DNA of 64,000 nt from Candidatus Limnocylindrales bacterium. Lineage in GTDB: Bacteria > Chloroflexota > Limnocylindria > Limnocylindrales > CSP1-4. The position numbers and the translations under genes were made by a program. The notes under the pieces are model-generated. The model was given only the letters and a program-made list of their open reading frames with translations, had not been told where the DNA came from and searched no databases. This document shows positions 1 through 64,000 of this stretch, piece by piece. The stretch covers positions 2,410-66,409 of the forward strand of contig DATFHO010000082.1 of NCBI GenBank assembly GCA_035248345.1, written 5' to 3'. Every line of letters starts with the position of its first letter. The first letter of the stretch is position 1.

Positions 1-740
1 CGAAGCACACCGATCCCGTGGGGCTCGCATCCGCGGACGAGCTGGTGGAGGCGTACCGGCGAGCGCTCGAGACGGACCCCGTCGCCTCGTTCGGCGCGAT
101 CGTCGGCGTGAACCGGGTGCTCGACGGCGCGACGGCGCGTGAGATCGCGGCCAACTCGTACGAGGCGGTGATCGCGCCCGGCTTCGACGACTCGGCGCTC
201 GGGATCCTGCGGCAGAAATCTGGGCTCGAGCTGCTCCACGTCCCGCCCGGCCCGACCGACGGCATGCGCGATTACGGGATCGCCCGCCTCGACGTGAAGC
301 GCGTCGGCGGCGGCCTGCTCGTCGAGACGATGGACGAGCTCGCGCTCGACGGCTCGCAGCTCCAGGTCGTCACGAAGCGTCGCCCGACGCTCGAGGAGCT
401 CACGGACCTGCTGTTCGCGTGGCGCGCCGTGCGACACGTCCGCTCGAACGCGATCGTGCTCGCAAAGAACGCGGCGACGGTGGGCATCGGGTCGGGGCAG
501 GCGAGCCGGCAGGTGTCGGTCGAGATTGCGCTCCGCCGCGCGGGCGATCGGGCGCGCCTGTCCGTGATGGCCGCTGACGCCTATTTCCCCTTCCCGGATG
601 GCATCCAGATGGCCGCCCAGGCGGGCGTCACTGCAATCATCCAGCCCGGCGGATCCATCCGCGATGAGATGGCGATCGAGGTCGCGGACCGGCACCATCT
701 GGCAATGGTCTTCACGGGACGAAGGCATTTCCGGCACTGA
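1..740 (+). CDS. purH: Bifunctional AICAR transformylase/IMP cyclohydrolase PurH, C-terminal part (5-prime truncated by window edge)
   Basis: Reading frame is open to the window edge. The sequence is AICARFT-like and ends ...[13 protein letters not shown], a typical PurH C-terminus. Its stop overlaps the glpX start (TGATG). Confidence 0.85.
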
Positions 741-1753
741 TGGCTGACTCGACGCCCGCCCCCGAGGAGCGACAAGGCATGGAAAAGCTCCTTGCCCTGG
801 AGATGGTCTACGTCACCGAGATGGCGGCGATCGCCAGCGCGCGCGTCATGGGCCGCGGCGACCGGATGGGCGCCGACAAGCTCGCGACCGAGGCCATGCG
901 CAAGGCGATGGACGAGATCGAGATGGAAGGCACGATCGTCATCGGCGAGGGCGAGCGTGACGAAGCCCCGATGCTGTACATCGGCGAGCAGGTGGGCCTG
1001 GCGGGTGACACGGCGCCGGCGATCGACATCGCGGTCGACCCGTTGGAGGGCACGAACCTCGTCGCCACCGGCTCCGCGAACGCGATCACGGTCCTGGCCG
1101 CCTCGGAGCGCGGCGGACTCGTGCACGCGCCCGACACGTACCTCGAGAAGTTGTGCGTCGGCCCGGGCGCCGCGGGCAAGGTCGACATCACGCTGCCCCC
1201 GGCCGAGAACGTCCGCCTGATCGCCGAGGCGCTGGGCCGGCGCATGCAGGACATCACGGTGATCATCCTCGACCGGCCGCGCCACGCCGACCTGATCGCC
1301 GAGGTTCGTTCCACCGGCGCGCGCATCAAGCTGATCACCGACGGCGACCTTTCCGCGGCGATCTCCTGCGCGGTCCAGGGCACGGGCGTGCACGCCGTCA
1401 TGGGCGTCGGCGGGGCGCCCGAAGGCGTGATCACGGCCGCGGCGCTGCGCTGCCTCGGTGGCGAGATCCAGGCGCGCTTCCGGTATCGCTCCGACGAGGA
1501 GCGGGCGCGCGGCGAGCGGATGGGCCACGGCGACGAGAGCAAGATCTACAGGACGGAGGACCTCGCCTCGGGCGAGCACCTCGTCTTCGCCGCGACGGGC
1601 GTCACCCCCGGCGACCTGCTCGAAGGCGTGCGCTTCTTCGGTGGCGGCGCCCGGACGCACTCGCTGGTGATGGCGTACCAGACGAAGACCGTCCGGTTCG
1701 TCGACACCGTCCACATGTTCGACCGGGAGCGCCCGCCGAGCGTGCGGGTCTAG
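740..1753 (+). CDS. glpX: Fructose-1,6-bisphosphatase class II (GlpX)
   Basis: 337 aa with GlpX-like blocks ([46 protein letters not shown]). Confidence 0.85.
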
Positions 1754-1776
1754 GGGACGGATCGGGCGCGGCGAGG

Positions 1777-2484
1777 ATGGCGACCGAGCGGCGGATCCTC
1801 GCGATGGGCGGCGTCTCGCTCCGCCCCAGCTCCACGGACTGGCCGATGCTCCAGTACCTGCTCGACCTCTCCGGTCAGGCACGCCCGAAGATCTGCATGC
1901 TCGCGACGGCCTCGGGCGAGAACCACGAGATGCTCGCGGTCTTCTACGCCACGTTCGCACGCCACACCGAGGCGACGCACCTCGACCTGTTCGGGCGCAA
2001 CGTCGGCGACGTCGAGGGGTTCCTCGGCGACCAGGACGTGATCTTCGTCGGCGGCGGCAACACCGCGAACATGCTCGCGATCTGGCGCGTCCACGGCGTG
2101 GACAAGGCGCTGAAGTCGGCGTGGGCATCCGGGGTGATCCTCGCCGGCTGGTCGGCCGGCGGGAACTGCTGGTTCGAGGGCTCCGTGACGGACTCGTTCG
2201 GGCTCGGCCTCGATCCGCTCAAGGACGGCATGAAGCTCCTGCCGGGCAGCTTCTGCCCCCATTACGACTCCGAATCGCTGCGGCGGCCGCGCTACGAAGA
2301 GCTCGTCTCCACCGGCGCGCTGCCCGATGGGATTGCGGCTGATGACGGCGTGGGTTGCCTGTATGTCGGTCGCGAGCTGGCGGATGTCGTGGCGTCGCTG
2401 CCGGGCCAGCATGCGTACAAGGTCGAGCGGCGGAAGGGCAACACCGTCGAGGAAACGCAGGTTCGAGCGCGCCTGCTCCGGTGA
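1777..2484 (+). CDS. Peptidase E-like S51 family protein
   Basis: ATG at 1777 lies in frame inside track ORF 1153..2484; the upstream part of that ORF overlaps glpX. Motifs FVGGGNTANML and AGWSAGGNCWF (Ser nucleophile context) fit the S51/dipeptidase E family. Confidence 0.65.
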   Translation: MATERRILAMGGVSLRPSSTDWPMLQYLLDLSGQARPKICMLATASGENHEMLAVFYATFARHTEATHLDLFGRNVGDVEGFLGDQDVIFVGGGNTANMLAIWRVHGVDKALKSAWASGVILAGWSAGGNCWFEGSVTDSFGLGLDPLKDGMKLLPGSFCPHYDSESLRRPRYEELVSTGALPDGIAADDGVGCLYVGRELADVVASLPGQHAYKVERRKGNTVEETQVRARLLR

Positions 2485-2891
2485 GCGCCGAGACCGAGCG
2501 ACTGACGCTGGAACGGTTCCTGCGCGAGCTGCCATCGCTCGACGTGCAGCAGCTGCTCGCGATCAGCGCCGCGCACCAGGGCGCGAGTCGGGAGGGACTG
2601 CAGCGGGCGCGCGCGGCCGCCGGGGATCGAGCGCGCGCGGAAGGCGTGCTCGATGAGCTCCACCAGTTGCACGGCACGATCGTGCAGTGGTCCGCCTCGC
2701 AGGGCAGCCCGAGCAAGATCTTCACGCGCGAAGGTGCGTTCGAGCGTGCCGATGTCGCGATGCTGCACGACGTGCGGGAGCAGGTGCGCCCGGCGCTGCT
2801 CGATGCGGCGACGGCGCTGTTCCTGGAGCAGTGGCTCTCTGCCGCGGACCGCCTCGTGCTGGTCGATCCCGTCGAAAGCGTGATGGCGTAG
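2481..2891 (+). CDS. Hypothetical protein
   Basis: GTG start overlaps the upstream stop (GTGA), and codon usage matches the neighbours. No recognisable motif. Confidence 0.4.
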   Translation: MSAETERLTLERFLRELPSLDVQQLLAISAAHQGASREGLQRARAAAGDRARAEGVLDELHQLHGTIVQWSASQGSPSKIFTREGAFERADVAMLHDVREQVRPALLDAATALFLEQWLSAADRLVLVDPVESVMA

Positions 2892-2901
2892 GGCCGGCGG
2901 G

Positions 2902-4011
2902 CTACCGAAGTCGCTTCGAGTAGCGGCACACCTCCGTCAGCGTGCCGCCGAAGTGCGGCTCGCGCACCGTCTCGATGCGCTCCCAGCCGTTGCGTTCGTA
3001 GAAACGCCGGGCACGCGCGTTCGCGGCAAGGACCGTGAGCAGCGCATGGTCGAAGTCGCGTGCGAGCTCCGCATGGGCGAGGTCCATCAAACGCTGCCCC
3101 ACACCGGAGCCCCACCAGCCCGGCAGCACGTACAGCGTCCGAACCGCGCCCGCTTCGGGATGGTCGCGAAACGACCCGATGTTGAGCAGGCCGACGATCA
3201 GGTCGTCGTCGACCGCGAGCCACGTCCGGTTCTCGGGCAGCGGCAGCACCTCCCGCCACAGGTTCGTGCGCCGCTCGAGGCCGCCCGGGTCGGCCGGTCC
3301 GATGCGCCGGTAGCTCGCCTGCGCCGCGGCCGTGTGCGTCCTGGCCACCTCGTCGGCGTCGTCGCCACGCGCCCGCCGGATCTCGATGTCGCCGCCGCTC
3401 GGGCCGAGCCACGTGCCATGCGGGTCGCTCCAGAACCCGTCCGCTCGGACCGCGTCGGGGCCTTCGGCGGCTGCTCGGCGGCCGCGCGCCGTCTCGACGG
3501 TCTCGTGCCACCCCGGGGGGACGAGGCGCGGGGTGAGATCGGCGAGCGGTGCGAGGACGAACAGCCGATCGCGCATCGACGGGTGCGGAACTTCCAGGAG
3601 TCTCGCCGCGGCCCCGGGGTCGATGGCCGCCGAGGCCGGGATCGCGGCGTCGGGCCGCTGCACTGCCAACCGGGCGCGACCGAAGAGCAGGAGGTCCAGG
3701 TCGAGCTCGCGCGGTCCCCAGCGCTCCCGCTTCCGGCGGCCGAACTCGCGCTCGATTCGCTTGAGGGCGACGAGCAGGTCGATCGCGGCGGCCACGGGAT
3801 CCGGGCCGGCGGGCACGTCGAGCGCCACGACGGCGTTGTGGAAGTCGGGCTGGTCGACGACGCCGACGGGCTTCGTGACGTACAGGCGCGACACGCCGCG
3901 ACGCCGGACGCCGGGCAGGCGGTCGAGGGCCGCGACGGCTTCGGCCAGCGTCGCGCGGGCATCGCCGACGTTCGCTCCGAGCCCGATGTACGCCCGAACC
4001 GTTCGAGCCAC
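2902..4011 (-). CDS. folK: HPPK (2-amino-4-hydroxy-6-hydroxymethyldihydropteridine diphosphokinase) fused to a C-terminal GNAT acetyltransferase domain
   Basis: The N-terminal ~170 aa carry HPPK blocks (AYIGLGANVGD, WGPRELDLDLLLF, VPHPSMRDRLFVLAPLADL). The C-terminal ~160 aa are GNAT-like (GSGVGQRLMDLA, ARRFYERNGWE). Confidence 0.8.
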   Translation of the reverse strand: MARTVRAYIGLGANVGDARATLAEAVAALDRLPGVRRRGVSRLYVTKPVGVVDQPDFHNAVVALDVPAGPDPVAAAIDLLVALKRIEREFGRRKRERWGPRELDLDLLLFGRARLAVQRPDAAIPASAAIDPGAAARLLEVPHPSMRDRLFVLAPLADLTPRLVPPGWHETVETARGRRAAAEGPDAVRADGFWSDPHGTWLGPSGGDIEIRRARGDDADEVARTHTAAAQASYRRIGPADPGGLERRTNLWREVLPLPENRTWLAVDDDLIVGLLNIGSFRDHPEAGAVRTLYVLPGWWGSGVGQRLMDLAHAELARDFDHALLTVLAANARARRFYERNGWERIETVREPHFGGTLTEVCRYSKRLR

Positions 4012-4053
4012 CGATCACCTCGACCGATCGACGGGCCCGGCTACAGTCGCCGC

Positions 4054-5115
4054 GTGCAGCCCGTCGCAGTCCGAATCCTGCACCCGACACCCGCATCGAC
4101 GACGGGGCCGTTCGAACGTGCGCTCATCGACGCACGCACTGCGAACGCGGATCGCGTGGCGGCGCTCTTCCGGGCGGCGGGCGCAACGGATGTCGAGATC
4201 GTCTCCGGGCCGCCCGACGGGCGCTCGTTCGGCGCTCGGTTGCGTGGGCTCGTCGCCGGTCTCCCCGTGGGCGGCGGGCTCGTCGTGCTGGGATCGGGGG
4301 CGATCCCGCTCGCGATGCGCGCCGATGCCGAGGCCCTGCTCGAGGCCGCGGGGAGCGGTCTGCGGTGCGCCGTCGCGAACAACGTCTATTCCGCTGACGT
4401 GGTGGCGATCGGGGCAGCGGCGAATCTCGCCTCCGTGCCGGACCTGCCGAGCGACAACGCCCTCCCGCGCTGGCTCCGCGAAGCGGCCGGCTACGAGGTC
4501 ACCGACCTGCCGCGCCCGCGCCTGCAGCTGGATCTCGATTCGCCGCTCGACGTCATCCTCGCTGACTCGGTCCGAGCCGGCACTCCCACGCTCGAGGGCG
4601 TCGACACGAGCGTCGTCCGGGATCGCTTCGAAGCGATCCGGGGCATCTCGCGGGATCCGCATCGGCAGCTCGTCGTGGCAGGCCGAATCTCCTCCGCCAC
4701 CCTGCGGTGGCTGGAAGCCGGAACGGCGTCGCGCACGCGGGCACTGATCGAGGAGCGCGGGCTCCGCGCGATCGGGCTCGCCACGGGCCAGGCACCGCCG
4801 CGATCCATCCTCGGCATGCTGCTGGACGATCGCGGCCCCGAAGCGGTGGGCGCGATCCTCGAGGAGCTGGGCGACGCTGCCGTCGTCGATTCCCGCGTCC
4901 TCCTGGCCCATCGTCTCGGCGCGGACGAAGCAGCGTGGCCGCCGCCGCATGACCGCTTCGCGTCGGACCTGCTGCTCCCGGATTCGATCGGCGACCCGTG
5001 GCTCCGCGCGCTCACCGCGGGTGCCCGCGCCGCCGCCATCCCGATCCTGCTCGGCGGCCACACGCTCGTCGGGCCGGGCCTCCGGCTCGCGGTCGGTGGG
5101 CGAGGCGGTCGATGA
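4054..5115 (+). CDS. Hypothetical protein (function unknown)
   Basis: GTG at 4054 in frame in track ORF 2953..5115. The upstream part of that ORF is antisense to folK. The stop overlaps the next start (ATGA). Confidence 0.4.
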   Translation: MQPVAVRILHPTPASTTGPFERALIDARTANADRVAALFRAAGATDVEIVSGPPDGRSFGARLRGLVAGLPVGGGLVVLGSGAIPLAMRADAEALLEAAGSGLRCAVANNVYSADVVAIGAAANLASVPDLPSDNALPRWLREAAGYEVTDLPRPRLQLDLDSPLDVILADSVRAGTPTLEGVDTSVVRDRFEAIRGISRDPHRQLVVAGRISSATLRWLEAGTASRTRALIEERGLRAIGLATGQAPPRSILGMLLDDRGPEAVGAILEELGDAAVVDSRVLLAHRLGADEAAWPPPHDRFASDLLLPDSIGDPWLRALTAGARAAAIPILLGGHTLVGPGLRLAVGGRGGR

Positions 5116-6356
5116 GCGACTTCCAGGTCGGCCTTCGGCGGGTCCAGGAGCTCGATCCATCGACGCCGCTGCCGGACAGCGACCCCGACCTCGTCGAGCG
5201 CATCCGCGCCGAGATCGTCCAGACGGGCCCGATGACCTTCGCCCGGTTCATGGAGCTCGCGCTCTACGACCCCGAGCGCGGCTACTACACCCGCGCCGAC
5301 ATCGACCAGGGACCGGGCCGCACCGGCGATTTCCTCACCGCGCCCGAAGGCCACCCGATCTTCGGCTGGTCGATCGCGCGATTCCTCGAGGCCGTGTGGG
5401 CCGCGCTGGACCGGCCGGCGCGTTTCGTGGTCCGCGAGCACGGCGCCGGCACCGGCGCGCTCGCCGCTGGGATCCTCGACGGCCTCCGGCGATCGGGATC
5501 GGCGCTGTTCGAGACGGTCGACTACCAGGCAGTCGATGCCGCGCCGACACGGCGCGCCGCGCTCGAGGCACGACTGCGCGACGCCGGCCTCGCCGACCAC
5601 CTCCGCGCCGCGGATGACGTGCCCGCGCCGGGCGCGTTCATTGCGAATGAGCTGCTGGACGCGCTGCCGGTTCACCGGGTCGAGGGCGGCGGCGACGGCC
5701 GCCTGCTCGAACGATTCGTCACGATCGGTTCAGGGGACGATGCGTTCGTCACCGTCCTGGCGGCGCCGTCCACGCCGGCCCTCGAAGCACGCCTCGCTGC
5801 AGAGGGCGTCGCGCTCGCGCCCGGGCAGCCCGCCGAGATCTGCCTCGCGATCGATGGCTGGATCCGCGACGCCATCGCGCCGCTCGAGCGCGGCGTTGCC
5901 CTGCTCATCGATTACGGGCACCCGGCCCACGAGCTCTACGCGGCACACCGGGGCAGCACGCTTCGCGCGTATCACCGCCATCGGGTCCATGCGGACCCGT
6001 TCGTCGCCATCGGCCGGCAGGACCTGACCGCCCACGTCGATCTCACCGCCGTCGAACGTGCGGCGACCGCTGCCGGCATGCGTCCCGCCGGCCGGACGAC
6101 CCAGGGCCCGTTCCTCGCCGACCTCGGCGCGGGCGAGCTGCTCGTCGGCATGCAGACCGCGTCGGACACGACGTTCGAGCGCTACGCCACTGCGCGCGCC
6201 GCGCTGATGCGGATGCTCGACCCGCGCGCGACGGGCGCCTTCGCCGTGCGCGCATTCGAGCGTGGAATGCCGAGAAATGCCCAGCTTCCGGGGTTCGCCG
6301 CGGGGCCATCCCGCGCACCTTCGGCGAGCGAGGCGACCGCGAGGCCGGATCGGTAG
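5112..6356 (+). CDS. SAM-dependent methyltransferase, MidA/NDUFAF7 (DUF185) family
   Basis: Motifs FMELALYDPERGYY, GDFLTAPE, REHGAGTGALA (SAM GxGxG) and ANELLDALPVH are characteristic of the MidA/NDUFAF7 family. Confidence 0.75.
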   Translation: MSDFQVGLRRVQELDPSTPLPDSDPDLVERIRAEIVQTGPMTFARFMELALYDPERGYYTRADIDQGPGRTGDFLTAPEGHPIFGWSIARFLEAVWAALDRPARFVVREHGAGTGALAAGILDGLRRSGSALFETVDYQAVDAAPTRRAALEARLRDAGLADHLRAADDVPAPGAFIANELLDALPVHRVEGGGDGRLLERFVTIGSGDDAFVTVLAAPSTPALEARLAAEGVALAPGQPAEICLAIDGWIRDAIAPLERGVALLIDYGHPAHELYAAHRGSTLRAYHRHRVHADPFVAIGRQDLTAHVDLTAVERAATAAGMRPAGRTTQGPFLADLGAGELLVGMQTASDTTFERYATARAALMRMLDPRATGAFAVRAFERGMPRNAQLPGFAAGPSRAPSASEATARPDR

Positions 6357-6398
6357 AATGGCCTCGGGCGACGGCCGTCTCCGGACGGTTGGTCGCGA

Positions 6399-6842
6399 AT
6401 GCCACGAAGTCCGACAACGGATCGAGTGCCCGGCGTCCACCCCGGATGGCCGGCACGGAGCGAGGATGGCTTGACCGGGATCTGGTACATCATCGGGTTC
6501 GCCTTCGCCGCCGGATCGTTCACGTTCCTCACGTTCGGCGCGGCATGGCTGCTGTCCCACCGGAATCGCGGCGACGTCCACAAGGGCCTGCCGTACGAGT
6601 CCGGCATCGACACCTACGGTGACACCCACGGCCGCTTCGGGCTGTCGTTCTACATCTACGCCCTGCTGTTTGTCGCGTTCGACATCGAGGTCGTGTTCAT
6701 CTACCTGTGGGCCGTCGTGTTTCGAAACCTGCCGGAGCCGCAGGGGTTCACGACGATGCTCGTGTTCGTGGCGATCCTCCTCTTCGGGCTCGCGTACGCG
6801 TGGCGCAAGGGCGTGCTGAGCTGGCGAGGACCGGGCCGATGA
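6399..6842 (+). CDS. nuoA: NADH-quinone oxidoreductase subunit A
   Basis: Three TM segments with the YESGI and FDIEVVFIYLWA motifs. The start is uncertain (alternative in-frame TTG at 6471). Confidence 0.85.
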   Translation: MPRSPTTDRVPGVHPGWPARSEDGLTGIWYIIGFAFAAGSFTFLTFGAAWLLSHRNRGDVHKGLPYESGIDTYGDTHGRFGLSFYIYALLFVAFDIEVVFIYLWAVVFRNLPEPQGFTTMLVFVAILLFGLAYAWRKGVLSWRGPGR

Positions 6843-7582
6843 CCGACGAGACCCGCAACGACGCGACCAGCGCCCCGATGGGCTCCGACCAGACTGGCAA
6901 CGCGCCGGCTGCACTCGTCGTGCCCGGCGCCCGTGCCGTCTCGGAGCCGCTCGTGGTCCGCAACGACCTCTGGGCGCCCGCCGACCCGACCGCGTACGCC
7001 GCGAACGACCTCCAGGTCGACGTCACGCACCTGGCCGAATTCGGCGCGACGGATGCCGGGCGACATGACGATGCGCGCTGGTCCGGCCTGCTCGAGGTCA
7101 TCCCGACCAAGGCGGACTACGTCCTGGACCTGCTCCGCGCCAACAGCCTGTGGCCGCTGCTCAGCGGCCTCGCGTGCTGCGCGATCGAGATGATGTCCTT
7201 CGCGACATCGAAGAACGACATCGACCGGTGGGGCGCATTCCCGTTCCGCGCCTCCCCGCGCCAGGCCGACGTCCTCATCGTCGCCGGCACGCTCACGACG
7301 AAGATGGCCGGCCCGCTCCTGCGCCTGTGGGAGCAGATGCCGGAGCCGAAGTGGTGCGTCGCGATGGGCGACTGCACGTGCTCCGGCGGCCGCTACAAGC
7401 GCTCGTACTCCACGGTCGAAGGCATCGACCGGATCATGCCCGTCGACGTCTACGTGCCCGGCTGCCCGCCCCGCCCCGAGGGGCTGATCTTCGGGATGAT
7501 GAAGCTCCAGCAGCTGGTCAAGGACCGCCGCGGCCACTGGCCGGAGCGCGCGATCGGCCCCACGGTTCCGGCCGGGGTCTGA
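6839..7582 (+). CDS. nuoB: NADH-quinone oxidoreductase subunit B (with long N-terminal extension)
   Basis: N2-cluster cysteines are present (GLACCAIEMM, GDCTCSGG, VPGCPPRPE). ATGA overlap with nuoA. About 60 extra N-terminal residues if the 6839 start is used. Confidence 0.9.
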   Translation: MTDETRNDATSAPMGSDQTGNAPAALVVPGARAVSEPLVVRNDLWAPADPTAYAANDLQVDVTHLAEFGATDAGRHDDARWSGLLEVIPTKADYVLDLLRANSLWPLLSGLACCAIEMMSFATSKNDIDRWGAFPFRASPRQADVLIVAGTLTTKMAGPLLRLWEQMPEPKWCVAMGDCTCSGGRYKRSYSTVEGIDRIMPVDVYVPGCPPRPEGLIFGMMKLQQLVKDRRGHWPERAIGPTVPAGV

Positions 7583-7583
7583 G

Positions 7584-8129
7584 ATGGATCGAGCCCTGGC
7601 GCGCCGCCTCGAGGCGCGATTCGGCCCTGTGCTCCATGGCCCGGCGCGCCAGCGCCACGACCAGACGGAGATCCGCATCGGTGCGGGCGACGTGGTCGCC
7701 GTGCTCCGAGCGCTCCACGATGAATCGGACCTGGCGTTCGTCATGCTGAGCGACCTCGCCGGCGTCGACACCGGCTCGGAGATGCAGGTCGTCTATCACC
7801 TCTGGAGCGCCACCACGAGCGACTGGCTGCGCGTGATCGCCGAAGGCCTCTCCCGCGACGACCCGCGGGTCCCGTCCGCGACCTACCTCTGGCCGGGCGC
7901 GGAGTGGATGGAGCGCGAGACCTACGACATGTTCGGGATCGTGTTCGAGGGCAACCGCGACCTCCGCCGCATCTACATGCCGGCGGACTACACGAGCTTC
8001 CCGTTGCGCAAGGACTTCTACCTGCCCGACGACAGCGCCCGCTCCCCCGGCGCCGGCGTGCGCCACGTCGAACGGACCCACAGCCCGACCGACGCCGCCC
8101 CCGGCGTCCTTCGCCAGACGCGAGCGTAG
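7584..8129 (+). CDS. nuoC: NADH-quinone oxidoreductase subunit C
   Basis: Motifs WPGAEWMERETYDMFGIVFEGN and DLRRI..P..Y fit the 30 kDa subunit family. Confidence 0.9.
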   Translation: MDRALARRLEARFGPVLHGPARQRHDQTEIRIGAGDVVAVLRALHDESDLAFVMLSDLAGVDTGSEMQVVYHLWSATTSDWLRVIAEGLSRDDPRVPSATYLWPGAEWMERETYDMFGIVFEGNRDLRRIYMPADYTSFPLRKDFYLPDDSARSPGAGVRHVERTHSPTDAAPGVLRQTRA

Positions 8130-8138
8130 CCGAGCACC

Positions 8139-9383
8139 ATGACGATCAACACCGGGCAGCGCCCGACGCCGAAGGGCACGCATCGATCGGCCGACGACCC
8201 GAACGTCCTGCTCCAGGACGACTTCGCGGAGTACGAGCCGATCCCGCCGTACCCCCCGCGCACCGAGCGGGAGGCCGAGTTCTACACGCTCGGCGACGGC
8301 GAGATGTTCCTCAACATGGGCCCCCAGCACCCCTCGACCCACGGCGTGCTCCGGGTCGTCCTCAAGCTCGACGGCGAGACGGTCGTCGACATCGACCCGG
8401 TCCTCGGCTACCTCCACCGCGGCGTCGAGAAGCTGATCGAGAACGCGGACTACCACCAGACGATCAGCCAGATGGACCCGCTCGAGTACATCTCGTCGCT
8501 GTTCATGGAGTGGGCGCCGGTCACGGCGTACGAGCGACTGCTCGACGTCCAGGTCCCCCGTCGCGCCGAGTACATCCGCGTGCTGTCGGGCGAGCTCAAC
8601 CGCATCGCCAGCCACGCGCTCTTCCTCGGCTGGTTCGCCCTCGACCTGGGCGGCCTCACGCCGATCCTGTGGTCGTTCATCGAGCGCGACGAGATCGTCG
8701 AGATGCTCGCCGCGCTCACCGGCCAGCGGATGCTCTTCAACTACTTCCGCATCGGCGGCGTGAACGGTGACCTCAACCACGAGTTCATGAGCCGCCTCGG
8801 CGACTGGATGAGCCGCGCGGTCTCCCAGATCGAGGCCGGCATGGGCCTGCTCAACGAGAACGAGATCTTCACCCGCCGTGCCAGCGGCCTCGGCGTCATC
8901 GATCGCGAGACGGCGCTGCGCTACTGCATGACCGGCCCGAACCTCCGTGCGACGGGCATGGCCTACGACGTCCGCCGCGCCCACCCGTACTCGATCTATC
9001 CCGAGCTCGAGTTCGATGTCCCGACGCGCACCGAGGGCGACTCGCTCTCGCGCTACCTCCTGCGCATGGAGGAGATCAAGCAGAGCGTCCGGATCATCGA
9101 CCAGTGCCTCGAGAAGATGCCCGACGGCCCGATCATGGCCAAGCTCCCCCGCCTGCTCCGGCCGCGCCCGGGTCGCGCGTGGTCGGCGGTCGAGTCGCCG
9201 CGCGGCCTGTTCGGGACCTACGCGATCAGTGACGGGACGGACCAGCCGTTCCGCCTGAAGATCCACGATCCGAGCTTCATCCACCTCCAGGCGGTCGGGG
9301 CCCTCCTGCCCGGCAACCTGCTCGCCGACACCATGGCGATCATGGCGAGCCTCGATCCGGTCATGGGCGGGGTGGATAAATGA
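8139..9383 (+). CDS. nuoD: NADH-quinone oxidoreductase subunit D
   Basis: 414 aa with NMGPQHPSTHGVLRVV, GYLHRGVEKL and a C-terminal ...IMASLDPVMGGVDK, as in the 49 kDa subunit family. Confidence 0.92.
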   Translation: MTINTGQRPTPKGTHRSADDPNVLLQDDFAEYEPIPPYPPRTEREAEFYTLGDGEMFLNMGPQHPSTHGVLRVVLKLDGETVVDIDPVLGYLHRGVEKLIENADYHQTISQMDPLEYISSLFMEWAPVTAYERLLDVQVPRRAEYIRVLSGELNRIASHALFLGWFALDLGGLTPILWSFIERDEIVEMLAALTGQRMLFNYFRIGGVNGDLNHEFMSRLGDWMSRAVSQIEAGMGLLNENEIFTRRASGLGVIDRETALRYCMTGPNLRATGMAYDVRRAHPYSIYPELEFDVPTRTEGDSLSRYLLRMEEIKQSVRIIDQCLEKMPDGPIMAKLPRLLRPRPGRAWSAVESPRGLFGTYAISDGTDQPFRLKIHDPSFIHLQAVGALLPGNLLADTMAIMASLDPVMGGVDK

Positions 9384-9519
9384 TCTCTGGGGCCGTCACT
9401 TGGACGTCCGATCCGGGCGTTGCCGTCTGCGCGCGCTCGCTCACGCACCCTGAGGTGCGCTCGCGATCGTGCTCGTCGGCGCCTTCGGCTCGGCTCGCCC
9501 AAGCGCCGGGGAGCTGCTC

Positions 9520-10872
9520 ATGACGGTCATGGCGCGCACCTGGGATCGGCTCACGCTCCCGGGCAAAGCCCTCGCGATCCTGCTGCCGCTGGGGGCGGTG
9601 CTGACGATCGGGCTGATCCTCGTGATCGCCCTGTTCGGCCAGAACATCCTCGACATCCTGATCTTCAACCTGCCGATCGTCCGGTTCGTGTTCGCGGCGA
9701 CGATCCTGTTGCTGCTCGCCCCGCCGATCGCCTTCGTGATCATCTACATGGAGATGAAGATCATCGCCCTCATGAACCTCCGGATCGGGCCGGATCGGGT
9801 GGGGCCGTGGGGGTCGCTGCTGTCGACCGTGCACGGGCTCAAGGTCCTCATGAAGGAGGACTTCACCCCGACCAAGGCAGACGCGGTCGTCTTCACGTGG
9901 GCGCCGGTCATCGTGTTCGGCGCGGCGGCCATGAGCGCGCTGGTGCTGCCGTTCGCGCCGGGGCTGTACGGCCAGGACTTCAACATCGGGCTGCTGTACT
10001 TCTTCGCGATCGGCGGCATGACCGTCGTCGGGCTGCTCATGGGCGGCTGGTCGAGCTTCAACAAGTACTCGCTGCTCGGCGGCATCCGCTCGGCGGCCCA
10101 GATCGTGAGCTACGAGATCCCGCTGACGCTGTCCGTTGTCGGGCTCGTGATCCTGGCCGGGACGATGAGCCTCAACCAGATCGTGCAGCAGCAGGGCGCA
10201 AGCGGCTGGTTCACCGACTGGTACGCGTTCCGGCAGCCCCTCGGCCTGGTCATCTTCTTCATCGCCGCGACGGCGGAGGCGAATCGCACCCCGTTCGACC
10301 TGACCGAGGCGGACTCCGAGATCGTCGCCGGCTTCGCGACCGAGTACTCGGGCATGCGCTTCGGGTTCTTCTTCTTCGCCGAGTACATCGGCGTGTTCAT
10401 CATCTCGGCGCTCACCACCGTGCTCTTCCTCGGTGGCTGGAACGCGCCGTTCCCGGTGCCGCACATCAGCTGGATCATCGATCCGAGCTCGCTCGGGCTG
10501 TGGCTGCTGCTGGGGATCATGATCGTGCCGGTGATCGCGACGCTGCTCTTCGCCGCGCCGGTCTACCTGTTCCGGTCGAAGACCCGCTGGTGGGTCGCGC
10601 TGATCATCGGCTTCGTCGTCTTCAACCTGGTGGCGGGTGGCCTGTTCTTCCTCTGGGCGTACATCAACTTCGACTGGGTGGCGGGCCTGATCTGGTTCCT
10701 CGGCAAGGCGTTCGGGCTCGTGTTCCTGTTCGTGTGGATGCGCGGCACGCTGCCCCGCGTCCGCATCGACCAGCTCATGGGCTTCGCCTGGAAGTGGCTG
10801 CTCCCGGCGGCGCTGCTGAACCTGTTCATCACCGCGGCGGCCATCCTCGTCATCGATCGGATCCGACCGTGA
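9520..10872 (+). CDS. nuoH: NADH-quinone oxidoreductase subunit H
   Basis: Polytopic membrane protein with RIGPDRVGPWG, EANRTPFDLTEADSEIVAGF.TEYSGMRF and RGTLPRVRIDQLM. ATG 9520 is chosen within track ORF 9469..10872. Confidence 0.9.
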   Translation: MTVMARTWDRLTLPGKALAILLPLGAVLTIGLILVIALFGQNILDILIFNLPIVRFVFAATILLLLAPPIAFVIIYMEMKIIALMNLRIGPDRVGPWGSLLSTVHGLKVLMKEDFTPTKADAVVFTWAPVIVFGAAAMSALVLPFAPGLYGQDFNIGLLYFFAIGGMTVVGLLMGGWSSFNKYSLLGGIRSAAQIVSYEIPLTLSVVGLVILAGTMSLNQIVQQQGASGWFTDWYAFRQPLGLVIFFIAATAEANRTPFDLTEADSEIVAGFATEYSGMRFGFFFFAEYIGVFIISALTTVLFLGGWNAPFPVPHISWIIDPSSLGLWLLLGIMIVPVIATLLFAAPVYLFRSKTRWWVALIIGFVVFNLVAGGLFFLWAYINFDWVAGLIWFLGKAFGLVFLFVWMRGTLPRVRIDQLMGFAWKWLLPAALLNLFITAAAILVIDRIRP

Positions 10873-11558
10873 GCATGCTGCCCAGCCTCGTCCCCGGCCT
10901 CGGCATCGTGAAGGGCATGGCGCTCACGCTGCGCCGGTTCTTCCAGCCGAAGGCGACCGTGCTCTATCCCGAGATGCCGGCGGACGTCGCGACGCGCTTC
11001 CGCGGCCGCCTCCAGCTGCTGTACGACGAGTACGGCAGCCTCAAGTGCGAGACCTGCTTCCAGTGCGCCCAGGCCTGCCCGATCGAGTGCATCGACATGG
11101 GCGGCATGGACACGAAAGGCCGGTTCCACGTGCACTGGGGCCCGCCGGAGACGTACGGCGAGCGACGCGAGGAATCGGCGATCCGCCGCTCCGGCCGGAC
11201 CGTGCCGGATCCCGCCTACGAGCACTACCGGCCGTTCGACACGACGACGATCGACGAGATCCTCGACAAGTACGACCACGACCCGAAGCTGATGCTGCCG
11301 ATCCTCGAGGACACGCAGGCGGCGTTCGGCTTCCTGCCGGTCGCAGCGATCAAGCGCATCTCGGAGCGGACCGGCGCCTGGTACGCGATCATCTACGGCA
11401 CCGCGACGTACTACTCGCACCTGCGGTTCGAGCCGCCGATGCCGGCCGAGGCGAAGGGCACGTCGGCGCCCGTCCTCGCGCGTCGCCCGAACGAATCGTC
11501 GTACGTGGACGCGCTCGGGGCGGCGCTCGGCGGCAAGCAGGCGGGGGGTGTGCATTGA
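10869..11558 (+). CDS. nuoI: NuoI-like subunit with a single Cys motif, fused to a cysteine-free NuoE-like N-terminal domain
   Basis: The N-terminus is NuoI-like (ATVLYPE..RFRG, CETCFQCAQACPIEC). The second CxxCxxCxxxCP motif is absent. The C-terminal ~110 aa (IDEILDKYDHDPKLMLPILEDTQAAFGFLP..AIKRISERTG..YGTATYYSHLRFEP) resemble the helical N-terminal part of NuoE and contain no Cys. GTGA overlap with nuoH. Confidence 0.7.
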   Translation: MSMLPSLVPGLGIVKGMALTLRRFFQPKATVLYPEMPADVATRFRGRLQLLYDEYGSLKCETCFQCAQACPIECIDMGGMDTKGRFHVHWGPPETYGERREESAIRRSGRTVPDPAYEHYRPFDTTTIDEILDKYDHDPKLMLPILEDTQAAFGFLPVAAIKRISERTGAWYAIIYGTATYYSHLRFEPPMPAEAKGTSAPVLARRPNESSYVDALGAALGGKQAGGVH

Positions 11559-12919
11559 CCGCGATCCTCCCGACGCCGAAGGAATGGCCGTCCGTGCTGC
11601 TGGCGCGCGCCGGCGCCGGCGACCCCACGGACCTCGACGCAGCGCAGAAGGCCGGTGCGTTCGACGGGCTTCGCCGTGCAGTTCGCGAGCTGGGGCCAGA
11701 CGGCACGATCGAGGAGATCCGGGCGAGCGGCCTGAAGGGCCGCGGCGGCGCGGGCCATCTCACGGCAGACAAGTGGCGCGCCGCGGCCGACACGGAGGCG
11801 CGCGACAGGTACGTCGTCGCGAACGGCTACGGGGCCGATCCTGCCGCGAGCACGGATCGCACGCTCCTCGAGACGGATCCGTATGCGGTCATCGAAGGCC
11901 TGACCATTGCCGCCTTCGCGGTCGGGGCGGAGACGGGCTACATCTCCGTCCGCGCCACCGCGACCGAGGCGATCAGCCGGATGACCGCCGCGCTCGACCT
12001 GGCGTACCAGCACAACCTCGTCGGCGAGGACGTGCTCGGCACCGGGCGGCGCATCGACATCGAGATCCGGTCTGTGCAGGGCGCGTACATGCTCGGCGAG
12101 GAGACGGTCCTCCTGAAGGCCCTCGACGGCAAGCGCGGCCAGCCGGAGCAGCGCCCGCCCCACCCGGCGACGCGCGGCTTCCGCAACGCGCCGACCGTCG
12201 TCCAGAACGTGCAGACCCTCGCTTCCGTGCCCTGGATCCTGCGCAACAAGGCACGCGCCTTCAAGGCGATCGGGCTCGGTGACGCGCCCGGCACGATCCT
12301 CGTCGACGTCCGCGGGCACGAGAAGGCGGGCATCGCGGAGGTGCCTCTCGGCACGCCACTCGGCCGCATCCTGGAGCTGGGCGGCAAGGCCGGCGCCGGT
12401 CGCAAGCTCAAGGCCATCGTCGTCGGCGGCCCGACGGGCGGGATCCTGCCCCCGAGCGCCATCGACACCCCGTACACGTTCGAGGACCTGCGCGGCGTCG
12501 GCGCCCATGTCGGCTCCGGCGCGGTGATCGCGGTCGACGACCGGGCGTGCATCGTGGACCTCGCCCGCCTGCTGACCCGCTTCTCCGCCGATGAGGCGTG
12601 CGGCAAGACCATCCCGTGCCGGATCGGGCTGCGACGCGTCGCGGAGATCGGCGAGCGGCTCACGACCGGCACCTCGCGGGCCGGTGACGTGACGCTCCTC
12701 GAGGACCTCTCCGCGGACATCGTCGCGTCCGCCCTGTGCGATCACGAGCGACTCGCAACACTGCCGATGATGAGCAGCCTCCGCCACTTCCGGCCCGAGC
12801 TCGATGCGCACCTCCTGCGCGGCGAGTGCCCGGCCGGCGTGTGCCGGCCGATCCACCTCGGGACCGCCACCACCGCGACCACCGCCACCACCGCGACCAC
12901 TGCTGGAGCGACCGCATGA
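11555..12919 (+). CDS. nuoF: NuoF-like flavoprotein subunit (divergent)
   Basis: Motifs GLKGRGGAGHLTADKW (FMN loop-like), GAYMLGEETVLLKALDG, NVQTLASVP and DEACGKTIPCRIG (N3 region with its middle Cys missing). TTG start overlaps the upstream stop (TTGA). The C-terminal tail is a (TATTAT)x2 repeat. Confidence 0.7.
   Translation: MTAILPTPKEWPSVLLARAGAGDPTDLDAAQKAGAFDGLRRAVRELGPDGTIEEIRASGLKGRGGAGHLTADKWRAAADTEARDRYVVANGYGADPAASTDRTLLETDPYAVIEGLTIAAFAVGAETGYISVRATATEAISRMTAALDLAYQHNLVGEDVLGTGRRIDIEIRSVQGAYMLGEETVLLKALDGKRGQPEQRPPHPATRGFRNAPTVVQNVQTLASVPWILRNKARAFKAIGLGDAPGTILVDVRGHEKAGIAEVPLGTPLGRILELGGKAGAGRKLKAIVVGGPTGGILPPSAIDTPYTFEDLRGVGAHVGSGAVIAVDDRACIVDLARLLTRFSADEACGKTIPCRIGLRRVAEIGERLTTGTSRAGDVTLLEDLSADIVASALCDHERLATLPMMSSLRHFRPELDAHLLRGECPAGVCRPIHLGTATTATTATTATTAGATA
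12863..12898 (+). repeat. Perfect 18-bp tandem duplication (ACCGCCACCACCGCGACC x2) encoding the Thr/Ala tail of the NuoF-like protein
   Basis: Read directly from the sequence: 12863-12880 is identical to 12881-12898. Confidence 0.9.
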
Positions 12920-15645
12920 CCGACCTGATCGAGCGGCCGCCCAGCGAGGTCACGCGCCGCGACGGCGCGCACGACGGCGATGCGCCCGACGAGCCGAAGC
13001 TCGGCGGCGACCGCTACACGCGCTACGACGGCAAGCCCGAGAGCCGCCCGGACAAGCCCATCGTCCGCGACACGGACACGCCGCTCGAGGACACGCGTGC
13101 CGAACAGCTCATTACGACGCAGAGCCCGCAGCGGCCCCTGAACACGCCGCGCATCCGGATCGAGGTCGACGGGCGCACCGTCGAGGGCCTCGAGGGCCAG
13201 ACGATCCTCGAGGTCTGCCGCGACAACGGCATCGAGATCCCGACCCTGTGCTACGAGCCGAAGCTCCCGGGCTTCGGTGCGTGCCGCATGTGCGTCGTCG
13301 AGGTCGAGGGCGAGGAGCATCCGCCGATCTCGTGCTCGCGCACGTGCGAGGACGGGATGAAGGTCCAGACCCAGACGGAGGAGATCCGCCGGGTCCGGCG
13401 CACGAACCTCGAGCTGATCTTCAGCGACCACAACGCGTATTGCCTGCCGCCCTGCCAGAACAAGTGCCCGAGCCACATCGACATCCCGGGCTTCCTGAAG
13501 CAGAACGCGGAGGGAAACTTCCGCGAGTCGACGCGGATCTTCAAGCGGACGATCCCGTTCCCCTCGGTGCTCGGTCGCGTGTGCCCCGCCCCATGCGAGG
13601 AGCACTGCCGCCGCGACGAGGTCGACGAGGCGATCGCGATCCGCGACTCCCACCGGTACGCCGGCGACATGGTCATCAAGTCGATGCTCGACGAGGACCT
13701 GGACCCGCCGGTCCCGTTCGAGCAGCAGCCGAAGACCGGCCGCCGCGCGGCGGTGATCGGCTCCGGCCCCGCCGGCATGGCGGCGGCGTACTACCTGCTG
13801 CTGTCGGGCCACGACGTCACAGTCTTCGAGCGCGACCCGGCGCCGGGCGGCATGCTCCGGTACGGCATCCCGCAGTACCGCCTGCCGAAGGTCGAGGTCC
13901 TCGAGGCCGAGTACGAGTCGGTCACGCGCCTCGGCGGCAAGATCGTGTGCAACCAGGGCCTCGGGCGCGACTTCACGCTCGACGACCTGCAATACCAGGG
14001 CTTCGACGCGGTCGTCGTGGCGATCGGCTGCTACGACACGAACAAGCTCGGCATCCCGGGCGAGGACGCGCCCGAGGTCCTTGACGGCCTCGAGTACCTG
14101 CGCACCGCCACGCTTGGGCTCCCGTATCCGGAGCACAAGGGCAAGCGCGTCGTCGTCATCGGCGGCGGCTTCACCTCGATGGACTGCTCGCGGACCTCGG
14201 TCCGCCAGGGGGCCAGCGAGGTCACCCTCGTCTACCGCCGCGACATGAAGGACATGCCGGCCGCGAACGAGGTCCACGAAGCCATCGAGGAAGGTGTCAC
14301 GGCGATCTTCCAGGCCGGCCCGACCCGCGTGGTCGTCGACAAGGACAACAAGGTCACCGGCGTCGAGTTCATCCGGATGGCGCTCGGCGCGCCCGATGCC
14401 TCCGGCCGCCGCCGCCCCGAGCCCGCGCCCGGCACCGAGTTCATCATCCCGTGCGATCGCGTCCTGCTCGCCATCGGCCAGGGGCCGGAGCTCGACTGGA
14501 TCGGCCCCGGCTCGACCGGCCCCGTCGCGACGAAGAACAAGCGCCTCGGCGCGGACGCGGTCACGTTCGAGACGGCTCGGCCCGGCGTCTTCGGCACGGG
14601 TGACGTGCGCATTGGCGCCGCGACGGTCGTCCAGGCGATCGCCGAGGGCCGGCGCGCCGCGTACGCGGTCGACGCCTTCCTGCGTGGCAACGACCTGTCA
14701 TCGATCCGCACTCGCCAGACCCTGGCGGAGCCGCAGCCCGAGTTCCTGTCGATCGTGCCGTTCACCGGCGAGGTCAAGGAGCCGCGCTACCGCCTGAAGG
14801 CCCTCGAGGCCGAGGAGCGCAACCACAACTACATCGAGTACGAGATCCCGTACTCGCGCGAGGAGATCGTGGCCGAGTCCACGCGCTGCCTCCAGTGCAC
14901 GTGCGAGGCGATCGGCTACTGCGACCTGCGCCGCCTCGGCATCGAGTACGGCACGACGCTGACCACGCTCGAGCCGGACCCGCACCAGGGCGCCGGTCTC
15001 CGATCCGTCAACGAGAACCGGTTCACGGGCATCAACCACGATTACATCCGGGACGACTCGCACGCGTTCATCCTTCGCGAGCCCTCGCGCTGCATCGACT
15101 GCGGCCGCTGCGCCAACGTGTGCGCCGAGGTCGTCGGTGCTGCGTGCTACGACTTCATGCGGATCGGCTTCGACACGCTCGTGACGACGCCGCTCGACAT
15201 GAGCCTCAACGACACGCCGTGCGTGTCCTGCGGCCGCTGCGCCGAGACGTGCCCGACCGGCGCGCTCATGCCGAAGCCGCGCGTCCTCCAGAAGTACGAG
15301 GTCGACGAGAGCCGCTGCATCCTGTGCGGCATCTGCGTGGACGCATGCCCGTACGACGCCCTCCGCGACGGCCAGGAGTTCGAGCTCTCGCACACCAGCC
15401 GCGAGGACCCGATGATCGACCTGATGGCGATGGCCCAGGTGGATCGCGAGACCGAGGTCACGTACATCCGCAAGGAGCGCGACTGGCTCCAGCGCGCGAT
15501 GGAGGCCGGCCGCTACGTCCCGTCCGACCGCCTGCTCACGGTGCTCCCTGCCAGCCTCTCGCGACCGGCCGGCCCGAGCGCGCACGAGCACGGCGGCGGT
15601 TCCCAGGGTGAGTCGCACGGCGGCTCCCACGCGCACCTGAAGTAG
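12916..15645 (+). CDS. Fusion protein: NuoG-type N-terminal [2Fe-2S] domain, GltD-type FAD/NAD(P)H oxidoreductase, then NuoG-like and ferredoxin-type [4Fe-4S] motifs
   Basis: N1b-like Cys pattern (C-x10-C-x2-C-x13-C in [30 protein letters not shown]). GltD-like blocks ([54 protein letters not shown]). Then [11 protein letters not shown]...[16 protein letters not shown] and [12 protein letters not shown]. The tail is His-rich. No molybdopterin-like C-terminal domain is recognisable. Confidence 0.7.
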
Positions 15646-15653
15646 CCGACCGA

Positions 15654-16265
15654 ATGCGAGCCTGGCTCTACCTTCTCGCGGCGGCCGTCGCCGGCGCGAT
15701 CATCACCACGCCCGCGATCATCGTCCTGATCCTCATGGGCGGGTCGTTCAACGACGCCCTGCTGGCGGGCCTGGCGACGCTGATGCTCGCCTCGGGAATC
15801 GCGGTCGTGACGATGCGCGACATCATCCGGTGCGGCCTCGCGATGATCGTGTGCTTCCTGTCGCTCGCCGGCATCTACGTGCAGCTCGGCGCGCCGATGG
15901 TCGCGGCGGCGCAGGTGATCGTGTACATCGGCGCCATCAGCGTCCTGATCCTGTTCGCGATCATGCTCACCCAGGACAAGGCGGCCCCGGCGCGGCTCGT
16001 GTTCCAGACGCAGGCCACGCCGGCCGCGATCGCCTCGATCATCGTGGCGGTGCTCGTCGCGATCGCCGCGTACGGCACGAACTGGGGCGCCGTCACGACC
16101 CAGATCGAGGCGGCGACGAACACGATCGCCTACTTCATCTTCGGCAACACGTCCGACACGCCGCAGTCGCAGCAGTACGTCCTCGTGTTCGAGGCCGTGA
16201 GCGTGCTCCTCCTCGCCGCCGTCATCGGCGGCGTGTTCCTCGCGAAGAAGGAGCGCACCGACTGA
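15654..16265 (+). CDS. nuoJ: NADH-quinone oxidoreductase subunit J
   Basis: 203-aa polytopic protein in the nuoJ position, with [22 protein letters not shown]. Confidence 0.85.
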
Positions 16266-16582
16266 TGGGCGTCTCCGAGCAGCTCAACACGTACCTGACC
16301 CTGTCCGGGCTGCTGTTCGCGATCGGCTCGTTCGGGTTCCTGGCCCGCCGGAACGCGATCTCGATGCTCATGTCCATCGAGCTGATGCTGAACGCCGTGA
16401 ACCTCGCCATCGTCGCGTTCGGCGCGTTCATCCCGTCGCTGCAGGGGGACGGCGCGGTGATCGCGCTGATGGTCATCGCCGTTGCCGCGGCCGAGGCCAC
16501 GGTCGGCCTTGCGATCGTCATCGCGATCTTCCGCAACCGCAAGACGCCCCTCGTCGACGAGTACGACGCGATGCGCAGATGA
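16265..16582 (+). CDS. nuoK: NADH-quinone oxidoreductase subunit K
   Basis: 105 aa with three TM segments and the [15 protein letters not shown] and [12 protein letters not shown] motifs. Confidence 0.9.
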
Positions 16583-16592
16583 GCGCCGCCCG

Positions 16593-18590
<1,998 letters not shown>

Positions 18591-18593
18591 ACG

Positions 18594-20243
18594 ATGGAAG
18601 CCTGGATCCTGACGCTCGTCACGTTCCTGCCGCTCGTCGGCGCGATCGTGATCGGATTCTCCCCGGTCCGCTGGGCGCGCATCCTCGCGCTCGCGACGGC
18701 GCTGATCACGTGGGCGGTCTCCTTGGTGATGGCCGGCATGTTCAACAGCGGCACGCCCGGGTTCCAGCTGGTCGTCGAGACCTCGTGGATCCCCGCCTTC
18801 GGGATCGAGTACAAGCTCGGCGCCGACGGGCTGTCCGTCGCGCTCGTGGTCCTGACCACGACGCTGACGTGGATCAGCATCCTCGCGAGCTTCGCCCCCA
18901 TCCAGACCCGGATCAAGGAATACATGATCTCGTTCCTGATCCTCGAGGTCGGCATGACGGGTGTGTTCCTCGCCCTCGACACGTTCCTCTTCTACATCTT
19001 CTGGGAAGTCGTGCTCGTGCCGATGTACCTGATCATCGGCATCTGGGGCGGCAAGAACCGCATCTACGCGACGATCAAGTTTGTGCTCTACACGCTGGTC
19101 GGCTCGCTGCTCATGCTCGTGGCGATCCTGGCGACGGCGTTCGCGTACCAGGGCGCGCACCCAGACACCGGCTGGGTGGGCGCGTTCGACTTCGAGGCGC
19201 TCAAGGCCTACGCGGGCACCACCGGCTTCGCCGACGGCCTGCAGCTCCTCGGCTTCGCGGCCTTCTTCCTCGCCTTCGCGATCAAGGTGCCGATGTTCCC
19301 GTTCCACACGTGGCTCCCCGATGCGCACGTCGAGGCACCGACCGCCGGCTCGGTCATCCTGGCCGCGGTGATGCTCAAGCTCGGCGCGTACGGGCTCATC
19401 CGGTTCAACCTGACGTTCTATCCGGACGCGGCGCATACCTACGCGCCGCTGATCATCGTCCTGAGCCTGATCGCGATCATCTACGGCGCGATCGTGGCGA
19501 TGGTCCAGCCGGACCTGAAGAAGCTGATCGCGTACTCGTCCGTCAGCCACATGGGCTTCGTCACGCTCGGGATCTTCGTGTTCCAGGAGCAGGCGATGAA
19601 CGGCGCGATCCTCCAGATGATCAACCACGGCCTGATCACCGGCGGGCTGTTCCTGCTCGTCGGCGTGATCTACGAGCGCACCCACGATCGGACGATCGCG
19701 AAGATGGGCGGCCTCGCCGGCCTGACGCCGGTGTGGGCGGTGACGTTCGGGTTCTTCGTCTTCGCCTCGGCCGGCCTGCCGGCGCTGTCCGGGTTCGTGG
19801 GCGAGTTCCTGACGATGCTCGGAACGTTCGTGGCGAACCCTTGGGCCGCGGCCGTTGCCGCCATCGTGATGGTGCTCGGCGCCGTGTACCTGCTGTGGAT
19901 GTACCAGCGCGTCACCCTGGGTGAGCCGTCGGCGTTCCTGCTCGGCCTGAAGGACCACCTGAGCGACATGACCGCCACGGAGGTGCTCACGCTCGCCCCG
20001 CTCGGCGCCCTGGTCGTGATCTTCGGCCTGTTCCCGGGCGTGCTCCTCACGGTGATCGGACTGCCTGCGAAGGACGCGCTCGAGGCCGTCGCAGGTGGCG
20101 CTCCGATCGCCCTGGACCCGATCGTCCCCGCCCTGTTCTTCGGCGCCGTGGTCGCGATCGTCGTGATCCGGCTGTTCGCGCTGCGCCCCGGCCGTGCGTC
20201 GGGTGAGGACACGGCCGCCCAGCCCGCGGAGGGCGCAGCCTGA
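18594..20243 (+). CDS. nuoM: NADH-quinone oxidoreductase subunit M
   Basis: 549-aa antiporter-like subunit (FAIKVPMFPFHTWLPDAHVEAPTAGSVILA). Confidence 0.9.
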   Translation: MEAWILTLVTFLPLVGAIVIGFSPVRWARILALATALITWAVSLVMAGMFNSGTPGFQLVVETSWIPAFGIEYKLGADGLSVALVVLTTTLTWISILASFAPIQTRIKEYMISFLILEVGMTGVFLALDTFLFYIFWEVVLVPMYLIIGIWGGKNRIYATIKFVLYTLVGSLLMLVAILATAFAYQGAHPDTGWVGAFDFEALKAYAGTTGFADGLQLLGFAAFFLAFAIKVPMFPFHTWLPDAHVEAPTAGSVILAAVMLKLGAYGLIRFNLTFYPDAAHTYAPLIIVLSLIAIIYGAIVAMVQPDLKKLIAYSSVSHMGFVTLGIFVFQEQAMNGAILQMINHGLITGGLFLLVGVIYERTHDRTIAKMGGLAGLTPVWAVTFGFFVFASAGLPALSGFVGEFLTMLGTFVANPWAAAVAAIVMVLGAVYLLWMYQRVTLGEPSAFLLGLKDHLSDMTATEVLTLAPLGALVVIFGLFPGVLLTVIGLPAKDALEAVAGGAPIALDPIVPALFFGAVVAIVVIRLFALRPGRASGEDTAAQPAEGAA

Positions 20244-21742
20244 TGCCGCAGGACATCCTGGTGCTCGGGCCGTTCATCGCCGCGGTCGTCGTCGCGCTGG
20301 CGGTGCTGGTCGTCGACCTTGTGGTGCCCGGCCGGCGCAACCCGGTCATCCTCGTCTCGCTCGTCGGCCTCGCCATCGTGGCGGCCCTCACGATCACGAC
20401 CGGCAGCGCTGTTGCGGGTGGCGATGGGACCGCGCGCGTCACCGCGTTCGGGGGCGCCTACGTCGTCGACGGGCTCACGACGTTCCTGGACCTCATCTTC
20501 ATCGGCATCGTCGCGTTCACGATCGTGTTCGCGCCGGACTACCTCGAGGCGCGCGGCCTGCCCATGGCCGAGTTCTCGATGGTCCTCCTGTTCGCCATGA
20601 CCGGCGCGATGCTCATCGCGGCCTCGGCGGACCTGCTCGTGCTCTTCGTGGCGCTCGAGCTCATGGTGCTGCCGGGCTACATGCTCGCTGGCTACCACAA
20701 GACCGACGGCTACTCGACGGAAGGCGCGATCAAGTACTTCCTCCTCGGCTCGTTCAGCTCGGCGATCTTCCTGTTCGGCCTCGCGTTCACGTGGGGCGCC
20801 ACGGGCACGACGTCGATCGCCGGCGTGAGCGCGGCCCTGCAGGCGATCGCGACCGGCGGTGCCGCCGTCTCGCCCGCGCTCGTGCTCGGCCTCGGATTCC
20901 TGACCACGGGCGTGGCGTTCAAGATCGCCGCGGTCCCGTTCCACTACTGGACGCCGGATGCGTACCAGGGCTCACCGACGCCGGTGACGGGCTACCTGAG
21001 CGTCGGCCCGAAGGTCGGTGCCTTCGCGCTGATCCTGCGCCTGTTCGTGGACGCGCTCGGCCCGCTGCGCGCCGACTGGCTGCAGGTCGTGATCATCCTC
21101 GCCGTCCTCACGATGACCCTCGGCAACCTCGTCGCGCTGACGCAGAACAACGTGAAGCGCATGCTGGCCTACTCATCGATCGCGCACACCGGGTACATGC
21201 TCGTCGGGCTCGCGGCGTTCGCCGCCGGCCAGATCCAGGGGCTGGAAGGCCTGCTCTACTACGGCGCGGCGTACGCGGTGATGAACCTCGGCGCGTTCGC
21301 GGTCGTTGCCGCGATCCAGCGGCGCTCCGGCGTCACGTCCGCGCTCGACACGTTCGCCGGGCTCGCGCGTCGCGAGCCGTGGCTCGCGATCCTCATGACC
21401 CTCTTCCTGCTGTCGTTGACGGGCATCCCGCCCACGGCCGGGTTCTTCGGCAAGGCGTACGTCATCCTCGCCGCCGTGCAGGCCAGCGAGGCCGGCTCGA
21501 CCGCCCTGGGCGTGCTGGCCGTCGTGACCGTGCTGAATGCGGCCGCAGCGGCCTTCTACTACCTCCGGGTCGTCGTGTACATGTTCATGCGCGAGCCGCG
21601 TGCGGACGAGCCGGCGATGGGCCACGGCGCCCTGATGTGGGGCGGCCTCGCGGTCGCCAGCGTCCTCACCGTCGCGCTCGGCCTCATCCCGGGGCCGTTC
21701 CTCGACATCGTCGGCCAGGCCGCCCGCGCGATCGGGGGGTAG
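20243..21742 (+). CDS. nuoN: NADH-quinone oxidoreductase subunit N
   Basis: 499-aa antiporter-like subunit (FKIAAVPFHYWTPDAYQGSPTPVT). Its start overlaps the nuoM stop. Confidence 0.9.
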   Translation: MPQDILVLGPFIAAVVVALAVLVVDLVVPGRRNPVILVSLVGLAIVAALTITTGSAVAGGDGTARVTAFGGAYVVDGLTTFLDLIFIGIVAFTIVFAPDYLEARGLPMAEFSMVLLFAMTGAMLIAASADLLVLFVALELMVLPGYMLAGYHKTDGYSTEGAIKYFLLGSFSSAIFLFGLAFTWGATGTTSIAGVSAALQAIATGGAAVSPALVLGLGFLTTGVAFKIAAVPFHYWTPDAYQGSPTPVTGYLSVGPKVGAFALILRLFVDALGPLRADWLQVVIILAVLTMTLGNLVALTQNNVKRMLAYSSIAHTGYMLVGLAAFAAGQIQGLEGLLYYGAAYAVMNLGAFAVVAAIQRRSGVTSALDTFAGLARREPWLAILMTLFLLSLTGIPPTAGFFGKAYVILAAVQASEAGSTALGVLAVVTVLNAAAAAFYYLRVVVYMFMREPRADEPAMGHGALMWGGLAVASVLTVALGLIPGPFLDIVGQAARAIGG

Positions 21743-21847
21743 CGCCAAACGCCTCGGTTCCGCGATTACCCGCTGCAGCGCCGCCGTGCGAAAGCCGGTT
21801 GGGTGCGTCGACCAAGTGCACCGGACACCGCTGGTACCGTGCCCGAC

Positions 21848-22543
21848 ATGGACACGCGGGGTATCGGCCTGCGCTTTCGCCTGCTCCCCGCCCTGCTGAC
21901 CGCGACTGGCCTGGCGCTGCTCGCCGGCGGGCTCATGTCCTACACGACGGCAGTCGAGCCGGCACCTTCGGCGGTCGCGCTCGCCTCGTATGACCCGCTC
22001 CCGACGATCGCCGGCCCCGTCGTGCTGCCGGACGGCAGCGGCGCGGTCGAGGCGAGCTTCCCGCCGGACCGCGTCGCCACGCGGATCGTGATCCGCCGCC
22101 TCGGGATCGACCTGCCGATCATGCTCCAGACGGACAACTACGGGCTGTACCCGCTGTGCGACGTCGCGCTGTACCAGCCGCTGCTCGGGCAGCCGGGCCA
22201 GGGCCGCGCGACGTACATCTACGCCCACGCCCGTGCCGGCATGTTCCTGCCCCTCCTCACCCGGTCCGAGGCGGGCGACGATGGCGAGAGCATGATCGGC
22301 ATGACCGTCGAGATCTACACGAGCGACAACTGGCTGTTCCTGTACACGATCGCCGATGTCCGGCGGCACACGCTGAACCTCGACGATGCGGTGAACACGA
22401 CGACCGAACGGCTGTGGATGCAGACGTCCGAGGGCACGCACGGCCACGTGCCGAAGCTCCAGGTCGTCGCGAACTTCCTCTCGGCCGAGAAGGTCGATCC
22501 GAGCCGGGCACACCCGCCTGCCCATCCGAGGATCTGCACCTAG
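21848..22543 (+). CDS. Membrane-anchored sortase-fold-like protein; catalytic Cys apparently not conserved
   Basis: N-terminal TM segment. The block order resembles sortases (RIVIRRLGIDLPIM; TYIYAHARAGMFLPL; RLWMQTSEG in the position of the TLxTC motif). This is a low-confidence family call made by eye. Confidence 0.35.
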   Translation: MDTRGIGLRFRLLPALLTATGLALLAGGLMSYTTAVEPAPSAVALASYDPLPTIAGPVVLPDGSGAVEASFPPDRVATRIVIRRLGIDLPIMLQTDNYGLYPLCDVALYQPLLGQPGQGRATYIYAHARAGMFLPLLTRSEAGDDGESMIGMTVEIYTSDNWLFLYTIADVRRHTLNLDDAVNTTTERLWMQTSEGTHGHVPKLQVVANFLSAEKVDPSRAHPPAHPRICT

Positions 22544-22551
22544 GCCTCCGC

Positions 22552-24141
22552 CTACGCCGGCGCGGCTCCCTCCGGTGGCCGCCTGCGCGCCCCGTAGCGC
22601 AGCGCCGGCAGCACCGCGACGGCCATGACGGCAGCAGCGACGAGGAACACGCCGACGAGGATCTGCGCCGCCTCGCCGCTCGCCCACTGCTCGAGGGCAG
22701 CGACGACGAGGCCGTCGTTGAACGGCCGGTCCTGGAGCGTGGCCGGGATGTACGCCTTGTAGGCGTCAGGCGTGGCGGTGACCTCGGCCCAGAGCTGGTC
22801 GATGATCGTCGAGCCGAACGCCGTGAGCGTCGCGAGCCCGATCGCCATCCCGATCTCTCGCGCGACCGTGACGGTGGCCGAGGCGATGCCGTACGCCCGA
22901 TCGCCGAGCGCGGCGACCGCTGCGGCTGACCGCGGCGTCACGGTCAGCCCGAACCCGAGCCCGAACAGCGCCAGCCACAGCGCCACCTCGCCGATCTCCG
23001 TCTCGGGCGTCCACGCGGCCATCCGGATCAGCCCGACGATCGCCGCGGCGAGGCCCGCGACCGTCGTCAAGCGCAACCCCAGTGCGCGGAGGACGAGGCC
23101 GGACGCGAGGGCGCCCACCGCCGTTGCGGCGGCGAGGGAGCCGAGGGCGATCCGTTGCAGGTCCGGACCGCCGTACAGGACGCGGTCGACGAACACCGCG
23201 CCGCCGATGATCGCCGTCGCGAAGCCGTAGCCGGTGAGCAGCGACACGATCGCCGCGGACGAGAAGCCCGGCGCGCGGAACCACGAGGGATCGATGAACG
23301 GGTCCTCGCGCCGCGTCCCGATCCACAGGGCGAGCGCCAGGAACAGCGCCGCGAGTGCACCCAGTGCGGCCGCGAGCACCGGTGAGTCCACCGGCAGCCC
23401 CGGGATCGGCTCGCTGCCTGCGAGCGTGATGCCGACGAGCAGCGCCGCAAGTCCGATGGACACGAACGCGGCCCCCGCGAGGTCGAGGCGCGTCTCGCGC
23501 CGGGGCAGCGACCAGCCCGCGGTGGCGGCCCAGCCGAGGGCGAGCGTCGCCAGCCCGATCGGGACGTTGAGGTAGAAGACGTACCGCCACGGGTCCTCGA
23601 GGGCATCGCGAACCCCGCCCGTGAGCCGCAGCGCGTCGAGCGCGCCGCCGGGGTGGATCGACTGCAGGATCCACGCGCCGGCGAACGGCCCGGCAGCCAT
23701 GCCCAGGAACGTGAGCGCGCCGACGACCCCGAGCGATCGGGCGCGAGCGCCCTCGCCCTGGAACACGTGCGACGCCGCGGCTGTCGCGACCGGCACGAGC
23801 GCGCCGCCGCCCACAGCCTGGAAGAGCCGCGCGGCGATGAGCTCGGCGAGCGTCGTCGAGCGGCCCGCCAGGATGGAGCCGGCGATGAACACGGCGAGCG
23901 CCCACAGGAACACCCGGCGAATGCCGTAACGGTCCGACAGCTGCCCGGCCAGCGGCATGACCACGATCGACACGAGCAGGTAGCCGTTGATGATCCAGGA
24001 CGCCGGTCGGAGCTGGGTCCAGTCCGCGAGGTCGACCACGATCGCCGGCAGCGCGACGGCAGTGATCATGAGCTCGAGCCCGGACAGGAACGCGCCGATG
24101 CTCATGACGGCGAGCAGGACTAGCGCGGTGCCGCGTCCCAT
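22552..24141 (-). CDS. MFS transporter (14-TM drug:H+ antiporter-like)
   Basis: 529-aa polytopic protein with an MFS motif A-like GQLSDRYGIRRV. Confidence 0.8.
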   Translation of the reverse strand: MGRGTALVLLAVMSIGAFLSGLELMITAVALPAIVVDLADWTQLRPASWIINGYLLVSIVVMPLAGQLSDRYGIRRVFLWALAVFIAGSILAGRSTTLAELIAARLFQAVGGGALVPVATAAASHVFQGEGARARSLGVVGALTFLGMAAGPFAGAWILQSIHPGGALDALRLTGGVRDALEDPWRYVFYLNVPIGLATLALGWAATAGWSLPRRETRLDLAGAAFVSIGLAALLVGITLAGSEPIPGLPVDSPVLAAALGALAALFLALALWIGTRREDPFIDPSWFRAPGFSSAAIVSLLTGYGFATAIIGGAVFVDRVLYGGPDLQRIALGSLAAATAVGALASGLVLRALGLRLTTVAGLAAAIVGLIRMAAWTPETEIGEVALWLALFGLGFGLTVTPRSAAAVAALGDRAYGIASATVTVAREIGMAIGLATLTAFGSTIIDQLWAEVTATPDAYKAYIPATLQDRPFNDGLVVAALEQWASGEAAQILVGVFLVAAAVMAVAVLPALRYGARRRPPEGAAPA

Positions 24142-24257
24142 GGCCCGCGAGTGTATGGGCGTGTCGTGGTGCCGTAACTCGCCTGCAACCGGTCGTCGCG
24201 CACGCTGCGGGCCCAGGAGGGCCTACACCCATCGACTCGACGAAGGTCGCCGTCCGC

Positions 24258-25220
24258 ATGGTCGGGGTCGGCAAGCGGTTCAACGGTCACGACGCGGTCA
24301 GCGGTCTGGATCTCGAGATCCCGACCGGTTCGATCGTGGGCGTCATCGGGCCGTCCGGCGCCGGCAAGACGACGACCATCCGGATGATCACCGGGTCGCT
24401 CGCGCCGACGGCCGGCACCGCGGAGGTGCTCGGCGAGCCCCCGGGCCGCCTGAGCCGCGCGACGCGCGAGCGGATGGGCTACCTGCCCCAGAAGTTCAGC
24501 CTGTACCCGGATCTCACGGTTCTCGAGAACGTCGACTTCGCCGCGAGCCTGTACGGACTGCTGTTCGCGCGGCGCTTCCGCCGGCGGCGTGAGGTGCTCG
24601 AGCTCGTCGACCTGTGGTCCGTGCGCGGCCGCCGTGCATCCGCACTGTCCGGCGGCATGCAGCGCCGGCTCGAGCTCGCTGCGGCGCTCGTCCACGAGCC
24701 GGAGCTGCTCGTCCTCGACGAGCCGACTGCCGGCATCGACCCCCTCCTGCGACGCGTGATCTGGGACGAGGTCCACCGCCTTCGAGAGCACGGCGTGACG
24801 TCCGTGGTGACAACCCAGTACGTCACCGAGGCCGAGGAGTGCGACCTCGTCGCGCTGATCTCCGAGGGCCGGCGGGTCGCGTTTGGCACGCCGGAGGAGC
24901 TGCGCCGAAGCGCATTCGGCGGCGACCTCCTCGAGGTCAAGACCGCGAAGGTCTTCGATGTCGCCGCGCTCGAAGGAGCGCCCGGCATCCATGGCGTCCG
25001 GCAGACCGGCCCGCGTGATTTCCGGCTCATCGTCGAGGATGCGGGCGCCGCCACGGCCGACGTGGTCAACACGATGACGAGCGCGGGCGCCGAGGTCGAG
25101 GCGGTCCGCGAGAGCCGCCCGACCTTCGAGGAGGTCTTCGCCACGCTCGTCGAGCAGCACCGTGCCCAGCGCGAAGCCAACCCGGACGGCGAGCCGGCAA
25201 CGGACCAGGAAGCCGCCTGA
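24258..25220 (+). CDS. ABC transporter ATP-binding protein
   Basis: Walker A GPSGAGKTT, signature LSGGMQRRLE, Walker B LLVLDEPT. Confidence 0.9.
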   Translation: MVGVGKRFNGHDAVSGLDLEIPTGSIVGVIGPSGAGKTTTIRMITGSLAPTAGTAEVLGEPPGRLSRATRERMGYLPQKFSLYPDLTVLENVDFAASLYGLLFARRFRRRREVLELVDLWSVRGRRASALSGGMQRRLELAAALVHEPELLVLDEPTAGIDPLLRRVIWDEVHRLREHGVTSVVTTQYVTEAEECDLVALISEGRRVAFGTPEELRRSAFGGDLLEVKTAKVFDVAALEGAPGIHGVRQTGPRDFRLIVEDAGAATADVVNTMTSAGAEVEAVRESRPTFEEVFATLVEQHRAQREANPDGEPATDQEAA

Positions 25221-26410
25221 TGGGCCTGATGAAGGCGCTGGTGCGCATCTTCTCGGTTGCGGGCAAGGAGATCGTCGAGGTCATGCGCCGCCCCGGCGCC
25301 GTCCTCAGCCTGGTGCTCGGGCCGTTCCTGATCCTCGCGATCTTCGGCTTCGGCTATGGCGGCTTCAAGAAGGACCTCGCGACGATCGTCGTCATCGATC
25401 CCTCGTCCTCGCTGCCGCAGGATGCGGCGACCTACCAGGACCTCGGGACGCGCGGCCTGTCGATCCTGGAGGTCACGGGCGACCGTGCCGCCGCCGAGCA
25501 GAAGCTCCGCCTGGGCCAGGCGGACGTCGTCATCGTCGCGCCGACCGACCCCGAGGGCTCGCTCGAGGCCGGCCAGCAGGCCGAGCTGACGGTGATCATC
25601 GACACGACCGACCCGGTGGCGGCGAACTACGCCGCCTTCCTCGCCGACACCATGTCGACCGCGGTCAACCGCGAGATCTACCGCCAGGGCGCCGAGGAAG
25701 GCCAGGCATATGCCATCACGATCGGCGGCAAGGACCTGAGCCAGGTGCCGCCGGATGTGATCGCCTCGCCCACGAAGGCGGTGCTCCAGAACCTGGCACC
25801 GCTTTCGCCGTCGGTCATCGGCTTCTACGGGCCAGCCGCGCTCGCACTCGTCCTGCAGCACCTCGCGGTCACGTTGATCGCCCTGTCGATCGTCCGCGAG
25901 CGCAGCGGCGGCGCGGTCGACCGCTTCCGTTCCTCGCCCCTGCGCGCGACGGAGCTTGTCCTCGGCAAGGTGGCGGCATTCGGGCTGCTCGGCGGCGCGA
26001 TCGCCGCGCTGTCGCTGTGGCTGCTCGTCAGCGTGCTCGGCGTGCCGATGATCGGCGCAGCGAGCAGCGTGGCCCTCGTCGTGATCCTGTTGATCATTGC
26101 GTCCCTTGGGCTGGGCCTGCTGATCTCGGTCGTGTCGGATTCCGAGCGGCAGGCGGTGCAGCTCTCGCTGCTGACCCTGCTCGCGTCGATGTTCTTCAGC
26201 GGGTTCGTGCTGCGGACGGAGGAGTTCTCGACGCCGGTCCAGGTCATGTCGTACTTCCTGCCGGTCACCCACGGCATCTCGCTGCTCCAGGACCAGATGC
26301 TGACCGGCGTGTTCACGACGCCGTGGCAGCTCGTCGCGCTCGGCGCGCTGGGCGCCGCGCTGCTTGCGACGAGCTGGCTCCTCCTTCGCAGGGAGCTCCG
26401 GCCGGCGTGA
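25220..26410 (+). CDS. ABC-2 type transporter permease
   Basis: Large extracytoplasmic loop after TM1 followed by about 5 C-terminal TM segments. Translationally coupled to the ATPase. Confidence 0.8.
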   Translation: MGLMKALVRIFSVAGKEIVEVMRRPGAVLSLVLGPFLILAIFGFGYGGFKKDLATIVVIDPSSSLPQDAATYQDLGTRGLSILEVTGDRAAAEQKLRLGQADVVIVAPTDPEGSLEAGQQAELTVIIDTTDPVAANYAAFLADTMSTAVNREIYRQGAEEGQAYAITIGGKDLSQVPPDVIASPTKAVLQNLAPLSPSVIGFYGPAALALVLQHLAVTLIALSIVRERSGGAVDRFRSSPLRATELVLGKVAAFGLLGGAIAALSLWLLVSVLGVPMIGAASSVALVVILLIIASLGLGLLISVVSDSERQAVQLSLLTLLASMFFSGFVLRTEEFSTPVQVMSYFLPVTHGISLLQDQMLTGVFTTPWQLVALGALGAALLATSWLLLRRELRPA

Positions 26411-27102
26411 CGGCGTGGCCGCGCCGGCGCCTCGGCTCGGCGCTCCTGGGCTTCGGGGCCGTCGGGCTGGCGCTGCTCATCGCGCTTGCGGCGCTGGTGG
26501 CGCTGTCGCTCGACGGCCTTGGACGCGCGGCCACGGACCTTGCGAGCCAGCGCGCGGAGGCCGTCGCGATGCTCGAGCCCGCCGCATCGGCGCTCGACGA
26601 GGCCGCCACGAGCGCGGAGCACGCGGGCGCGAGCCTCAACTCAGCCGGCGGGGCAGCCCGTCAGGCCGCGGATCTCATGAACCAGCTCGCAGGTGCCTTT
26701 GATGGGCTGGCGCAGCTCGGTTCGTTCGACATCCTCGGCGCGCGGCCGTTCGGCGGCCTGACCGGCCAGTTCTCCGGTGTGGCTGCGCAGGCCCGGGATC
26801 TGTCCGCGAGCCTCACCACGACGGCGGTCGCGCTCGACGCGAACGTGACCGACAGCGCGACGGTCGCGAAGGACCTGCGCACGCTCGCCGACCAGCTCGC
26901 GAAGCTTCGCGACTCCGTCGACGACACCGCTGCCGCGCCCGCCTCGGACCCGGCGCGGGCAGGGACGCTCCTCCGCATCGCCATGCTCGTGGTCCTTGCG
27001 CTGCTCGCCTGGCTCGCGGTGCCGGCGATCGCGGCGATCGAGCTCGGCCGCCGCTGGCGACGTGTCCCGGAACCAGGTGCGGAGCGCGATCTCGAGGGTT
27101 GA
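26407..27102 (+). CDS. Membrane-anchored hypothetical protein (Ala-rich helical ectodomain, N- and C-terminal TM)
   Basis: GTG start overlaps the permease stop (GTGA). TM segments sit at both ends. No catalytic motif. Confidence 0.5.
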   Translation: MTAWPRRRLGSALLGFGAVGLALLIALAALVALSLDGLGRAATDLASQRAEAVAMLEPAASALDEAATSAEHAGASLNSAGGAARQAADLMNQLAGAFDGLAQLGSFDILGARPFGGLTGQFSGVAAQARDLSASLTTTAVALDANVTDSATVAKDLRTLADQLAKLRDSVDDTAAAPASDPARAGTLLRIAMLVVLALLAWLAVPAIAAIELGRRWRRVPEPGAERDLEG

Positions 27103-27146
27103 CAGGTCGGGATTATCAACGCATATTGATATAAACCAGCGTTGAT
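27099..27146 (+). promoter_or_regulatory. Putative promoter (TTGACA-N17-CATATT) overlapped by nested inverted repeats (candidate ArsR operator)
   Basis: TTGACA at 27099-27104. TATCAA (27114-27119) pairs with TTGATA (27126-27131). ATCAACGC (27115-27122) pairs with GCGTTGAT (27139-27146). This is an AT-rich island in a GC-rich genome, about 50 bp upstream of the arsR TTG start, which has a GGAG RBS. Confidence 0.55.
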
Positions 27147-27197
27147 CCATCGGCCCGAGGGCCGGGATCCGACACGTTCCCTGATCGGAGTTCCCGC

Positions 27198-27551
27198 TTG
27201 GCACCGTCCCCCGCGCACATCCGCTCGACCATCGCGTCCGTCGTCGACCAGCCCGACGAGCTGCGCGCGCTGCGCATCGTCCACAAGACGCTGGCCGACG
27301 TGAACCGGCTGCGGATCGTCCAGCGCCTGGCGCAGGGCGAGGCAACCGTATCCGAGCTGATCGAGCGGGTCGGGCTCAGCCAGCCGCTGGTGTCGTGGCA
27401 CCTGGGTCGACTCCGCTACGCGGGTCTTGTCTCGACGCGCCGGGTTGGTCGCGAGACGATCTCGAAGCTCATCCCGGAGGCGTTCCGCGCCTTCAACGAG
27501 TACGAGCGCGGCGTCCTCGGCCTCGACCACCGCGAGCAGGCGCCATCGTGA
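27198..27551 (+). CDS. ArsR/SmtB family transcriptional regulator
   Basis: Winged-HTH block LADVNRLRIVQRLAQGEATVSELIERVGLSQPLVSWHLGRLRYAGLV. Confidence 0.85.
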   Translation: MAPSPAHIRSTIASVVDQPDELRALRIVHKTLADVNRLRIVQRLAQGEATVSELIERVGLSQPLVSWHLGRLRYAGLVSTRRVGRETISKLIPEAFRAFNEYERGVLGLDHREQAPS

Positions 27552-28246
27552 CCTCGATCGTCACCCCCGAGGCACGCCAGCGCGTCCGCGGCATCGCGAC
27601 GCCCATTGCGATGTTCCTCGGTCGCCTCGGACTGACCCCGAACGGCCTGACCGTGATCGGCTTCCTGGGGACCTGCGTCGCCGCGTGGGCGGCTGCCAGC
27701 CAGCTCTGGCTGCTCTGTGGCGTGCTCGTCCTCGTCTTCGGGATCTTCGACCTCTTCGACGGGACGCTCGCCCGCGCCACCGGAAAGGTGAGCCGCTTTG
27801 GCGCCTTCCTCGACTCGACGCTCGATCGCGCCGGCGAAGCGATCGTCTACGTCGGGATCGGGATCGGCTGCCTCAACGCGGCATTCGCCGGCGGTGCCGT
27901 CCTCGCGGCCGCCGCGATGGGCGCCGCGTTCATGGTCAGCTACACGCGAGCCAAGTCGGAGAGCCTCGGCTTCACGCCGGGCACGGGCATGGCCAACATC
28001 GGACTCGCGCCGCGCGAGGTCCGGATCGCGATCCTCGTCGTCGGCCTGTTTCTCACCTCGACGGCAGGAGCCTTCGCGAACCCGTGCGTCCCCTCCGCCA
28101 CCGGGACATGCGACATCTTCATGCCCGCCGGATTCGTGTACGGATCGACGTACCTCGGGGGCACGCTTTTCCTCATCTCGATCCTCGCGACGGTCACCGC
28201 GATACAGCGGATGCTCCACGTTCGCGCGCAGGCACGGGAGGACTAG
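27548..28246 (+). CDS. pgsA: CDP-alcohol phosphatidyltransferase (phosphatidylinositol-phosphate synthase-like)
   Basis: CDP-alcohol motif DLFDGTLARATGKVSRFGAFLDSTLDR (DxxDGxxAR...GxxxDxxxD). The assignment to the PIP synthase type rests on context next to ino1/pimA. Confidence 0.8.
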   Translation: MTSIVTPEARQRVRGIATPIAMFLGRLGLTPNGLTVIGFLGTCVAAWAAASQLWLLCGVLVLVFGIFDLFDGTLARATGKVSRFGAFLDSTLDRAGEAIVYVGIGIGCLNAAFAGGAVLAAAAMGAAFMVSYTRAKSESLGFTPGTGMANIGLAPREVRIAILVVGLFLTSTAGAFANPCVPSATGTCDIFMPAGFVYGSTYLGGTLFLISILATVTAIQRMLHVRAQARED

Positions 28247-28298
28247 CCGGCGCGCCCCAGCCCTCGACCAGGAGGGCCTGCCAACCACCCAACCCGAC

Positions 28299-28367
28299 CT
28301 TCGTATGACGTCGACGGTCATGGCCCCGCGGACCCTTCCGCCCGGCCCCGAAATCGGTCATACGAAG
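28299..28367 (+). promoter_or_regulatory. Long-range 11-bp inverted repeat in the ino1 leader (candidate structured 5-prime UTR)
   Basis: CTTCGTATGAC (28299-28309) pairs with GTCATACGAAG (28357-28367). A competing local hairpin is ATGAC-N7-GTCAT (28305-28321). CGGTCAT occurs twice. Confidence 0.35.
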
Positions 28368-28428
28368 CCTCACCGAGCAAGCAACCACCACCAGCGCCAC
28401 ACGACACAGGAGCAAGGAGCACCACCGA

Positions 28429-29691
28429 ATGGCATCGAAGCACGGCAGCAGCAACGGCAACGGCAAGAACGGCCACGCCGAGAACACCTGGGCGGGCGCC
28501 GGGCGCCGGGGCGACGGCAAGATCCGCGTCGCGATCGTGGGCGTCGGCAACTGCGCGAGCAGCCTCGTGCAGGGCCGCTACTACTACGAGAACGCCAATG
28601 ACGACGACTTCGTCCCCGGCCTCATGCACGTCAACCTCGGCGGCTACCACATCAAGGACATCGAGTTCGTGGCGGCCTTCGACGTCGACAAGAACAAGGT
28701 CGGCAAGGACCTCTCCGAGGCGATCTACACGAAGCCGAACAACACGTACGTCTTCCAGCAGGTCCCCCACACGGGCGTGAAGGTCGAGCGGGGCATGACC
28801 CACGACGGCCTCGGCAAGTACCTCAGCCAGATCATCGAGAAGGCCCCTGGCCCGACGGCCGACATCGTCGGGATCCTCAAGGAGCGCGAAGTCGACGTCA
28901 TGGTCTCGTACCTGCCCGTCGGCTCCGAGCAGGCCACGAAGTGGTACGTCGAGCAGGCCCTCCAGGCCGGCGTCGCGTTCGTGAACGCCATCCCGGTGTT
29001 CATCGGCCGCGAGCCGTACTGGCAGCGCCGCTTCGCCGAGGCCGGCCTCCCGGTCATCGGTGACGACATCAAGAGCCAGGTCGGGGCGACGATCAGCCAT
29101 CGCGTGCTGACGCGCCTGTTCATGGATCGCGGCGTCCGCCTCGATCGGACCTACCAGCTCAACTTCGGCGGCAACACGGACTTCCTGAACATGCTCGAGC
29201 GCGAGCGCCTCGAGTCCAAGAAGATCTCGAAGACCAACGCCGTCACGTCGATGCTCGACTACGAGATGGACGCGGACGACGTGCACGTCGGCCCGTCGGA
29301 TCACGTGCCGTGGCTCCTCGACCGCAAGTGGTGCTACATCCGCATGGAGGGCACGACCTACGGTGACGTGCCGCTCAATGCCGAGCTCAAGCTCGAGGTC
29401 TGGGACAGCCCGAACAGCGCCGGCGTCATCACCGACGCCATCCGCTGCCTGAAGCTGGGCCTCGATCGCGGGCTCAAGGGCACCCTCGTGGCTCCGTCGA
29501 GCTACTTCATGAAGAGCCCGCCGCAGCAGATCCACGACGACATCGCGTTCAACCGGGTCGAAGCCTTCATCAAGGGCGAGGACAACGAGACGCTCGTCGG
29601 GACCGAGCCGGCGCCGAAGAAGGCGCTCAAGCGCCTGGCCGGCAAGAAGGCCACCGTCCAGGCGGGCGCAAAGGCGGCGGCCGGCGCGTGA
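28429..29691 (+). CDS. ino1: myo-Inositol-1-phosphate synthase
   Basis: 420 aa with [16 protein letters not shown] (NAD-binding N-terminus) and other typical bacterial/archaeal Ino1 blocks. Confidence 0.88.
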
Positions 29692-30713
29692 GCCCGGCAG
29701 CCGACCGCGGTCGGACGGCCCTCGGCAGCCCGGTGCGGCGCACCGGGCGAGGGCCGCGACTGGTCGAAAAGCTTGCGATCTACGGGTACCGCGCGGGCAC
29801 GTGGCTCATGAGCCGCGTGCCCGTTCGGCTTGCCCGCTGGATCGTGACCATCGGGCTCCAGGCGTCGTTCGTGCTCGTGCCGAGCAAGCGCCGGTACGTC
29901 AACGACAACTTCGCCCACGTGCTGGGCAAGCCGCCGTCGAGCCTGGAGGTCCGGCGGAAGGCGCTCGCCGCCTACCGCTCGTACGCGCGGTACGTCGTGG
30001 AGCTCATGCGACTTCCCCGCCTCACGAACGACGAGGCCGCGGCGCTCGTCGACACCTCGTCGCTCCTGCCCCTGGAGGCGTACTGGAAGCAGAGCGGCAA
30101 GGGCCTCATCCTCACGACCGCCCATATCGGCAACCTCGAGGGCGTCGCCCGCGGCATCGCGCGGCACGGCTGGCCGATCGCGGCGATCGCCGATGACTCG
30201 GCATTCCCCGAGCTGTTCGAGCTCCTGAGCCGCCAGCGCGGCGAATGGGGCGTGAAGATGATCCCGTGGCGGAACCTGCGTGACCTGTTCGGCGTGCTGC
30301 GCCGCAACGAGGTGCTCGCGCTCATCGTCGACTGGGGCTTCAAGCCGGACGACATTCCCGTGCGACTGTTCGGCGAATGGACGACGCTGCCGGCTGGTCC
30401 TGCGGTCCTGGCCGCGAAGTCCGGCGCCTCGCTCGTGCACATCGCGGTGCGCCGCTCTGATGACCGCAAGGGCTTCCAGGTGACGTGGAGCGAGCCGGTG
30501 CTCGTGACCTCCACGGATCCCGCCGAGATCCAGCGGGCCACGCAGGCCGTCGCGGATGCGCTCGAGGCGACGATCGCCGCGGCCCCCGAGCAGTGGTACA
30601 GCTTCAAGCCCCAGTGGCCGCCGACGCCCGCGGACAAGGCTGCGCTTGCCGAGCGCGTGGCGGCGCTCGCTTCCGTGGCGGGGTCCGGTGTCGCCCCGGC
30701 GGCCGCGAGCTGA
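29688..30713 (+). CDS. Lysophospholipid/lipid A-type acyltransferase (LpxL/HtrB/PatA family), copy 1
   Basis: Family-like blocks ([20 protein letters not shown]). The position matches patA in mycobacterial pgsA1-patA-pimA operons. GTGA overlap with ino1. Confidence 0.65.
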
Positions 30714-31720
30714 TGACCGAAGCGATGGCCGATACCGCGCCGGCAAAGGCCGCGCACGTGCCCGCGGATCGCCATGCGTTCAGCGTGCGCGCAGGGCTCA
30801 TCCAGGCCGCGAGCTGGATCGCCTGCCGACTGCCGGAAGGCCCGCTCCTCTCCCTCGCCGACCTCATTGGCCGCGCATGGTTCCAGCTCGCCACCGAGCG
30901 GCGGCGTCGCGCTCGACGCAACCTCACCCGCATCGTCCGCTGGATGGCGGACCACGACCTCGGCTCGGCGGAGGTTCGCGCGGCGGCCATCGACGGCCGC
31001 GCCCTGACCCGGCTCGTCCGCGAGGCGTTCAAGTTCTCCGCGCGCTACTACGTCCAGCTCGCGCGCGCGTCGATCGTCGACCAGGCGTACCTCGATCGAT
31101 GGCTCGACGTGGAGACGCCGGAGGTCCTCGATTCGACGCTCGGCACGCCGGGCGCCCGTCTGTTCGTCGGGCTGCACATGGCGTGGTACGAGCTGCCCGC
31201 GATCATGGCCGCCGAGCGCCGCGGCCAGCCGACGATCGTTCCCTCCGAGACGCTCGGTGATCCCGCGCTGCAGGGGTACATGGTCCGGACGCGCAACCGC
31301 ATGGGCCTCGAGCTCATCGAGCTCTCCGGCGCCAAGCGGCTCCTCAAGCAGGCGCTCCTCGACGGCCGGATCGTCGGCCTCCTCGGCGATCGCGACATCA
31401 CGGGCGGCGGGATCGACACGGAGCTGTTCGGGGCGCCCGCGCCGCTCGCGGTGGGCCCGGCGCTGCTCGCGATGGATACCGGGGTCACGCCGCACGTCTT
31501 CGGTGTGTGGCGGAGTCGCGACGGCGTGTACCACGTGAGCGCGGAGCCGATCCCGATGCCTGCCGAAGGCTCGCGACGCGAGCGTGTCACCGCATACCTC
31601 GCGGCCGAGGCGCGCGCGTTCGAGCAGCACATCGCGCGAGCGCCGGAGCAGTGGCTCGCGATCTTCCACCCGATCTGGCCGGACCTCGAGGCGGATCGCA
31701 CCGCGAAGGCACGCTCATGA
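30713..31720 (+). CDS. Lysophospholipid/lipid A-type acyltransferase (LpxL/HtrB/PatA family), copy 2
   Basis: Paralogous architecture (LFVGLHMAWYE, VGLLGDRD). TGATG overlap with copy 1. Confidence 0.6.
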   Translation: MTEAMADTAPAKAAHVPADRHAFSVRAGLIQAASWIACRLPEGPLLSLADLIGRAWFQLATERRRRARRNLTRIVRWMADHDLGSAEVRAAAIDGRALTRLVREAFKFSARYYVQLARASIVDQAYLDRWLDVETPEVLDSTLGTPGARLFVGLHMAWYELPAIMAAERRGQPTIVPSETLGDPALQGYMVRTRNRMGLELIELSGAKRLLKQALLDGRIVGLLGDRDITGGGIDTELFGAPAPLAVGPALLAMDTGVTPHVFGVWRSRDGVYHVSAEPIPMPAEGSRRERVTAYLAAEARAFEQHIARAPEQWLAIFHPIWPDLEADRTAKARS

Positions 31721-32535
31721 CGGAGCGGCTCGGTCGCGCGGATCTCCACATCCACACGATGGCGTCCGACGGCACCGCAAGCGTCGTCGACATCCTCGAC
31801 CATGTCGAGCGCACGACGCAGCTCGACGTCATCGCGATCACCGATCACGAACGGATTGACGCCGCCCTCGCGGGCCGCGCCATCGCCCGCGATCGCGGCC
31901 TCCGGTTCGAGGTCATCGTCGGCGAGGAGGTCACGACCCTCGGCGGCCACCTGCTCGCGCTGTGGATCGAGGAGCCGATCCGGCCATTCAGGTCCCTCGG
32001 CTCGACGATCGCCGCGGTCCACGACCAGGGTGGCATCGCGATCCCGGCGCACCCGCTCGTGCCGTATCCGCTGTGCGCGCAGGGGTTCCTGCTCCGCCGG
32101 CTCGCGGCCGGCAAGCCGCGCTTCCGACCCGACGCCCTCGAGGCGTTCAACCCGACGACGCTCGGCAAGCCGTGGCACGCGCGCGTGGTCCGGTTCGCCG
32201 ATGAGCTCGGCTTCGCCAAGGTCGGCAACTCGGATTCCCACGCGCTCGACGCGATCGGCTCCGGGTGGACCTCCTTTCCGGGCCGGACGGCGGAGGACCT
32301 GCGCGAGGCGATCCTGGCCGGCACGACCCATCACCACGGCACGTTTCACGCCACGGTGGGCCAGCTCGGCACCTTCGGGCAGCAGCTGCGCAAGTACGGG
32401 CGGGACGCGAAGGCGAATGTCGGCGGCGTGATCCGCCGCGACGGCACGCGGCGCGACCTCGGCTACCCGCCGGAGTACTCGGCGACGGGCGCCGGCTCGC
32501 CCGGATCGGCGGGCTCGCAGGAGGAGCCGCGATGA
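31717..32535 (+). CDS. PHP-domain metal-dependent phosphoesterase
   Basis: Motifs ADLHIHTMASDG, ITDHE, AHP and NSDSH are typical PHP His/Asp metal ligands. ATGA overlaps on both sides. Confidence 0.8.
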   Translation: MTERLGRADLHIHTMASDGTASVVDILDHVERTTQLDVIAITDHERIDAALAGRAIARDRGLRFEVIVGEEVTTLGGHLLALWIEEPIRPFRSLGSTIAAVHDQGGIAIPAHPLVPYPLCAQGFLLRRLAAGKPRFRPDALEAFNPTTLGKPWHARVVRFADELGFAKVGNSDSHALDAIGSGWTSFPGRTAEDLREAILAGTTHHHGTFHATVGQLGTFGQQLRKYGRDAKANVGGVIRRDGTRRDLGYPPEYSATGAGSPGSAGSQEEPR

Positions 32536-33713
32536 AGATCGGGCTCGTCACGCCGTACGTGTACCCGCTCCCGGGCGGCGTGAACCAGCACGTCCGCTAC
32601 CTGTACGAGCACCTGCGCCTGCGCGGCCACGACGTCCGGATCATCTCGACGAAGCACGGCGTCCAGCGCGCGTCGGACGGTGACGTCATCCGGATCGGGC
32701 GCGGCTTCTCGCTGCCGGCCAACGGGTCGGTCGGCACGATCACCGTCTCGCCGCGGTTCCTCTCGCAGGTCCGCGACGTCCTCGAGCGCGAGCAGTTCGA
32801 TCTCCTGCACTTCCACGAGCCGTTCGTGCCGTTCCTGTCGCTCGTCGTGCTCGGCCTGTCGAACAGCGTGAACGTGGCGACGTTCCACGCGTTCGGCGGC
32901 TTCTCGCCCGCATACTCGATCGGGTCGAAGCTCATGGGTCCGTCGGTCAACCGGATCCATGGCCGGATCGCCGTGTCTGCGGCGGCCCGCCACTTCATCG
33001 ACCGCTTCTTCCCCGGCGACTACAAGGTGATCCCGAACGGCGTCGACGTCGGCCGGTTCGACCGCGCGGTCCCGATCGCGCGCTGGCAGGACGGCACGAA
33101 GAACATCCTCTTCGTCGGTCGCTTTGAGCCACGCAAGGGCCTCCTCGACCTCCTGAAGGCGTACCGAATCCTGCGCAAGACCGGCTGCCAGTGCCGGCTC
33201 CTCGTGGTCGGCGGCGGTCCGCAGGAGAAGGAGATGCGCAGGTACCTCATGACCCGCAAGCTCGGCGGCGTCGAGTTCCTGGGCCGGGTCAGCGACGACG
33301 AGCGCGATGCGCTGTTCAAGACCGCGGACATCTACTGCTCGCCCGCGACGGGGCGCGAGAGCTTCGGCATCGTGCTGCTCGAGGCGATGGCCGCGGGGAC
33401 AGCGATCGTCGCGAGCGACATCCACGGCTACAAGGGCGTGGTCCGGCGAGGCCGCGAAGGCCTGCTCGTCCCGCCGGGCAAGCCGAAGGCGATCGCGGGC
33501 GCGCTGGCGCACCTGCTCGGCGACGACGAGCTGCGGGAGCGGATGGCCGCGTCGGGTCTCGAGCGCGCCCAGGAGTTCAGCTGGGAGCGCGTGACCCAGA
33601 AGGTCGAGGACTACTACGGGTTCGTGATCCGGCGCCTCGCCGCCCAGGGGCAGCTGCCCGAGGGCTTCCACGCCGAGGTGCCGCCCTCACCGCGAGTGCC
33701 GACGCCCGTCTAG
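32532..33713 (+). CDS. pimA: GT4 glycosyltransferase, PimA-like (phosphatidylinositol mannosyltransferase candidate)
   Basis: MKIGLVTPYVYPLPGGVNQHV N-terminus and an EX7E region (RESFGIVLLEAMAAG). Operon context with pgsA/patA. Confidence 0.7.
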   Translation: MKIGLVTPYVYPLPGGVNQHVRYLYEHLRLRGHDVRIISTKHGVQRASDGDVIRIGRGFSLPANGSVGTITVSPRFLSQVRDVLEREQFDLLHFHEPFVPFLSLVVLGLSNSVNVATFHAFGGFSPAYSIGSKLMGPSVNRIHGRIAVSAAARHFIDRFFPGDYKVIPNGVDVGRFDRAVPIARWQDGTKNILFVGRFEPRKGLLDLLKAYRILRKTGCQCRLLVVGGGPQEKEMRRYLMTRKLGGVEFLGRVSDDERDALFKTADIYCSPATGRESFGIVLLEAMAAGTAIVASDIHGYKGVVRRGREGLLVPPGKPKAIAGALAHLLGDDELRERMAASGLERAQEFSWERVTQKVEDYYGFVIRRLAAQGQLPEGFHAEVPPSPRVPTPV

Positions 33714-33734
33714 GCCGGCCGTCGTGGCGTCCGG

Positions 33735-36700
33735 TCAGGCCGGCGCGCCGCCCGCCACGTCCGCGTCGTCCGCAACGTTCGATGCCGCAAGCAGGTCGCG
33801 GCGCCGCTCCGCGAGCGCGATGCGCCACGACCACGCGCTGTACGCAATCACGATGCACGTGAAGGTCAGCACCGCGAGCACGACAGCGGGCCAGAACGCC
33901 AGCAACGGCGGCGCAGCCGCACGCTCGTCCGTGTTCACCCAGAACTGGAATGGATACAGGTAGGTCGGCAGGAAGCCCTGGTAGGCGTTGTGGAGCGCGG
34001 CCGGCAGCGGCAGCCCCGAGATGTTCGGGTACCAGAGCACGAACCAGAACGCCATCGCCACCAGCGCGCCAAGGACGAACCGGCGTGCGTCCCGTGCCGT
34101 GGCGACATATGCCGCCACCGGCGACAGGGCCAGCAGGACGAACAGGGCGATCGGCTCGACCGGGATGCCCTCCAGCTTGAGCCCGTCGGTGTCCTTCAGG
34201 ACGCTCGTCACGACGATGAACACAACCGAGGTGACGATCGCGATCACCGCTGCGGTCGCCCAGCGACTGCCGAGCCCGATCCGCGCCAGCGCGGCGCGCC
34301 AGCCGCCGCTCGCCCGCTCGGCCGCGAGGCGCTCGGCGTCATCGTCGTCGGTCGCGGCCAGGAGCTCACGGAGCAGGAGCAGCACGCCGATGCCGACGAT
34401 CACCGCGATCGCAATCGCGCGTGGGGTGATCGTCACATCCGGGATCAGGGTCGGGCAGGCCTGCGAGTCCTTGACCATGTCCTCGACGCGAGCGATCCCG
34501 CACAGTGGCCGGTGGAAGAGCCAGAGCAGGAACGGCCCGAGGACCGCCAGGCCCGCGGCGACGCGCGCCAGGAGCCAGATGCGGCGCGAGGATCCGTGCC
34601 ACAGCTCGGCGAGGAAATAGGCGAGAGCGAGGAAGAGGAACGGCAGGGCGGTGTAGTAGTGGTACTGGAACGCCGCGCGGTCGATGCGGGCCCAGGACAG
34701 CCACTGCACGAAGAACCCGATCGCGATCAGGGCGAGCGCTGCGCTGCGCCGCCGGAACGCCTGCCAGCACACGAACGCCATCGCCGGAACGGCCAGCCAC
34801 CACGCGACGAGGTTGCCGGCGTCGTAGATCGAGGCTGACGTCGCGCCCGCGAAGCCCTCCTCGTAGAACCACACCGGCTTCAGGTCGAGCGCCCACGCCC
34901 ACCACGGCGAGGCTGCCGCGTGGGGCGAGTGCAGGTTGTTGTGGTAGTCGTACATGCCCTGGGTGAGCTCGGCGAGCGTCTGCCCGGTGTGGCCCGGCGG
35001 CCAGTTGTCGAAGATCCGATGGTTCTCGACCAGCGCCCACGGGATGTACGACACGATGTACAGCGCCAGCGGGATCACGAGCAGCCCGACGAACAGCCAG
35101 ATGGCAGGCAGCCCGAACCCGGTGCCGAGGCGGAGCCAGCCGACGGGCGCCTCCGAGGGCGGCTCGAGCACCGCCACCGGGTCGTCCGGTGCGGGCGCGG
35201 CGGCCATCGGGCCGAACCCGAGCCGGCCGAAGAACAGGAACGCCACGTACACGACGGCCGCGCCGAGGAGCGCGAGCATCCCGAGCTCGATCGGCGTGGC
35301 CGAGATCGGCCCGAGCTTCATCGCGGTGGTGGCGGTGCCTCTCGCGATCCCGTACAGGACGATGAGGATGCCGGCGGCGGCGGGCGCCCCGACCGCAAAC
35401 CACTGCTCCTCGATCGTCCACGCGACCGGGTGGATGATGTTCGCGAGGACCGCGATGACGACGACCGCGAACATGATCGTGATGAACACGTAGTTGCCGC
35501 CGGTGGTCGCGTCCGGCCCGACCGAGATGGCGACCCAGCCGAGCGCGGTCGTCAGCACCAGCAGGCCCGCGATGAGGATCAGCCGCCCGAGCGCGCTCCG
35601 GGTCAGGCTCAGGATTCCGAGCCCACCGATGGCGAATGCGGCGACCCACTTCGAGGCCAGCGCGAAGCCGAGGAAGGCACCCATGATCGGCACGCCGATC
35701 GCATAGGCGATCCAGTGCCGTCGGCTGTTGCCGGGATGGAGCCACAGCGCCGCGAAGATCGTGTACGCCGCGACGATCCCCAGCCCGACGTACGAGTCGT
35801 TCATCCCGATGCGGCTCTGGGCGAACAGCATCCCGTCGAGGAACACGACCACCCCGAGGATGACTGCGACGGCGCGGCGCCGGAACAGCAGCCGCGCGAG
35901 CACGTACAGGAACAGCGCCATCAGGACGCCGGCGACCACGCCCGGGACGCGCCACGCGTACGCGTGCCGGCCGATCTGGACCGCGGCGACATGCCCGCCC
36001 GGATCGAACGCGAGGAGCTGCTCGCGGTCCGTCGACGGGTAATCCTGGTTCTCGTCCATCACGATCGCCGCCGGCACGTACGGCAGCTGCGCATCGGCGT
36101 ACACGGAGTTCGCGTGGGGCTCGATGACGTAGATGGTGTCGGCGCCGTTGTCCGGGCCGCCCTGGACCGAGCCTTCGATGTGGACCATCCGGCTCGACAG
36201 GTCGAAGAACGCCCGGCCGGCGCGCTCGCCCGGCAGCGTGAACGTCTGGTCGATGCGCGGGCCTTCGCCGCGCTTGGCGATCACCGTGACCACATCCGGG
36301 CCATCCGGCGACTGCACCGTGGCGTAGATCGGGTCGTCCTGGATGTCGTTGATGCCGACGACGCCACCGACCGGGCCGCCGACGTCGAGCGTCGACGAGA
36401 CGATCCCGGAGTCCCGGTCGATGAACGCCACACCGTTCGCCGTGCCGACCGCGATCCGGTCGTCACTGACGCCCTGGGTCAGCTGCGTGACGCCGCTCAA
36501 CCGGGGGCGCGAGATCTCCGTCGCAGCGCCGGCGTCGATGACGACGAGCTGGCTCGCGTTCGGGTCGGGCGTGGAACCGTCGGTCGTCGTATCACCGGGC
36601 TCCAGCACGGCAACGAGACGATCGCCGTCCCGATTGACGTACAGCTTCTGGATCGGGCCGCCGACGTTCATGAACGCGCGGGAATCGACGTCGACGGGCG

Positions 36701-39110
36701 GCCCGCGGATGCCGTCGAGGGCTCCGACATCGATCGCCCGGATCTCGCCCGAACGCGTGCCGACGTACAGGACGCGGCCGCCCTTGTCGTATGCGAGCGC
36801 CACCGCATCCGGCAGCGCGAGCTCCGCGGCGAGGTCCCGCGTGGCGAGGTTGTAGGCGCGGACCTCGCTGCCCGTCACCACCCACAGGCGGTCGCCGTCG
36901 ACGGTCCCGTTGACCGCGCCGCCGGAGTCGTCCCGGCGCGGCTCGATGGCGGCGTCCAGCACCGCCACGCCGAGCTGGCTCTCCCCGACGACGCGATCCT
37001 CGCCGAGAGCCATCAACCCGACCGCCATCGCGTACTTGGCCATGTGCGGGTGCGTCCACTCGTAGATGTATTTGCTGAGGCCGTACTTCCAGTCCTGGAG
37101 GAACTCGGTCGCGGTTCGCGGGTGGTAGACCTCGTCGAAGTGCATCTGGTACGGCTCGTCGAGCCGCCACATGCGCACCGTGAACAGGCTGACGGCCAGG
37201 ACGGCGAGCATCCACACGTCGAGCTTGTCGAGCCGGCCGCCACGCTCCTTCTCCAGCTCAGCGCTTCGGTCGGCGCGGGTGGGCTCGTCGTTCATGCGCG
37301 CCTTGAGCCAGCCCAGCGGCCCGAGCGTGCCCGCATCCCGTTCCGAGTCCCACTCCGGGACGGCGTACGAGGCGGCGACGGCGCCACCGGCCACGGACGG
37401 GCGCGCGAGGCCGTCGGCCCAGCCCGGGAGCCTTCGGCCCTGGGGTGGGCCCGACCAGCCGACCGGCGCGTCTCCCCGCTCGGCGCCGAGATCGAGGTCG
37501 GCTTCGTCGCCTTCGTCGCCGCCGAGCCAGCCCGCGAGGTTGTCGCGCTCGTCGCGTGGCCGCCCGGCCGTCGCGACGTCTTCGGCGACGCCCTCGACTG
37601 CCTCCTCGCGCAGCTGGAAGAACGCCCAGACCAGCACGAGGACCTGGGTGACAGCTGCGACTGCGACCCCCCATGTCGATGCGAACAGGTCGCCCGTCCC
37701 CAGCCAGTCGGCGATGTTCGGATTGCAGCTGTTCGGATCGGCGCCCGGCGAGCCACAGCCGATGTAGTAGGTCGTGAGAACGACATACATGTTCGCGAAC
37801 ATCGCCGCGGCCGAGAGGAGGTAGGCGATGCGCCAGCGCAGCGAGACGGCCGCGAGCACCGCCGCGATCCCGAAGAACGGGAACAGGTAGCGCTCGTGGA
37901 CGCGCGTCGGCAGCACGAAGAACGCCATGGCGAGGACCGCGAGCCCGATGAGCATCGTGATCCGATCCGGGCGCCGCGCGACGAGCCACAGGACCAGGAC
38001 GGCCGCGATCAGGAAGAGGGCGGCACCGACGATCGACGCCGGGAACGCCCCGATCGTGATCCCCGGGTCGCACGTCTGCGTGCTTGCCGGCCAGCTCGCG
38101 AGGACCCAGTCGCCTATCCGGAACTGGCCTGCCGGCATCGGCCCGATCGTGGAGTCGCAGATCCACGTCTTCGTGAGCGCGAGGCTCTGGTCGACCCCGT
38201 CGCTCACGCGCGTGAGCAGGGCCCACGGGTTGAACGCGTTCACGGTGATGTACGGGTAGCCGGCCGCAGTCTTGAAGATCTGGGCGATCAGGCCGGGCAG
38301 GCTGAGCCCGAACGGCAGTGACACGGCGATCGCCGTGAGGAAGCCGGCGGCGCCCGTCGACAGGATCCGGATGGGACCGCGGACGTTGCGCTCCCATGGC
38401 GTCGTCGTCGCTCGCGGCTCGGGTGCCTCCTCGAGGCCGAATCCGCCCTTCGGCCACAGCGCGCGGCGGATGACCACGATCGCGACGATCGGGATGAGGA
38501 TGCCGAGCTGGGGCTTGATGAGGGCGGCGACGGTCGCGAGGATCGCCGCGCGCTCCGGTCGATCGCGCCACAGCTCGCGCAACGCCAGGACCAGCACGAC
38601 GACACCAACGGAGTCGACCTGGCCCCACACCACGCTGTCGAACCAGGTGATCGGGTTGAAGATGACGAGCGCGGCGCCGACGCGGGCGGCCCGCTCGCTG
38701 CCGCCGAGCTCCCGGACCATCGACCACACGAGGTAGCCGATCGCGAGGTCGGCGAGGATCGGCGGGACCTTGATCAGGTCACCGACGCCGCCGAGGAGGT
38801 TCCCGATGCCGCCGACGATCCACAGGACATACAGGTACCCGGGCGTGTAGTCGTGGAAGAAATCCCGGTCGTAGAACCCGGCCAGCCCGTTGTCCGCCAG
38901 GTTGCTCGCCCAGAACTGGAACGCGCCGAGATCGTTCCTGAAGCCGGATCCGGGGATCAGGTATGCGATGATGAGCCGGAGGATGAGGCCCACGACCAGC
39001 AGGACGAGGATGCCGCTCGCGGCGCCCGCGAACCCGGTCCGTGCCGGCGCCGCCCTCACCGGGTCGGGCTCACCGATTGCGGGACCAGTCAAGTCGGGAT
39101 CGATCTCCAA
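33735..39110 (-). CDS. Giant (1791 aa) polytopic protein: N-terminal GT-C module, acidic linker, then a PMT/GT39-like mannosyltransferase module interrupted by a beta-propeller-like insert
   Basis: Residues ~25-500 form a multi-TM module with the first-loop motif FYDRDFFHDYTPGYLY (ALG6/8- or PimE-like by eye). Residues ~500-625 are a D/E/G-rich linker. From residue ~626 the sequence is PMT-like (MHFDEVYHPRTATEF, THPHMAKY, later SPHAAASPWWAWALDLKPVWFY). A ~340-aa soluble repeat-rich insert spans residues ~705-1045 (nt 35976-36998). The start is uncertain: TTG 39110, or GTG 39059. Confidence 0.7.
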   Translation of the reverse strand: MEIDPDLTGPAIGEPDPVRAAPARTGFAGAASGILVLLVVGLILRLIIAYLIPGSGFRNDLGAFQFWASNLADNGLAGFYDRDFFHDYTPGYLYVLWIVGGIGNLLGGVGDLIKVPPILADLAIGYLVWSMVRELGGSERAARVGAALVIFNPITWFDSVVWGQVDSVGVVVLVLALRELWRDRPERAAILATVAALIKPQLGILIPIVAIVVIRRALWPKGGFGLEEAPEPRATTTPWERNVRGPIRILSTGAAGFLTAIAVSLPFGLSLPGLIAQIFKTAAGYPYITVNAFNPWALLTRVSDGVDQSLALTKTWICDSTIGPMPAGQFRIGDWVLASWPASTQTCDPGITIGAFPASIVGAALFLIAAVLVLWLVARRPDRITMLIGLAVLAMAFFVLPTRVHERYLFPFFGIAAVLAAVSLRWRIAYLLSAAAMFANMYVVLTTYYIGCGSPGADPNSCNPNIADWLGTGDLFASTWGVAVAAVTQVLVLVWAFFQLREEAVEGVAEDVATAGRPRDERDNLAGWLGGDEGDEADLDLGAERGDAPVGWSGPPQGRRLPGWADGLARPSVAGGAVAASYAVPEWDSERDAGTLGPLGWLKARMNDEPTRADRSAELEKERGGRLDKLDVWMLAVLAVSLFTVRMWRLDEPYQMHFDEVYHPRTATEFLQDWKYGLSKYIYEWTHPHMAKYAMAVGLMALGEDRVVGESQLGVAVLDAAIEPRRDDSGGAVNGTVDGDRLWVVTGSEVRAYNLATRDLAAELALPDAVALAYDKGGRVLYVGTRSGEIRAIDVGALDGIRGPPVDVDSRAFMNVGGPIQKLYVNRDGDRLVAVLEPGDTTTDGSTPDPNASQLVVIDAGAATEISRPRLSGVTQLTQGVSDDRIAVGTANGVAFIDRDSGIVSSTLDVGGPVGGVVGINDIQDDPIYATVQSPDGPDVVTVIAKRGEGPRIDQTFTLPGERAGRAFFDLSSRMVHIEGSVQGGPDNGADTIYVIEPHANSVYADAQLPYVPAAIVMDENQDYPSTDREQLLAFDPGGHVAAVQIGRHAYAWRVPGVVAGVLMALFLYVLARLLFRRRAVAVILGVVVFLDGMLFAQSRIGMNDSYVGLGIVAAYTIFAALWLHPGNSRRHWIAYAIGVPIMGAFLGFALASKWVAAFAIGGLGILSLTRSALGRLILIAGLLVLTTALGWVAISVGPDATTGGNYVFITIMFAVVVIAVLANIIHPVAWTIEEQWFAVGAPAAAGILIVLYGIARGTATTAMKLGPISATPIELGMLALLGAAVVYVAFLFFGRLGFGPMAAAPAPDDPVAVLEPPSEAPVGWLRLGTGFGLPAIWLFVGLLVIPLALYIVSYIPWALVENHRIFDNWPPGHTGQTLAELTQGMYDYHNNLHSPHAAASPWWAWALDLKPVWFYEEGFAGATSASIYDAGNLVAWWLAVPAMAFVCWQAFRRRSAALALIAIGFFVQWLSWARIDRAAFQYHYYTALPFLFLALAYFLAELWHGSSRRIWLLARVAAGLAVLGPFLLWLFHRPLCGIARVEDMVKDSQACPTLIPDVTITPRAIAIAVIVGIGVLLLLRELLAATDDDDAERLAAERASGGWRAALARIGLGSRWATAAVIAIVTSVVFIVVTSVLKDTDGLKLEGIPVEPIALFVLLALSPVAAYVATARDARRFVLGALVAMAFWFVLWYPNISGLPLPAALHNAYQGFLPTYLYPFQFWVNTDERAAAPPLLAFWPAVVLAVLTFTCIVIAYSAWSWRIALAERRRDLLAASNVADDADVAGGAPA

Positions 39111-39121
39111 CGAGCGATGAG

Positions 39122-40588
39122 GTGGTCGGGAGCGTAGCAGAGGGCGCCGAGGCTTCCCGCCCCCTCGATGTCCTGGTCGCCTGGTTCGAACGGCTGCCCG
39201 CGATTGCCGTGGGGGCCGGTCTCGTTGCGCTCGCGCTGGCCGCCTACTGGCTCCCCGGCGGGGACCGCTACTACAACCACTTCGTCTGGCAGGCGCTCGC
39301 GTTCCTCCACGGCACGGCGGTGATCGACTGGCCCGTCAACTCCGGCGGATTCCCGAACGGCAACGACTGGATGCAGGATGTCTATCCCCTTCGCGAGCTG
39401 ACGGGCGACCCCTCGACGATCGGCGCCCTCCTGCCGTTCCCTCCGCTGCCGGCTGTCGTGCTCATGCCGTTCGTGGCGCTCTGGGGGCTCGCGACGGACA
39501 TCCGGGCCGTCTCGGTGCTCGTTGGGGCGGTCGACGTCGGGATCGCGTGGTGGGCGCTCGGCCGCCTGCCGGTCTCGCGCACGATCCGGTTCGCGACCAC
39601 GGTCTTCTTCGCCTTCGGCACGGTGTTCTGGTACGCCGCGCAGCTCGGAACGACGTGGTTCTTCGCCCACGTGGTGGCGATTGGCTTCGTCCTCGGCGCG
39701 GTGGGCGTGGCGCTCGGTTCGGACCCCGGCGCGGACGATGAGGTCGAACCGGAGGACAGCCCGACGCCGGCGAGCCTCGGGCGTGAGCTGGTCGCGACGC
39801 TCAAGCGGGGCACGGCGCTGATCGATCGGCGCCAGTTCCTCGCCGGTGTGCTGTTCGGCCTCGCGTGCATGGCGCGGCTCACCGTGGTCTTCGGGGCGCC
39901 GTTGCTCATGCTCGTCGGCGGGACGTCGTGGGCCCGGCGATCGATCTCGGCCGGGATCGGGGCGGCGATCCCGCTGGCGCTGCTGCTCGGCTACAACGTC
40001 GCGACGACCGGGCACCTGTTCCACCCGGGCTACGAATACCAGTACCGGCTCGAGGCCAACGGCTACCAGGCGCTGGGCTACAACCCGGATTGGGACATCG
40101 AGGACGCGCGCTACCTGCCGCAGAACATCGGGATCTTCCTGCTCGCCGCACCGGCGATCCTCCCGGACAACTCGAGCGAGTTCAACACGTTCGGTGACGT
40201 CGGGCTCTGCCAGGGAGCGACCGTCGACCGCGGCCTGTTCGACAACGATTGCCCGCTCCTCGTCCCGAAGCAGGTCGGGATGAGCATCATCCTGACCAGC
40301 CCCGCCTTCCTCCTTGCCGCCTGGGCGTTCCGGCGGCGCTCCCGCCTCGTTGCCGGCTCGTTCATCGCGGTCGCCCTGATCGCGTTCGTCAACCTCATGC
40401 ACTTCAGCCAGGGCTGGGTCCAGTTCGGCTACCGGTTCAGCAACGACTTCGTCGTGTTCGCCCTGCCGCTCGTCGCCCTCGGCATGGAGCGGCGCGGCCG
40501 GGTCGGCTGGCTCGGGATCGGGCTCGTGGCGGCGTCCGTGGTGATCAACCTGTGGGGTGTCATCTGGGGCAACATCCTCGGATGGTGA
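39122..40588 (+). CDS. Putative GT-C fold integral membrane glycosyltransferase (ArnT/PMT-like)
   Basis: About 490-aa polytopic protein with a periplasmic-type first loop. GTG 39122 is chosen because the track start 39041 would overlap the divergent giant gene. The family call is weak. Confidence 0.5.
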   Translation: MVGSVAEGAEASRPLDVLVAWFERLPAIAVGAGLVALALAAYWLPGGDRYYNHFVWQALAFLHGTAVIDWPVNSGGFPNGNDWMQDVYPLRELTGDPSTIGALLPFPPLPAVVLMPFVALWGLATDIRAVSVLVGAVDVGIAWWALGRLPVSRTIRFATTVFFAFGTVFWYAAQLGTTWFFAHVVAIGFVLGAVGVALGSDPGADDEVEPEDSPTPASLGRELVATLKRGTALIDRRQFLAGVLFGLACMARLTVVFGAPLLMLVGGTSWARRSISAGIGAAIPLALLLGYNVATTGHLFHPGYEYQYRLEANGYQALGYNPDWDIEDARYLPQNIGIFLLAAPAILPDNSSEFNTFGDVGLCQGATVDRGLFDNDCPLLVPKQVGMSIILTSPAFLLAAWAFRRRSRLVAGSFIAVALIAFVNLMHFSQGWVQFGYRFSNDFVVFALPLVALGMERRGRVGWLGIGLVAASVVINLWGVIWGNILGW

Positions 40589-42201
40589 GCAGCCCCAATT
40601 TCCCTGCCGGCCTGCGCGAGGGCCTGGCCGGTGCGCGCGCGCTTGCGCTCGCCGCGCCGGTCGTCGTCGCCGCCCTGGTCATCGTCAACGCGTGGAGCGG
40701 ACTCATGCCCGGGGTCGCGTTCTGGGACACCGGCGAGTTCCAGACCGTCCTGCCCCTCATGGGCACGGCTCACCCGACCGGGTACCCGACGTACGTGCTC
40801 CTCGGCTTCCTCGGCAACATCCTGCTGACACCCATCGGCGAGCCTGCCTTCCGCGTCACGGTTCTGTCGCTGCTCGCGGTCGCGGCCGCCGCCGCCGCGA
40901 CCGTCGTGCTCGTCCGGCGCCTCACGGGCTCCACGATCATCGGCATGGCGACGGGCGTCGGCCTCGCCACGACCCCGGTCGTCTGGCTCAACGCCACGCG
41001 GGCGGACCCGCACCCGATCCACCTGATGTTCGTGGCGCTGCTGCTCCTGGCGCTCGTGCGCTGGGAGGAGGGCCGCAAGGGGCTTGCGCGAGGCGAGCTC
41101 ACGCAGGCGCAGGCGGACCGCCGCCTCGTGATCGCGGCCGTGCTCTTCGGGCTCGCCGAGGGCAACCACTCCCTCACGCTGCTGCTCGCGCCACCCATCG
41201 CGCTGTACGTCCTGAGCGTCGAACCGGGAATCCTCAAGCGGCCCGCGTTCTTCGCGACGTGCGTGGTCGCTGCGGTGCTCACGATGGCCCTCGTGTTCCT
41301 GGAGCTGCCGATCCGCGGTGGGCTGATCCCGGCGCCGCTCGTCTACGGCCGGCCCGCCACGTGGGACGGCTTCTGGTACATCGTGTTCGCGCAGCAGTTC
41401 CAGGGCTCCGTCGGCGACATCTTCGCCGACCTCCCGCACAAGCTCGACAAGATCGTCGCCCTCGCGAATGGCCAGCTCGGGCCGCTCGCGCTCGTGGTGC
41501 CGTTCGGATTCCTCGCTTCGGCATGGAAGGCGCCTCGCTACACGCTGCTGACGGGCACGGCGCTCGTGGTGACGGTGCTCTTCAACCTCGCGTACGCGAA
41601 CGCCGACATCGAGCGCTACTACCTCGGGCCGGTGCTGTGGGTGTGGACGTGGATCGGGATCCTGGCCGCACAGGTAGCACGGCTCGTGGCGGCGGCGGCA
41701 TTCCGGCTCGGCTCGTTGTCGCGGGGCGTCTCGCTGGACTCCGAGGCCGCGAAACCCGCCGTCCTCGTCGCAGCCGCTATCGTCGCGGTCGTGATGCTCA
41801 TGCCCACCCTGGAGGACCTCGGTCCGCGCCGAGCCAAGGCGGATCGCTCCGGCGACACCGGCGCGCGGCAATGGCTCGCCGAGGTGCTGCCGACGTCCGT
41901 CATCGCCCAGGATGCCGTCCTCGTGAGCTGGTGGAGCACCTCCACGGCCCTCTGGTACGCCCAGAAGGTCGAGGGCCAGCGGACCGACATCACGATCATC
42001 GACGACCGCACGATGCTCGACGAGGACCTCGGTCGGGCGCCCGACGTCATCAGCTCGAACCTGGGCCAGCGCCCCGTCTACGTCATCCGCCTCGAGGGCC
42101 GCGATACCGATGAGCTCACGAGCCAGTTCGACATGACGCTCGTGGCGAGCGGCGGCAGCCTCGGCGTGTGGCGCGTCGACGGCCGGCTGGCGACGCCATG
42201 A
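40582..42201 (+). CDS. DUF2723/TMEM260-like GT-C membrane glycosyltransferase
   Basis: N-terminal motif PGVAFWDTGEFQTV...AHPTGYPTY followed by multiple TM segments and a C-terminal soluble domain. ATG overlaps the upstream stop. Confidence 0.55.
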   Translation: MVSSPNFPAGLREGLAGARALALAAPVVVAALVIVNAWSGLMPGVAFWDTGEFQTVLPLMGTAHPTGYPTYVLLGFLGNILLTPIGEPAFRVTVLSLLAVAAAAAATVVLVRRLTGSTIIGMATGVGLATTPVVWLNATRADPHPIHLMFVALLLLALVRWEEGRKGLARGELTQAQADRRLVIAAVLFGLAEGNHSLTLLLAPPIALYVLSVEPGILKRPAFFATCVVAAVLTMALVFLELPIRGGLIPAPLVYGRPATWDGFWYIVFAQQFQGSVGDIFADLPHKLDKIVALANGQLGPLALVVPFGFLASAWKAPRYTLLTGTALVVTVLFNLAYANADIERYYLGPVLWVWTWIGILAAQVARLVAAAAFRLGSLSRGVSLDSEAAKPAVLVAAAIVAVVMLMPTLEDLGPRRAKADRSGDTGARQWLAEVLPTSVIAQDAVLVSWWSTSTALWYAQKVEGQRTDITIIDDRTMLDEDLGRAPDVISSNLGQRPVYVIRLEGRDTDELTSQFDMTLVASGGSLGVWRVDGRLATP

Positions 42202-42974
42202 CGGGCGTCGCCGCGGTGGCAGCCGGACCTCGGCTCTCGGAGCTCTCGTACTTCTTCCCGGCGCACAACGAGGAGGCGAACCTCCAGGGGCTCGTCGAGG
42301 AGGCACTCACGACGCTGCCGGCCCTCGCCGACACCTTCGAGATCCTGATCGTCAACGACGGCTCGAAGGACGCCACGAAGTCGATCGCCGACGAGCTCGC
42401 CGCCGCGCATCCCGAGGTTCGCGCCATCCACCACACCGTCAACCAGGGCTACGGCGCCGCGCTCCGCACCGGCTTCGCCAGCGCGCGCTACGACAACCTC
42501 GCCTTCACCGACGGTGACCGCCAGTTCAAGGTGGCGGACCTCGGCAGGCTCATCGACCGGCTCGACGCCGGCACGGCCGATGCCGTCGTCGGCTACCGGA
42601 TCAAGCGCGCCGACCCGCTCATTCGCACGCTGTACGCGAAGGCCTATCGCCTCGCCAACCGCATCTTCTTCGGGCTGAAGGTCCGCGACGTCGACTGCGC
42701 CTGCAAGCTCTTCGCGCGCAGGTCGCTCGAGGGCGTGAACGTCGAGTCAGGCGGCGCGTTCTTCTCCGCCGAGCTGCTCATCAAGCTCCGCGCGCGCGGC
42801 CGTCGCATCGACGAGGTCGGGGTGCCCCACTACCCGCGCACCGCAGGCAGCCCGACGGGCGCGAAGCCGCAGGTGGTGTTCCGGGCCGTGCGCGACTTCT
42901 GGGCGCTGCGCCTGCGCCTCTGGGCGCGACCGACGAAGGCATTGGAGCGCGGCCGCCCCATCCTCGGGCGCTGA
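42198..42974 (+). CDS. GT2 polyprenyl-phosphate glycosyl (mannose/glucose) synthase, Ppm1/DPM1-like
   Basis: Motifs SYFFPAHNEE, ILIVNDGSKD, YGAALRTG and FTDGDRQF (DxD). No C-terminal TM segments. The start overlaps the upstream stop. Confidence 0.75.
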   Translation: MTGVAAVAAGPRLSELSYFFPAHNEEANLQGLVEEALTTLPALADTFEILIVNDGSKDATKSIADELAAAHPEVRAIHHTVNQGYGAALRTGFASARYDNLAFTDGDRQFKVADLGRLIDRLDAGTADAVVGYRIKRADPLIRTLYAKAYRLANRIFFGLKVRDVDCACKLFARRSLEGVNVESGGAFFSAELLIKLRARGRRIDEVGVPHYPRTAGSPTGAKPQVVFRAVRDFWALRLRLWARPTKALERGRPILGR

Positions 42975-42986
42975 CCTCGCGGTCGG

Positions 42987-43625
42987 CTAGCCCCTTCGGC
43001 CTCCGGTGTCGCCCCCGCCCCCGCCGGCGTTCGGGTCGACTTCCAGCGAGTTCACGAAGTCACGGAACATGTCCAGCCGCGGATCGGCCGGCGCATTCCC
43101 GACGCTCTCGAGCGGAGCGCGGCGCCGTCGGGGCCGATCGCCTTCGTCCCGCGCGCTCTCCCCCTCGGTGAGCTCCCCACCCTCGGCAGGCTCGTCCTCG
43201 GCGCCTTCCTCGTCCGGGTCGGCGCTCAGCGCAGCCTGGGCGAGCACGGAGTCCGCACAGTAGATCGGGCTCTCGGTGCGCACCGCGATCGCGAGCGCGT
43301 CGGACGGTCGGGCGTCGACCTCCTCCTCCACGCCATCGCGCTCCAGCACGAGCTGCGCGTGGTACGTCTCGTCGGACAGGTCGGACACGACGACGCGCGC
43401 GACGCGGACGCCGAGCTGCTCGAGCGCCGCCGTGAAGAGGTCGTGGGTGAGCGGCCGCTCGGCCTGGAGGCCCTGGAGCCGCATCGCGATGGCGCTCGCT
43501 TCCCACGCGCCGATCCAGATCGGGAGGTAGCGATCGCCGACGTTGTCCTTGAGGATCACGACATGGCGGCTCGACAGCATGTGGACGCGAACGCTCTCGA
43601 CCACCATCTCGACCAGCCGGGCCAT
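42987..43625 (-). CDS. Bifunctional nuclease (BFN/DUF151) family protein with acidic/Gly-rich tail
   Basis: VVILKDNVGDRYLPIWIGAWEASAIAMRLQG...RPLTHDL block typical of the BFN domain. Confidence 0.7.
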   Translation of the reverse strand: MARLVEMVVESVRVHMLSSRHVVILKDNVGDRYLPIWIGAWEASAIAMRLQGLQAERPLTHDLFTAALEQLGVRVARVVVSDLSDETYHAQLVLERDGVEEEVDARPSDALAIAVRTESPIYCADSVLAQAALSADPDEEGAEDEPAEGGELTEGESARDEGDRPRRRRAPLESVGNAPADPRLDMFRDFVNSLEVDPNAGGGGGDTGGRRG

Positions 43626-43645
43626 GCGGGGATTATCCCATCGGC

Positions 43646-45871
43646 CTAGGTGCCGGGCGTTGCCGTCGGCGTATCCGTTGGGGGCGCCGGCGAGCCGAGT
43701 GCGCCAACGGGTTGCAGGAGGGCTCGTCCGATGCTGTTCTTGCTGATCCAGACGATCGCGTCCGGCTCCTGGTCGAGCCCCGGCTCCACGTAGAACCCGC
43801 GGAAGTCGGACCAGCCCGCGTTGTCGCCCGCGAGCCGGTACTGCCCGACGAACGAGCCGTTGACCTTCGACAGCCCGACGATCCGGTCACTCCCGGGATC
43901 GAAGCCGTAGATGGTGCCGGTGCGCTTGTCCGAGCCGGAGCCGATCAGCGTGTAGGCCGGCGCCGGCCGCAGGATCGAATCGTTCAGCTCGGCCGCTGTC
44001 CAGCCGCCGGTCGCGCCGCCGCTGTAGCGCGCGATCTGGCCATCGATTGTGATCCACACGTCGCCGTCGATGTACATCGAGCTGAGCCCGGTCAGGTCGC
44101 GCGGCGACGAAAGCCATGGCGTCGGGTTGGCGGGGAAGCCCGAGCCGTCCGCCGCGGGCGAGTAGCGGAGGACCTGCTGGGCCGACGGGTCGACGACGTA
44201 CATGTTGTAGAGATTGGATTCGGGGTCGCGGAGGAACGTCCCGATCGCCTTGATGTCGTCGCCCCACTCGGCGGCGCCCGTCACCCGCACGCGCGAGATC
44301 GAGCCCTTGCCCGTCGAGTTCGCTGGTCGCCATCGCCACACGACGTTCTTCGCGTCGACCATGAGCAGGTCCCGCCCACCGACGCCGATGATCTTCGGCG
44401 CACTCTCGGTCGCCCCGGCCGCCTTGTTGCCCTCGCGGAAGATCACGCTCGCCTTGCCGTTCTGCAGGTCGATGCGGTAGACGGTTTTCGTCGCCGCATC
44501 GAGCACGAACGGCGACGGGTCGCCCACCGGACCCTTGACGATGGCGCGGAGGTCCACTGCCGGGTCGTCGGGGAACGTGAAGATCGACGTCGAGGCGACG
44601 TCGGTCATGTGGTAGAGCCGGTCGAGCGCCGCCACGACCTGGGTGCGGATCGGATCGACCGTCGAGGCGGGGACGCCGGCCTGCCGGGCGGCATCGAGCT
44701 TCTGGTACGCCTCGGTGAGGAGCTGGTCGGCCTTCTGGGGGTCGTTCGCGACGAGGTCGATCCCCGGGCCGATGACGCGGTTGAGGTTGTCCCGCGCCTT
44801 GTCGATCGCACCCGCGGCGTTATCGAGGGTCTGGATCGCAGGTCCCTGCGGCTTGTTGCCGCCGAACACGAAGACCGCAATGCCGAGGCCGCCGACCACG
44901 ACGACAAGCGACAGGAGGGCCATCGCGGCGCGGCGCTGCATCTCGCGGCGGGCGCTGAGCGGCGTGACGCGGCGGTCTGCGGCGCCGCGTGCGGGCAGGG
45001 CGTCGAGGCCGCGGGAGAAAAGGCGGTACAGCGCGCCCCCGACGGCGCCCCGGGCCGTCCGCACGCCCGATTGCGCGGCTGCGATCCCGCTCGCGACCGA
45101 ATCCGCGAGCGGGATCGGCGAGCGATCCGGTGAGCCGGCAAGGGGCTCCGCGGGCCGCACGGGCACGGGCACCACGCCCGCGCGAGCGACCGCGATCTCC
45201 GATGCCTCGATGATGAGCGCACCGTCGGTGCCGGTGCCGCCTGCCTCCCGGAACCTGCGGGTCAGCTGCTCGACCGCCGACTGCGGGTGGAGCGTGACCA
45301 GCGCGTCCTTCACCGCGTCGGCGCCGAGCGCGGCGACGACCGATGGCGACACGAGCAGCAGCTGGTCGCCGACGTCGATCTCGCCGCGCCACACATCCGG
45401 CTCGACCTCGGTCGAGGGCAGGCCGCGGTCCCGGTGCGGATCCGGCAGCGTGGACAGGCGTGCGCCGCGGTTCAGGTAGGCCTCCGCAGGCCCGACGGTG
45501 CAGACGTAGAGCTCCGTATCCCGGACGACCGCGAGCGCCACGCCGATCGGGCCCGGGCCGGAGCCCAGCGCGCTCTTCTCGCGCGCGTGCGTCAGGCGCT
45601 TGTTCGCGGCCTGGATGGCCTTGACCAGGCAGACGCGGATCCCCGCCGACTCGTCGTAGTAGTACTCGCTCCGGATCGCGTCCGCGACGAGGCGGGTTGC
45701 CTCGCGGGCTTTCGCGCCGCCGGCCCGCGACGTCACGAGCAGGTACAGGTGGCCCTTCGTGCGCGTCTGCGCACCGACCCGCGGCTCGACATGGAGTGCG
45801 GTGTCCGGCGAATCGGCGGCGCGCTCGGCGTCCGGCACGACACCGAGCTTCATCTGGATTCGATGGGCCAC
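43646..45871 (-). CDS. PP2C-like (apparently catalytically degenerate) domain, single TM segment, then a large extracytoplasmic beta-propeller-like domain
   Basis: The N-terminal ~230 aa have PPM-like block order, but SRAGG replaces DGMGG and VSPS replaces SDG. TM segment AAMALLSLVVVVGGLGIAVFVF. The C-terminal ~400 aa are repeat-rich. Confidence 0.5.
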   Translation of the reverse strand: MAHRIQMKLGVVPDAERAADSPDTALHVEPRVGAQTRTKGHLYLLVTSRAGGAKAREATRLVADAIRSEYYYDESAGIRVCLVKAIQAANKRLTHAREKSALGSGPGPIGVALAVVRDTELYVCTVGPAEAYLNRGARLSTLPDPHRDRGLPSTEVEPDVWRGEIDVGDQLLLVSPSVVAALGADAVKDALVTLHPQSAVEQLTRRFREAGGTGTDGALIIEASEIAVARAGVVPVPVRPAEPLAGSPDRSPIPLADSVASGIAAAQSGVRTARGAVGGALYRLFSRGLDALPARGAADRRVTPLSARREMQRRAAMALLSLVVVVGGLGIAVFVFGGNKPQGPAIQTLDNAAGAIDKARDNLNRVIGPGIDLVANDPQKADQLLTEAYQKLDAARQAGVPASTVDPIRTQVVAALDRLYHMTDVASTSIFTFPDDPAVDLRAIVKGPVGDPSPFVLDAATKTVYRIDLQNGKASVIFREGNKAAGATESAPKIIGVGGRDLLMVDAKNVVWRWRPANSTGKGSISRVRVTGAAEWGDDIKAIGTFLRDPESNLYNMYVVDPSAQQVLRYSPAADGSGFPANPTPWLSSPRDLTGLSSMYIDGDVWITIDGQIARYSGGATGGWTAAELNDSILRPAPAYTLIGSGSDKRTGTIYGFDPGSDRIVGLSKVNGSFVGQYRLAGDNAGWSDFRGFYVEPGLDQEPDAIVWISKNSIGRALLQPVGALGSPAPPTDTPTATPGT

Positions 45872-46022
45872 GATGGTCCTCTGCCAGGGGCTGGTTCGGG
45901 GCGGGGATTATCGCACCTCGGGAGCGTCAGGCCGACGGCCGAGGCATGGCGCTCGTGACGCTCGAGCGGCCCCTTTGGTTGCGCGGCAGGTGCGGGGGAG
46001 CTGGCGCGGCGAGGCTGGCGGC

Positions 46023-46352
46023 TCAGCGCCGCCGGATCGTGACGCGCACCTGGCGCACCGGCAGCCCGGCCGGGGCCCGCGTGAAGGCAGCCGCCAACTC
46101 TCCTGCATGGAGCAGGACCTCCTGGCCCACGATCGGCGCGTCGGCCTCGACGACGAGCGTCTCGCCTTCGACCCGGAGCGCGCGGCACGCGCCGTGTGCG
46201 GCCGGTGCCAGCTCGGCGACGATCGCGTCGAACGTCGACACGAAGCGAGCCTTCCGAAGCTCGTCCTGGAGCCCAAGGCCGGCCGCGGCGGCAGGCATGA
46301 GGTCGCCGATGCGCTGCATCGGGCGGCGCCGTCGAGGCGCGTCCTCGCTCAT
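46023..46352 (-). CDS. DUF721 (DciA-like) protein
   Basis: Small basic protein directly after recF (ATGA overlap). The arrangement parallels actinobacterial recF-DUF721. The start is trimmed to ATG 46352. Confidence 0.6.
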   Translation of the reverse strand: MSEDAPRRRRPMQRIGDLMPAAAAGLGLQDELRKARFVSTFDAIVAELAPAAHGACRALRVEGETLVVEADAPIVGQEVLLHAGELAAAFTRAPAGLPVRQVRVTIRRR

Positions 46353-47506
46353 CGTTCGATGCGAGCCCCGGCGGCATCCGAGCGCACGGACCACGGCGTC
46401 GCGATCGCGCGGAGCGCGGCGTCCAGGTCGTCGAGCGTGGTCGTCGTCACGAACGCCTGTGGGAGCTCGGCGATCCGGCGCACGAGGTGGCCGCGGCGCG
46501 CCGGATCCAGCTCGGAGAACACGTCATCGAGCAGCAGGAGCGGCGGCCGGCCGTCGTGGCTCGTGACGAGGTCGAGCTCCGCGAGCTTCAGCGCGAGGAT
46601 CGCGGTTCGCTGCTGGCCGCGCGACGCGAAGCTCGCCAGGTCGCGGCCTGCCATCGTGAACGCGAGGTCATCACGATGCGGCCCGATCAGCGTGGTGCCG
46701 TTCCACGCCTCCTTCTCCGCCGTCTCGACGAGCCGGCGAGCGAGCGCGTCGCGGGGCGATTCGCCCGGCGCCGCCGGAGCGTTCGTCACGTACTCGATCG
46801 CGAGTGCACCGGTCGCCGCCTCCTCCGGCGCGATCTCGGCGTGGGCATCCGCGAGCGGGCCCGCCAGGTGTCCGAGGAGCGCGTGACGCGCCGCAACGAC
46901 CGCTCCACCGGCATCCAGGAACGGCTTGTCCCAGTACCGCAGCTCGTCGCGGGTCGCCGTTTCCTCGCGGATCGCCCGCAGGAGCCCGTTGCGCTGCTGG
47001 AGCGCGCGGCCGTAGGTGGCGAGCTCTGCGGCGTAGCCGGGGATGAGCGTCGCTGCGAGCTGGTCCAGCGTCCCGCGGCGCAGTGACGGAGAGCCGACCA
47101 CGAGCAGCATGTCCTCGGGCGCGAAGAGAACCACGCGCATCCGCTCGGCCAGGGCGGGCGCACGCCTCGGCACGCCGTTCACGCGGAGGCGCTTTCGTGC
47201 GCCGCTCCCGGCCGCGTGCGAGCCGGGCCGAACGAGTGCGACGTCGATGTCGGCAGCGCCGAACCGCCCCTCGATCCGCGCGATGTCGGCGCCCCAGCGA
47301 ATGAGCTCGGCGTCGGTCGTGGTGCGATGCGAGCTGCCACGCGCGAGCACGACCATCGCCTCGAGGAGGCTGGTCTTGCCCGCGGCATTCGGGCCGTACA
47401 CGAGCTGCGGTCCCGGGTCGAACCTGATGTCCAGCGCCGGATACGCGCGCATGTCGGCGAGCCGAAGCGTGTCGAGGATCACTTGCCTTCCGATCAGTGC
47501 CGTCAT
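46349..47506 (-). CDS. recF: DNA replication and repair protein RecF
   Basis: Walker A GPNAAGKTSLLEA, signature SRGQQRTAILALKLAE, and LLLLDDVFSELD. Confidence 0.92.
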   Translation of the reverse strand: MTALIGRQVILDTLRLADMRAYPALDIRFDPGPQLVYGPNAAGKTSLLEAMVVLARGSSHRTTTDAELIRWGADIARIEGRFGAADIDVALVRPGSHAAGSGARKRLRVNGVPRRAPALAERMRVVLFAPEDMLLVVGSPSLRRGTLDQLAATLIPGYAAELATYGRALQQRNGLLRAIREETATRDELRYWDKPFLDAGGAVVAARHALLGHLAGPLADAHAEIAPEEAATGALAIEYVTNAPAAPGESPRDALARRLVETAEKEAWNGTTLIGPHRDDLAFTMAGRDLASFASRGQQRTAILALKLAELDLVTSHDGRPPLLLLDDVFSELDPARRGHLVRRIAELPQAFVTTTTLDDLDAALRAIATPWSVRSDAAGARIER

Positions 47507-47653
47507 TCGACCACGGGCCCGGTCAGGCGGAGATGGCCGAAGGCCACTCCGAGCACGGCGAGCGAGCGTACGGCGGTACGTGAGCGAGTCGGCGCAGGAG
47601 TCAACGCACGGCCGGCCCGCATCACCGGGCCGTGCCTGCGGCGTTCATGAGCG

Positions 47654-48772
47654 TTAGGACGTGGTCCTCACGGGCATGACGACATGGACATACCCCTCGT
47701 CGCCGATCGGCTTGAAGACGCCGGGCGCCAATGGCCCTTGCAGCTCCAGCGCGAACTGATCCGCGTCGACCCGCTCGAGGACGTCGGCGAGGTACTTCGC
47801 GTTGAACGCGATCGACGTGCCGTCGCCCTCGACCGCCGCGTCGACCTGGCCGACGTGATCGCCGATCTCCGCGTTCGCGCTCACGGTGATCCCGGACTCG
47901 CCGTTCGACGAGATCTGGAGCTTCACGATGTTGGCCGACTCGTGAGCGATGAGCGCCGCCGGCCGAACGGCCCGCAGGAGCTCCTCGCGATCGAGGATCG
48001 CCCGGGTCGTGTGGGCCTTCGGCAGCACCGTCTGGTAGTTCGGGAACTGGCCGTCGATCAACCGGCTCACGAGGTCGATGCCCTCGAGGTGGAACAGGAC
48101 CTGGTTGCGACTCTGGGCGAGCACCACCTCGACCGGTTCGTCCGTGTCGCCGAGGATCCGCATGAGCTCCGTGAGGGCTCGCGCGGGCACGACGACGCTG
48201 GTCTCGCCGACCGGATCGAGCACCGGGATGGTCTTGACCGCGATCCGGTAGTTGTCCGCGGCGGCCAATGTCAGGGTGTCGCCCTCGAACCGGCACAGGA
48301 CGCCGGTCAGGATCGGGCGGGCCTCGTCCGTGGCGGCCGCGAATGCCGTCTCCTCGAGGGCTCGCTTCAGGACGTTCTGGGCGATCCGCGTGGTTGGACG
48401 CTCGCCGGTCGGCTGGATCGACGGGAACTCATCCGCATCGATGCCCTTGACGTTCGACTTGAACGGGCCGGCGCTGACGTGCAGCGTCTCGTTCGCTCCG
48501 GTCTCCAGGTCGATGCGCTGGCCCCCCGGCAACGAGCTCACGAGGTCCGCGAGCAGGCGTGCCGGCACCGTGGTCGAGCCGTCCGTCTCGACCTTGCCCG
48601 GGACCCAGTACACGAGCCCGATCTCCAGGTTCGTGGTGGTGAGGCGGAGGCCGCCGTCCTCCGTCTTGAGGAGGACGTTGGCGAGGACGGGCAGGGTGCT
48701 TCTGTTGGAGACCGCCCGGCTTACGACCCCGAGGCCGCGTGCCAGGTTCTCCTGCATGACCGAGAGCTTCAC
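47654..48772 (-). CDS. dnaN: DNA polymerase III beta sliding clamp
   Basis: 372 aa with N-terminus (V)KLSVMQENLARGL, three-domain clamp length, and position after dnaA. GTG start. Confidence 0.92.
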   Translation of the reverse strand: MKLSVMQENLARGLGVVSRAVSNRSTLPVLANVLLKTEDGGLRLTTTNLEIGLVYWVPGKVETDGSTTVPARLLADLVSSLPGGQRIDLETGANETLHVSAGPFKSNVKGIDADEFPSIQPTGERPTTRIAQNVLKRALEETAFAAATDEARPILTGVLCRFEGDTLTLAAADNYRIAVKTIPVLDPVGETSVVVPARALTELMRILGDTDEPVEVVLAQSRNQVLFHLEGIDLVSRLIDGQFPNYQTVLPKAHTTRAILDREELLRAVRPAALIAHESANIVKLQISSNGESGITVSANAEIGDHVGQVDAAVEGDGTSIAFNAKYLADVLERVDADQFALELQGPLAPGVFKPIGDEGYVHVVMPVRTTS

Positions 48773-48857
48773 GTCAGGTCCACTCCATGGGCGGGGTCGG
48801 TCCAGGATTCGTCGGACGAGGGCTGCGTCGCAGAGGGTTCCCGGCTCCCGCGAAGCC

Positions 48858-49198
48858 GCTTCATTCGGTGTGCGTATCTTCCTTCATTCTTTGACGTACG
48901 TCATCACCGTCATAAGGGTGTGGACGGCGTGGACGGGCGTGCTCGGCCCCGTTTGAGCGCGCGGTGGATGACTCGCGTCGGATGCCGGCGAGCGCCACCT
49001 GAATCGTGGGCGCGCCCCGGGATGACCGGAGGACAACCAGGCTCGACTCGGACCAGCGGATCGGTCGCATTCCCGGATCGTCCACCGCGGTTGTGCCACC
49101 TGTCCGTCATCGCATCCACATTGCGGGAGCATTGCAGGCGCCGCCCTGATCTTGCGATTGCACGGGTCATCCACACAGGAACGCGGTTCGGTGGAGAA
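48858..49198. other. Candidate oriC: DnaA-box cluster plus an AT-richer stretch in the dnaA-dnaN intergenic region
   Basis: Box-like 9-mers with a TCCAC/GTGGA core: 48919-25 TGTGGAC, 48929-34 GTGGAC, 48963-71 GGTGGATGA, 49078-86 TCGTCCACC, 49112-20 GCATCCACA, 49167-75 TCATCCACA, 49190-98 GGTGGAGAA. 48858-48917 is relatively AT-rich. Confidence 0.6.
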
Positions 49199-49251
49199 CT
49201 CGGGGACCGGGAATCCCCGTGCGGGTCACGCGCCGTTCGCGCGCCGGCCCG

Positions 49252-50751
49252 TCAGTCGGCGTAGATCAGCTCGCGAACGGCGGCGATCTCGCGGCGCAGC
49301 TCGTCGTTGCCGGCGGACTCGCGGGTGATCTTGTCGCAGGCGTGGAGCACGGTGGAGTGATCGCGGTTGCCGAGCTCGGCGCCGATGCGCAGGAGCGAGA
49401 CGTCCGTCTCCTCGCGCATGAGGAACATCGCGATCTGGCGCGGCACGACGATCGCCTTGTCCCGCTTCTGGCCACGCAGGGCATCGAGCCCGACGCCGTA
49501 GTACTCGGACACGGCCTTCGCGATCCGCTCCGGCGTGATCTGCCGCTTCTTCGGGTTGTACAGGACGTTCGAGAGCACCGCCTGGGCGAGCTCGATCGAG
49601 ATCGGCATCGCGCCCATCGACGCGTACGCCACGATCCGGTTCAGGGCGCCCTCGAGCTCCCGGATGTTCGAGACGACCTTGCGGGCGATGAACTCGATGA
49701 CGTCCGACGTGATCGGGACCGCGCCCTCCTCGGCTTTGGCGCGGAGGATCGCGATGCGCGTCTCGAGGTCCGGCGAGGTGAGGTCCGCGATCAGGCCCCA
49801 CTCGAAGCGCGACCGGAGCCGCTCCTCGAGGGTCAGGATGGCCTTCGGCGGCCGGTCCGAGCTCAGCACGATCTGCTTGCCGTCCTCGTGGATGGCATTG
49901 AACGTGTGGAAGAACTCCTCCTGGGTCCGCTCCTTGTCGGCGATGAACTGGATGTCATCGATGAGGAGCAGGTCGATCCGACGGTACCGGGCACGGAACT
50001 CGTCGATCTTGCCCTGCTGGATCGACGTGATGAACTCGTTCGTGAACTTCTCCGAGGTCGCGTACACGACGCGCTTCCGCGGGAACTTCGCCATCACCTG
50101 GTTGCCGATCGCGTGCATCAGGTGGGTCTTGCCGAGGCCGACGCCGCCGTACAGGAACAGCGGGTTGTAGGCGTGGCCGGGGCGCTCCGCGACGGAGAGC
50201 GAGGCGGCGTGGGCCAGCCGGTTCGCGGAGCCGACGATGAAGTTCGAGAAGGTGTAGCGGGGGTTGATGTTGGTCGCGCCGCCCTCGCCACCGACCCGGG
50301 TGGGCTCGACACGGACCTGTGGCGACGGCGCCGGCGAGCCCGAGGGGCGCATCGGCGCCGGAGCTGCCTCGCCGATCCGGCTCATCACGCCGGGGCCGAC
50401 CGCCACGCGCGCCGTCCCGTGGCCGTTGTCGCTGCCACTCGGGTCGGCGTCGTGCCCGCTCCTAGCGTCGCCGTCGGCACCGTCCGCGCCACCCATCGCG
50501 GGCTCCGTTGCCCCGACCACGAAGTCAACCTGGACGCCGTAGCCGACGATCCGGCCGAGCGTCTGGGAGATGAGCGAGCGATAGCGGCTTTCCAGCCAGT
50601 CCTTGGCGAAGCCGTTCGGCACCGAGATCCGGAACCGCGTGTCGTCGACCTCGACGAGGGCGGTGTCGCGCAGCCACGTCTCGAAGTTCGCCGGCGAGAG
50701 CGTCACCTGGAGCTCGCCGAGGGCCGCGCGCCAGACCTGCTTGGCATCCAT
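49252..50751 (-). CDS. dnaA: Chromosomal replication initiator DnaA
   Basis: Walker A GGVGLGKTHLMHAIG, box VII and sensor regions, C-terminal HTH (ELGNRDHSTVLHAC.KI). Confidence 0.95.
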   Translation of the reverse strand: MDAKQVWRAALGELQVTLSPANFETWLRDTALVEVDDTRFRISVPNGFAKDWLESRYRSLISQTLGRIVGYGVQVDFVVGATEPAMGGADGADGDARSGHDADPSGSDNGHGTARVAVGPGVMSRIGEAAPAPMRPSGSPAPSPQVRVEPTRVGGEGGATNINPRYTFSNFIVGSANRLAHAASLSVAERPGHAYNPLFLYGGVGLGKTHLMHAIGNQVMAKFPRKRVVYATSEKFTNEFITSIQQGKIDEFRARYRRIDLLLIDDIQFIADKERTQEEFFHTFNAIHEDGKQIVLSSDRPPKAILTLEERLRSRFEWGLIADLTSPDLETRIAILRAKAEEGAVPITSDVIEFIARKVVSNIRELEGALNRIVAYASMGAMPISIELAQAVLSNVLYNPKKRQITPERIAKAVSEYYGVGLDALRGQKRDKAIVVPRQIAMFLMREETDVSLLRIGAELGNRDHSTVLHACDKITRESAGNDELRREIAAVRELIYAD

Positions 50752-51003
50752 GGGTCGATGGGAACTCTCGTTCGGGGGGACGATGTGGGCAGGGAACAGC
50801 GGGGCCGCGAGTGGTGCCGGAGATGGGTGAATGAGGCCGGTTCGTACGCGCTGCCGAGGCTCGGACGGGGCGAGTCGGGCCGGTCGCCGAGGCTTCGGGT
50901 GGCGAAAGGTAGCACTGCCACCTGCGACCCCGCAAGGCGATTCCGCGATACTCCCCGGGGGTATCGGACCGGCGCGTCACCTGCTCCCGCGAGGGTGTCA
51001 CGT

Positions 51004-51033
51004 TTGACGCTGTCGCTGCCCTCGACCTATCAT
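51004..51033 (+). promoter_or_regulatory. Putative promoter of rpmH operon (TTGACG-N18-TATCAT)
   Basis: TTGACG at 51004-51009 and TATCAT at 51028-51033, about 117 nt upstream of the rpmH ATG. Confidence 0.45.
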
Positions 51034-51150
51034 CCGCCGGACGACGAGCGCGCCACGCCCCTGTGTGGGTGTCCGGCGCGTTTGCGTGCCTTCAGGGGTC
51101 GATGACGGACCAGCCCCGAGGCCGGATGGAGAGGATCCCAAGCAGGCACG

Positions 51151-51285
51151 ATGAAGCAGACCTACCAGCCCAAGAAGCGCCACCGCGCCAAGGAACACGG
51201 TTTCCGCGCCCGTATGAAGACGACGGGCGGACGCCGCGTCCTGGCCGCACGCCGGGCCCGCGGTCGCAAGCGCCTGTCGGTCTGA
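51151..51285 (+). CDS. rpmH: 50S ribosomal protein L34
   Basis: Not in the ORF track (44 aa). Translates to [44 protein letters not shown]. Confidence 0.95.
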
Positions 51286-51317
51286 CGACCGAGCGCGGCT
51301 CTCGGCCGCGACTCGTG

Positions 51318-51671
51318 ATGCTTTCCCGCCCGCAGGACTTCGCGGCGCTCCAGGAGCGCGGGACGATCCGATCGCACCCGCTGCTGGCCGCCAGGGTCCT
51401 CCGGACCGATCTCGAGACGACACGTTTCGGCTTCGCGACTGGACGAGCCCTCGGCTCGGCCGTCGTGCGGAACCGCGTTCGGCGGCGACTCCGGGAGGCC
51501 ATCCGGTCGATGCAGCCGTCGTTGCGACCGGGCTGGGACGTGCTGGTGATCGCCCGGCCGGCGATCGTCGGCGCCGACCTCGGCGCGATCGGCACGGCCC
51601 TCGGCCGGCTCCTCGCCCGCGGTGGCGTCATGACGGAGCGGCGGGCGGACGGAAACGTGGGAGAACGGTGA
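51318..51671 (+). CDS. rnpA: Ribonuclease P protein component
   Basis: Basic ~117-aa protein after rpmH with an RNR-like motif (VVRNRVRRRLRE). The start is uncertain (ATG 51318, GTG 51315 or CTG 51282). Confidence 0.85.
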   Translation: MLSRPQDFAALQERGTIRSHPLLAARVLRTDLETTRFGFATGRALGSAVVRNRVRRRLREAIRSMQPSLRPGWDVLVIARPAIVGADLGAIGTALGRLLARGGVMTERRADGNVGER

Positions 51672-51892
51672 CGCAGGTCGGGATCCTGGGACGGGCGGGC
51701 ATCGCGATGATCCATGCCTACCGATTCGCCTTCCAGTGGATGCCCTCCAGCTGCCGGTACGAGCCGACGTGCTCCCGGTACACGGAGCAGGCGATCAGCA
51801 AGTACGGCCTCTTCCGCGGCTCGTTCATGGGCGCGAAGCGCATCGCCCGCTGCCACCCCGGCCATCCGGGCGGCTACGACCCCGTTCGATGA
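51668..51892 (+). CDS. yidD: Membrane protein insertion efficiency factor YidD
   Basis: CRYEPTCSRYTEQAI..YG and CHPGHPGGYDPV motifs. GTGA overlap with rnpA. Confidence 0.92.
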   Translation: MTQVGILGRAGIAMIHAYRFAFQWMPSSCRYEPTCSRYTEQAISKYGLFRGSFMGAKRIARCHPGHPGGYDPVR

Positions 51893-53148
51893 CGACCATG
51901 CCCCGCCGCCGACACGAACTCCTGCGGCTTGCGCTCGCGATCACCGCGATCCTCGCGATCGTCCTGCTCGTCGCCGCGTGCACCCCGATCGAGCCGTCCG
52001 CGGCCCCGGGCGCCTCGCTTGTCCCGGGCGCGACAGCCGCGCCGAGCGCGACCCCGATCGTCACGCCCCCGCCGACACCGCTGATCGTGACCCCGGCCCC
52101 GATCAAGGCGGACCCGGTGAGCCTGCTCGCCGCCCTGTTCAATCCGATCTTCCAGGCGTTCCTGCTGCTCATGGTCGGGCTGCACCAGTTCACCGGTCTC
52201 GACATGGGCATCGCGATCATCCTCACGACCCTGATCGTCCGGACCGCCATGGTCCCGCTGATGCGCCGGCAGATGGTGTCGATGCGCCGTCTCCAGGCCG
52301 TCGGGCCAGAGGTCAAGGCGATCCAGGCCAAGTACAAGAACGATCGCGTGAAGCAGCAGCAGGCGACGATGGCGCTCTACAAGGAGCGCGGCATCAGCCA
52401 GGCCGGCTGCCTCGTCGCCCTGCTCCCGCTGTTCCTCCTGCTGCCGATGTACCAGGTCGTCCGCGAGGGCCTCACGGCCCAGGACCTGACCGAGTCGCTG
52501 AAGGTCTTCGGCGCGCAGCTCGTCCCGCTGACCTGTCCGCCGCCGCAGCCGATCCTGAACGACCTCGGCGTGCTGACCGGGTTCAAGCCGTGCATCGACT
52601 CGACCATCCCCTGGCTCGGCGGCATCGACGCCGCCGGCCATGGCGGCATCATCCCGTTCGGCTTCACGCTGCCGCTCGTCAACATGACCGGCATCTCGAT
52701 CTTCGCGATCGTGTACCTGATCCTCCAGCTGGTCGCGTCGCGCATGGCCCTGCCGGCGCACAACCCCGAGGTGACGCTGGACCAGAACCAGCGCACGCAG
52801 CGCACGATGGCGCTGTACCTCCCGTTCATCACCCTGCTCTACAGCAACCTGATCCCTGTTGGCGTCTTCCTGTACCTCGTCGTATCGACGCTGTACCAGG
52901 TCGTCCAGCAGTTCCTGACCACCGGCTGGGGCGGCTTGTTCCCGCTCTTCGGCCGGACCCCGGGATTCGCCCGGGACCACACCCCGCGCTTCCCGGTCGC
53001 CATGCCCACGGCGGCCGCACCCACCTCGCGTCCGGCGGGAGCGCCGGCGCGGCCAACCCCTGAGCGGTCGGCCATCGACCGGACAGCGTCGGCGAACGCA
53101 ACGATTCGCCAGCGCGGTCGACAAGGCCGGCGAGGGAGACGTCGATGA
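51889..53148 (+). CDS. yidC: Membrane protein insertase YidC (lipoprotein-type signal, basic C-tail)
   Basis: Lipobox LLVAAC, conserved ILTTLIVRTAMVPL and QPEVKAIQAKYKND-like blocks, Arg-rich C-terminus. Confidence 0.9.
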   Translation: MTTMPRRRHELLRLALAITAILAIVLLVAACTPIEPSAAPGASLVPGATAAPSATPIVTPPPTPLIVTPAPIKADPVSLLAALFNPIFQAFLLLMVGLHQFTGLDMGIAIILTTLIVRTAMVPLMRRQMVSMRRLQAVGPEVKAIQAKYKNDRVKQQQATMALYKERGISQAGCLVALLPLFLLLPMYQVVREGLTAQDLTESLKVFGAQLVPLTCPPPQPILNDLGVLTGFKPCIDSTIPWLGGIDAAGHGGIIPFGFTLPLVNMTGISIFAIVYLILQLVASRMALPAHNPEVTLDQNQRTQRTMALYLPFITLLYSNLIPVGVFLYLVVSTLYQVVQQFLTTGWGGLFPLFGRTPGFARDHTPRFPVAMPTAAAPTSRPAGAPARPTPERSAIDRTASANATIRQRGRQGRRGRRR

Positions 53149-54335
53149 GCACGAGCGCCTATCGCGAGTTCACCGGCAAGTCCGTCGAGGAGGCCCTGCG
53201 CATCGCGCGCGAGGACTTCGGCGTCGGGCTCGACGGGCTCGACTTCGAGATCCTGACCCCCGGCAGCCGAGGCGTCCTCGGCATGGGCGCCGAACCGGCG
53301 CGCATCCTGGCCGCCCCGCGCTCCGAGCTCGGTGGCGCCGCCCCGAAGCTCGAGGCCGCGTCGACGCGACCACTGCCGCCCCCTCCGCCCCGCGAGGATC
53401 GCGAGGGTGACGATCGTGGCCCGCGCCGCTTCGGCGATCGGGACCGCGGGAGCTTCGGCGGTGGCCGAGACCGGGATCGTGGCGGCTTCGGTGGCGACCG
53501 CGACCGGGGCCCCCGCCGCGACGATCGTGGCCCGCGTCGCGAGGGCGGTTCCTTCGGTGGCGACCGCGACCGAGCCCCGCGCCGCGAGTTCGCCCCGCAC
53601 GGCGACGCCGGCAGCGCTCCTGCCGAGGCGCGTCCGCCCCGCGAAGACCGACCGCGCGAAGACCGACCCCGGGACGACCGCCCGCGTGAGGATCGGCCGC
53701 CCCGCCGCGACGGCGGCTCCTTCGGTGGCGATCGCGATCGTGGTCCGCGTCGCTATGACGATCGACCGCGTCGCCAGAGCGCCGACCTGACCGAGGGCGA
53801 AGCGGCGGAGGTCGCCGCGGCTCGCGGATCCGTCGCAGCCGAGCGCGCCGAGCTGGAAGCAGCCGAGGCGTCGCCTGAGGCGCTCGCGGCCGGCAAGGTC
53901 ATCCTCGAGCAGCTGCTGGCCCACATCGGATTCGCGGCGCGCGTGGACGTCCAGACCGGCGAGACGAGCCGGCTCAACGTGATCGGCGACGAGAGCGAGC
54001 GCGAGGAGCTCGGTGCCCTGATCGGGCGCAAGGGCGAGCGCCTCTCAGCGCTGCAGCACCTCGTGAACCTGATGCTGTCCCGCGAGATGGGCACGTGGAC
54101 CCGCGTGCTCGTCGACGTCGAGGACTATCGCGGGCGCCGCGAGCGCGCGCTCCGCGAGATCGCCGAGCGCGCCGCGAAGAAGGTCGCCGAGACCGGCAAG
54201 ATGCTCCAGCTGGAGCCGATGCCGGCCCTCGAGCGCCGCTGGATCCACCTGGCGCTCAAGGACAGCGCGGACGTCGCGACGCAGTCGATCGGCGAGGAGC
54301 CGAACCGCCGGATCGTCGTCCTGCCGAGGGGCTAG
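53145..54335 (+). CDS. jag: Jag/KhpB-type RNA-binding protein (Jag_N + KH + R3H) with a long RG/RD-rich insert
   Basis: Jag_N-like N-terminus (GKSVEEALRIAREDFGV), then KH (GALIGRKGERLSALQHL) and R3H (ERRWIHLAL) at the C-terminus. Confidence 0.85.
   Translation: MSTSAYREFTGKSVEEALRIAREDFGVGLDGLDFEILTPGSRGVLGMGAEPARILAAPRSELGGAAPKLEAASTRPLPPPPPREDREGDDRGPRRFGDRDRGSFGGGRDRDRGGFGGDRDRGPRRDDRGPRREGGSFGGDRDRAPRREFAPHGDAGSAPAEARPPREDRPREDRPRDDRPREDRPPRRDGGSFGGDRDRGPRRYDDRPRRQSADLTEGEAAEVAAARGSVAAERAELEAAEASPEALAAGKVILEQLLAHIGFAARVDVQTGETSRLNVIGDESEREELGALIGRKGERLSALQHLVNLMLSREMGTWTRVLVDVEDYRGRRERALREIAERAAKKVAETGKMLQLEPMPALERRWIHLALKDSADVATQSIGEEPNRRIVVLPRG
53388..53774 (+). repeat. Imperfect tandem repeats encoding RG/RD/PRED low-complexity region (SFGGDRDRGPRR and REDRP units) inside jag
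   Basis: Residues ~82-210 contain SFGG(G/D)RDR four times and (P)RED/DDRP four times in tandem. Confidence 0.8.
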
Positions 54336-54465
54336 TCGAGCTGTGCTGCGCCGCCGCGATCCCGACCAGGCGAAGGCGGCGCGAGCACGGAAGGCGAGCG
54401 CACGTCAACGTGCGTGAGCCGACGCACGGAGCGCCAACGCCCGGATGGGCGGGAGCGCGGCGGCG

Positions 54466-54882
54466 CTAGAAGTCGACGTCCTCGTTCGAGGCGTCGGTCG
54501 GCGTGAACAGCGTCATCTGCATGCCGTCGGGCGTGCGGACGCGCGCGTTTCGGTCGCCCCATGGCGTGAGCGCGGCCGCGGCCTCGAGGGTTGCGCCGGC
54601 CCGGACGAGCGCGTCGGCAGCCGCGCCCGCGTCATCGACGTGGATCGCGAAGCGGATGACGCCTGACGTCCGGCGCCCGACCTCGATGGCATCGAGCGTC
54701 TCGGCCTGCTGCTGATCGAACAGCTCGAGCGTCGCGCGCCCGGCCTCCAGGATCATCCCGCGCCCGTTCGAGCGGTTCCAGGCGTCGCGGACCTCGAGCC
54801 CGAGCGCGTCGCGGTAGAAGGCGACCGCGCGATCGAAGTCGTCGACCGTGAGCGCGATCCTGAGCTCCCGAACCGCCGGCAT
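54466..54882 (-). CDS. VOC/glyoxalase family protein
   Basis: 138 aa with VDDFDRAVAFYRDALGLEV and a paired beta-alpha-beta-beta-beta pattern. ATG 54882 lies within track ORF 54466..55290. Confidence 0.7.
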   Translation of the reverse strand: MPAVRELRIALTVDDFDRAVAFYRDALGLEVRDAWNRSNGRGMILEAGRATLELFDQQQAETLDAIEVGRRTSGVIRFAIHVDDAGAAADALVRAGATLEAAAALTPWGDRNARVRTPDGMQMTLFTPTDASNEDVDF

Positions 54883-54925
54883 CGCTCGACGGTAGCAAAG
54901 GCCCGGCAATGCCAGAATCCGCGGC

Positions 54926-55390
54926 ATGACGAACGACCGAACCGCTCCCTGGTCTGATTTCGCAACCGCCTCACCCGAGATCGCGGCGAAAGGCGCCCGG
55001 CACCTGGACCGCGCCGAGGGCGCCGCGCTCCTCGCCACCGTCAGGGGCAGCGACAACGCACCGCGCATCCACCCGGTCACCGTCGGGATCAAGGAGGGCG
55101 GACTGTACGTGTTCGTCCTCGATTCCGCGAAGCGAGTCGACCTCGCCGAGGATGGCCGGTACGCGCTCCATGCCCACCAGGACATGGCCGCTCCGGACGA
55201 GTTCTCGGTGCGCGGCCGCGCGGCGCTGGTCCCGCAGGGCACGGTTCGCGACAAGGTCGCGAACGGCTGGTTCTTCGAGGTCGACGACACGTACTGGCTG
55301 TTCGAGCTGCAGATCCAGGCGGCGATCCTGGGTGAGCGCGCCGCCGACGAGTGGCCGCCGCGCTACAAGCGCTGGTCGTCCGCCGGCTGA
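54926..55390 (+). CDS. Pyridoxamine 5-prime-phosphate oxidase-like (split-barrel flavin/deazaflavin-binding) family protein
   Basis: 154 aa. The family resemblance (LATVRGSDNAPRIHPV...) is moderate. Confidence 0.55.
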   Translation: MTNDRTAPWSDFATASPEIAAKGARHLDRAEGAALLATVRGSDNAPRIHPVTVGIKEGGLYVFVLDSAKRVDLAEDGRYALHAHQDMAAPDEFSVRGRAALVPQGTVRDKVANGWFFEVDDTYWLFELQIQAAILGERAADEWPPRYKRWSSAG

Positions 55391-55407
55391 GGCAAGGTCA
55401 GGATCAC

Positions 55408-56619
55408 GTGCGCCGCGCGTCCCTCGCCGCCGAGCTGCTCGCGTCCGCGTTCTTCGTCGCAGCCGTCGCCGGCTGTGGACAATCGACGGCGAGCCCGGCC
55501 GCGCCGCCGGTGCTCGGCATCGACTGGGCTCGAGTGACATCCGTCGAACGCCCGCAGGTGTACGAAGAGACGGTCGCGCCGAGCTACGTGGGCAAGCACC
55601 CGATCCTGCGGATCGCGGGCCAGGCGATGATGACCGACCTCATCGCTCGCGCCGGCGGCGGATTCGCCGCCATCGGCTACGTCCCGCCCGACTGGCACCC
55701 CACGGCCTGGACATCCGAGGACGGCTCCACGTGGACGCTCCGACCGATCGAGGACACGTCGTTCACGTTCCCTGTCTCGCTGGCCCGCGGCGCCGACGGC
55801 ACGCTCGTCGCCGTTGGCCGTTCGGCGTCCGACCCCGTCGCGTGGACCTCGCCGGACGGCGTGACCTGGACGCGCCACGATGTGCCGGTGCTGGGCACGG
55901 ACCGGACGGCCGAACGAATGACGTCGGTGGTCGCGACGGCGAAGGGCTTCGTGGCCGGGGGCTCGGTCGGCTCGGAGCTGCTCGATCGACACGCGCGCTT
56001 CTGGACCTCGCCGGACGGCGCCACGTGGACCCCGGACCTGGATGACGAGGGGACGTTCGCCAATGCCGAGGTTCGCTCCATCGCGGTCCTCGGCGACGGC
56101 GGGCTGGTCGCAGTCGGTGTCGTCGGATCGTTCCAGCAGCCGACCGGCGCTGTGGCGTGGACCTCACCGGACGGCCTGAGCTGGAACCGCATCGAGGACC
56201 CCGCGTTTTCCGGCGCGATCCTCGTATCGGTGATCGGCGGGTCGCCTCACGGTCTGGTGGCAGTCGGATCGGACCTGGATCGCAGGAATGCGGTTGCGTT
56301 CACATCCGCCGACGGGCTCGCGTGGACGCGCTCCCCGGACGAGCCGAGCCGGCAGCACAGTGGCGGGTATGCGTGGATGACGGACGTCACGGTCGTCGGC
56401 GACCAGATGATCGCGGTAGGAACGCTCCAGGGACTCCAGCGCGGCACGGCCATCTCGTGGGTCTCGAAGGACGGCATGAGCTGGCAGCAGGCGCATTCGG
56501 CGCCGGTGCAGGAGGGCGCCGAGTTCTACGCGGTCATCCCGGGCGGACCAGGCGCGCTCGTGGTCGGCGACTTCGGCGCGCCGGACTCGTACGTGCCCGA
56601 GGTGTGGCAGAGCCCATGA
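55408..56619 (+). CDS. Lipoprotein with six BNR/Asp-box repeats (beta-propeller)
   Basis: Lipobox VAAVAGC. Six spaced copies of the SxDGxxW-type motif (WTSEDGSTW, WTSPDGVTW, WTSPDGATW, WTSPDGLSW, FTSADGLAW, WVSKDGMSW). Confidence 0.75.
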   Translation: MRRASLAAELLASAFFVAAVAGCGQSTASPAAPPVLGIDWARVTSVERPQVYEETVAPSYVGKHPILRIAGQAMMTDLIARAGGGFAAIGYVPPDWHPTAWTSEDGSTWTLRPIEDTSFTFPVSLARGADGTLVAVGRSASDPVAWTSPDGVTWTRHDVPVLGTDRTAERMTSVVATAKGFVAGGSVGSELLDRHARFWTSPDGATWTPDLDDEGTFANAEVRSIAVLGDGGLVAVGVVGSFQQPTGAVAWTSPDGLSWNRIEDPAFSGAILVSVIGGSPHGLVAVGSDLDRRNAVAFTSADGLAWTRSPDEPSRQHSGGYAWMTDVTVVGDQMIAVGTLQGLQRGTAISWVSKDGMSWQQAHSAPVQEGAEFYAVIPGGPGALVVGDFGAPDSYVPEVWQSP

Positions 56620-56622
56620 AAG

Positions 56623-56656
56623 AACAGGACCCCGGCGCCATCTCCGGGGTCCTGTT
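56623..56656. terminator. Perfect 13-bp stem hairpin between convergent genes (candidate bidirectional terminator)
   Basis: AACAGGACCCCGG (56623-35), an 8-nt loop, then CCGGGGTCCTGTT (56644-56). The U-tract is weak (CUUUC on the minus-strand transcript only). Confidence 0.6.
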
Positions 56657-56677
56657 GCAGGGAAATGCGAGCGAGGG

Positions 56678-57628
56678 TCAGTTCACCGTGATGCCGGCCC
56701 AGAGCTCCTCACCGACGACCGAGCGGATCCAGTCCAGCGACTGCTGGAGGTCCGTCCGGTAGTAGTAGCCGGTGCCGCGGCAGCCGGCGTTGAGCCAGCC
56801 CCACGAGCTCACGGCGACGATCTGGTTGCTGGTCGACGGCCAGAAGACCGGGCCGCCGGAGTCGCCGTTGCAGGTGCCGCTCTGGTCGAGGCCGTTCCCA
56901 TTCGCCTCGAGGGTCCAGCCGCCCGAGTTGGATGTCCGGAGGTTGTTGAAGGTCATGTCGCCCTGCAGGCGGATGCGGAACGAGATCGTGTAGGCCGACG
57001 GGCCGGTGCCCGCGTTCGGGCCCTTGGCTGGCGTCAGGTGGCGGAGGCTCAGGCCGTAGCCGGAGACGCGCATCGTCGGGTCCTGCGTGCCGCGCGCCGT
57101 CTGCAGCGTGTCGACCGTGTTTGCGCCGGCGAGCTCGCCGTACTCGTCGAGCTGGATCGGCTGGTCGAGGATCACGACCCCGAGGTCGTGGATGTTCGGG
57201 AACCCGGCGAAGTTGTCGAAGCCGTAGTTGTACATCGTGCTCGATTCGGCGCACCAGCCATCGGCGATGCCGTCACCGAGCGTGCCCGTGCACGAGTCGG
57301 GGTAGCCGGTCACCGGGTCGTGCTCGGTCGCCGCGTCGTAGTGCGACCCGACGTCCTGCAGGATCCACACGCGGGCGTGCGCCGCGACCGCGCCGTCCGG
57401 CAGGGAGTCGTCATTGGTGCAGTGGCCTGCCGTGAGCAGGACCGTGGGCGAGAGCAGCTCACCGGTGCAGCGGTGAATGAATTCCCAGTCGCTGTCGTAG
57501 AACGCGACGAGGCCCACGAAGGTGTGCTCGGCGTCGTCGCGGTAGTCGCCCGTGATGGCCGCGGCGGGCGCGACCATGGCGGCTCCGAGCACCACGGCCG
57601 ACGCGAGCGCGATGAGAGTCCGGCGCAT
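56678..57628 (-). CDS. Secreted trypsin-like serine protease (S1 family)
   Basis: Signal peptide plus catalytic triad contexts LTAGHC, DLGVVILD and CNGDSGGPVF. Confidence 0.88.
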   Translation of the reverse strand: MRRTLIALASAVVLGAAMVAPAAAITGDYRDDAEHTFVGLVAFYDSDWEFIHRCTGELLSPTVLLTAGHCTNDDSLPDGAVAAHARVWILQDVGSHYDAATEHDPVTGYPDSCTGTLGDGIADGWCAESSTMYNYGFDNFAGFPNIHDLGVVILDQPIQLDEYGELAGANTVDTLQTARGTQDPTMRVSGYGLSLRHLTPAKGPNAGTGPSAYTISFRIRLQGDMTFNNLRTSNSGGWTLEANGNGLDQSGTCNGDSGGPVFWPSTSNQIVAVSSWGWLNAGCRGTGYYYRTDLQQSLDWIRSVVGEELWAGITVN

Positions 57629-57652
57629 GCAGTCTCCTCCTGTCGACTTTTG

Positions 57653-58864
57653 ATGGCGGGAGTGCCGACATATTCCGGCGGTTGCCGAGACCTGTCAACC
57701 GCACTGCCGAAAAGAGACGGCACGGTGGTGCGGTGTGACACCGGGTTGCCTACCGGGACTGTCGGTGATCCGTATGCTTCGGACGTGCAGTCGATCCCCG
57801 TTCTCGTGCAGGCCGGCACCGGCTACGACCTGCTGCTGTCCGGCCCCTGCATCGCGGACAAATCGACCGAGCGGCGAATCACGGCAGCCGCCGACATCCG
57901 TCGACGGGCCGAGGCGATCGATGACGGGGCGCTCGTTCGCGCGTTCGCGCAGATCGGGCGGGATCCGTTCATCAACCTGATTGGCTTCGCGCACGCGAAG
58001 ACGGAGCAGCCGAGTGCCGCCGCCGTGGTCAAGGCCGTGCGCGAGACCGACGCGCGCGAGGTCCTGCTCTCGATGGTCGGCTATTACCGGCGCGCGTACC
58101 GCCTCGCAACGCCGCCGGACATCATCCGCGATGCCGCCGACGGCGATCGCGCGGCAATCCGCGAGTTCCAGCGGAGCTCGTACCCGCACATCGGCCACTG
58201 GCAGGCCACCCTGCGCAACCTCCTCGGCCGTCCAGCTGTGGAGGTGCGCGGTCAGCTCGCCGATGCCCTCGGCCGGTGGCACACCGAGGGCTTCGCCGAG
58301 ATGGAGCCCGAGATCGATGCGGCGCAGCGTGCCGACGCCGAGCGGGTCGCGGCCGTCGCCGCAACCCGTGATTTCGATGACGTGCTTGCCCAGCTGATCC
58401 CGGGCATCACCTTCGCCCAGGAGCTCGGCCAGTCGCTCGCGGTCCTCGCGCCGTCGACGATCATCCGGCCCGGCTGGGCGATGACCGACTTCGGGCAGAC
58501 CCTCGTGATCGCGTATCCGGCGGAGCCGACGCGGGTTTCACCCTCCGAGCCCCCACCGCGTCTGGTGCTCATCGCAAAAGCACTCGGCGATGAGCTGCGG
58601 GTCCGCGCGCTGCGCGAGCTTCGGACGGGGCCACTATCGGGGAGTGAGCTGGCCCGCCGGATGGGCGTCCCGCGGACGAGCCTGCAGCACCACCTCGGGA
58701 TCCTCGTGAACGCCGGCCTCGTGCGCCTCGCGACCGACGACGCCCGATGGGGCCAGCTCGAGCTCCGGCCCGAGGCGATCGACGAGCTCGCCACGCTGGC
58801 GAACGACTGGATCCTCGATGCCGGGGCCGCGCCCCAGCCACCGGCCAGCGGCGGCTCGATCTAA
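57653..58864 (+). CDS. ArsR-type winged-HTH regulator with large N-terminal domain of unknown function
   Basis: C-terminal block ALGDELRVRALRELRTGPLSGSELARRMGVPRTSLQHHLGILVNAGLV. The start is uncertain (ATG 57653 or GTG 57785). The upstream part of track ORF 57038.. is antisense to the protease gene. Confidence 0.65.
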   Translation: MAGVPTYSGGCRDLSTALPKRDGTVVRCDTGLPTGTVGDPYASDVQSIPVLVQAGTGYDLLLSGPCIADKSTERRITAAADIRRRAEAIDDGALVRAFAQIGRDPFINLIGFAHAKTEQPSAAAVVKAVRETDAREVLLSMVGYYRRAYRLATPPDIIRDAADGDRAAIREFQRSSYPHIGHWQATLRNLLGRPAVEVRGQLADALGRWHTEGFAEMEPEIDAAQRADAERVAAVAATRDFDDVLAQLIPGITFAQELGQSLAVLAPSTIIRPGWAMTDFGQTLVIAYPAEPTRVSPSEPPPRLVLIAKALGDELRVRALRELRTGPLSGSELARRMGVPRTSLQHHLGILVNAGLVRLATDDARWGQLELRPEAIDELATLANDWILDAGAAPQPPASGGSI

Positions 58865-58894
58865 CCGACGCGCTTCGCCCCCCATGGGCCGCGG

Positions 58895-61402
58895 CTAGCG
58901 CGCCTCGATGTTCCGGAACGCGTTCCAGTCCGGGATGGGCCGGCTGAGGATCCATGCGAACGCCACGGCCAGCAGCGGCATCACCACCAGCGCGCCCGCG
59001 ATCTCGATCCCGGGCACGGCCATCGGCGCGTCGCGGCTCGTGAAGATCCCCCAGATCGGCAGCAGGCCGGCGGGCACCGCCAACAGGCCCGCGACGAATG
59101 CCAGCACGGCTGCGCGAGCCGCAGCGATGCGGCGCCTGAGTCGGGGTTCGGCACCGAGCGACAACAGTGTCCGCTGGTCCGGGCGAGACTCGGCCTCGCC
59201 GAGCGCGAGCGCGATGCCCGTGACGCTGAGCGAGAACAGCAGGACCATCGCGATGAGCAGCAACCGGAAGCCCTGGCCGGGACGAACCGGCGCGCTGTCC
59301 TGGTACGCGACGGTATCGAGATGTTGCCCCGCGATCGCCGTCGCGCGGTCGAGCTCAGCGCCGCTGACGGCATGTGCGTACTGCACGACATAGGTCTCCG
59401 GCCCCCCGTAGTCGCTGAAGGCCGACTGGACCATCCCGAGCTGCTTGATGACGGGCTCCGGGATGAACGCGTCCGGCAGGACGCCGCCCGAGACGCTGAC
59501 CGGAATCACGCGGACCGGGACGTCGATCGTCTCCGGGTCGGCCGTCCCGTCCTCGGAGTAGATGAGGATCCGCATCGTGGTCGCGACGGCAACGCGGTCA
59601 GACACGATCACCGCGCGCCCTGCCGCCAGATCCGCCGCGCCCTCCTGCGCATGCGCAAGGGCGAGCAGCTCGGGGGTTGCGCTCGATGCGTGGATGACCT
59701 GGTACGGCTGGAACGCGCCCGGCGTGCAGTTCGTGCACTGATCGGCCTGGTTGATGAGCTTCCCGTCGGCGCCGCGCGCATCTGGCAGGGTGAAGGCGAC
59801 GAACGCCCCCGAGTTGGTCGGCACGAGCTGTCCGACGGTGGTCGCCGAGGCAACGCCAGGCTCCTGGAGCAGCTCCTGCGCTGCCTGGGATGCGCCGGCG
59901 CCGCTGACGCGGATCTGGTCGGGCCAGAGCGTCGGGCGCCAGCCGCGCAGGTCCTCGGCATCCCGGCTCGCCGACCACGCGCCGATCGCGATCACGGCAG
60001 CGAGCCCCGCCAGCACCGCCGTCACGATCGGCGCGTTGCGGGATCGTGCGCGGGCGGTGTCGCGAAATGCGATCCGCGATGTCAGTGGCAGCCGTCGAGC
60101 GACCCTGTCCAGCTGCTCGAGCAGCCACGGTGCGCAGGCGCCGAACCCGAGCGTGCCGAGGACCGCACCGCCGAGGATCAGGTACTGGCGGATGTCGCCG
60201 TCGTCGAACTCGAAGGTGGCGCCTGCGATCGTCAGCCCGAGCCCGACTGCGACGACGAGCACGCCGAGCCACAGACCTCGTCCTGCTGATCGGTGCGCCG
60301 GCCGTCGGCCGGACAGCGCGAGCAGGACGGGTGTCCGGCTTACGGTTCGTGCGGGGAGCCAGGCAGCGACGAGCGACGCCACGAGCCCGATGGCCATGGG
60401 CCCGAGGATCCCCGAGGCATCCACGACGAGCGGCGGGTTCCGGTGCTGCGTCAGGTTGTCGAGGAATGGGTGGAACGCGCAGCTCGCGGTGAGCCCGCCG
60501 ATCACACCCGCGACGCACGAGACCAGCCCCAGCATGAGCGCCTCGAGGAGCACCGAGCGCGAAAGCTGGCCCGGCGTGGCGCCGGTCGCGGCGAGCAGCC
60601 CGAGCTCGCGCTGCCGGCGCCGGATCGAGACCGCGAACGCCGCCGAAGCGATGAGCGCAGCTTCGACCAATGCCATGGTGCCGAGGATGAGGATGGTCGG
60701 GCTCGCGTCGACCGCGGAGCCCGACTGGCCCCGAACCTCCAGGCTCATGACGGGCTCGCCGGTCGCGGGATCCTTGATCTCGCCACCGTACGCGCCCGGA
60801 TCCTCGCCGTTCGGAAGCCGGATGAGCCACCCGGCCGAGTCCATCTCACCCGGCACGTACGCCGTCGGGTCGACGACCACGCTCCGATCTGCCAGGTACA
60901 GGGGGTTCTCGATGATCCCCACGATCGTGCGATCCGGCTGGTCCTCGACGGAGATCCGGTCGCCGATTCCGAGCTTCGCGATGCGCGCGACCTCCGTCGA
61001 GATGGCCGCCTCGGACGTGCCGGCAGGTGCGCTGCCCTCGAGCAGCGTGTAGATCCCTGCCGCGAGGCCGCCGATGTTCGCCGCCCGCAGCGTGGCCGAA
61101 GGCCGCGCGCCGGGCAGGACCAGGCGGATCTGCCCTTCGGCGTACGGCTCGAGCTGGCTGCCCTCGGGCAGGCGGCTTCGGACGAGGTCCACCCTTCCGA
61201 CGCCCTGCGCGATGAGATCCGCTTCACCGAATCGTGCGGTCGCCCAGCGCTCGGCGGGGATCGCCGTCGTCCGCAGGATCGCGATCGCGCCCACCATTGC
61301 AGCCACCGGCAGGGCGATCAGCAGCACGATGAGCAGGCTGCGCAGCCGGTGGCGCGTGATGTCGCGCCAGCCGATCCGTGCGAGCGCGCGCGTCCCGGCC
61401 AC
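58895..61402 (-). CDS. ABC transporter permease with two FtsX-like domains (MacB type)
   Basis: 835 aa with two 4-TM FtsX modules, each preceded by a large extracytoplasmic domain. Confidence 0.8.
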   Translation of the reverse strand: MAGTRALARIGWRDITRHRLRSLLIVLLIALPVAAMVGAIAILRTTAIPAERWATARFGEADLIAQGVGRVDLVRSRLPEGSQLEPYAEGQIRLVLPGARPSATLRAANIGGLAAGIYTLLEGSAPAGTSEAAISTEVARIAKLGIGDRISVEDQPDRTIVGIIENPLYLADRSVVVDPTAYVPGEMDSAGWLIRLPNGEDPGAYGGEIKDPATGEPVMSLEVRGQSGSAVDASPTILILGTMALVEAALIASAAFAVSIRRRQRELGLLAATGATPGQLSRSVLLEALMLGLVSCVAGVIGGLTASCAFHPFLDNLTQHRNPPLVVDASGILGPMAIGLVASLVAAWLPARTVSRTPVLLALSGRRPAHRSAGRGLWLGVLVVAVGLGLTIAGATFEFDDGDIRQYLILGGAVLGTLGFGACAPWLLEQLDRVARRLPLTSRIAFRDTARARSRNAPIVTAVLAGLAAVIAIGAWSASRDAEDLRGWRPTLWPDQIRVSGAGASQAAQELLQEPGVASATTVGQLVPTNSGAFVAFTLPDARGADGKLINQADQCTNCTPGAFQPYQVIHASSATPELLALAHAQEGAADLAAGRAVIVSDRVAVATTMRILIYSEDGTADPETIDVPVRVIPVSVSGGVLPDAFIPEPVIKQLGMVQSAFSDYGGPETYVVQYAHAVSGAELDRATAIAGQHLDTVAYQDSAPVRPGQGFRLLLIAMVLLFSLSVTGIALALGEAESRPDQRTLLSLGAEPRLRRRIAAARAAVLAFVAGLLAVPAGLLPIWGIFTSRDAPMAVPGIEIAGALVVMPLLAVAFAWILSRPIPDWNAFRNIEAR

Positions 61403-61404
61403 GA

Positions 61405-62115
61405 TCAGGCGGCGTTCGCGGATGCGGGACGCGCCTCGTCGACGATCCGGCCGTCGCGCAGGAACACGACCCGATGCGCCCAGGCCGCGTGCGCAGCGTC
61501 GTGGGTGACGAGGATCGCCGCGCCACCGTCGTCGCAGTGCTTCCGGAGGAGCCGCATGACGGATTCGCCGGTCATCGAGTCGAGGGCGCCCGTGGGTTCG
61601 TCCGCGAGGAGGATCGGTCGGCCGCCCACCAGGGCGCGCGCGATTGCCACCCGCTGCTGCTCGCCTCCCGAGAGGTCATCCGGAAACCGGTTTGCGAGCT
61701 CCCCGAGGCCGACGGAGCCGAGCGCATCGAGCGCAGCGTGGCGCGCCGCGCCGACCGACCGCCCGTCCAGCTCCAGCGGGATCGCCACGTTCTCCGCCGC
61801 GGTGAGGCCCGCCAGCAGGTTCAGATCCTGGAACACATAGCCGACGGTCCGACGCCGAAGGATCGCGAGGTCTCGGGACTTCATGGTGCCGACGTCCTTG
61901 CCGTCGACGATCACGCGGCCCTCGCTCGGCTTGTCCAGGCCGCCGACGAGCGAGAGGAGCGTCGTCTTGCCGGAGCCGCTCGGGCCCATGACCGCGAGCA
62001 GCTCGCCCGCCTTGACCTCGAGCGACGTCGGGTGGAGTGCGACCACGCGGGTGTGGCCGGCGCCGAACCAGCGCGCCGCGCCCTCCAGCTGGACCATCGT
62101 CGCTCCGGTCTTCAT
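61405..62115 (-). CDS. ABC transporter ATP-binding protein (MacB/LolD-like)
   Basis: Motifs GPSGSGKTT, LSGGEQQRVAIARAL and LLADEPTGALD. ATG 62115 overlaps the padR stop (ATGA). Confidence 0.9.
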   Translation of the reverse strand: MKTGATMVQLEGAARWFGAGHTRVVALHPTSLEVKAGELLAVMGPSGSGKTTLLSLVGGLDKPSEGRVIVDGKDVGTMKSRDLAILRRRTVGYVFQDLNLLAGLTAAENVAIPLELDGRSVGAARHAALDALGSVGLGELANRFPDDLSGGEQQRVAIARALVGGRPILLADEPTGALDSMTGESVMRLLRKHCDDGGAAILVTHDAAHAAWAHRVVFLRDGRIVDEARPASANAA

Positions 62116-62684
62116 CGGTCGCCCTCCCCTGTGCCGGCGCCGATGCCGGCGCCTGCGATGACGCCCAGCGCGCGAAGCCGCGCGTCGCACGCGTCGAGCC
62201 AGCGGATCTCCGCCTCGGTTCGGAAGATGAGGGCGTCGAGCAGGATCAGGAACGCGACGTCGCGCTGCGGGTCCGCCGCGGCCTTGCGCTGCGTGTACGC
62301 CTGGAGCTGCTCCACCGACGCACGTCGTTGTCGCTGCAGCAGGCCCGTGAGATCCACGGATCCAGCCGCCGTCGCGAGGAGCACCTTGATCGTCAGCTCG
62401 TCCCGCGATGGCTCCTCGAGCACGACCGGGCTCTCGAACCACGACTCGAGCTCCGCGCGACCGGCGTCGGTGATCCGATAGTCGCGCCGGTCGTCATCGC
62501 CCGCGCCGTCGGTCGCGATCGACTCGACGAGGCCCTTCTGCTCGAGCCGCTGAATCGTCGTGTAGACCTGCCCGATGTTGAGCAGCCACTGGTTGCCGGT
62601 CCGGCGCTCGAACGTGGACTTGAGCTGGTAGCCGTGGCTCGGCGCTTCGGCCAGCAACGCGAGGATTCCGTACCTGACTGACAT
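62112..62684 (-). CDS. PadR family transcriptional regulator
   Basis: ILALLAEAPSHGYQLKSTFE...GQVYTTIQRLEQKGLV winged-helix block. Confidence 0.88.
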   Translation of the reverse strand: MSVRYGILALLAEAPSHGYQLKSTFERRTGNQWLLNIGQVYTTIQRLEQKGLVESIATDGAGDDDRRDYRITDAGRAELESWFESPVVLEEPSRDELTIKVLLATAAGSVDLTGLLQRQRRASVEQLQAYTQRKAAADPQRDVAFLILLDALIFRTEAEIRWLDACDARLRALGVIAGAGIGAGTGEGDR

Positions 62685-62695
62685 CGGCGGGAGAA

Positions 62696-62712
62696 TACAT
62701 ACTCAGTATGTA
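62696..62712. promoter_or_regulatory. 17-bp palindrome TACATACT-C-AGTATGTA (candidate PadR operator)
   Basis: Perfect 8+1+8 palindrome 12 bp upstream of the padR start. It contains an ACAT...ATGT core reminiscent of PadR operators, in an AT-rich patch. Confidence 0.6.
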
Positions 62713-62821
62713 CTACGCAAGTGGCGCATGGATGCGCCCTCGCGACGAGGATGGAGAGGGTCGCGCAAGCCATTCGGAGCGAAGGTGGATGAAGACATCC
62801 CCCGCACCCAAGGAGCGACCC

Positions 62822-63016
62822 ATGGACACCCTGCGCGACGCCGATCGCCTCGAGATGCGCGACGGCGAGGATTTCGTCTGCCCGACCTGTGGCTGCGAGA
62901 TCACGATCAAGCACCACGGCGACCCGGCGAAGATGCCAAGCATGCGGACCTTCACGTGCTGCTGCGGCTCCACGATGCAAGCCGAGCATCCGGAGCACGC
63001 CGGCCAGCAGGGCTAG
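62822..63016 (+). CDS. Small (64 aa) Cys-rich protein with desulforedoxin-like CxxC...CC motif
   Basis: AGGAG RBS (62811-15) 6 nt before ATG 62822. Motif FVCPTCGCEITIKHHG...FTCCCGSTM. Confidence 0.55.
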   Translation: MDTLRDADRLEMRDGEDFVCPTCGCEITIKHHGDPAKMPSMRTFTCCCGSTMQAEHPEHAGQQG

Positions 63017-63277
63017 GCGCAGACGATGCCGACCGATGATCGGGCGCGCGAGCGCCAGGACAACCTCCGTCCAGAGGCCGAGAACCAGGCCGCGGCGATG
63101 CGACCATCCGAGGACGTGATCGAGCTCGGGCCGCCCGATGAATCGAACGCCGGGGAAAGCGCCGACACGGGCGCCGGAACCGGCGGCGCAACTGAATCGG
63201 GCGGCCGGCCTCGACACAATGAGGGAGCCCACCTCGGCAACCAGCCCAACAGCTAGCGCCCGGCCCGGCGCTCGCAG

Positions 63278-63970
63278 CTACGCGGTCGGGTCGAGCAGGA
63301 TCTTGCCGGTCGCCGGATCGATCACGATGGGCAGGCTGGTCAGCGGCGCCGGCGCGGGCCCGTCGAGCACCGCAGCATCGTTCTCGGCGTCGAAGATCGC
63401 GTCGTGGCATGGGCAGAACAGCACGTGGTCGCGCTTGTCCCATTCCACCGTGCAACCCGCGTGGGTGCACACGGCGTCGAAGGCGACGAACGAGCCGTCC
63501 TTCTTCTGCACGATGACCGCGGGATCGCCGGCCGGAAGCGGCGCCGGCGCGTTGAAGGGCACCATGAACGAGACCGCCCCTTTGCTCGTGACGGCAGCGA
63601 CGGTCGAAACCGGGATGGCGCCGGGCGGCACCGTTGGTGGGGCGGCCGACGGCGATGGGGGCGTGGCTACCCCGGTCGCCGGCGGTGTCGTTCCGGTCGC
63701 AGTCGCCGCCACACTCGGATCCGCCGTTCCGCCAGGGCCCGCACTGGGGCCGCCGCCGAGGCCATGGCTACGCGAAGCCTCGCCGGTGACCACGCCGAGT
63801 GCCCGGATGAACGGCGTGAAGGAGGCAATGATCGCGGCGATCGCCGCGAGGGTCGCGGTCTGCAGGAACACCCGCCGCTCCGGCGAGACATCAGTGCGCC
63901 GGGCGGCCGCCGCCGAACTCGAACGCCACCGCGCCGGCACGAGCCACTCGCCCGGCCCGCCGATCAGCAA
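63278..63970 (-). CDS. Rieske [2Fe-2S] domain protein with Tat-type signal and Pro/Thr/Ala-rich linker
   Basis: CTHAGCTV and CPCHDAIF Rieske boxes. RRVFLQTATLAAIAAI is twin-arginine-like. The start (TTG 63970) is uncertain and lies near the window edge. Confidence 0.8.
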   Translation of the reverse strand: MLIGGPGEWLVPARWRSSSAAAARRTDVSPERRVFLQTATLAAIAAIIASFTPFIRALGVVTGEASRSHGLGGGPSAGPGGTADPSVAATATGTTPPATGVATPPSPSAAPPTVPPGAIPVSTVAAVTSKGAVSFMVPFNAPAPLPAGDPAVIVQKKDGSFVAFDAVCTHAGCTVEWDKRDHVLFCPCHDAIFDAENDAAVLDGPAPAPLTSLPIVIDPATGKILLDPTA

Positions 63971-64000
63971 CGCGATCCAGCCGACGGCGTACGGCAGGTC

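Follow-up and report, generated by a model that had tools for sequence, protein, structure and literature searches.

NuoI, known also as Nqo9 or TYKY, is the 2x[4Fe-4S] subunit of respiratory complex I, in which it holds the clusters N6a and N6b. The locus described here, from a Candidatus Limnocylindrales bacterium, raises the question of how a complex I could work with a NuoI homologue that carries only one CxxCxxCxxxCP motif and continues into a domain of another subunit. The analysis covered the whole stretch of 64,000 nt (GCA_035248345.1 DATFHO010000082.1:2410-66409), hereafter the window, in which the gene lies within an operon of the order nuoA-B-C-D-H-I(N)::E'-F'-G'::I(C)-J-K-L-M-N. 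The upstream nuo genes (A to H) were identified with Pfam/NCBIfam and the downstream ones (J to N) with Pfam (PF00499, PF00420, PF00662, PF00361).

6399-6842, + strand: nuoA
6707-7582, + strand: ORF of nuoB, probable start ATG 6839
7584-8129, + strand: nuoC
8139-9383, + strand: nuoD
9469-10872, + strand: nuoH
10869-11558, + strand: I(N)::E' fusion gene, 229 aa from GTG 10869, with orthologues in at least 515 species genomes
11555-12919, + strand: F' gene, 454 aa, NuoF/StnB/NfnB-like flavoprotein core (PF01512, PF10589)
12916-15645, + strand: G' gene, 909 aa, NfnA/StnC-type, ending in a NuoI C-terminal half
15654-16265, + strand: nuoJ
about 16265-16582, + strand: nuoK
within 16482-18590, + strand: nuoL
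18594-20243, + strand: nuoM
20243-21742, + strand: nuoN

The Q-module subunits B, C and D and the membrane subunits A, H, J, K, L, M and N by which a complex I is recognised are all encoded in this one operon, and NuoB has its N2 cysteines intact (CC157/158, C223, C253). The canonical NuoE-F-G set between nuoD and nuoH is absent, nuoH coming next after nuoD. The E', F' and G' genes are flanked by two NuoI halves, and the 3.7 kb between these halves is conserved coding sequence; I(N) comes directly after nuoH, and the I(C)-bearing G' gene ends 8 nt before nuoJ. An Rfam search of the window returned no match.

The GTG 10869 start of I(N)::E' overlaps the nuoH stop codon. Residues of this protein are numbered below from the alternative start, ATG 10875, which gives 227 aa.

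10875-11165, + strand: NuoI N-terminal half, aa 1-97 (TIGR01971 positions 1-65, 52.1 bits; PDB NuoI chains)
11046-11090, + strand: NuoI motif 1, C58-x2-C61-x2-C64-x3-C68-P69...C72, with the sole Cys of the protein
11166-11234, + strand: conserved linker, aa 98-120 (REESAIRRSGRTVPDP...), about 22 residues, joining the NuoI half to the E' domain
11235-11444, + strand: E' domain, aa 121-190, a Cys-free four-helix N-terminal domain of the NuoE/NfnC/StnA/HydC type
11445-11555, + strand: C-terminal tail, aa 191-227, poorly conserved, in place of the lost thioredoxin-like [2Fe-2S] domain

Translation confirmed the one-motif NuoI of the original prediction: the protein has five Cys, every one of them inside CETCFQCAQACPIEC (nt 11046-11090) and none beyond residue 72, and exactly five are likewise found in 80 of the 81 aligned orthologues. 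C58, C61, C64, C68 and P69 are invariant even in distant lineages with 23-29% identity. The NuoI part consists of a surface helix (aa 9-22), a conserved YPE...RFRGR segment, motif 1 and an inter-motif loop, and it has the arrangement expected of a NuoI N-terminus, with the YPE...R(F/Y)RG segment running into the first CxxCxxCxxxCP. Solved NuoI chains aligned in their first half with residues 10-96: M. smegmatis 8e9g_I over 6-90 (E 4.8e-11), E. coli NuoI (7awt_I) over 15-88 and T. thermophilus Nqo9 (2fug_9) over 7-68. At the level of sequence, these matches show that I(N)::E' begins with the first half of NuoI, the ferredoxin subunit of complex I. It has only one CxxCxxCxxxCP, however, instead of the two that NuoI carries on a single polypeptide, and the whole protein scored 49.4 bits against TIGR01971, under the curated cut-off of 113.05. 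The stretch RFHVHWGPPETYGER, which had been taken for a replacement of the second motif, aligned with the normal inter-motif loop of NuoI (M. smegmatis ...DERYSPGERYGR), and motif 2 was located on the tail of G'. The AF2 model of I(N)::E' had pLDDT 72-89 in the N-terminal helix and 41-52 in the half-ferredoxin part, the latter as expected of a fragment needing a partner; the linker (aa 98-120) combined low pLDDT with high conservation among the 81 orthologues.

The fusion of this NuoI-derived N-terminus to a Cys-free NuoE-type domain was also upheld. Residues 128-190 matched PF01257 positions 1-63 of 145 (38.8 bits, E 1e-9; cut-off 24.8 bits), and positions 64-145 were without any match in I(N)::E'. 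Sequence matches of the E' domain included NfnC, StnA, HydC and NuoE chains (among them PDB 9bov_C and 8oh5_A), and its AF2 model (pLDDT 83-97) superposed by Foldseek on the N-terminal anchor domain of NfnC, HydC and StnA with TM 0.88-0.91 and an rmsd of about 1 A. In NfnABC, the N-terminal domain of NfnC is wedged between NfnA and NfnB (PMC11829005). The earlier suggestion that the NuoE remnant docks the F-like subunit is plausible in the light of the predicted fold. The thioredoxin-like half with its four [2Fe-2S] Cys (Cx4C...Cx3C) is missing from I(N)::E', so that N1a cannot be bound, as had been proposed, and this cluster is truly absent from the present module. A degenerate thioredoxin domain is kept at the position of the tail in the relatives P0126 and P0157, and an intact one in P0257, P0253, P0261 and P0266, which points to a recent loss within the present clade.

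The partner of this truncated NuoI was found at the other end of the cassette, in G'.

15067-15270, + strand: HydA/Nqo3-type 2x[4Fe-4S] domain of G' (PF22117, Fer4_Nqo3)
15283-15555, + strand: NuoI C-terminal half, G' aa 790-880, with motif 2 followed by a NuoI/TYKY-specific segment ...ETEV
15316-15351, + strand: NuoI motif 2 (motif d), C801-x2-C804-x2-C807-x3-C811-P812

G' begins with a NuoG-type [2Fe-2S] domain, followed by a GltD/NfnL-like FAD/NAD(P)H domain with two [4Fe-4S] and then by a C-x2-C-x-C-x5-C cluster; after these come a dicluster domain of the HydA/Nqo3 type and the NuoI C-terminal half, and the protein closes with a His/Gly-rich end. Residues 80-811 aligned with C. saccharolyticus NfnA 4-699 of 1178 (E 8.7e-162) and with StnC 3-701 (E 2.1e-140). 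In the dicluster domain, which matched T. maritima HydA 116-228 (E 3.7e-21), every Cys is 100% conserved, and motif b (C726...C736) and motif c (C769...C779-P) are spaced 43 residues apart. The place that the Fdh-like C-terminal domain has in NfnA is taken in G' by the NuoI tail, which on geometrical grounds would also favour a split NuoI. This tail matched TIGR01971 positions 74-117 (46.3 bits) and TYKY 152-211 and 161-220 (E 3e-13 to 1e-11), and its resemblance to NuoI goes beyond the generic motif (...ETEV compared with NFEFSTETREELLYDK...ETEI). Homology thus identifies the last ~120 residues of G' as the C-terminal half of NuoI.

The two halves behaved as one NuoI when they were joined in silico. 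The concatenation of I(N) and the G' tail matched TIGR01971 in a single stretch over positions 1-117 of 121 with 101.8 bits, a score that remains below the curated NuoI cut-off of 113.05. It also aligned in one stretch with M. smegmatis NuoI 6-130 (E 1.6e-20), Arabidopsis TYKY 23-158, T. thermophilus Nqo9 7-128 and E. coli NuoI 15-131, and the separate halves gave weaker matches to solved NuoI structures (E 4.8e-11, as above, and 5.7e-9). In an alignment of the joined halves from 23 loci and the distant lineage L081 with E. coli NuoI (alignment A1), all eight Cys and both Pro were invariant, and the cut in NuoI lies in the inter-motif loop, at about P89/E90 of E. coli NuoI. A six-frame scan of the whole 64 kb for CxxCxxCxxxC found four motifs, one in I(N)::E' and three in G', so each chain holds one motif without a partner on the same chain; the scan revealed no hidden second NuoI in the window. 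AF2 prediction of the joined halves, run without alignment input, gave an uninformative model (pLDDT 40, pTM 0.27). The absence of the N6a/N6b relay, which had been deduced from the single motif, is not supported in view of motif 2 on G', which has NuoI-specific flanks and Cys that are 100% conserved in 56 orthologues and which, together with the N-half, gives a full-length NuoI match.

We consider it probable, on these alignments, that the locus encodes a naturally split NuoI, the halves of which lie on I(N)::E' and G' and would reassemble in trans. The two halves would dock into a normal 2x[4Fe-4S] ferredoxin fold, as homology suggests. Clusters in this fold are usually ligated in a 3+1 manner, so that each of N6a and N6b would draw three Cys ligands from one polypeptide and the fourth from its partner. 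Electrons would leave the dicluster domain of G', cross the reconstituted NuoI domain to N2 in NuoB and go on to quinone. Since the halves are covalently joined to two different subunits of the input module, formation of the NuoI fold would at the same time clamp this module onto the Q-module.

The same data were weighed against other readings. One alternative, close to the original prediction, is that I(N)::E' binds one cluster at most or none and that the N6a/N6b relay is missing, in which case a re-engineered path would lead to N2, perhaps straight from the dicluster of G'; the polypeptide does carry one motif only and its half-domain is not folded by AF2. Such a reading is improbable, as a lone CxxCxxCxxxCP cannot complete even one ferredoxin-fold cluster and yet is invariant down to 23-29% identity, and an exactly complementary NuoI half, equally conserved, is present on G'. 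A different pairing has motifs c and d forming a complete NuoI-like ferredoxin within G', with the motif of I(N) pairing with motif b or staying unpartnered. Motifs c and d do look like a two-motif NuoI as well, since E. coli NuoI 60-129 aligns with this region in many loci (E about 1e-8), so that the pairing of I(N) with d is probable rather than certain; bovine TYKY 77-148 also aligns to G' 769-833. The NuoI model, however, gives G' alone 52.2 bits against 101.8 for I(N) plus d, whereas b and c, with their spacing of 43 residues, align as a unit to the dicluster of HydA, NfnA and StnC and to PF22117. The flanks of both I(N) and d are NuoI-specific, and I(N) would still require a partner motif from G', which makes this pairing quite unlikely.

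The Cys motifs of the NuoI fragments might also be empty or Zn-binding structural remnants with a docking role and no redox function. Four-Cys sites in Bfu enzymes sometimes bind Zn instead of Fe-S, and Zn occupies sites in C. saccharolyticus NfnB that were once predicted to hold Fe-S (PMC11829005); the module is, moreover, degenerate elsewhere, with N1a lost and N3 left with three Cys. Against this, both halves preserve the full CxxCxxCxxxCP, Pro included, even in deeply separated lineages, NuoB retains all N2 ligands, and no path from G' to N2 is evident without N6a and N6b, so we see little chance of the remnants being redox-inert. The original prediction had further allowed for a frameshift, sequencing or assembly error behind which a second motif or a separate nuoE is concealed; such an error could also have truncated a normal nuoI. 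Nothing speaks for an error apart from the oddity itself and the presence, among the database relatives, of some plainly frameshifted fragments. At least 515 species genomes, obtained in many studies and on many sequencing platforms, share this gene structure, however, a conserved 3.7 kb of coding sequence lies between the halves, and no further motif occurs in any frame of the window. This cross-genome conservation already refutes an artefact, which we rejected as having virtually no probability.

A protein search returned 2901 database homologues of I(N)::E', and the gene is present in at least 515 GTDB species genomes, mostly of Limnocylindria (Chloroflexota). All of the 55+ loci that extend far enough have the order D-H-IE'-F'-G'(tail)-J. 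In the distant lineages L081, L086 and L088, which are 23-29% identical, a one-motif I(N)::E is paired with a G-like protein ending in a NuoI-type motif. The modules of L086 and L088 are not followed by nuoJ-N, so in some lineages the module may work in another context. A search with the G' C-terminus returned matches of 157-366 aa only, fragments or short ORF calls, and many of these are probably truncated gene calls that carry little information on architecture. A MAFFT alignment of I(N)::E' proteins together with G' fragments was discarded, as it paired E' with the tail and motif 1 with motif c. A split NuoI or an operon of the present type was not found in the literature searched, which included complex I surveys and Stn/Nfn structure papers; this is not proof of novelty.

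F' starts at a TTG overlapping the I(N)::E' stop codon and carries the following cluster motif.

12599-12619, + strand: N3/B1-type cluster motif of F', C349-G-K-T352-I-P-C355, with Thr instead of the middle Cys

Residues 14-435 of F' aligned with StnB (8oh5_B) 105-528 of 584 (E 1.4e-107). The matches to StnB, HydB and NfnB (E 1e-107 to 1e-99) were stronger than those to complex I NuoF/51-kDa chains, which ran from E 1.8e-80 to about 2e-58. At least 98% of 67 orthologues share Thr352, and C395 (nt 12737-12739) is the sole other conserved Cys downstream of the motif. No Fe-S motif was seen in F' beyond the StnB-like core, the N-terminal [2Fe-2S] and C-terminal 2x[4Fe-4S] domains being absent. 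The homologous core of B and C subunits that marks the Bfu family is present, together with an A subunit carrying the substrate module. As F', E' and G' are all closer to Stn/Nfn/Hyd subunits than to those of complex I, the E'-F'-G' cassette appears to be of Bfu-family origin.

A complete flavobicluster site has been defined as B1-FMN-C1 (PMC11829005). Such a site is not found here: the C1 domain is absent, and B1 reads C-G-K-T-I-P-C. The absence of C1, a B1 with three Cys and the lack of a ferredoxin-reducing domain led us to reject electron bifurcation in the Stn/Nfn style. With the B1-FMN-C1 site dismantled and F' devoid of its terminal Fe-S domains, an ordinary NAD(P)H:quinone oxidoreductase that does not bifurcate would be expected. 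The location of the cassette inside a membrane nuo operon makes quinone the likely partner of the module rather than ferredoxin or NAD, and the GltD-like FAD site is its best-preserved electron entry point.

A history that could have led to this arrangement is that a Bfu-family (Stn/NfnABC-like) E-F-G cassette was placed inside nuoI of an 11-subunit-type operon. In the wider account, an 11-subunit complex I captured a soluble Bfu-type NAD(P)H module by insertion of the whole cassette into nuoI, in an event separate from the acquisition of the canonical NuoEFG, the half-ferredoxin pair serves as the clamp, and NADPH (through the GltD-like FAD), possibly also NADH, feeds a proton-pumping quinone reductase. 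We regard this account as evenly balanced, and it could hold or fail with equal readiness.

If the split NuoI is real, it would be a natural 2x[4Fe-4S] ferredoxin domain made of two polypeptides with clusters ligated across their interface. A half-ferredoxin dimer has been proposed as the ancestor of the ferredoxin fold, and the split NuoI would then be a living analogue of this ancestor and a template for split-ferredoxin engineering. The operon would also suggest that an NAD(P)H-oxidising module can be joined to the 11-subunit core in a second, independent manner, with the electron-bifurcating Bfu family as the donor and the bifurcation machinery since dismantled. Limnocylindria and their relatives are common in lakes, groundwater and soils, and models of their redox balance would change if a GltD-type NADPH site feeds a proton-pumping complex I. 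At NCBI, I(N)::E' is named 'NAD(P)H-dependent oxidoreductase subunit E' and G' '4Fe-4S binding protein', so automated surveys will score such genomes as lacking NuoI, NuoE or NuoG and misjudge the presence of complex I.

Like NuoI/Nqo9/TYKY (NDUFS8), the locus has the N-terminal segment, both motifs, the loop and the TYKY-type C-terminal segment, collinear with solved NuoI chains, and both halves sit between nuoH and nuoJ; here, however, the domain is spread over two polypeptides, its halves are joined to different subunits of the input module and neither attains the family threshold. E' shares with NuoE/Nqo2 and NfnC/StnA/HydC the four-helix anchor and the position directly upstream of a NuoF-like gene, but it is without the thioredoxin-like domain and its [2Fe-2S] (N1a/C1) and is fused to half a NuoI. 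With StnABC/NfnABC (PDB 8OH5, 9BOV, 9N5U; PMC10482914, PMC11829005), the cassette has in common the three-gene order and, in G', the [2Fe-2S], GltD/NfnL-like FAD-NADPH and Fe-S domains of NfnA. It differs in having the NuoI C-half where the A subunit has its Fdh-like C-terminal domain; in addition, F' is without the N-terminal [2Fe-2S] and C-terminal ferredoxin domains, B1 has three Cys, C1 is absent and the cassette is embedded in a membrane nuo operon.

Rearrangements of subunit boundaries inside a conserved complex I operon are known from NuoCD and NuoBCD (PMC12361115). Those are end-to-end fusions of whole subunits, whereas here one cofactor-binding domain has been fissioned and two fusions have been added. 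The A-B-C-D-H-I-J-K-L-M-N backbone, without nuoEFG between nuoD and nuoH, and a non-canonical electron input are shared with Nuo11, cyanobacterial NDH-1 and Fpo with FpoF (comparison from PMC3144371). In those systems the known input partners are separate and docked non-covalently, whereas in the present operon the input module is encoded inside nuoI and covalently joined to both of its halves.

The nuo operon was found complete on the + strand at approximately 6.4-21.7 kb of the window, whose G+C content is 70%, with gene junctions that overlap or almost abut (GTGA, ATTGA and ATGA). Its genes are as follows:

6399-6842, + strand, nuoA
6707-7582, + strand, nuoB (open reading frame)
7584-8129, + strand, nuoC
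8139-9383, + strand, nuoD
9469-10872, + strand, nuoH
10869-11558, + strand, I(N)::E', the first half of nuoI fused to a NuoE/NfnC-type N-terminal domain
11555-12919, + strand, F', NuoF-like
12916-15645, + strand, G', NuoG/GltD-like, 909 aa
15654-16265, + strand, nuoJ, then nuoK, L, M and N as far as 21742

NuoB retained all the N2 ligands. Unusually long N-terminal regions were observed in NuoB (ORF of 291 aa, conserved domain from about residue 131; the likely start is ATG 6839, overlapping the nuoA stop) and in NuoH (467 aa, Pfam domain from residue 79). Directly upstream of nuoA, 4998-6356 (+) matched PF02636 (Methyltransf_28; E 1.3e-55), which is the MidA/NDUFAF7 family, whose eukaryotic members methylate the NuoD homologue in complex I assembly. 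The flanking genes were ordinary, namely a GlpX-type fructose-1,6-bisphosphatase (740-1753, +), an MFS transporter (22552-24141, -) and an ABC-2 exporter pair of ATPase plus permease (24258-26410, +), and no Rfam family scored over threshold in the whole window.

Translation of 10869-11558 gave the protein of the original prediction, with five Cys in total, all within CETCFQCAQACPIEC. In solved NuoI chains, the counterpart of its residues 10-96 was the first half (M. smegmatis 8e9g_I 6-90, E 4.8e-11; E. coli NuoI 15-88; T. thermophilus Nqo9 7-68), and these residues also matched NuoI models at positions 1-65. The segment RFHVHWGPPETYGER, originally proposed to substitute for the second Cys motif, proved in the alignment to solved NuoI chains to be the normal inter-motif loop, comparable to ...DERYSPGERYGR of M. 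smegmatis. The NuoE-like part was recovered as predicted, residues 128-190 matching positions 1-63 of the 145-position PF01257 profile (38.8 bits, cut-off 24.8) as well as NfnC, StnA, HydC and NuoE chains, and the thioredoxin-like [2Fe-2S] half was indeed missing. In an AlphaFold2 model on 54 sequences, this four-helix E' domain had a pLDDT of 83-97, and Foldseek placed it on the NfnC N-terminal domain (9bov_C, TM 0.88, rmsd 1.1 A; 9n5v_C, TM 0.91), followed by HydC, StnA, FdsG and NuoE. The isolated NuoI half reached a pLDDT of 41-52 with its neighbouring parts folded confidently, which fits a fragment in need of a partner.

The second NuoI motif was located at the end of G', where residues 789-835 matched positions 71-117 of the 121-position NCBIfam NuoI model, the tail running into ...ETEV. 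Solved TYKY/NuoI chains aligned with this tail over their second motif (E 3e-13 to 1e-11) and beyond it into the family-specific segment NFEFSTETREELLYDK...ETEI; the four Cys and the Pro of the motif were 100% conserved in 56 orthologues. When I/E' residues 1-97 and G' residues 790-909 were joined in silico, they covered NuoI model positions 1-117 in one stretch with 101.8 bits, below the curated cut-off of 113.05 bits, the separate halves scoring 52.1 and 46.3 bits. In a comparison with PDB chains, one-stretch alignments of the joined halves were likewise obtained with M. smegmatis NuoI 6-130 (E 1.6e-20), Arabidopsis TYKY 23-158, Nqo9 7-128 and E. coli NuoI 15-131. In the alignment with E. 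coli NuoI, 8/8 Cys and 2/2 Pro were invariant, and the break point fell near E. coli P89/E90. At the level of sequence, homology of both halves to NuoI is thereby shown, and NuoI is thus split between its two pseudo-symmetric halves, in the loop between the motifs.

An assembly error was excluded, since I(N)::E' is encoded in at least 515 GTDB species genomes, the order nuoD-nuoH-I/E'-F'-G'-nuoJ was kept in the 80 best loci wherever the contig was long enough, and exactly five Cys were present in 80 of 81 orthologues. The linker was also strongly conserved among these 81. The best 120 of 2901 database relatives shared 73-88% identity at a length of 216-256 aa and, where an organism was named, pointed to Limnocylindria/Limnocylindrales or Dormibacteraeota.

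In 2x[4Fe-4S] ferredoxin folds (Nqo9, bacterial ferredoxins), each cluster is held by three Cys of one motif and the fourth of the other; a single motif cannot complete a cluster. Only four CxxCxxCxxxC motifs occur in any frame of the 64-kb window, three in G' (b, c and d, the last in the NuoI-like tail) and one in I/E', and each protein has exactly one motif without a same-chain partner. Most simply read, N6a and N6b would be rebuilt by docking of I(N) with the G' tail in trans, both polypeptides contributing ligands to each cluster. Given where the NuoI tail hangs on G', both tether points would converge, a plausible geometry, and NuoI folding would additionally clamp the input module onto the Q-module. 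Alternatively, motifs c and d of G' could form the two-motif unit, as they resemble that of E. coli NuoI (E ~1e-8); however, the NuoI model gave G' alone only 52.2 bits, motifs b and c, at a spacing of 43 residues, aligned as one unit to the dicluster domain of HydA, NfnA and Nqo3, and I(N) would still require a G' partner. It is also possible that the Cys sites of the NuoI halves are empty or bind Zn. Trans assembly of the clusters, like the substrate, is what we infer.

Among 1.84 billion cluster representatives, full-length I(N)::E' relatives were found at 23-50% identity (alignment A2). In P0257, P0253, P0261 and P0266 the NuoE thioredoxin domain was complete, with Cx4C...Cx3C, and in P0126 and P0157 it was degenerate; P0238 and P0255 lacked it, as does the window protein. 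Locus L081 has the order nuoH, I(N)::E, an E::F::GltD fusion (2076-5222; 1048 aa, NuoF-like with an N-terminal thioredoxin-like [2Fe-2S] and a C-terminal GltD-like domain), a 265-aa NuoG-N protein carrying the NuoI tail and ending in CIYCGLCVESCPHDALETGSDYELA, and then nuoJ-N; in this lineage the same parts are thus spread differently over the polypeptides. L086, from a Chloroflexi MAG, reads A-B-C-D-H-I(N)::E'-F-G' (6481-14281; tail CIFCGDCVEVCPHGAL), with no nuoJ-N nearby and unrelated genes next, including a flavin reductase and a pyruvate:ferredoxin oxidoreductase, and L088 holds only nuoB-I(N)::E'-F-G' (9392-14515), followed by no nuoJ-N. In these two distant lineages, the membrane genes may lie elsewhere, or the split-NuoI module may work in another context. 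A one-motif I(N) was in every case paired with a G-like protein bearing one extra NuoI-type motif.

Between the NuoI halves, F' matched StnB (8oh5_B residues 105-528, E 1.4e-107) and was closer to StnB, HydB and NfnB than to any complex I NuoF/51-kDa chain (1.8e-80 to ~2e-58). In G', residues 80-811 matched 4-699 of the 1178-residue NfnA of C. saccharolyticus (E 8.7e-162) and 3-701 of StnC. StnC of the StnABC transhydrogenase (8OH5) combines a GltD-like NADPH/FAD domain with a NuoG-like domain (PMC10482914), and 9BOV is NfnABC (PMC11829005). The insert is therefore an Stn/NfnABC-like E-F-G cassette. The Fe-S domains that StnB has at its N and C termini are missing from F'; the N3/B1 [4Fe-4S] motif of F' (12599-12619) reads C-G-K-T-I-P-C instead of C-x-x-C-x-x-C, with Thr for the middle Cys in at least 98% of 67 orthologues, and its nucleotide-site motif NADE(G/S)EPG is changed to NGYGADP. 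Downstream of the N3/B1 motif, C395 (12737-12739) is the one other conserved Cys. The F' cluster could be of 3-Cys or [3Fe-4S] type, or the F' NADH site could be vestigial. As C1/N1a is also absent from the input module, the Bfu bifurcation site, B1-FMN-C1 (PMC11829005), is not intact. The best candidate for the electron entry site is the GltD-like FAD/NAD(P)H domain of G', which appears complete. Two stretches were poorly conserved, a Thr/Ala repeat at the end of F' (TATTATTATTATTAGATA, 12866-12916) and a His/Gly-rich tail of G' (15556-15642; GNGHGHG-type in orthologues), for which metal binding is conceivable.

Public annotation names the two proteins 'NAD(P)H-dependent oxidoreductase subunit E' and '4Fe-4S binding protein'. 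Split NuoI or such an operon type was not mentioned in the literature searched (complex I surveys, Stn and Nfn structure papers), which does cover NuoCD and NuoBCD fusions as well as 11-subunit enzymes; Spero et al. (2015) noted only an apparent lack of NuoG in many Chloroflexi. We infer that the cassette was inserted into nuoI, and a stepwise history is possible in its place. The order A-B-C-D-H-I-J-K-L-M-N of 11-subunit operons is the backbone of the window operon once the insert is removed, and the Fdh-like C-terminal domain of the NfnABC A subunit has its place taken in G' by the C-terminal half of NuoI.

Follow-up and report, generated by a model that had tools for sequence, protein, structure and literature searches.

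The locus raises the question of where electrons enter a complex I whose operon carries, between nuoH and nuoJ, a gene for a 909-residue flavo-iron-sulfur protein (hereafter the target). The preliminary description had read this protein as NuoG regions flanking a GltD-type NAD(P)H/FAD unit, and had proposed that this unit, rather than the FMN site of NuoF, is the point of electron entry. Its placement of the gene inside a nuo operon holds in the window, by which we mean the whole stretch of 64,000 nt analysed.

A nuo operon with a split nuoI

The gene order is nuoA-B-C-D-H-[I'E']-[F']-[A·I'']-J-K-L-M-N, and start and stop codons overlap between genes of the operon. The features are:

4998 to 6356, + strand: NDUFAF7/MidA-family methyltransferase (PF02636, E 1e-55), just upstream of nuoA; start codon uncertain
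6399 to 6842, + strand: nuoA (Pfam Oxidored_q4); start uncertain
6839 to 7582, + strand: nuoB (Oxidored_q6), with the N2 ligand motifs CCAIEM, GDC and GCPP
7584 to 8129, + strand: nuoC (Complex1_30kDa)
8139 to 9383, + strand: nuoD (Complex1_49kDa), with the quinone-site motifs GPQHPSTHG and GYLHRG
9469 to 10872, + strand: nuoH (NADHdh); start uncertain
10875 to 11558, + strand: I'E' chimera; the first half of NuoI, carrying the CETCFQCAQACP motif, at residues ~10-96, followed at residues ~121-203 by a NuoE/BfuC-type N-terminal helical domain
11555 to 12919, + strand: F', a NuoF/BfuB-like flavoprotein core with the derived invariant motifs NGYGADP, CGK(T/S)IPC and LCDHERL
12916 to 15645, + strand: target (A·I''), an NfnA/StnC-like subunit plus the second half of NuoI; 909 aa, intact ORF
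15654 to 16265, + strand: nuoJ
16265 to 16582, + strand: nuoK (Oxidored_q2 at the equivalent position in related loci)
16593 to 18590, + strand: nuoL
18594 to 20243, + strand: nuoM
20243 to 21742, + strand: nuoN

The cofactor and quinone-site motifs of NuoB and NuoD are intact. The ATG of the target at 12916 shares bases with the F' stop codon (ATGA), suggesting that F' and the target are translationally coupled. F', the NuoF-like gene directly preceding the target, is absent from the preliminary description. The NDUFAF7/MidA-family methyltransferase is a possible complex I assembly or modification factor, and a gene of this family likewise precedes nuoA in a related locus (L085).

The I'E' chimera matches residues 6-90 of Mycobacterium smegmatis NuoI, and the tail of the target matches residues 87-130 of NuoI as well as the second half of TYKY. 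When joined in silico, the two halves cover positions 1-117 of the 121 of TIGR01971 (NCBIfam NuoI) in one stretch with 101.8 bits, compared with 51-52 bits for either half. No further NuoI-like sequence was found within the 64,000 nt. Judging from these matches, a three-gene Nfn/Stn-like block (E-like, F-like and A) is inserted into the nuoI of an 11-gene nuo operon, so that the N-half of NuoI is fused in frame to E', and A is fused in frame to the C-half. These NuoI halves may reassemble into the normal 2x[4Fe-4S] fold of NuoI and, given that its C-terminus is half of NuoI, the target would be physically tied to complex I.

This arrangement bears on the idea that the block encodes a soluble transhydrogenase of the Nfn/Stn kind (or some other GltD-type oxidoreductase) that happens to lie inside the nuo operon and acts outside complex I. 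The closest characterised relatives are indeed soluble, but each end of the block continues in frame into one of two complementary NuoI halves, and an intact nuoI is absent from the operon and the window. In addition, the target lacks the Fdh-like domain that mediates oligomerisation of NfnA, and in both phyla concerned the block always lies between nuoH and nuoJ. We consider this reading strongly disfavoured and very improbable.

Identity of the large subunit

Within the target, the following features are recognised:

13150 to 13377, + strand: 2Fe-2S domain, residues 79-154 (Fer2_4, E 4e-21), Cys112/123/126/140; equivalent to N1b and cluster A1
13429 to 13659, + strand: GltD/NfnL-type Fe-S region for two [4Fe-4S] clusters, H172, C176, C180, C184, C223, C227, C231 and H246 (Fer4_20, the GltD/DPD Fe-S domain, residues 176-255, E 3e-17)
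13747 to 14649, + strand: FAD and NAD(P)H Rossmann domains, residues 278-578 (Pyr_redox_2, E 3e-28), with GSGPAG, GGGFTS and LVYRRD
14887 to 14922, + strand: CxxCxCx5C motif, residues 658-669 (C658/661/663/669), invariant
15070 to 15267, + strand: ferredoxin-like 2x[4Fe-4S] domain, from Pfam (Fer4 dicluster families, residues 762-817) and the alignment to NfnA
15280 to 15465, + strand: second half of NuoI, residues ~789-850
15466 to 15645, + strand: C-terminal tail, including the His-rich end

The Pfam scan bore out the 2Fe-2S domain, the full GltD-type unit and the Fe-S motifs described previously, as well as the lack of a molybdopterin-like domain (no such family is among the 25 Pfam families listed for the target), and every motif quoted was found in its place. 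The domain E-values, together with hundreds of full-length homologues, put this domain makeup far beyond chance. Fer4_Nqo3 matches residues 719-784 weakly (22.7 bits against a cut-off of 27). The Fe-S and NuoI motifs extend to about residue 850, leaving ~59 residues; neither the His-rich tail nor the N-terminal ~60-70 residues show conservation in relatives. The AlphaFold model has pLDDT <50 at residues 661-858, and is hence uninformative for the C-terminal Fe-S/NuoI part.

Caldicellulosiruptor NfnA (9bov_A) aligns with residues 80-811 of the target (E 9e-162), as do Thermococcus NfnA and Sporomusa StnC, and a fold search ranked the relatives as sequence comparison did. By these alignments the target is the large 'A' subunit of a Bfu-family module of the Nfn/Stn type, and the NuoG-type identity of the preliminary description has to be replaced. 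The target scores 92 bits against the NuoG equivalog, whose cut-off is 470. A NuoG with an inserted GltD unit was rejected as an identity, the best relatives being NfnA and StnC (E 1e-162).

Several details follow the Nfn/Stn pattern. The N5 motif of NuoG had been called unrecognisable; a full motif is indeed missing, but PF10588 (the N5 motif) matches over its first 17 positions, ending at the invariant His172. This residue leads directly into the GltD Cys motif (H-x3-C-x3-C-x3-CP), as in NfnA and StnC. H246 stands where StnC and NfnA have the Lys ligand of their FAD-proximal cluster. The YRR of LVYRRD is common to NfnA proteins with experimentally shown NADPH oxidation, and the GltD-type FAD/NADPH unit is intact, as had been proposed. 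The CxxCxCx5C motif, which does not appear in the preliminary description, provides the ligands of a further [4Fe-4S] cluster that we assign to A3, and the ferredoxin-like pair would correspond to clusters A2 and A4. In the alignment, the A5 position of NfnA is occupied by the NuoI half; the 'extra' Cys motif noted earlier is present and belongs to this half.

Distribution and conservation

Relatives of the target occur in at least 495 species genomes, and the best 80 are nearly all from Limnocylindria. More than 100 full-length homologues (82-91% identity) were found in JGI, ENA and NCBI assemblies. The order nuoABCDH-I'E'-F'-A·I''-JKLMN is kept in every one of the ~45 related loci whose flanks are long enough, and also in four Thermoleophilia (Actinomycetota) loci with the same split nuoI. 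Close homologues always lie between nuoH and nuoJ, and the possibility that they are encoded away from nuo genes, raised in the preliminary description, did not materialise. We identified no cultured organism with the split-nuoI operon and found no published description of such an Nfn-type complex I.

That the fusion is an assembly chimera, a frameshift artefact or a pseudogene can be rejected. The window is high in GC and probably metagenomic, and a few related long-read assemblies have frameshifted copies, but the fusion recurs in hundreds of independent assemblies. The junctions at ~13250-13500 and ~14700-14900 align unbroken to relatives and to the solved NfnA and StnC, and the target sequence is under strong purifying selection.

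All Cys and His ligands of the target and the FAD GxGxxG are kept in at least 98% of 64 sequences, in which the GltD-type FAD/NADPH unit, with LVYRRD, is invariant; the cluster ligands are invariant across both phyla. The YRR motif has disappeared from some Thermoleophilia relatives, so that not every enzyme of the split-nuoI architecture would use NADPH. Across related loci the target is 79-90% identical and F' 60-80%, making F' the least conserved protein of the module. F' is under purifying selection.

Remodelled E-like and F-like partners

The E-like part of I'E' has lost all Cys of the 2Fe-2S cluster, and 55 of 56 relatives have no Cys at all in this part. [quoted passage not shown] In all, clusters C1/N1a, B3, B4 and B5 are absent from the module of the window. 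According to published criteria, loss of the 2Fe-2S Cys of E and of the N- and C-terminal cluster domains of BfuB marks a non-bifurcating homologue. Judged in this way, the Limnocylindria module has shed everything that Bfu enzymes need for electron bifurcation, while keeping the NADPH/FAD unit and the Fe-S wire. The suggestion of a bifurcating-like complex therefore fails for this lineage, but it suits the Thermoleophilia relatives, which have a complete bifurcation-type BfuBC core.

F' retains the GRGGxG loop, K-W-R, Tyr178, GEET (the Glu of which selects NADH in NfnB), the Arg of the RGxP loop and the Bfu-type Zn site. Its adenine-stacking positions are mostly aromatic in relatives (F/Y/H and H/Y). 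Its B1/N3 site keeps three of four Cys and has a new invariant D-H-E-R. In the NADE motif, the Asp is an invariant Tyr and the adjacent Glu is Gly; the middle Cys of CxxCxxC is Thr or Ser. The Asp position aligns, approximately, with Asp-195 of Tsi NfnB, a proposed stabiliser of the flavin semiquinone.

Electron donor and proposed electron path

With the bifurcation parts gone and the NADPH/FAD unit and Fe-S wire invariant, we consider it most likely (roughly 60%) that the Nfn/Stn-type module in the split nuoI forms an NADPH:menaquinone oxidoreductase that pumps protons, does not bifurcate and may accept NADH as well. Menaquinone is the assumed quinone type, and we infer the substrate, the direction of electron flow and the physical assembly. 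In this enzyme the reassembled NuoI would bolt the module onto the quinone module. Electrons would pass from NADPH to FAD, the two GltD-type [4Fe-4S] clusters and the CxxCxCx5C cluster, and then through the ferredoxin-like pair and the split-NuoI clusters to N2 in NuoB and quinone, with the membrane subunits A, H, J, K, L, M and N pumping protons as usual. The remodelled F' may offer a second (NADH) entry via the 2Fe-2S cluster, or act mainly as scaffold or electron sink. In NfnABC/StnABC structures the wire is FAD-A7-A6-A3-A2, with a side branch A2-A4-A5; by analogy with formate-dehydrogenase-type wiring, the exit may run from A2 over A4 to NuoI. Canonical complex I exits NuoG via the N5 position. 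Limnocylindria and Thermoleophilia, two very abundant soil groups, thus probably have a proton-pumping complex I able to accept electrons from NADPH.

Given the motifs kept by F', a GltD-type entry point need not replace the NuoF site, as the preliminary description had it; a GltD-type site in addition to a NuoF-type FMN site is a live alternative, and NADH may still be a donor through F', even the main one. In a two-donor or transhydrogenase-type enzyme of this kind, NADH would be oxidised at the F' flavin, and the GltD/FAD site would be a secondary port at the same Fe-S junction, feeding in NADPH when the pool is over-reduced or letting electrons exit to NADP+ to make NADPH. The nucleotide-site residues of F', its three Cys plus invariant His at B1/N3 and its Zn site are consistent with this, as are the hundreds of genomes with intact F' and E', and the nucleotide sites of NfnABC/StnABC, which published structures show wired to each other via A2-A1-B1. 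Weighing against it are the altered NADE and CxxCxxC motifs, the missing N1a/C1 cluster and the rank of F' as the least conserved protein of the module; an ungated link between the NADH and NADPH sites would moreover dissipate the NADPH/NADH disequilibrium. We regard such an enzyme as possible but clearly less probable than the NADPH:menaquinone oxidoreductase.

A respiratory enzyme that burns NADPH would be physiologically unusual, and the direction could be reversed. Complex I is reversible, and proton-motive force could drive electrons from menaquinol to NADP+, yielding NADPH for biosynthesis, for instance in cells growing on trace gases or on other donors of high potential. Nfn/Stn enzymes physiologically make NADPH, and the architecture would be the same, but the window has no sign of lithotrophy and direction is unreadable from sequence. 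We consider this unlikely, and in any case a variant of the NADPH:menaquinone oxidoreductase, the same machine run backwards, rather than a separate reading.

Comparison with known systems

The module shares with NfnABC/StnABC of Caldicellulosiruptor, Sporomusa and Thermococcus (PDB 9bov, 8oh5, 9n5u) the order NuoE-like, NuoF-like, large subunit. The large subunits have in common the N-terminal 2Fe-2S domain, H-x3-C-x3-C-x3-CP, CPxPCxxxC, FAD/NADPH domains with YRR, CxxCxCx5C and the ferredoxin-like cluster pair. However, NuoI-C stands in place of the Fdh/molybdopterin-like domain, and an invariant His replaces the Lys that ligates the FAD-proximal cluster in StnC, where this Lys is described as strictly conserved. 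Without C1, B3, B4 and B5 the module could not bifurcate by the published mechanism, and while those enzymes are soluble, this one would be tethered to membrane complex I.

Compared with canonical NuoE/F/G (Thermus thermophilus Nqo2/1/3, Escherichia coli, M. smegmatis), the folds of E, F and the N-terminal Fe-S part of G are homologous, 2Fe-2S N1b and [4Fe-4S] N4 have equivalents, and the NuoI-NuoB-quinone chain is the same. The module differs in its GltD insertion, the lack of a molybdopterin-like domain, the loss of N1a, an N3 site with three Cys, genes that are not between nuoD and nuoH, and an exit from the A subunit that would run via the ferredoxin-like pair rather than the N5 position. 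Alternative inputs on the 11-subunit core include FpoF (F420H2) in methanogens and NdhS/V/O (ferredoxin) in cyanobacterial NDH-1, which likewise combine a conserved core with an exchangeable electron-input device. These are unrelated proteins with unrelated donors, and none is known to have a split NuoI or GltD-type flavoprotein.

Nuo-Bfu, known as a prediction, is a 14-subunit complex I in which BfuABC replaces NuoEFG, in Geobacter, Deferribacteres, Planctomycetes and Nitrospirae (Schut et al. 2022, PMC9304861). There too a Bfu-type module would feed the membrane and quinone machinery, and the Thermoleophilia relatives have the complete BfuBC core. The sections of that paper used here describe a NuoG-like BfuA with clusters A1-A5 and mention neither an NfnL/GltD domain nor a split NuoI. 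Against that description, the A subunit of the window is Nfn-type with an FAD/NADPH unit, nuoI is split around the block, the phyla are others and the bifurcating core has been lost in this lineage.

In Mbx-like operons of Thermotoga and some proteobacteria, genome analysis found a gltD-related flavoprotein in place of NuoI (Degli Esposti 2015, PMC4758237). What they share with the window is the coupling of a GltD-type NAD(P)(H) flavoprotein to a membrane enzyme resembling complex I. There, however, the complex is of the hydrogenase-related Mbx type and the flavoprotein is reported to substitute for NuoI, whereas here NuoI is kept, although split, in a true nuo operon of the quinone type, and the GltD unit is one part of a multi-cluster, NfnA-like subunit.

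A flavoprotein of NfnA/StnC type that ends in half of NuoI

The target ORF (+ strand, 909 aa) lies in a window of about 70% G+C and is intact: it starts with an ATG at 12916 that overlaps the TGA of the gene before it, and ends with the stop codon at 15645. The preliminary description reported a 2Fe-2S domain, a GltD-type unit and no molybdopterin domain, and this observation holds, with every motif it quoted at the place given; none of the 25 Pfam families listed for the protein is a molybdopterin family.

Domain matches in the target protein (residue numbers; + strand)
79-154, +, Fer2_4 (2Fe-2S, N1b), Pfam, E 4e-21
176-255, +, Fer4_20 (GltD/DPD-type Fe-S), Pfam
278-578, +, Pyr_redox_2, Pfam
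719-784, +, Fer4_Nqo3, sub-threshold, Pfam
762-817, +, 4Fe-4S dicluster families, Pfam
789-835, +, NuoI model match, NCBIfam

The GltD/NfnL features present include two N-terminal [4Fe-4S] motifs, the FAD GxGxxG, and an NADPH GxGxxx with basic residues after strand beta2; a YRR motif is invariant in the target family. Of the NCBIfam models, PRK12814 ranks first (553 bits; 'putative NADPH-dependent glutamate synthase small subunit'), and TIGR01318 and TIGR01316 reach about 300 bits, all under their cut-offs. Neither GltB, the glutamate synthase partner, nor NfnS, the partner in NfnSL, is encoded in the operon or its flanks, where the partners are Nuo subunits.

With NuoG, of which it had earlier been read as a modified form, the target shares the N-terminal 2Fe-2S (N1b) domain. 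Unlike NuoG, however, the target has no molybdopterin-like domain and no full N5 motif (HxxxCxxCxxxxxC; PF10588 covers profile positions 1-17 only). This identity is ruled out by a score of 92 bits on the NuoG equivalog (cut-off 470) and by an alignment of about 730 residues with NfnA/StnC. What survives of the earlier reading is the tie to the nuo operon and the NADPH-type unit.

By far the best match among solved structures is Caldicellulosiruptor NfnA (9bov_A, E 9e-162; query residues 80-811 against residues 4-699 of 1178). Thermococcus NfnA (9n5u_A) and Sporomusa StnC (8oh5_C) are the other top matches, and the alignment is continuous over 80-811. The next matches are to stand-alone NfnL and GltD; those to NuoG proteins have E 1e-19 or weaker and cover the 2Fe-2S region alone. 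Foldseek with an AlphaFold2 single-chain model (40-sequence alignment) gave the same top ranking as sequence, with NfnL 5jca_L at TM 0.77. That model is confident only at residues ~78-600 (the 2Fe-2S and GltD parts) and, with pLDDT below 50 in the C-terminal Fe-S/NuoI region, uninformative on the junction. The target has all NfnA/StnC parts through the ferredoxin-like cluster pair and then diverges, ending about 100 residues past the alignment; NfnA/StnC relatives are 950-1180 aa long.

The 2Fe-2S domain is preceded by a variable N-terminal stretch with many charged residues and prolines (residues 1-70, window 12916-13125). Disorder is predicted for this stretch, which the Thermoleophilia proteins either lack or have in a much shortened form.

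NuoI is divided between two genes of the nuo operon

On the + strand the window carries nuoA, B, C, D and H, three unusual genes, and nuoJ, K, L, M and N, in that order. The genes nuoA, B, C, D, H and J were identified by Pfam, and nuoK, L, M and N by ORFs and by tblastn/Pfam at equivalent positions in related loci. The membrane subunits NuoA, H, J, K, L, M and N and the quinone-module subunits NuoB, C and D are encoded together. The unusual genes are I'E' (10875-11558), which joins the first half of NuoI to a NuoE-like part, the NuoF/BfuB-like F' (11555-12919), and the target, A·I''.

Halves of NuoI in the window
10875-11192, + strand, first half of NuoI, with the first CxxCxxCxxxCP motif
15280-15465, + strand, second half of NuoI, in the target tail (about residues 789-850)

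Residues 10-96 of I'E' match NuoI residues 6-90; the stretch 121-203 corresponds to the helical N-terminal domain found in NfnC, StnA and NuoE, with the 2Fe-2S cysteines replaced. The target tail matches the second half of NuoI/TYKY (e.g., M. smegmatis NuoI 87-130). Its third Cys motif might have been an extra ferredoxin repeat or a relic of an Fdh-type 4Fe-4S site, but the match runs past the motif into NuoI/TYKY and complements the upstream first half, which rules both out. Each half alone scores 51-52 bits against the NCBIfam NuoI model; joined in silico, they cover positions 1-117 of the 121 in TIGR01971 in one stretch (101.8 bits, below the cut-off of 113). The window holds these two half-genes only, with no single NuoI polypeptide carrying two CxxCxxCxxxCP motifs, and no further NuoI-, NuoE-, NuoF- or NuoG-like sequence was found elsewhere in the 64 kb. 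A canonical N-module is not encoded: the E-like part lacks cluster cysteines, the F' motifs are altered, and the target falls below the NuoG cut-off.

In the simplest reading, a block resembling stnABC/nfnCBA, its E-F-A order kept, sits inside the nuoI of an 11-gene nuo operon, and its insertion gave two in-frame fusions. We put the probability that the target is an integral subunit of the complex at about 0.85.

Directly upstream of nuoA lies a gene of the PF02636 family (Methyltransf_28, NDUFAF7/MidA; 4998-6356, +). The family also precedes nuoA in the related locus L085, whereas the Thermoleophilia loci do not have it there. Its mitochondrial members methylate the homologue of NuoD while complex I is being assembled. 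A 246-aa ORF directly 3' of nuoN (21803-22543, +) has no Pfam match at E <= 1e-4.

F' is remodelled and constrained

F' scores 351-364 bits against StnB, NfnB and HydB and at most 274 against any complex I NuoF; on nuoF_fam it reaches 346 bits (cut-off 559). [quoted passage not shown] Across 56 Limnocylindria sequences, the GRGGxG loop, K-W-R, LGEET, CGK(T/S)IPCRIG and LCDHERL are invariant. The N3/B1 site retains three cysteines, the middle Cys of its motif being Thr or Ser, with a new D-H-E-R after the fourth Cys, and the NADE(G)DPG motif has become an invariant NGYGADP. F' is thus constrained and remodelled rather than decaying.

The Bfu-type zinc site of three Cys and one His is kept, as is the Glu responsible for the NADH selectivity of Tsi NfnB. 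Asp-195 of Tsi NfnB, the proposed stabiliser of the flavin semiquinone, corresponds in an approximate alignment to the invariant Tyr92 of F'. Loss of NADH binding was considered, given that the window's F' has His at both positions that sandwich the NADH adenine in NfnB, and was dropped, the residues there being F/Y/H and H/Y in most members. On its sequence, F' could be either competent or incompetent for FMN and NADH.

F' ends (window 12860-12915) in a low-complexity tail rich in Thr and Ala, GTATTATTATTATTAGATA, whose coding DNA is a short imperfect repeat; relatives do not keep this tail.

Conservation and spread in Limnocylindria

The preliminary description allowed that the fusion might be an assembly chimera. 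It is no artefact: searching proteins gave more than 100 full-length homologues (82-91% identity) from many independent JGI, ENA and NCBI assemblies, the named ones from Chloroflexota or Candidatus Limnocylindrales, and a scan with one genome per species found a relative in at least 495 genomes. The best 80 of these, 93-99% identical over the C-terminal region used as query, are almost all Limnocylindrales or Chloroflexota MAGs; as all 80 are close relatives, the scan could not reveal further phyla. Carrier names returned by the search were MAG-derived only, with no cultured organism among them.

Nor do homologues sit away from nuo genes, as the earlier account had also envisaged. The order nuoABCDH-I'E'-F'-A·I''-JKLMN is identical in all of the roughly 45 related loci with enough flank, where the target (79-90% identity) is the best conserved part of the module, ahead of F' (60-80%) and I'E' (64-80%). 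Among 64 target sequences, every Cys/His ligand, the FAD GxGxxG and a further motif of 14 residues are kept in at least 98%; conservation is lacking in the first ~60-70 residues and in the His-rich tail. Exactly five cysteines, all in the NuoI part, occur in 55 of 56 I'E' proteins, and the remaining one has an extra Cys in the E-like part. The system in the window is a complex I with an exchangeable input module, widespread and strongly conserved.

Two ENA long-read assemblies, L085 and L086, hold copies of the operon that frameshifts have broken into many short ORFs, and these misleadingly pose as 'intermediate' relatives (57-65% identity) in the 50%-identity representative library. The representatives P0209 and P0167 (50-65% identity) were rejected as intermediate lineages, coming from frameshift-ridden long-read assemblies of the same operon. 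In another long-read MAG locus, L005, F' and the target form one 1388-aa ORF (junction at 7640-7900); it reads CPAGRLPADPP in place of CPAGVCRP, which suggests a one-base indel error, so that a frameshift is probable rather than a real fusion.

A second lineage in Thermoleophilia

Outside the target's own cluster, representative proteins are at most 46% identical, and most are of the 1000-1260-aa NfnA/StnC type. One of 816 aa (P0142) also ends in the second half of NuoI and is 39-43% identical to the target by different alignments; proteins related to it, about 825 aa long, fall into more than 100 clusters, the named ones from Thermoleophilia or Actinobacteria MAGs. The same split-nuoI operon occurs in four Thermoleophilia (Actinomycetota) loci. 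In all three that extend over the upstream genes, NuoE/BfuC is complete and BfuB measures 620-638 aa.

Split-nuoI modules in Thermoleophilia
L001, 7330-12451
L083, 7311-12475
L084, 4889-9976

In L001, the locus read in detail, NuoE/BfuC keeps all four 2Fe-2S cysteines. The bifurcating BfuBC core (FMN with B1, the C1 [2Fe-2S], and the B3/B4 ferredoxin domain) is found in these relatives, which makes the Thermoleophilia form a candidate for a membrane-bound bifurcating or confurcating complex I. The YRR NADPH motif is kept in most Thermoleophilia proteins and gone in some. Between the two lineages, identity across the whole operon is 37-59%, consistent with a single origin of the arrangement.

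Comparison with known complexes

In the published structures, the large subunit of NfnABC/StnABC begins with a 2Fe-2S domain, continues with an NfnL/GltD-like FAD/NADPH domain and ends in an Fdh/NuoG-like domain without pterin, which mediates oligomerisation and binds the N-terminal domain of the C subunit. Its wire runs FAD-A7-A6-A3-A2-A1-B1-FMN, with a dead-end branch A2-A4-A5 (A, B and C numbers denote the Fe-S clusters of the respective Bfu-type subunits). The target shares the 2Fe-2S domain, the FAD/NADPH domain and the NuoG-type Fe-S clusters, but lacks the Fdh/NuoG-like C-terminal domain. It also differs at the FAD-proximal [4Fe-4S] cluster, where the Lys ligand of StnC (K170) and NfnA is reported to be 'strictly conserved'; both lineages have an invariant His at this position, His246 in the target. 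In contrast to the BfuBC core, the window module lacks C1, B3, B4 and B5 and has three cysteines at the B1 site; without those four clusters it should not bifurcate, by published criteria.

'Nuo-Bfu' complexes with a NuoG-type BfuA were predicted in other phyla by Schut et al. 2022 (PMC9304861), of which the portion available to us makes no mention of a GltD/NfnL domain or a split NuoI. Taken broadly, the window fits that description, a BfuABC module standing in a nuo cluster instead of NuoEFG; the class, however, was defined on BfuB proteins with a C-terminal Fe-S domain, which F' lacks. In Mbx-like operons, gltD-related flavoproteins replace NuoI (Degli Esposti 2015, PMC4758237). The literature searched, with most subscription journals outside its coverage, yielded no description of a split nuoI or of an Nfn/Stn-type module in a nuo operon.

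A possible route for electrons

The intact parts suggest that electrons would pass from NADPH to FAD and on through A7, A6 and A3 to A2. Alignment with Tsi NfnA assigns A2 and A4 to the ferredoxin-like pair, of which the target has both clusters; the sequence position of A5, at the start of the Fdh-like domain, is occupied by the second half of NuoI, 22 residues past the pair's last Cys. For these reasons we infer an exit from A2 via A4 to the clusters of the split NuoI, then to N2 and quinone; the N2 and quinone-site motifs of NuoB and NuoD are normal. Such an exit would use a branch that is a dead end in NfnABC and would differ from the N5 to N6a hand-over of canonical complex I. The E-like part and F' may serve as a second tether between the first half of NuoI and the A subunit, because the N-terminal domain of NfnC is a structural anchor in NfnABC.

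An NADPH-linked mechanism is plausible, and we lean towards NADPH to quinone as the main reaction. If menaquinone is used, as we assume for these phyla, the physiologically more reduced NADPH pool would provide a greater driving force than NADH; Schut et al. 2022 (PMC9304861) argued along related lines for Nuo-Bfu.

A broader proposal is possible, if on balance doubtful as a whole: that splicing of an Nfn/Stn module into nuoI created a new class of complex I with a Y-junction in its arm. Electrons would leave the large subunit by the branch that is dead-ended in NfnABC, not at the N5 position. The Limnocylindria form would be a dedicated NADPH-driven proton pump, exploiting the larger drive from NADPH to low-potential menaquinone, and the Thermoleophilia form, with its intact FMN/B1/C1/B3/B4 core, would couple proton pumping to bifurcation or confurcation among NADH, ferredoxin, NADPH and quinone.

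Implications

Complex I is among the best-studied energy-converting enzymes, and to our knowledge few electron-input devices are known for it: NuoEFG (NADH), FpoF (F420H2) and the ferredoxin-binding subunits in NDH-1. An NADPH-specific flavoprotein held by a NuoI split over two polypeptides would, if true, be a new solution, and the complex a natural experiment in rewiring the peripheral arm. Lineages with a full and a stripped core would offer a direct view of interconversion between a Bfu bifurcating and a non-bifurcating NADH module, which bears on the long-standing question of the origin of the complex I N-module.

Most carriers seem to be uncultured bacteria of soil and groundwater. A relative occurs in at least 495 species-level genomes, the majority of those inspected belonging to Limnocylindria, and Thermoleophilia add more than 100 protein clusters; for a large share of soil bacteria, this complex may therefore be where most electrons enter respiration. 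Annotation pipelines call the target-type subunit 'FAD-dependent oxidoreductase' or 'formate dehydrogenase major subunit', so surveys for NuoG or NuoI may score carrier genomes as lacking them.

Other genes in the window

Unexpectedly for a Chloroflexota genome, a cluster at 27395-33713 (+) resembles actinobacterial phosphatidylinositol and PI-mannoside synthesis. It encodes a CDP-alcohol phosphatidyltransferase, a myo-inositol-1-phosphate synthase, two lipid-A-type acyltransferases, a PHP-domain protein and a GT4 glycosyltransferase. At 33735-39110 (-) lies a gene for a 1791-aa multi-pass membrane protein with protein-O-mannosyltransferase domains (PMT / PMT_4TMC) and a large central non-membrane region.

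Follow-up and report, generated by a model that had tools for sequence, protein, structure and literature searches.

A PHP-domain phosphoesterase encoded in a phosphatidylinositol operon of Limnocylindrales is a likely phosphatidylinositol-phosphate phosphatase

The dephosphorylation of phosphatidylinositol phosphate (PIP) to phosphatidylinositol (PI) is the one step of prokaryotic PI synthesis without a generally assigned enzyme, a genetic solution being available in Bacteroides only. The stretch of 64,000 nucleotides analysed here (the window), from a Candidatus Limnocylindrales genome of a Chloroflexota soil bacterium, raises the question of whether a PHP-domain phosphoesterase, encoded within an operon for PI synthesis, performs this step. 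In Bacteroides thetaiotaomicron, BT_1525 (PIPPh), a member of the PgpA family, is the PIP-DAG phosphatase, and its knockout accumulates PIP (PMC9246714). An earlier note on this DNA had considered the dedicated phosphatase not to be firmly assigned in bacteria, a statement that needs qualifying for the lineage of BT_1525 and that stands for mycobacteria, in which EphE was proposed in 2026 for what the same preprint calls a "long-sought" enzyme (bioRxiv 10.64898/2026.07.15.738315), and for archaea, in which the step has no assigned enzyme (PMC9385802). Similarly, a 2022 review termed the PIP-dephosphorylating enzyme unidentified. Within the literature searched (PMC9246714, PMC9385802, bioRxiv 10.64898/2026.07.15.738315), the step is assigned in Bacteroides only, and our searches found no PIP phosphatase of the PHP type.

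The operon of the window reads ArsR-type regulator, PIP synthase (PIPS), Ino1, two acyltransferases, PHP protein and PimA, all on the forward strand. Its first gene (27198..27551, +) codes for an ArsR-type HTH regulator (Pfam HTH_5, 1.5e-13), the stop of which overlaps the start of the PIP synthase gene (GTGA). The latter (27548..28246, +) encodes a CDP-alcohol phosphatidyltransferase of the PgsA1/AIP-synthase type (Pfam CDP-OH_P_transf), which among NCBIfam models scores best with archaetidylinositol-phosphate synthase (125 bits), followed by PIPSynth (109 bits), values that stay under the respective equivalog cut-offs, while the PgsA model gives about 25 bits. Inositol-3-phosphate synthase follows (Ino1; 28429..29691, +; Pfam Inos-1-P_synth, 5.6e-35; 536 bits against TIGR03450, under the cut-off of 638), and the first PatA-like acyltransferase (29688..30713, +; Lip_A_acyltrans, 7.9e-33) starts within the end of ino1 (GTGA) and has the PIM acyltransferase PRK07920 as its best NCBIfam model (137 bits, below cut-off). 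The second PatA-like acyltransferase (30713..31720, +) likewise matches Lip_A_acyltrans and PRK07920 (116 bits, below cut-off); a start at 30710 was rejected for this gene in favour of the ATG at 30713, which overlaps the preceding TGA by one base (TGATG). The PHP gene (31717..32535, +) begins with an ATG overlapping the TGA of this acyltransferase (ATGA, 31717-31720) and ends with a TGA overlapping the ATG at 32532 of the last operon gene, a GT4 glycosyltransferase (ATGA, 32532-32535). Both the position of the PHP gene between the second PatA-like acyltransferase and a PimA-like GT4 and its translational coupling on both sides, as described in the earlier note, were thereby borne out.

The GT4 (32532..33713, +) aligns over its full length with Mycobacterium smegmatis PimA (2GEJ/4N9W; E 1.5e-64), compared with 1e-23 for MshA, and its GGV, R/K and EX7E motifs are invariant among 23 orthologues, so that by sequence comparison it is an orthologue of PimA, the GDP-mannose:PI alpha-mannosyltransferase, and not of MshA. 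Since Ino1, PIPS, PimA and the acyltransferases are all encoded in the operon, the gap in the pathway matches the PHP gene, which is the sole operon gene left besides the ArsR regulator and the sole phosphoesterase among them. Complex prediction of PimA (alignment A2) with the PHP protein (alignment A1) gave 0.00 in two runs, a value that speaks neither for nor against binding.

The PHP protein, P0001, has 272 amino acids, with no stop within the forward translation of 31717-32535 and with an ATG at 31717 that matches the N-termini of its orthologues. All the motifs that had been read as PHP ligands are present in the translation (H11-I-H13-T, S17-D18-G19, D43-H44-E45, A111-H112-P113 and N171-S172-D173-S174-H175). 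Pfam PHP_C (PF13263) is matched at 50.3 bits, above its cut-off of 21.3, and Pfam PHP (PF02811) at 22.6 bits, slightly below its cut-off of 26.4. The metal-ligand set HxH, D, DH, E, H, H, DxH is complete, and 36 aligned homologues, like all PI-linked members, show no or almost no variation at D9, H11, H13, D18, H44, E71, H78, H112, D173 and H175, on which basis P0001 looks catalytically competent. The AlphaFold2 model (pLDDT 90.9), in which strands alternate with helices, is that of a distorted (beta/alpha)7 PHP barrel, the catalytic barrel spanning approximately residues 6-208, and all its significant Foldseek matches are PHP-fold proteins. In the same model, the C-terminal helix 213-235 is basic and amphipathic (hydrophobic moment about 0.5). 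A basic, aromatic-rich C-terminal tail occurs in every member, with a net charge of 0 to +10 that is positive in all but one, and would fit binding to an anionic membrane surface.

The known substrates of the PHP superfamily are nucleotide, nucleic-acid and amino-alcohol phosphates, and lipid-headgroup substrates are not described for it in the literature searched; indeed, none of the characterised PHP relatives acts on a lipid, their substrates being nucleotides, RNA or histidinol phosphate. Its best structural matches, TM0559 (2anu) and BVU_3505 (3e38) (Foldseek E ~1e-10, TM 0.55-0.60), share the compact PHP plus PHP_C architecture, but at 17-21% identity, and both are uncharacterised and thus silent on the substrate. 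The closest named model, the CehA/McbA domain (NF038032), reached 66.6 bits over residues 7-159, under its cut-off of 80, and the PHP-type histidinol-phosphate phosphatase model NF004981, with its cut-off at 117, gave only 19.9 bits. The TrpH/YciV group (RNase AM, 7ug9 and 9etk; Cv1693, 2yb1), which acts on nucleotides or RNA, shares the PHP fold with P0001, as well as the HxH...D...DH motifs near the N-terminus, but aligns well only over residues 7-76; after these motifs, its chains run through about 80 extra residues before the sequence alignment resumes. Neither the sequence search of solved structures nor Foldseek revealed a relative of known substrate close enough for transfer of function.

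The nearest characterised relatives being RNase AM and 3',5'-nucleoside bisphosphate phosphatase, P0001 might be a helper for nucleotide by-products or donors, hydrolysing GDP, GDP-mannose, CMP or pAp, with an analogue in the Nudix gene located after pimA in the operon of mycobacteria. We regard this as quite improbable, as the alignment to those enzymes is limited to the first ~70 residues, their equivalog models (NF047791 and NF041577) give 42.6 and 30.8 bits, the respective cut-offs being 375 and 400, and the three-gene operon of Thermoleophilia described below encodes no active GDP-mannose-using enzyme. Those PHP phosphatases that have been characterised hydrolyse soluble phosphomonoesters of small size, histidinol phosphate and pAp among them, and P0001 gives weak NCBIfam matches to such enzymes. 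Together with the presence of Ino1 in the operon, this would suit a soluble sugar-phosphate phosphatase, which might resemble an IMPase and act on inositol-3-phosphate, or else take a glycosyl-inositol-phosphate, as in the orphan MshA2 step of mycothiol synthesis. If inositol-3-phosphate were dephosphorylated, however, the operon would consume the very substrate that it supplies to PIPS; the genome has two IMPase-family genes elsewhere; the GT4 is of the PimA and not of the MshA type; and the basic tail and the fusion, in Thermoleophilia, to a PimA-derived lipid-acceptor scaffold point to the membrane, all of which renders a soluble substrate rather unlikely.

PIP itself is the substrate that we favour, and the genome content is consistent with it. 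In this 94%-complete genome, no protein of the PgpA family (PF04608) was found, P0001 included, and no PAP2 protein either, so that P0001 is encoded together with PIP synthase and inositol-phosphate synthase in a genome devoid of PgpA and PAP2 alternatives.

The association is conserved well beyond the window. Within Limnocylindria, 80 of 80 loci show PIPS-Ino1-AT-AT-PHP-PimA (AT, acyltransferase), as far as the contig extends, at acyltransferase identities down to 36-50% across the loci conserving this order. In other families of Chloroflexota, the PHP gene belongs to the cluster at 15 of 20 loci, in the order Ino1-AT-AT-PHP-PimA-PIPS, which is also that of the metagenome contigs L106, L109 and L111. 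A third order, PIPS-Ino1-AT-PimA-AT-PHP, occurs on contig L113, tentatively attributed to Goldbacteria from one label among Ino1 sequences clustered at 90% identity, to which a second look-up added none. In the tree, PI-linked PHPs form one clade (support 94/80) with unlinked homologues outside it, the root falling on two long branches and being uncertain, and an ESM Atlas look-up returned clusters of the P0001 family only from Chloroflexota and Dormibacteria. One ancestral operon could underlie all the Chloroflexota examples and some homologues are unlinked, as would be expected of a PHP hydrolase that serves housekeeping, takes no part in inositol-lipid synthesis and is kept in place by inherited synteny; yet the linkage has outlasted at least three rearrangements, deep sequence divergence and an independent domain fusion in Actinomycetota, which makes this account very improbable. 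The link between PHP and PI genes is not a matter of local chance.

The fusion in question, with the GT4 first and the PHP second, belongs to a large family (at least 8000 candidates in the search) that was found only with P0436 as query. On contig L123, whose proteins are labelled Solirubrobacteraceae, the genes for a TetR regulator, PIPS and Ino1 are followed by one for a GT4::PHP protein of 644 aa, which brings in Thermoleophilia (Actinomycetota) as a second phylum, with a PI operon of three genes, PIPS, Ino1 and a degenerate PimA fused to PHP. The gene for the fusion comes directly after those for PIPS and Ino1. The PHP part is homologous to P0001 (34% identity) and, in P0440 (~640 aa), retains the same ligands except that D18 is replaced by H and H78 by E, whereas the GT4 part aligns over its whole length with the PimA of the window and no longer has the GGV, R/K and EX7E motifs. 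Unlike P0001, this PHP is thus joined to a motif-less PimA-like domain, and in the tree a long branch places it outside the clade from Chloroflexota; the two may descend from one PI-linked ancestor or have been recruited independently. About 80 further joined proteins (AT-PHP or PHP-GT4), returned by the long-form search with P0001, were rejected as true fusions and are probably frameshift read-throughs, because each is a singleton in its cluster, comes from one contig and is joined in the operon's own order of overlapping genes.

The co-occurrence with PIP synthase and ino1 proposed as a check in the earlier note held at the level of gene neighbourhood and failed to discriminate at that of presence and absence. 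Among 401 Chloroflexota genomes, PHP-like matches were found in 353 and Ino1 in 364; Ino1 being nearly universal there, presence and absence are uninformative within the phylum, and across these genomes no score threshold separates PI-linked PHPs from other PHPs. Homologues with 41-51% identity are encoded in a few genomes in which the search for PI genes found only part of the set or none, such as one without Ino1, PIPS (with this query) or a PimA orthologue (G383) and another in which PIPS and the PimA orthologue were not found (G255). Conversely, one genome (G199) has an AT-AT-PimA-PIPS cluster without PHP, its PHP homologues lying elsewhere, and several Ino1-positive Chloroflexota families gave no PHP match at E 1e-10, in which another enzyme must manage PIP dephosphorylation. 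Corynebacterium glutamicum makes PI and PIMs, and no PHP_C protein was found in it; the mycobacterial question is therefore not solved by PHP.

These observations also bear on the point of the pathway at which P0001 acts. PimA, not PIPS, is its tightest and most persistent neighbour, the PHP-GT4 pair alone being retained in contigs L097 and L104, and the same basic tail is found in related PHPs encoded apart from PI genes, one of them a paralogue in this very genome that adjoins an LPG_synthase_TM gene. Such facts would agree with dephosphorylation of a later intermediate, PimA or the acyltransferases acting on PIP first, or with a general lipid-headgroup phosphatase (for PGP or others) that also takes PIP. 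In Thermoleophilia, however, the operon consists of PIPS, Ino1 and the fusion only, the GT4 half of which is motif-less, so that a mannosylated substrate is hardly possible there; and in the Limnocylindrales genome the only CDP-OH_P_transf match is the operon PIP synthase, leaving no second CDP-alcohol transferase able to make PGP. On balance we hold this reading to be unlikely, although it deserves more weight than the other alternatives.

Our analyses thus favour P0001 as a likely PIP phosphatase (probability about 0.6, from gene context and association), a non-homologous variant of a known activity, in agreement with the candidate role that the earlier note had drawn from operon position and that gains from a context held in three gene orders and the Thermoleophilia fusion. 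P0001 would be a PHP-fold enzyme of the cytoplasm, built around a three-metal centre and probably attached peripherally to the membrane through its basic C-terminal helix. PIP formed from Ino1-derived inositol-3-phosphate is PI-3-phosphate by established stereochemistry. In the order of steps that we infer, Ino1 would convert glucose-6-phosphate into inositol-3-phosphate, which PIP synthase would join to CDP-diacylglycerol to give PIP (PI-3-phosphate); the PHP enzyme would then hydrolyse the phosphomonoester on the inositol ring to yield PI, PimA, whose gene is translationally coupled to that of PHP, would mannosylate the neighbouring 2-OH, and the two PatA-like enzymes would acylate the mannosylated product.

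BT_1525 resembles P0001 in the reaction (PIP to PI, proposed for P0001) and in the clustering of its gene with those for PIP synthase and inositol-phosphate synthase. The two are non-homologous, BT_1525 having the PgpA fold and P0001 a PHP (beta/alpha)7 barrel that houses a three-metal site, and the function of BT_1525 is backed by a knockout whereas that of P0001 is predicted from genes. EphE, an alpha/beta hydrolase, is likewise unlike P0001. PHP_C enzymes with a basic amphipathic tail may represent, at roughly even odds, a third, non-homologous solution to the conversion of PIP into PI beside BT_1525 and the mycobacterial enzyme, serving Chloroflexota (with Dormibacteria-labelled relatives) and Thermoleophilia, where the enzyme would have captured a catalytically dead PimA as a lipid-binding module, the PHP clade as a whole consisting of membrane-lipid headgroup phosphatases. 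If so, the PI pathway would be completed in two large lineages of very abundant soil bacteria, a lipid substrate would be added to the PHP superfamily, and PIPS, Ino1 and a phosphatase would make up a compact three-gene PI module.

The mycobacterial pgsA1-patA-pimA operon serves the same pathway as that of the window, with PIPS, PatA-like and PimA enzymes and the same gap between PIPS and PimA, and to our knowledge it contains no PHP gene. The operon of the window additionally comprises ino1, a second acyltransferase and the ArsR regulator, and a regulator of the same type heads the clusters of contigs L109 and L111.

The PHP gene (31717-32535, + strand) translates as 272 codons without an internal stop, in a genome of 3.0 Mb that is 94% complete and has 70% GC; sequences related to it carry the labels Limnocylindrales/Limnocylindria (Chloroflexota). 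The operon surrounding it, all on the + strand, begins with an ArsR-type regulator (27198-27551) and continues through a GTGA overlap into a phosphatidylinositol phosphate (PIP) synthase gene (PIPS, 27548-28246), which among NCBIfam models scores best against AIP/PIP synthases and far lower against PgsA. Ino1 (28429-29691), two PatA-like acyltransferases (AT; 29688-30713 and 30713-31720), the PHP gene and a GT4 glycosyltransferase (32532-33713) follow, the last being an orthologue of PimA that matches the M. smegmatis protein over its full length (E-value 1.5e-64, against 1e-23 for MshA). A start of the second acyltransferase at 30710 was rejected, the codon there being CTG, and was corrected to the ATG at 30713, which overlaps the preceding stop by one base (TGATG, within 30710-30716). 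The earlier note had described the PHP gene as translationally coupled on both sides; this is borne out by two ATGA overlaps, its start ATG at 31717 lying within the stop of the preceding gene and its own stop sharing bases with the ATG of the next gene at 32532.

The encoded protein, P0001, contains all the PHP motifs named in that note, and scored 50.3 bits against the Pfam PHP_C model (cut-off 21.3) and a sub-threshold 22.6 bits against PHP (cut-off 26.4). Among 36 homologues, with identity down to 34%, residues D9, H11, H13, D18, D43, H44, E71, H78, H112, D139, E142, N145, D173 and H175 are invariant or nearly invariant, and they include every ligand that a three-metal PHP site requires. 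The AlphaFold2 model is confident (mean pLDDT 90.9), with a beta/alpha barrel (residues 6-208) and a C-terminal helix (213-235). Its Foldseek matches are exclusively PHP proteins. Two uncharacterised ones, BVU_3505 (3e38) and TM0559 (2anu), rank highest, with the PHP domain of RNase AM next (TM 0.5-0.6, identity 17-25%). Since sequence alignment with RNase AM and nucleoside bisphosphate phosphatase is limited to the first ~70 residues, and all scores against NCBIfam equivalog models were far under cut-off, homology gives a class and names no substrate: P0001 would be an active metal-dependent phosphoesterase. Its C-terminal tail is basic and amphipathic (over 18-residue windows, net charge is +3 to +5 and the hydrophobic moment ~0.5). 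An aromatic-rich tail is present in all relatives examined, and only one of these lacks a net positive charge there (range 0 to +10), as might be expected for a protein on an anionic membrane surface. Two relatives at ~41-44% identity have further domains, P0250 (571 aa) joining PHP and PHP_C to a GT2 glycosyltransferase and P0258 (392 aa) joining PHP to a STAS domain.

The gene cluster is conserved. In Limnocylindria, the order PIPS-Ino1-AT-AT-PHP-PimA was found in 80/80 fetched loci, as far as each contig extends; over these loci, identity falls to 36-50% for the acyltransferases and to 44-63% for PIPS. In other Chloroflexota families, the PHP gene (39-52% identity) lies within the cluster at 15 of 20 loci, where PIPS is shifted to the far end (Ino1-AT-AT-PHP-PimA-PIPS), an order also present on metagenome contigs L106, L109 and L111 (Dormibacteria-labelled). 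A third order, PIPS-Ino1-AT-PimA-AT-PHP, occurs at locus L113, whose Ino1 clusters at 90% identity with a protein that bears the label Candidatus Goldiibacteriota; this taxon is tentative, coming from a single label to which a second look-up added none. In four more families, genome coordinates show PHP and Ino1 less than 3 kb apart, and loci L097 and L104 retain only the PHP-GT4 pair.

A search with P0001 for longer forms gave mostly one-contig singleton clusters, some 80 long proteins (P0366-P0435) combining AT and PHP or PHP and GT4 in operon order, nearly all from ENA assemblies. These were rejected as true fusions and are probably frameshift read-throughs that arose from indel errors in translationally coupled genes; such read-throughs can be taken for fusions. 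Two weaker matches in the same search led to a real fusion family, retrieved with P0436 as query (at least 8000 candidates): proteins of ~640 aa with the domain order GT4, PHP, PHP_C, forming many multi-member clusters from several source types, with more than 100 relatives among the matches listed. On the 1.4-Mb contig that contains locus L123, the conserved fusion protein, here P0440 (L123:6001-7935), ends the series TetR-PIPS-Ino1-[GT4::PHP], and two proteins of this contig cluster at ≥90% with Solirubrobacteraceae-labelled proteins, a family of the Thermoleophilia (Actinomycetota). The PHP half is an intact domain that shares 34% identity with P0001 (residues 4-202), and the GT4 half aligns end to end with the PimA of the window (27% identity), with replacement of the GGV loop, the R/K pair and both EX7E glutamates, all invariant in 23 true PimA orthologues. 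The fusion operon thus has three genes: the products of PIPS and Ino1 make PIP, and the third product joins a phosphoesterase to a copy of the PI-binding enzyme that, judged by the replaced residues, is inactive. We consider this three-gene operon the strongest single argument for PIP phosphatase activity of the PHP protein.

Presence or absence carries little information in Chloroflexota, as Ino1 (364/401 sampled genomes) and PHP-like matches (353/401) are both near-ubiquitous; inositol metabolism looks near-universal in the phylum. Several Ino1-positive families, f31, f36, f47 and f50 among them, had no PHP match at E 1e-10. PHP homologues at 41-51% identity are present in genomes where the search for PI genes missed several or all of them: Ino1, PIPS (with the query used) and the PimA orthologue in G383, and PIPS and the PimA orthologue in G255. 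In G199 (family f45), the AT-AT-PimA-PIPS cluster (L124, G199:C14:295000-314500) lacks a PHP gene; PHP homologues occur elsewhere in that genome, and Ino1 lies 38 kb from the cluster. In a maximum-likelihood tree whose root lies on two long branches and is uncertain, 23/23 PI-linked PHPs and that of the L097 pair form one clade (support 94/80), outside which the unlinked sequences branch, a topology that softens these cases. No PHP_C protein was found in C. glutamicum, so PHP is not a general actinobacterial PIM-pathway enzyme.

Neither PgpA, to which the Bacteroides PIP phosphatase belongs, nor PAP2 was found in the 94%-complete genome of the window. The operon's PIPS is the single CDP-alcohol phosphatidyltransferase gene detected there, so inositol lipids may be the principal, or even the sole, phospholipids that this organism makes from CDP-DAG. 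Two IMPase-family genes lie outside the operon, as does a second, distant PHP/PHP_C gene (G000:C76:10867-11592; L002:1510-2367, - strand). Its product is 34% identical to P0001 and ends in a basic tail (net charge +9), and its neighbours are mreB and a gene for an LPG_synthase_TM protein (MprF-like membrane domain).

The view that the dedicated phosphatase is unassigned holds in part. A 2022 review still lists it as unidentified (PMC9385802), and a July 2026 preprint calls the mycobacterial enzyme 'long-sought', with EphE as proposed candidate (bioRxiv 10.64898/2026.07.15.738315). It fails in B. thetaiotaomicron, where deletion of BT_1525 (PgpA family) leads to PIP-DAG accumulation, no bacterial PIP phosphatase having been identified before it (Heaver et al. 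2022, PMC9246714). Our full-text literature search found no paper tying a PHP-domain protein to PIP dephosphorylation. The candidacy proposed from operon position survives the comparative test of PI-gene association, through conserved clusters, rearranged orders and fusion, and P0001 is predicted, with a probability of roughly 0.6, to be the PIP phosphatase of these lineages, sharing its activity with the non-homologous BT_1525. Another lipid-directed role, closely related and within this pathway, is much less likely, and the rest of the probability is shared by a soluble sugar phosphate as substrate, a nucleotide as substrate and no part in lipid synthesis at all.

An ArsR/HTH_5-type regulator stands first in the PI operon in the window (27198-27551) and in the distant Chloroflexota and Dormibacteria-labelled loci L109 (4495-4827) and L111 (3635-3979), where the gene order differs, which suggests that the transcriptional control of PI synthesis is conserved. 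An LPG_synthase_TM gene also lies downstream of the PI operon in L109.
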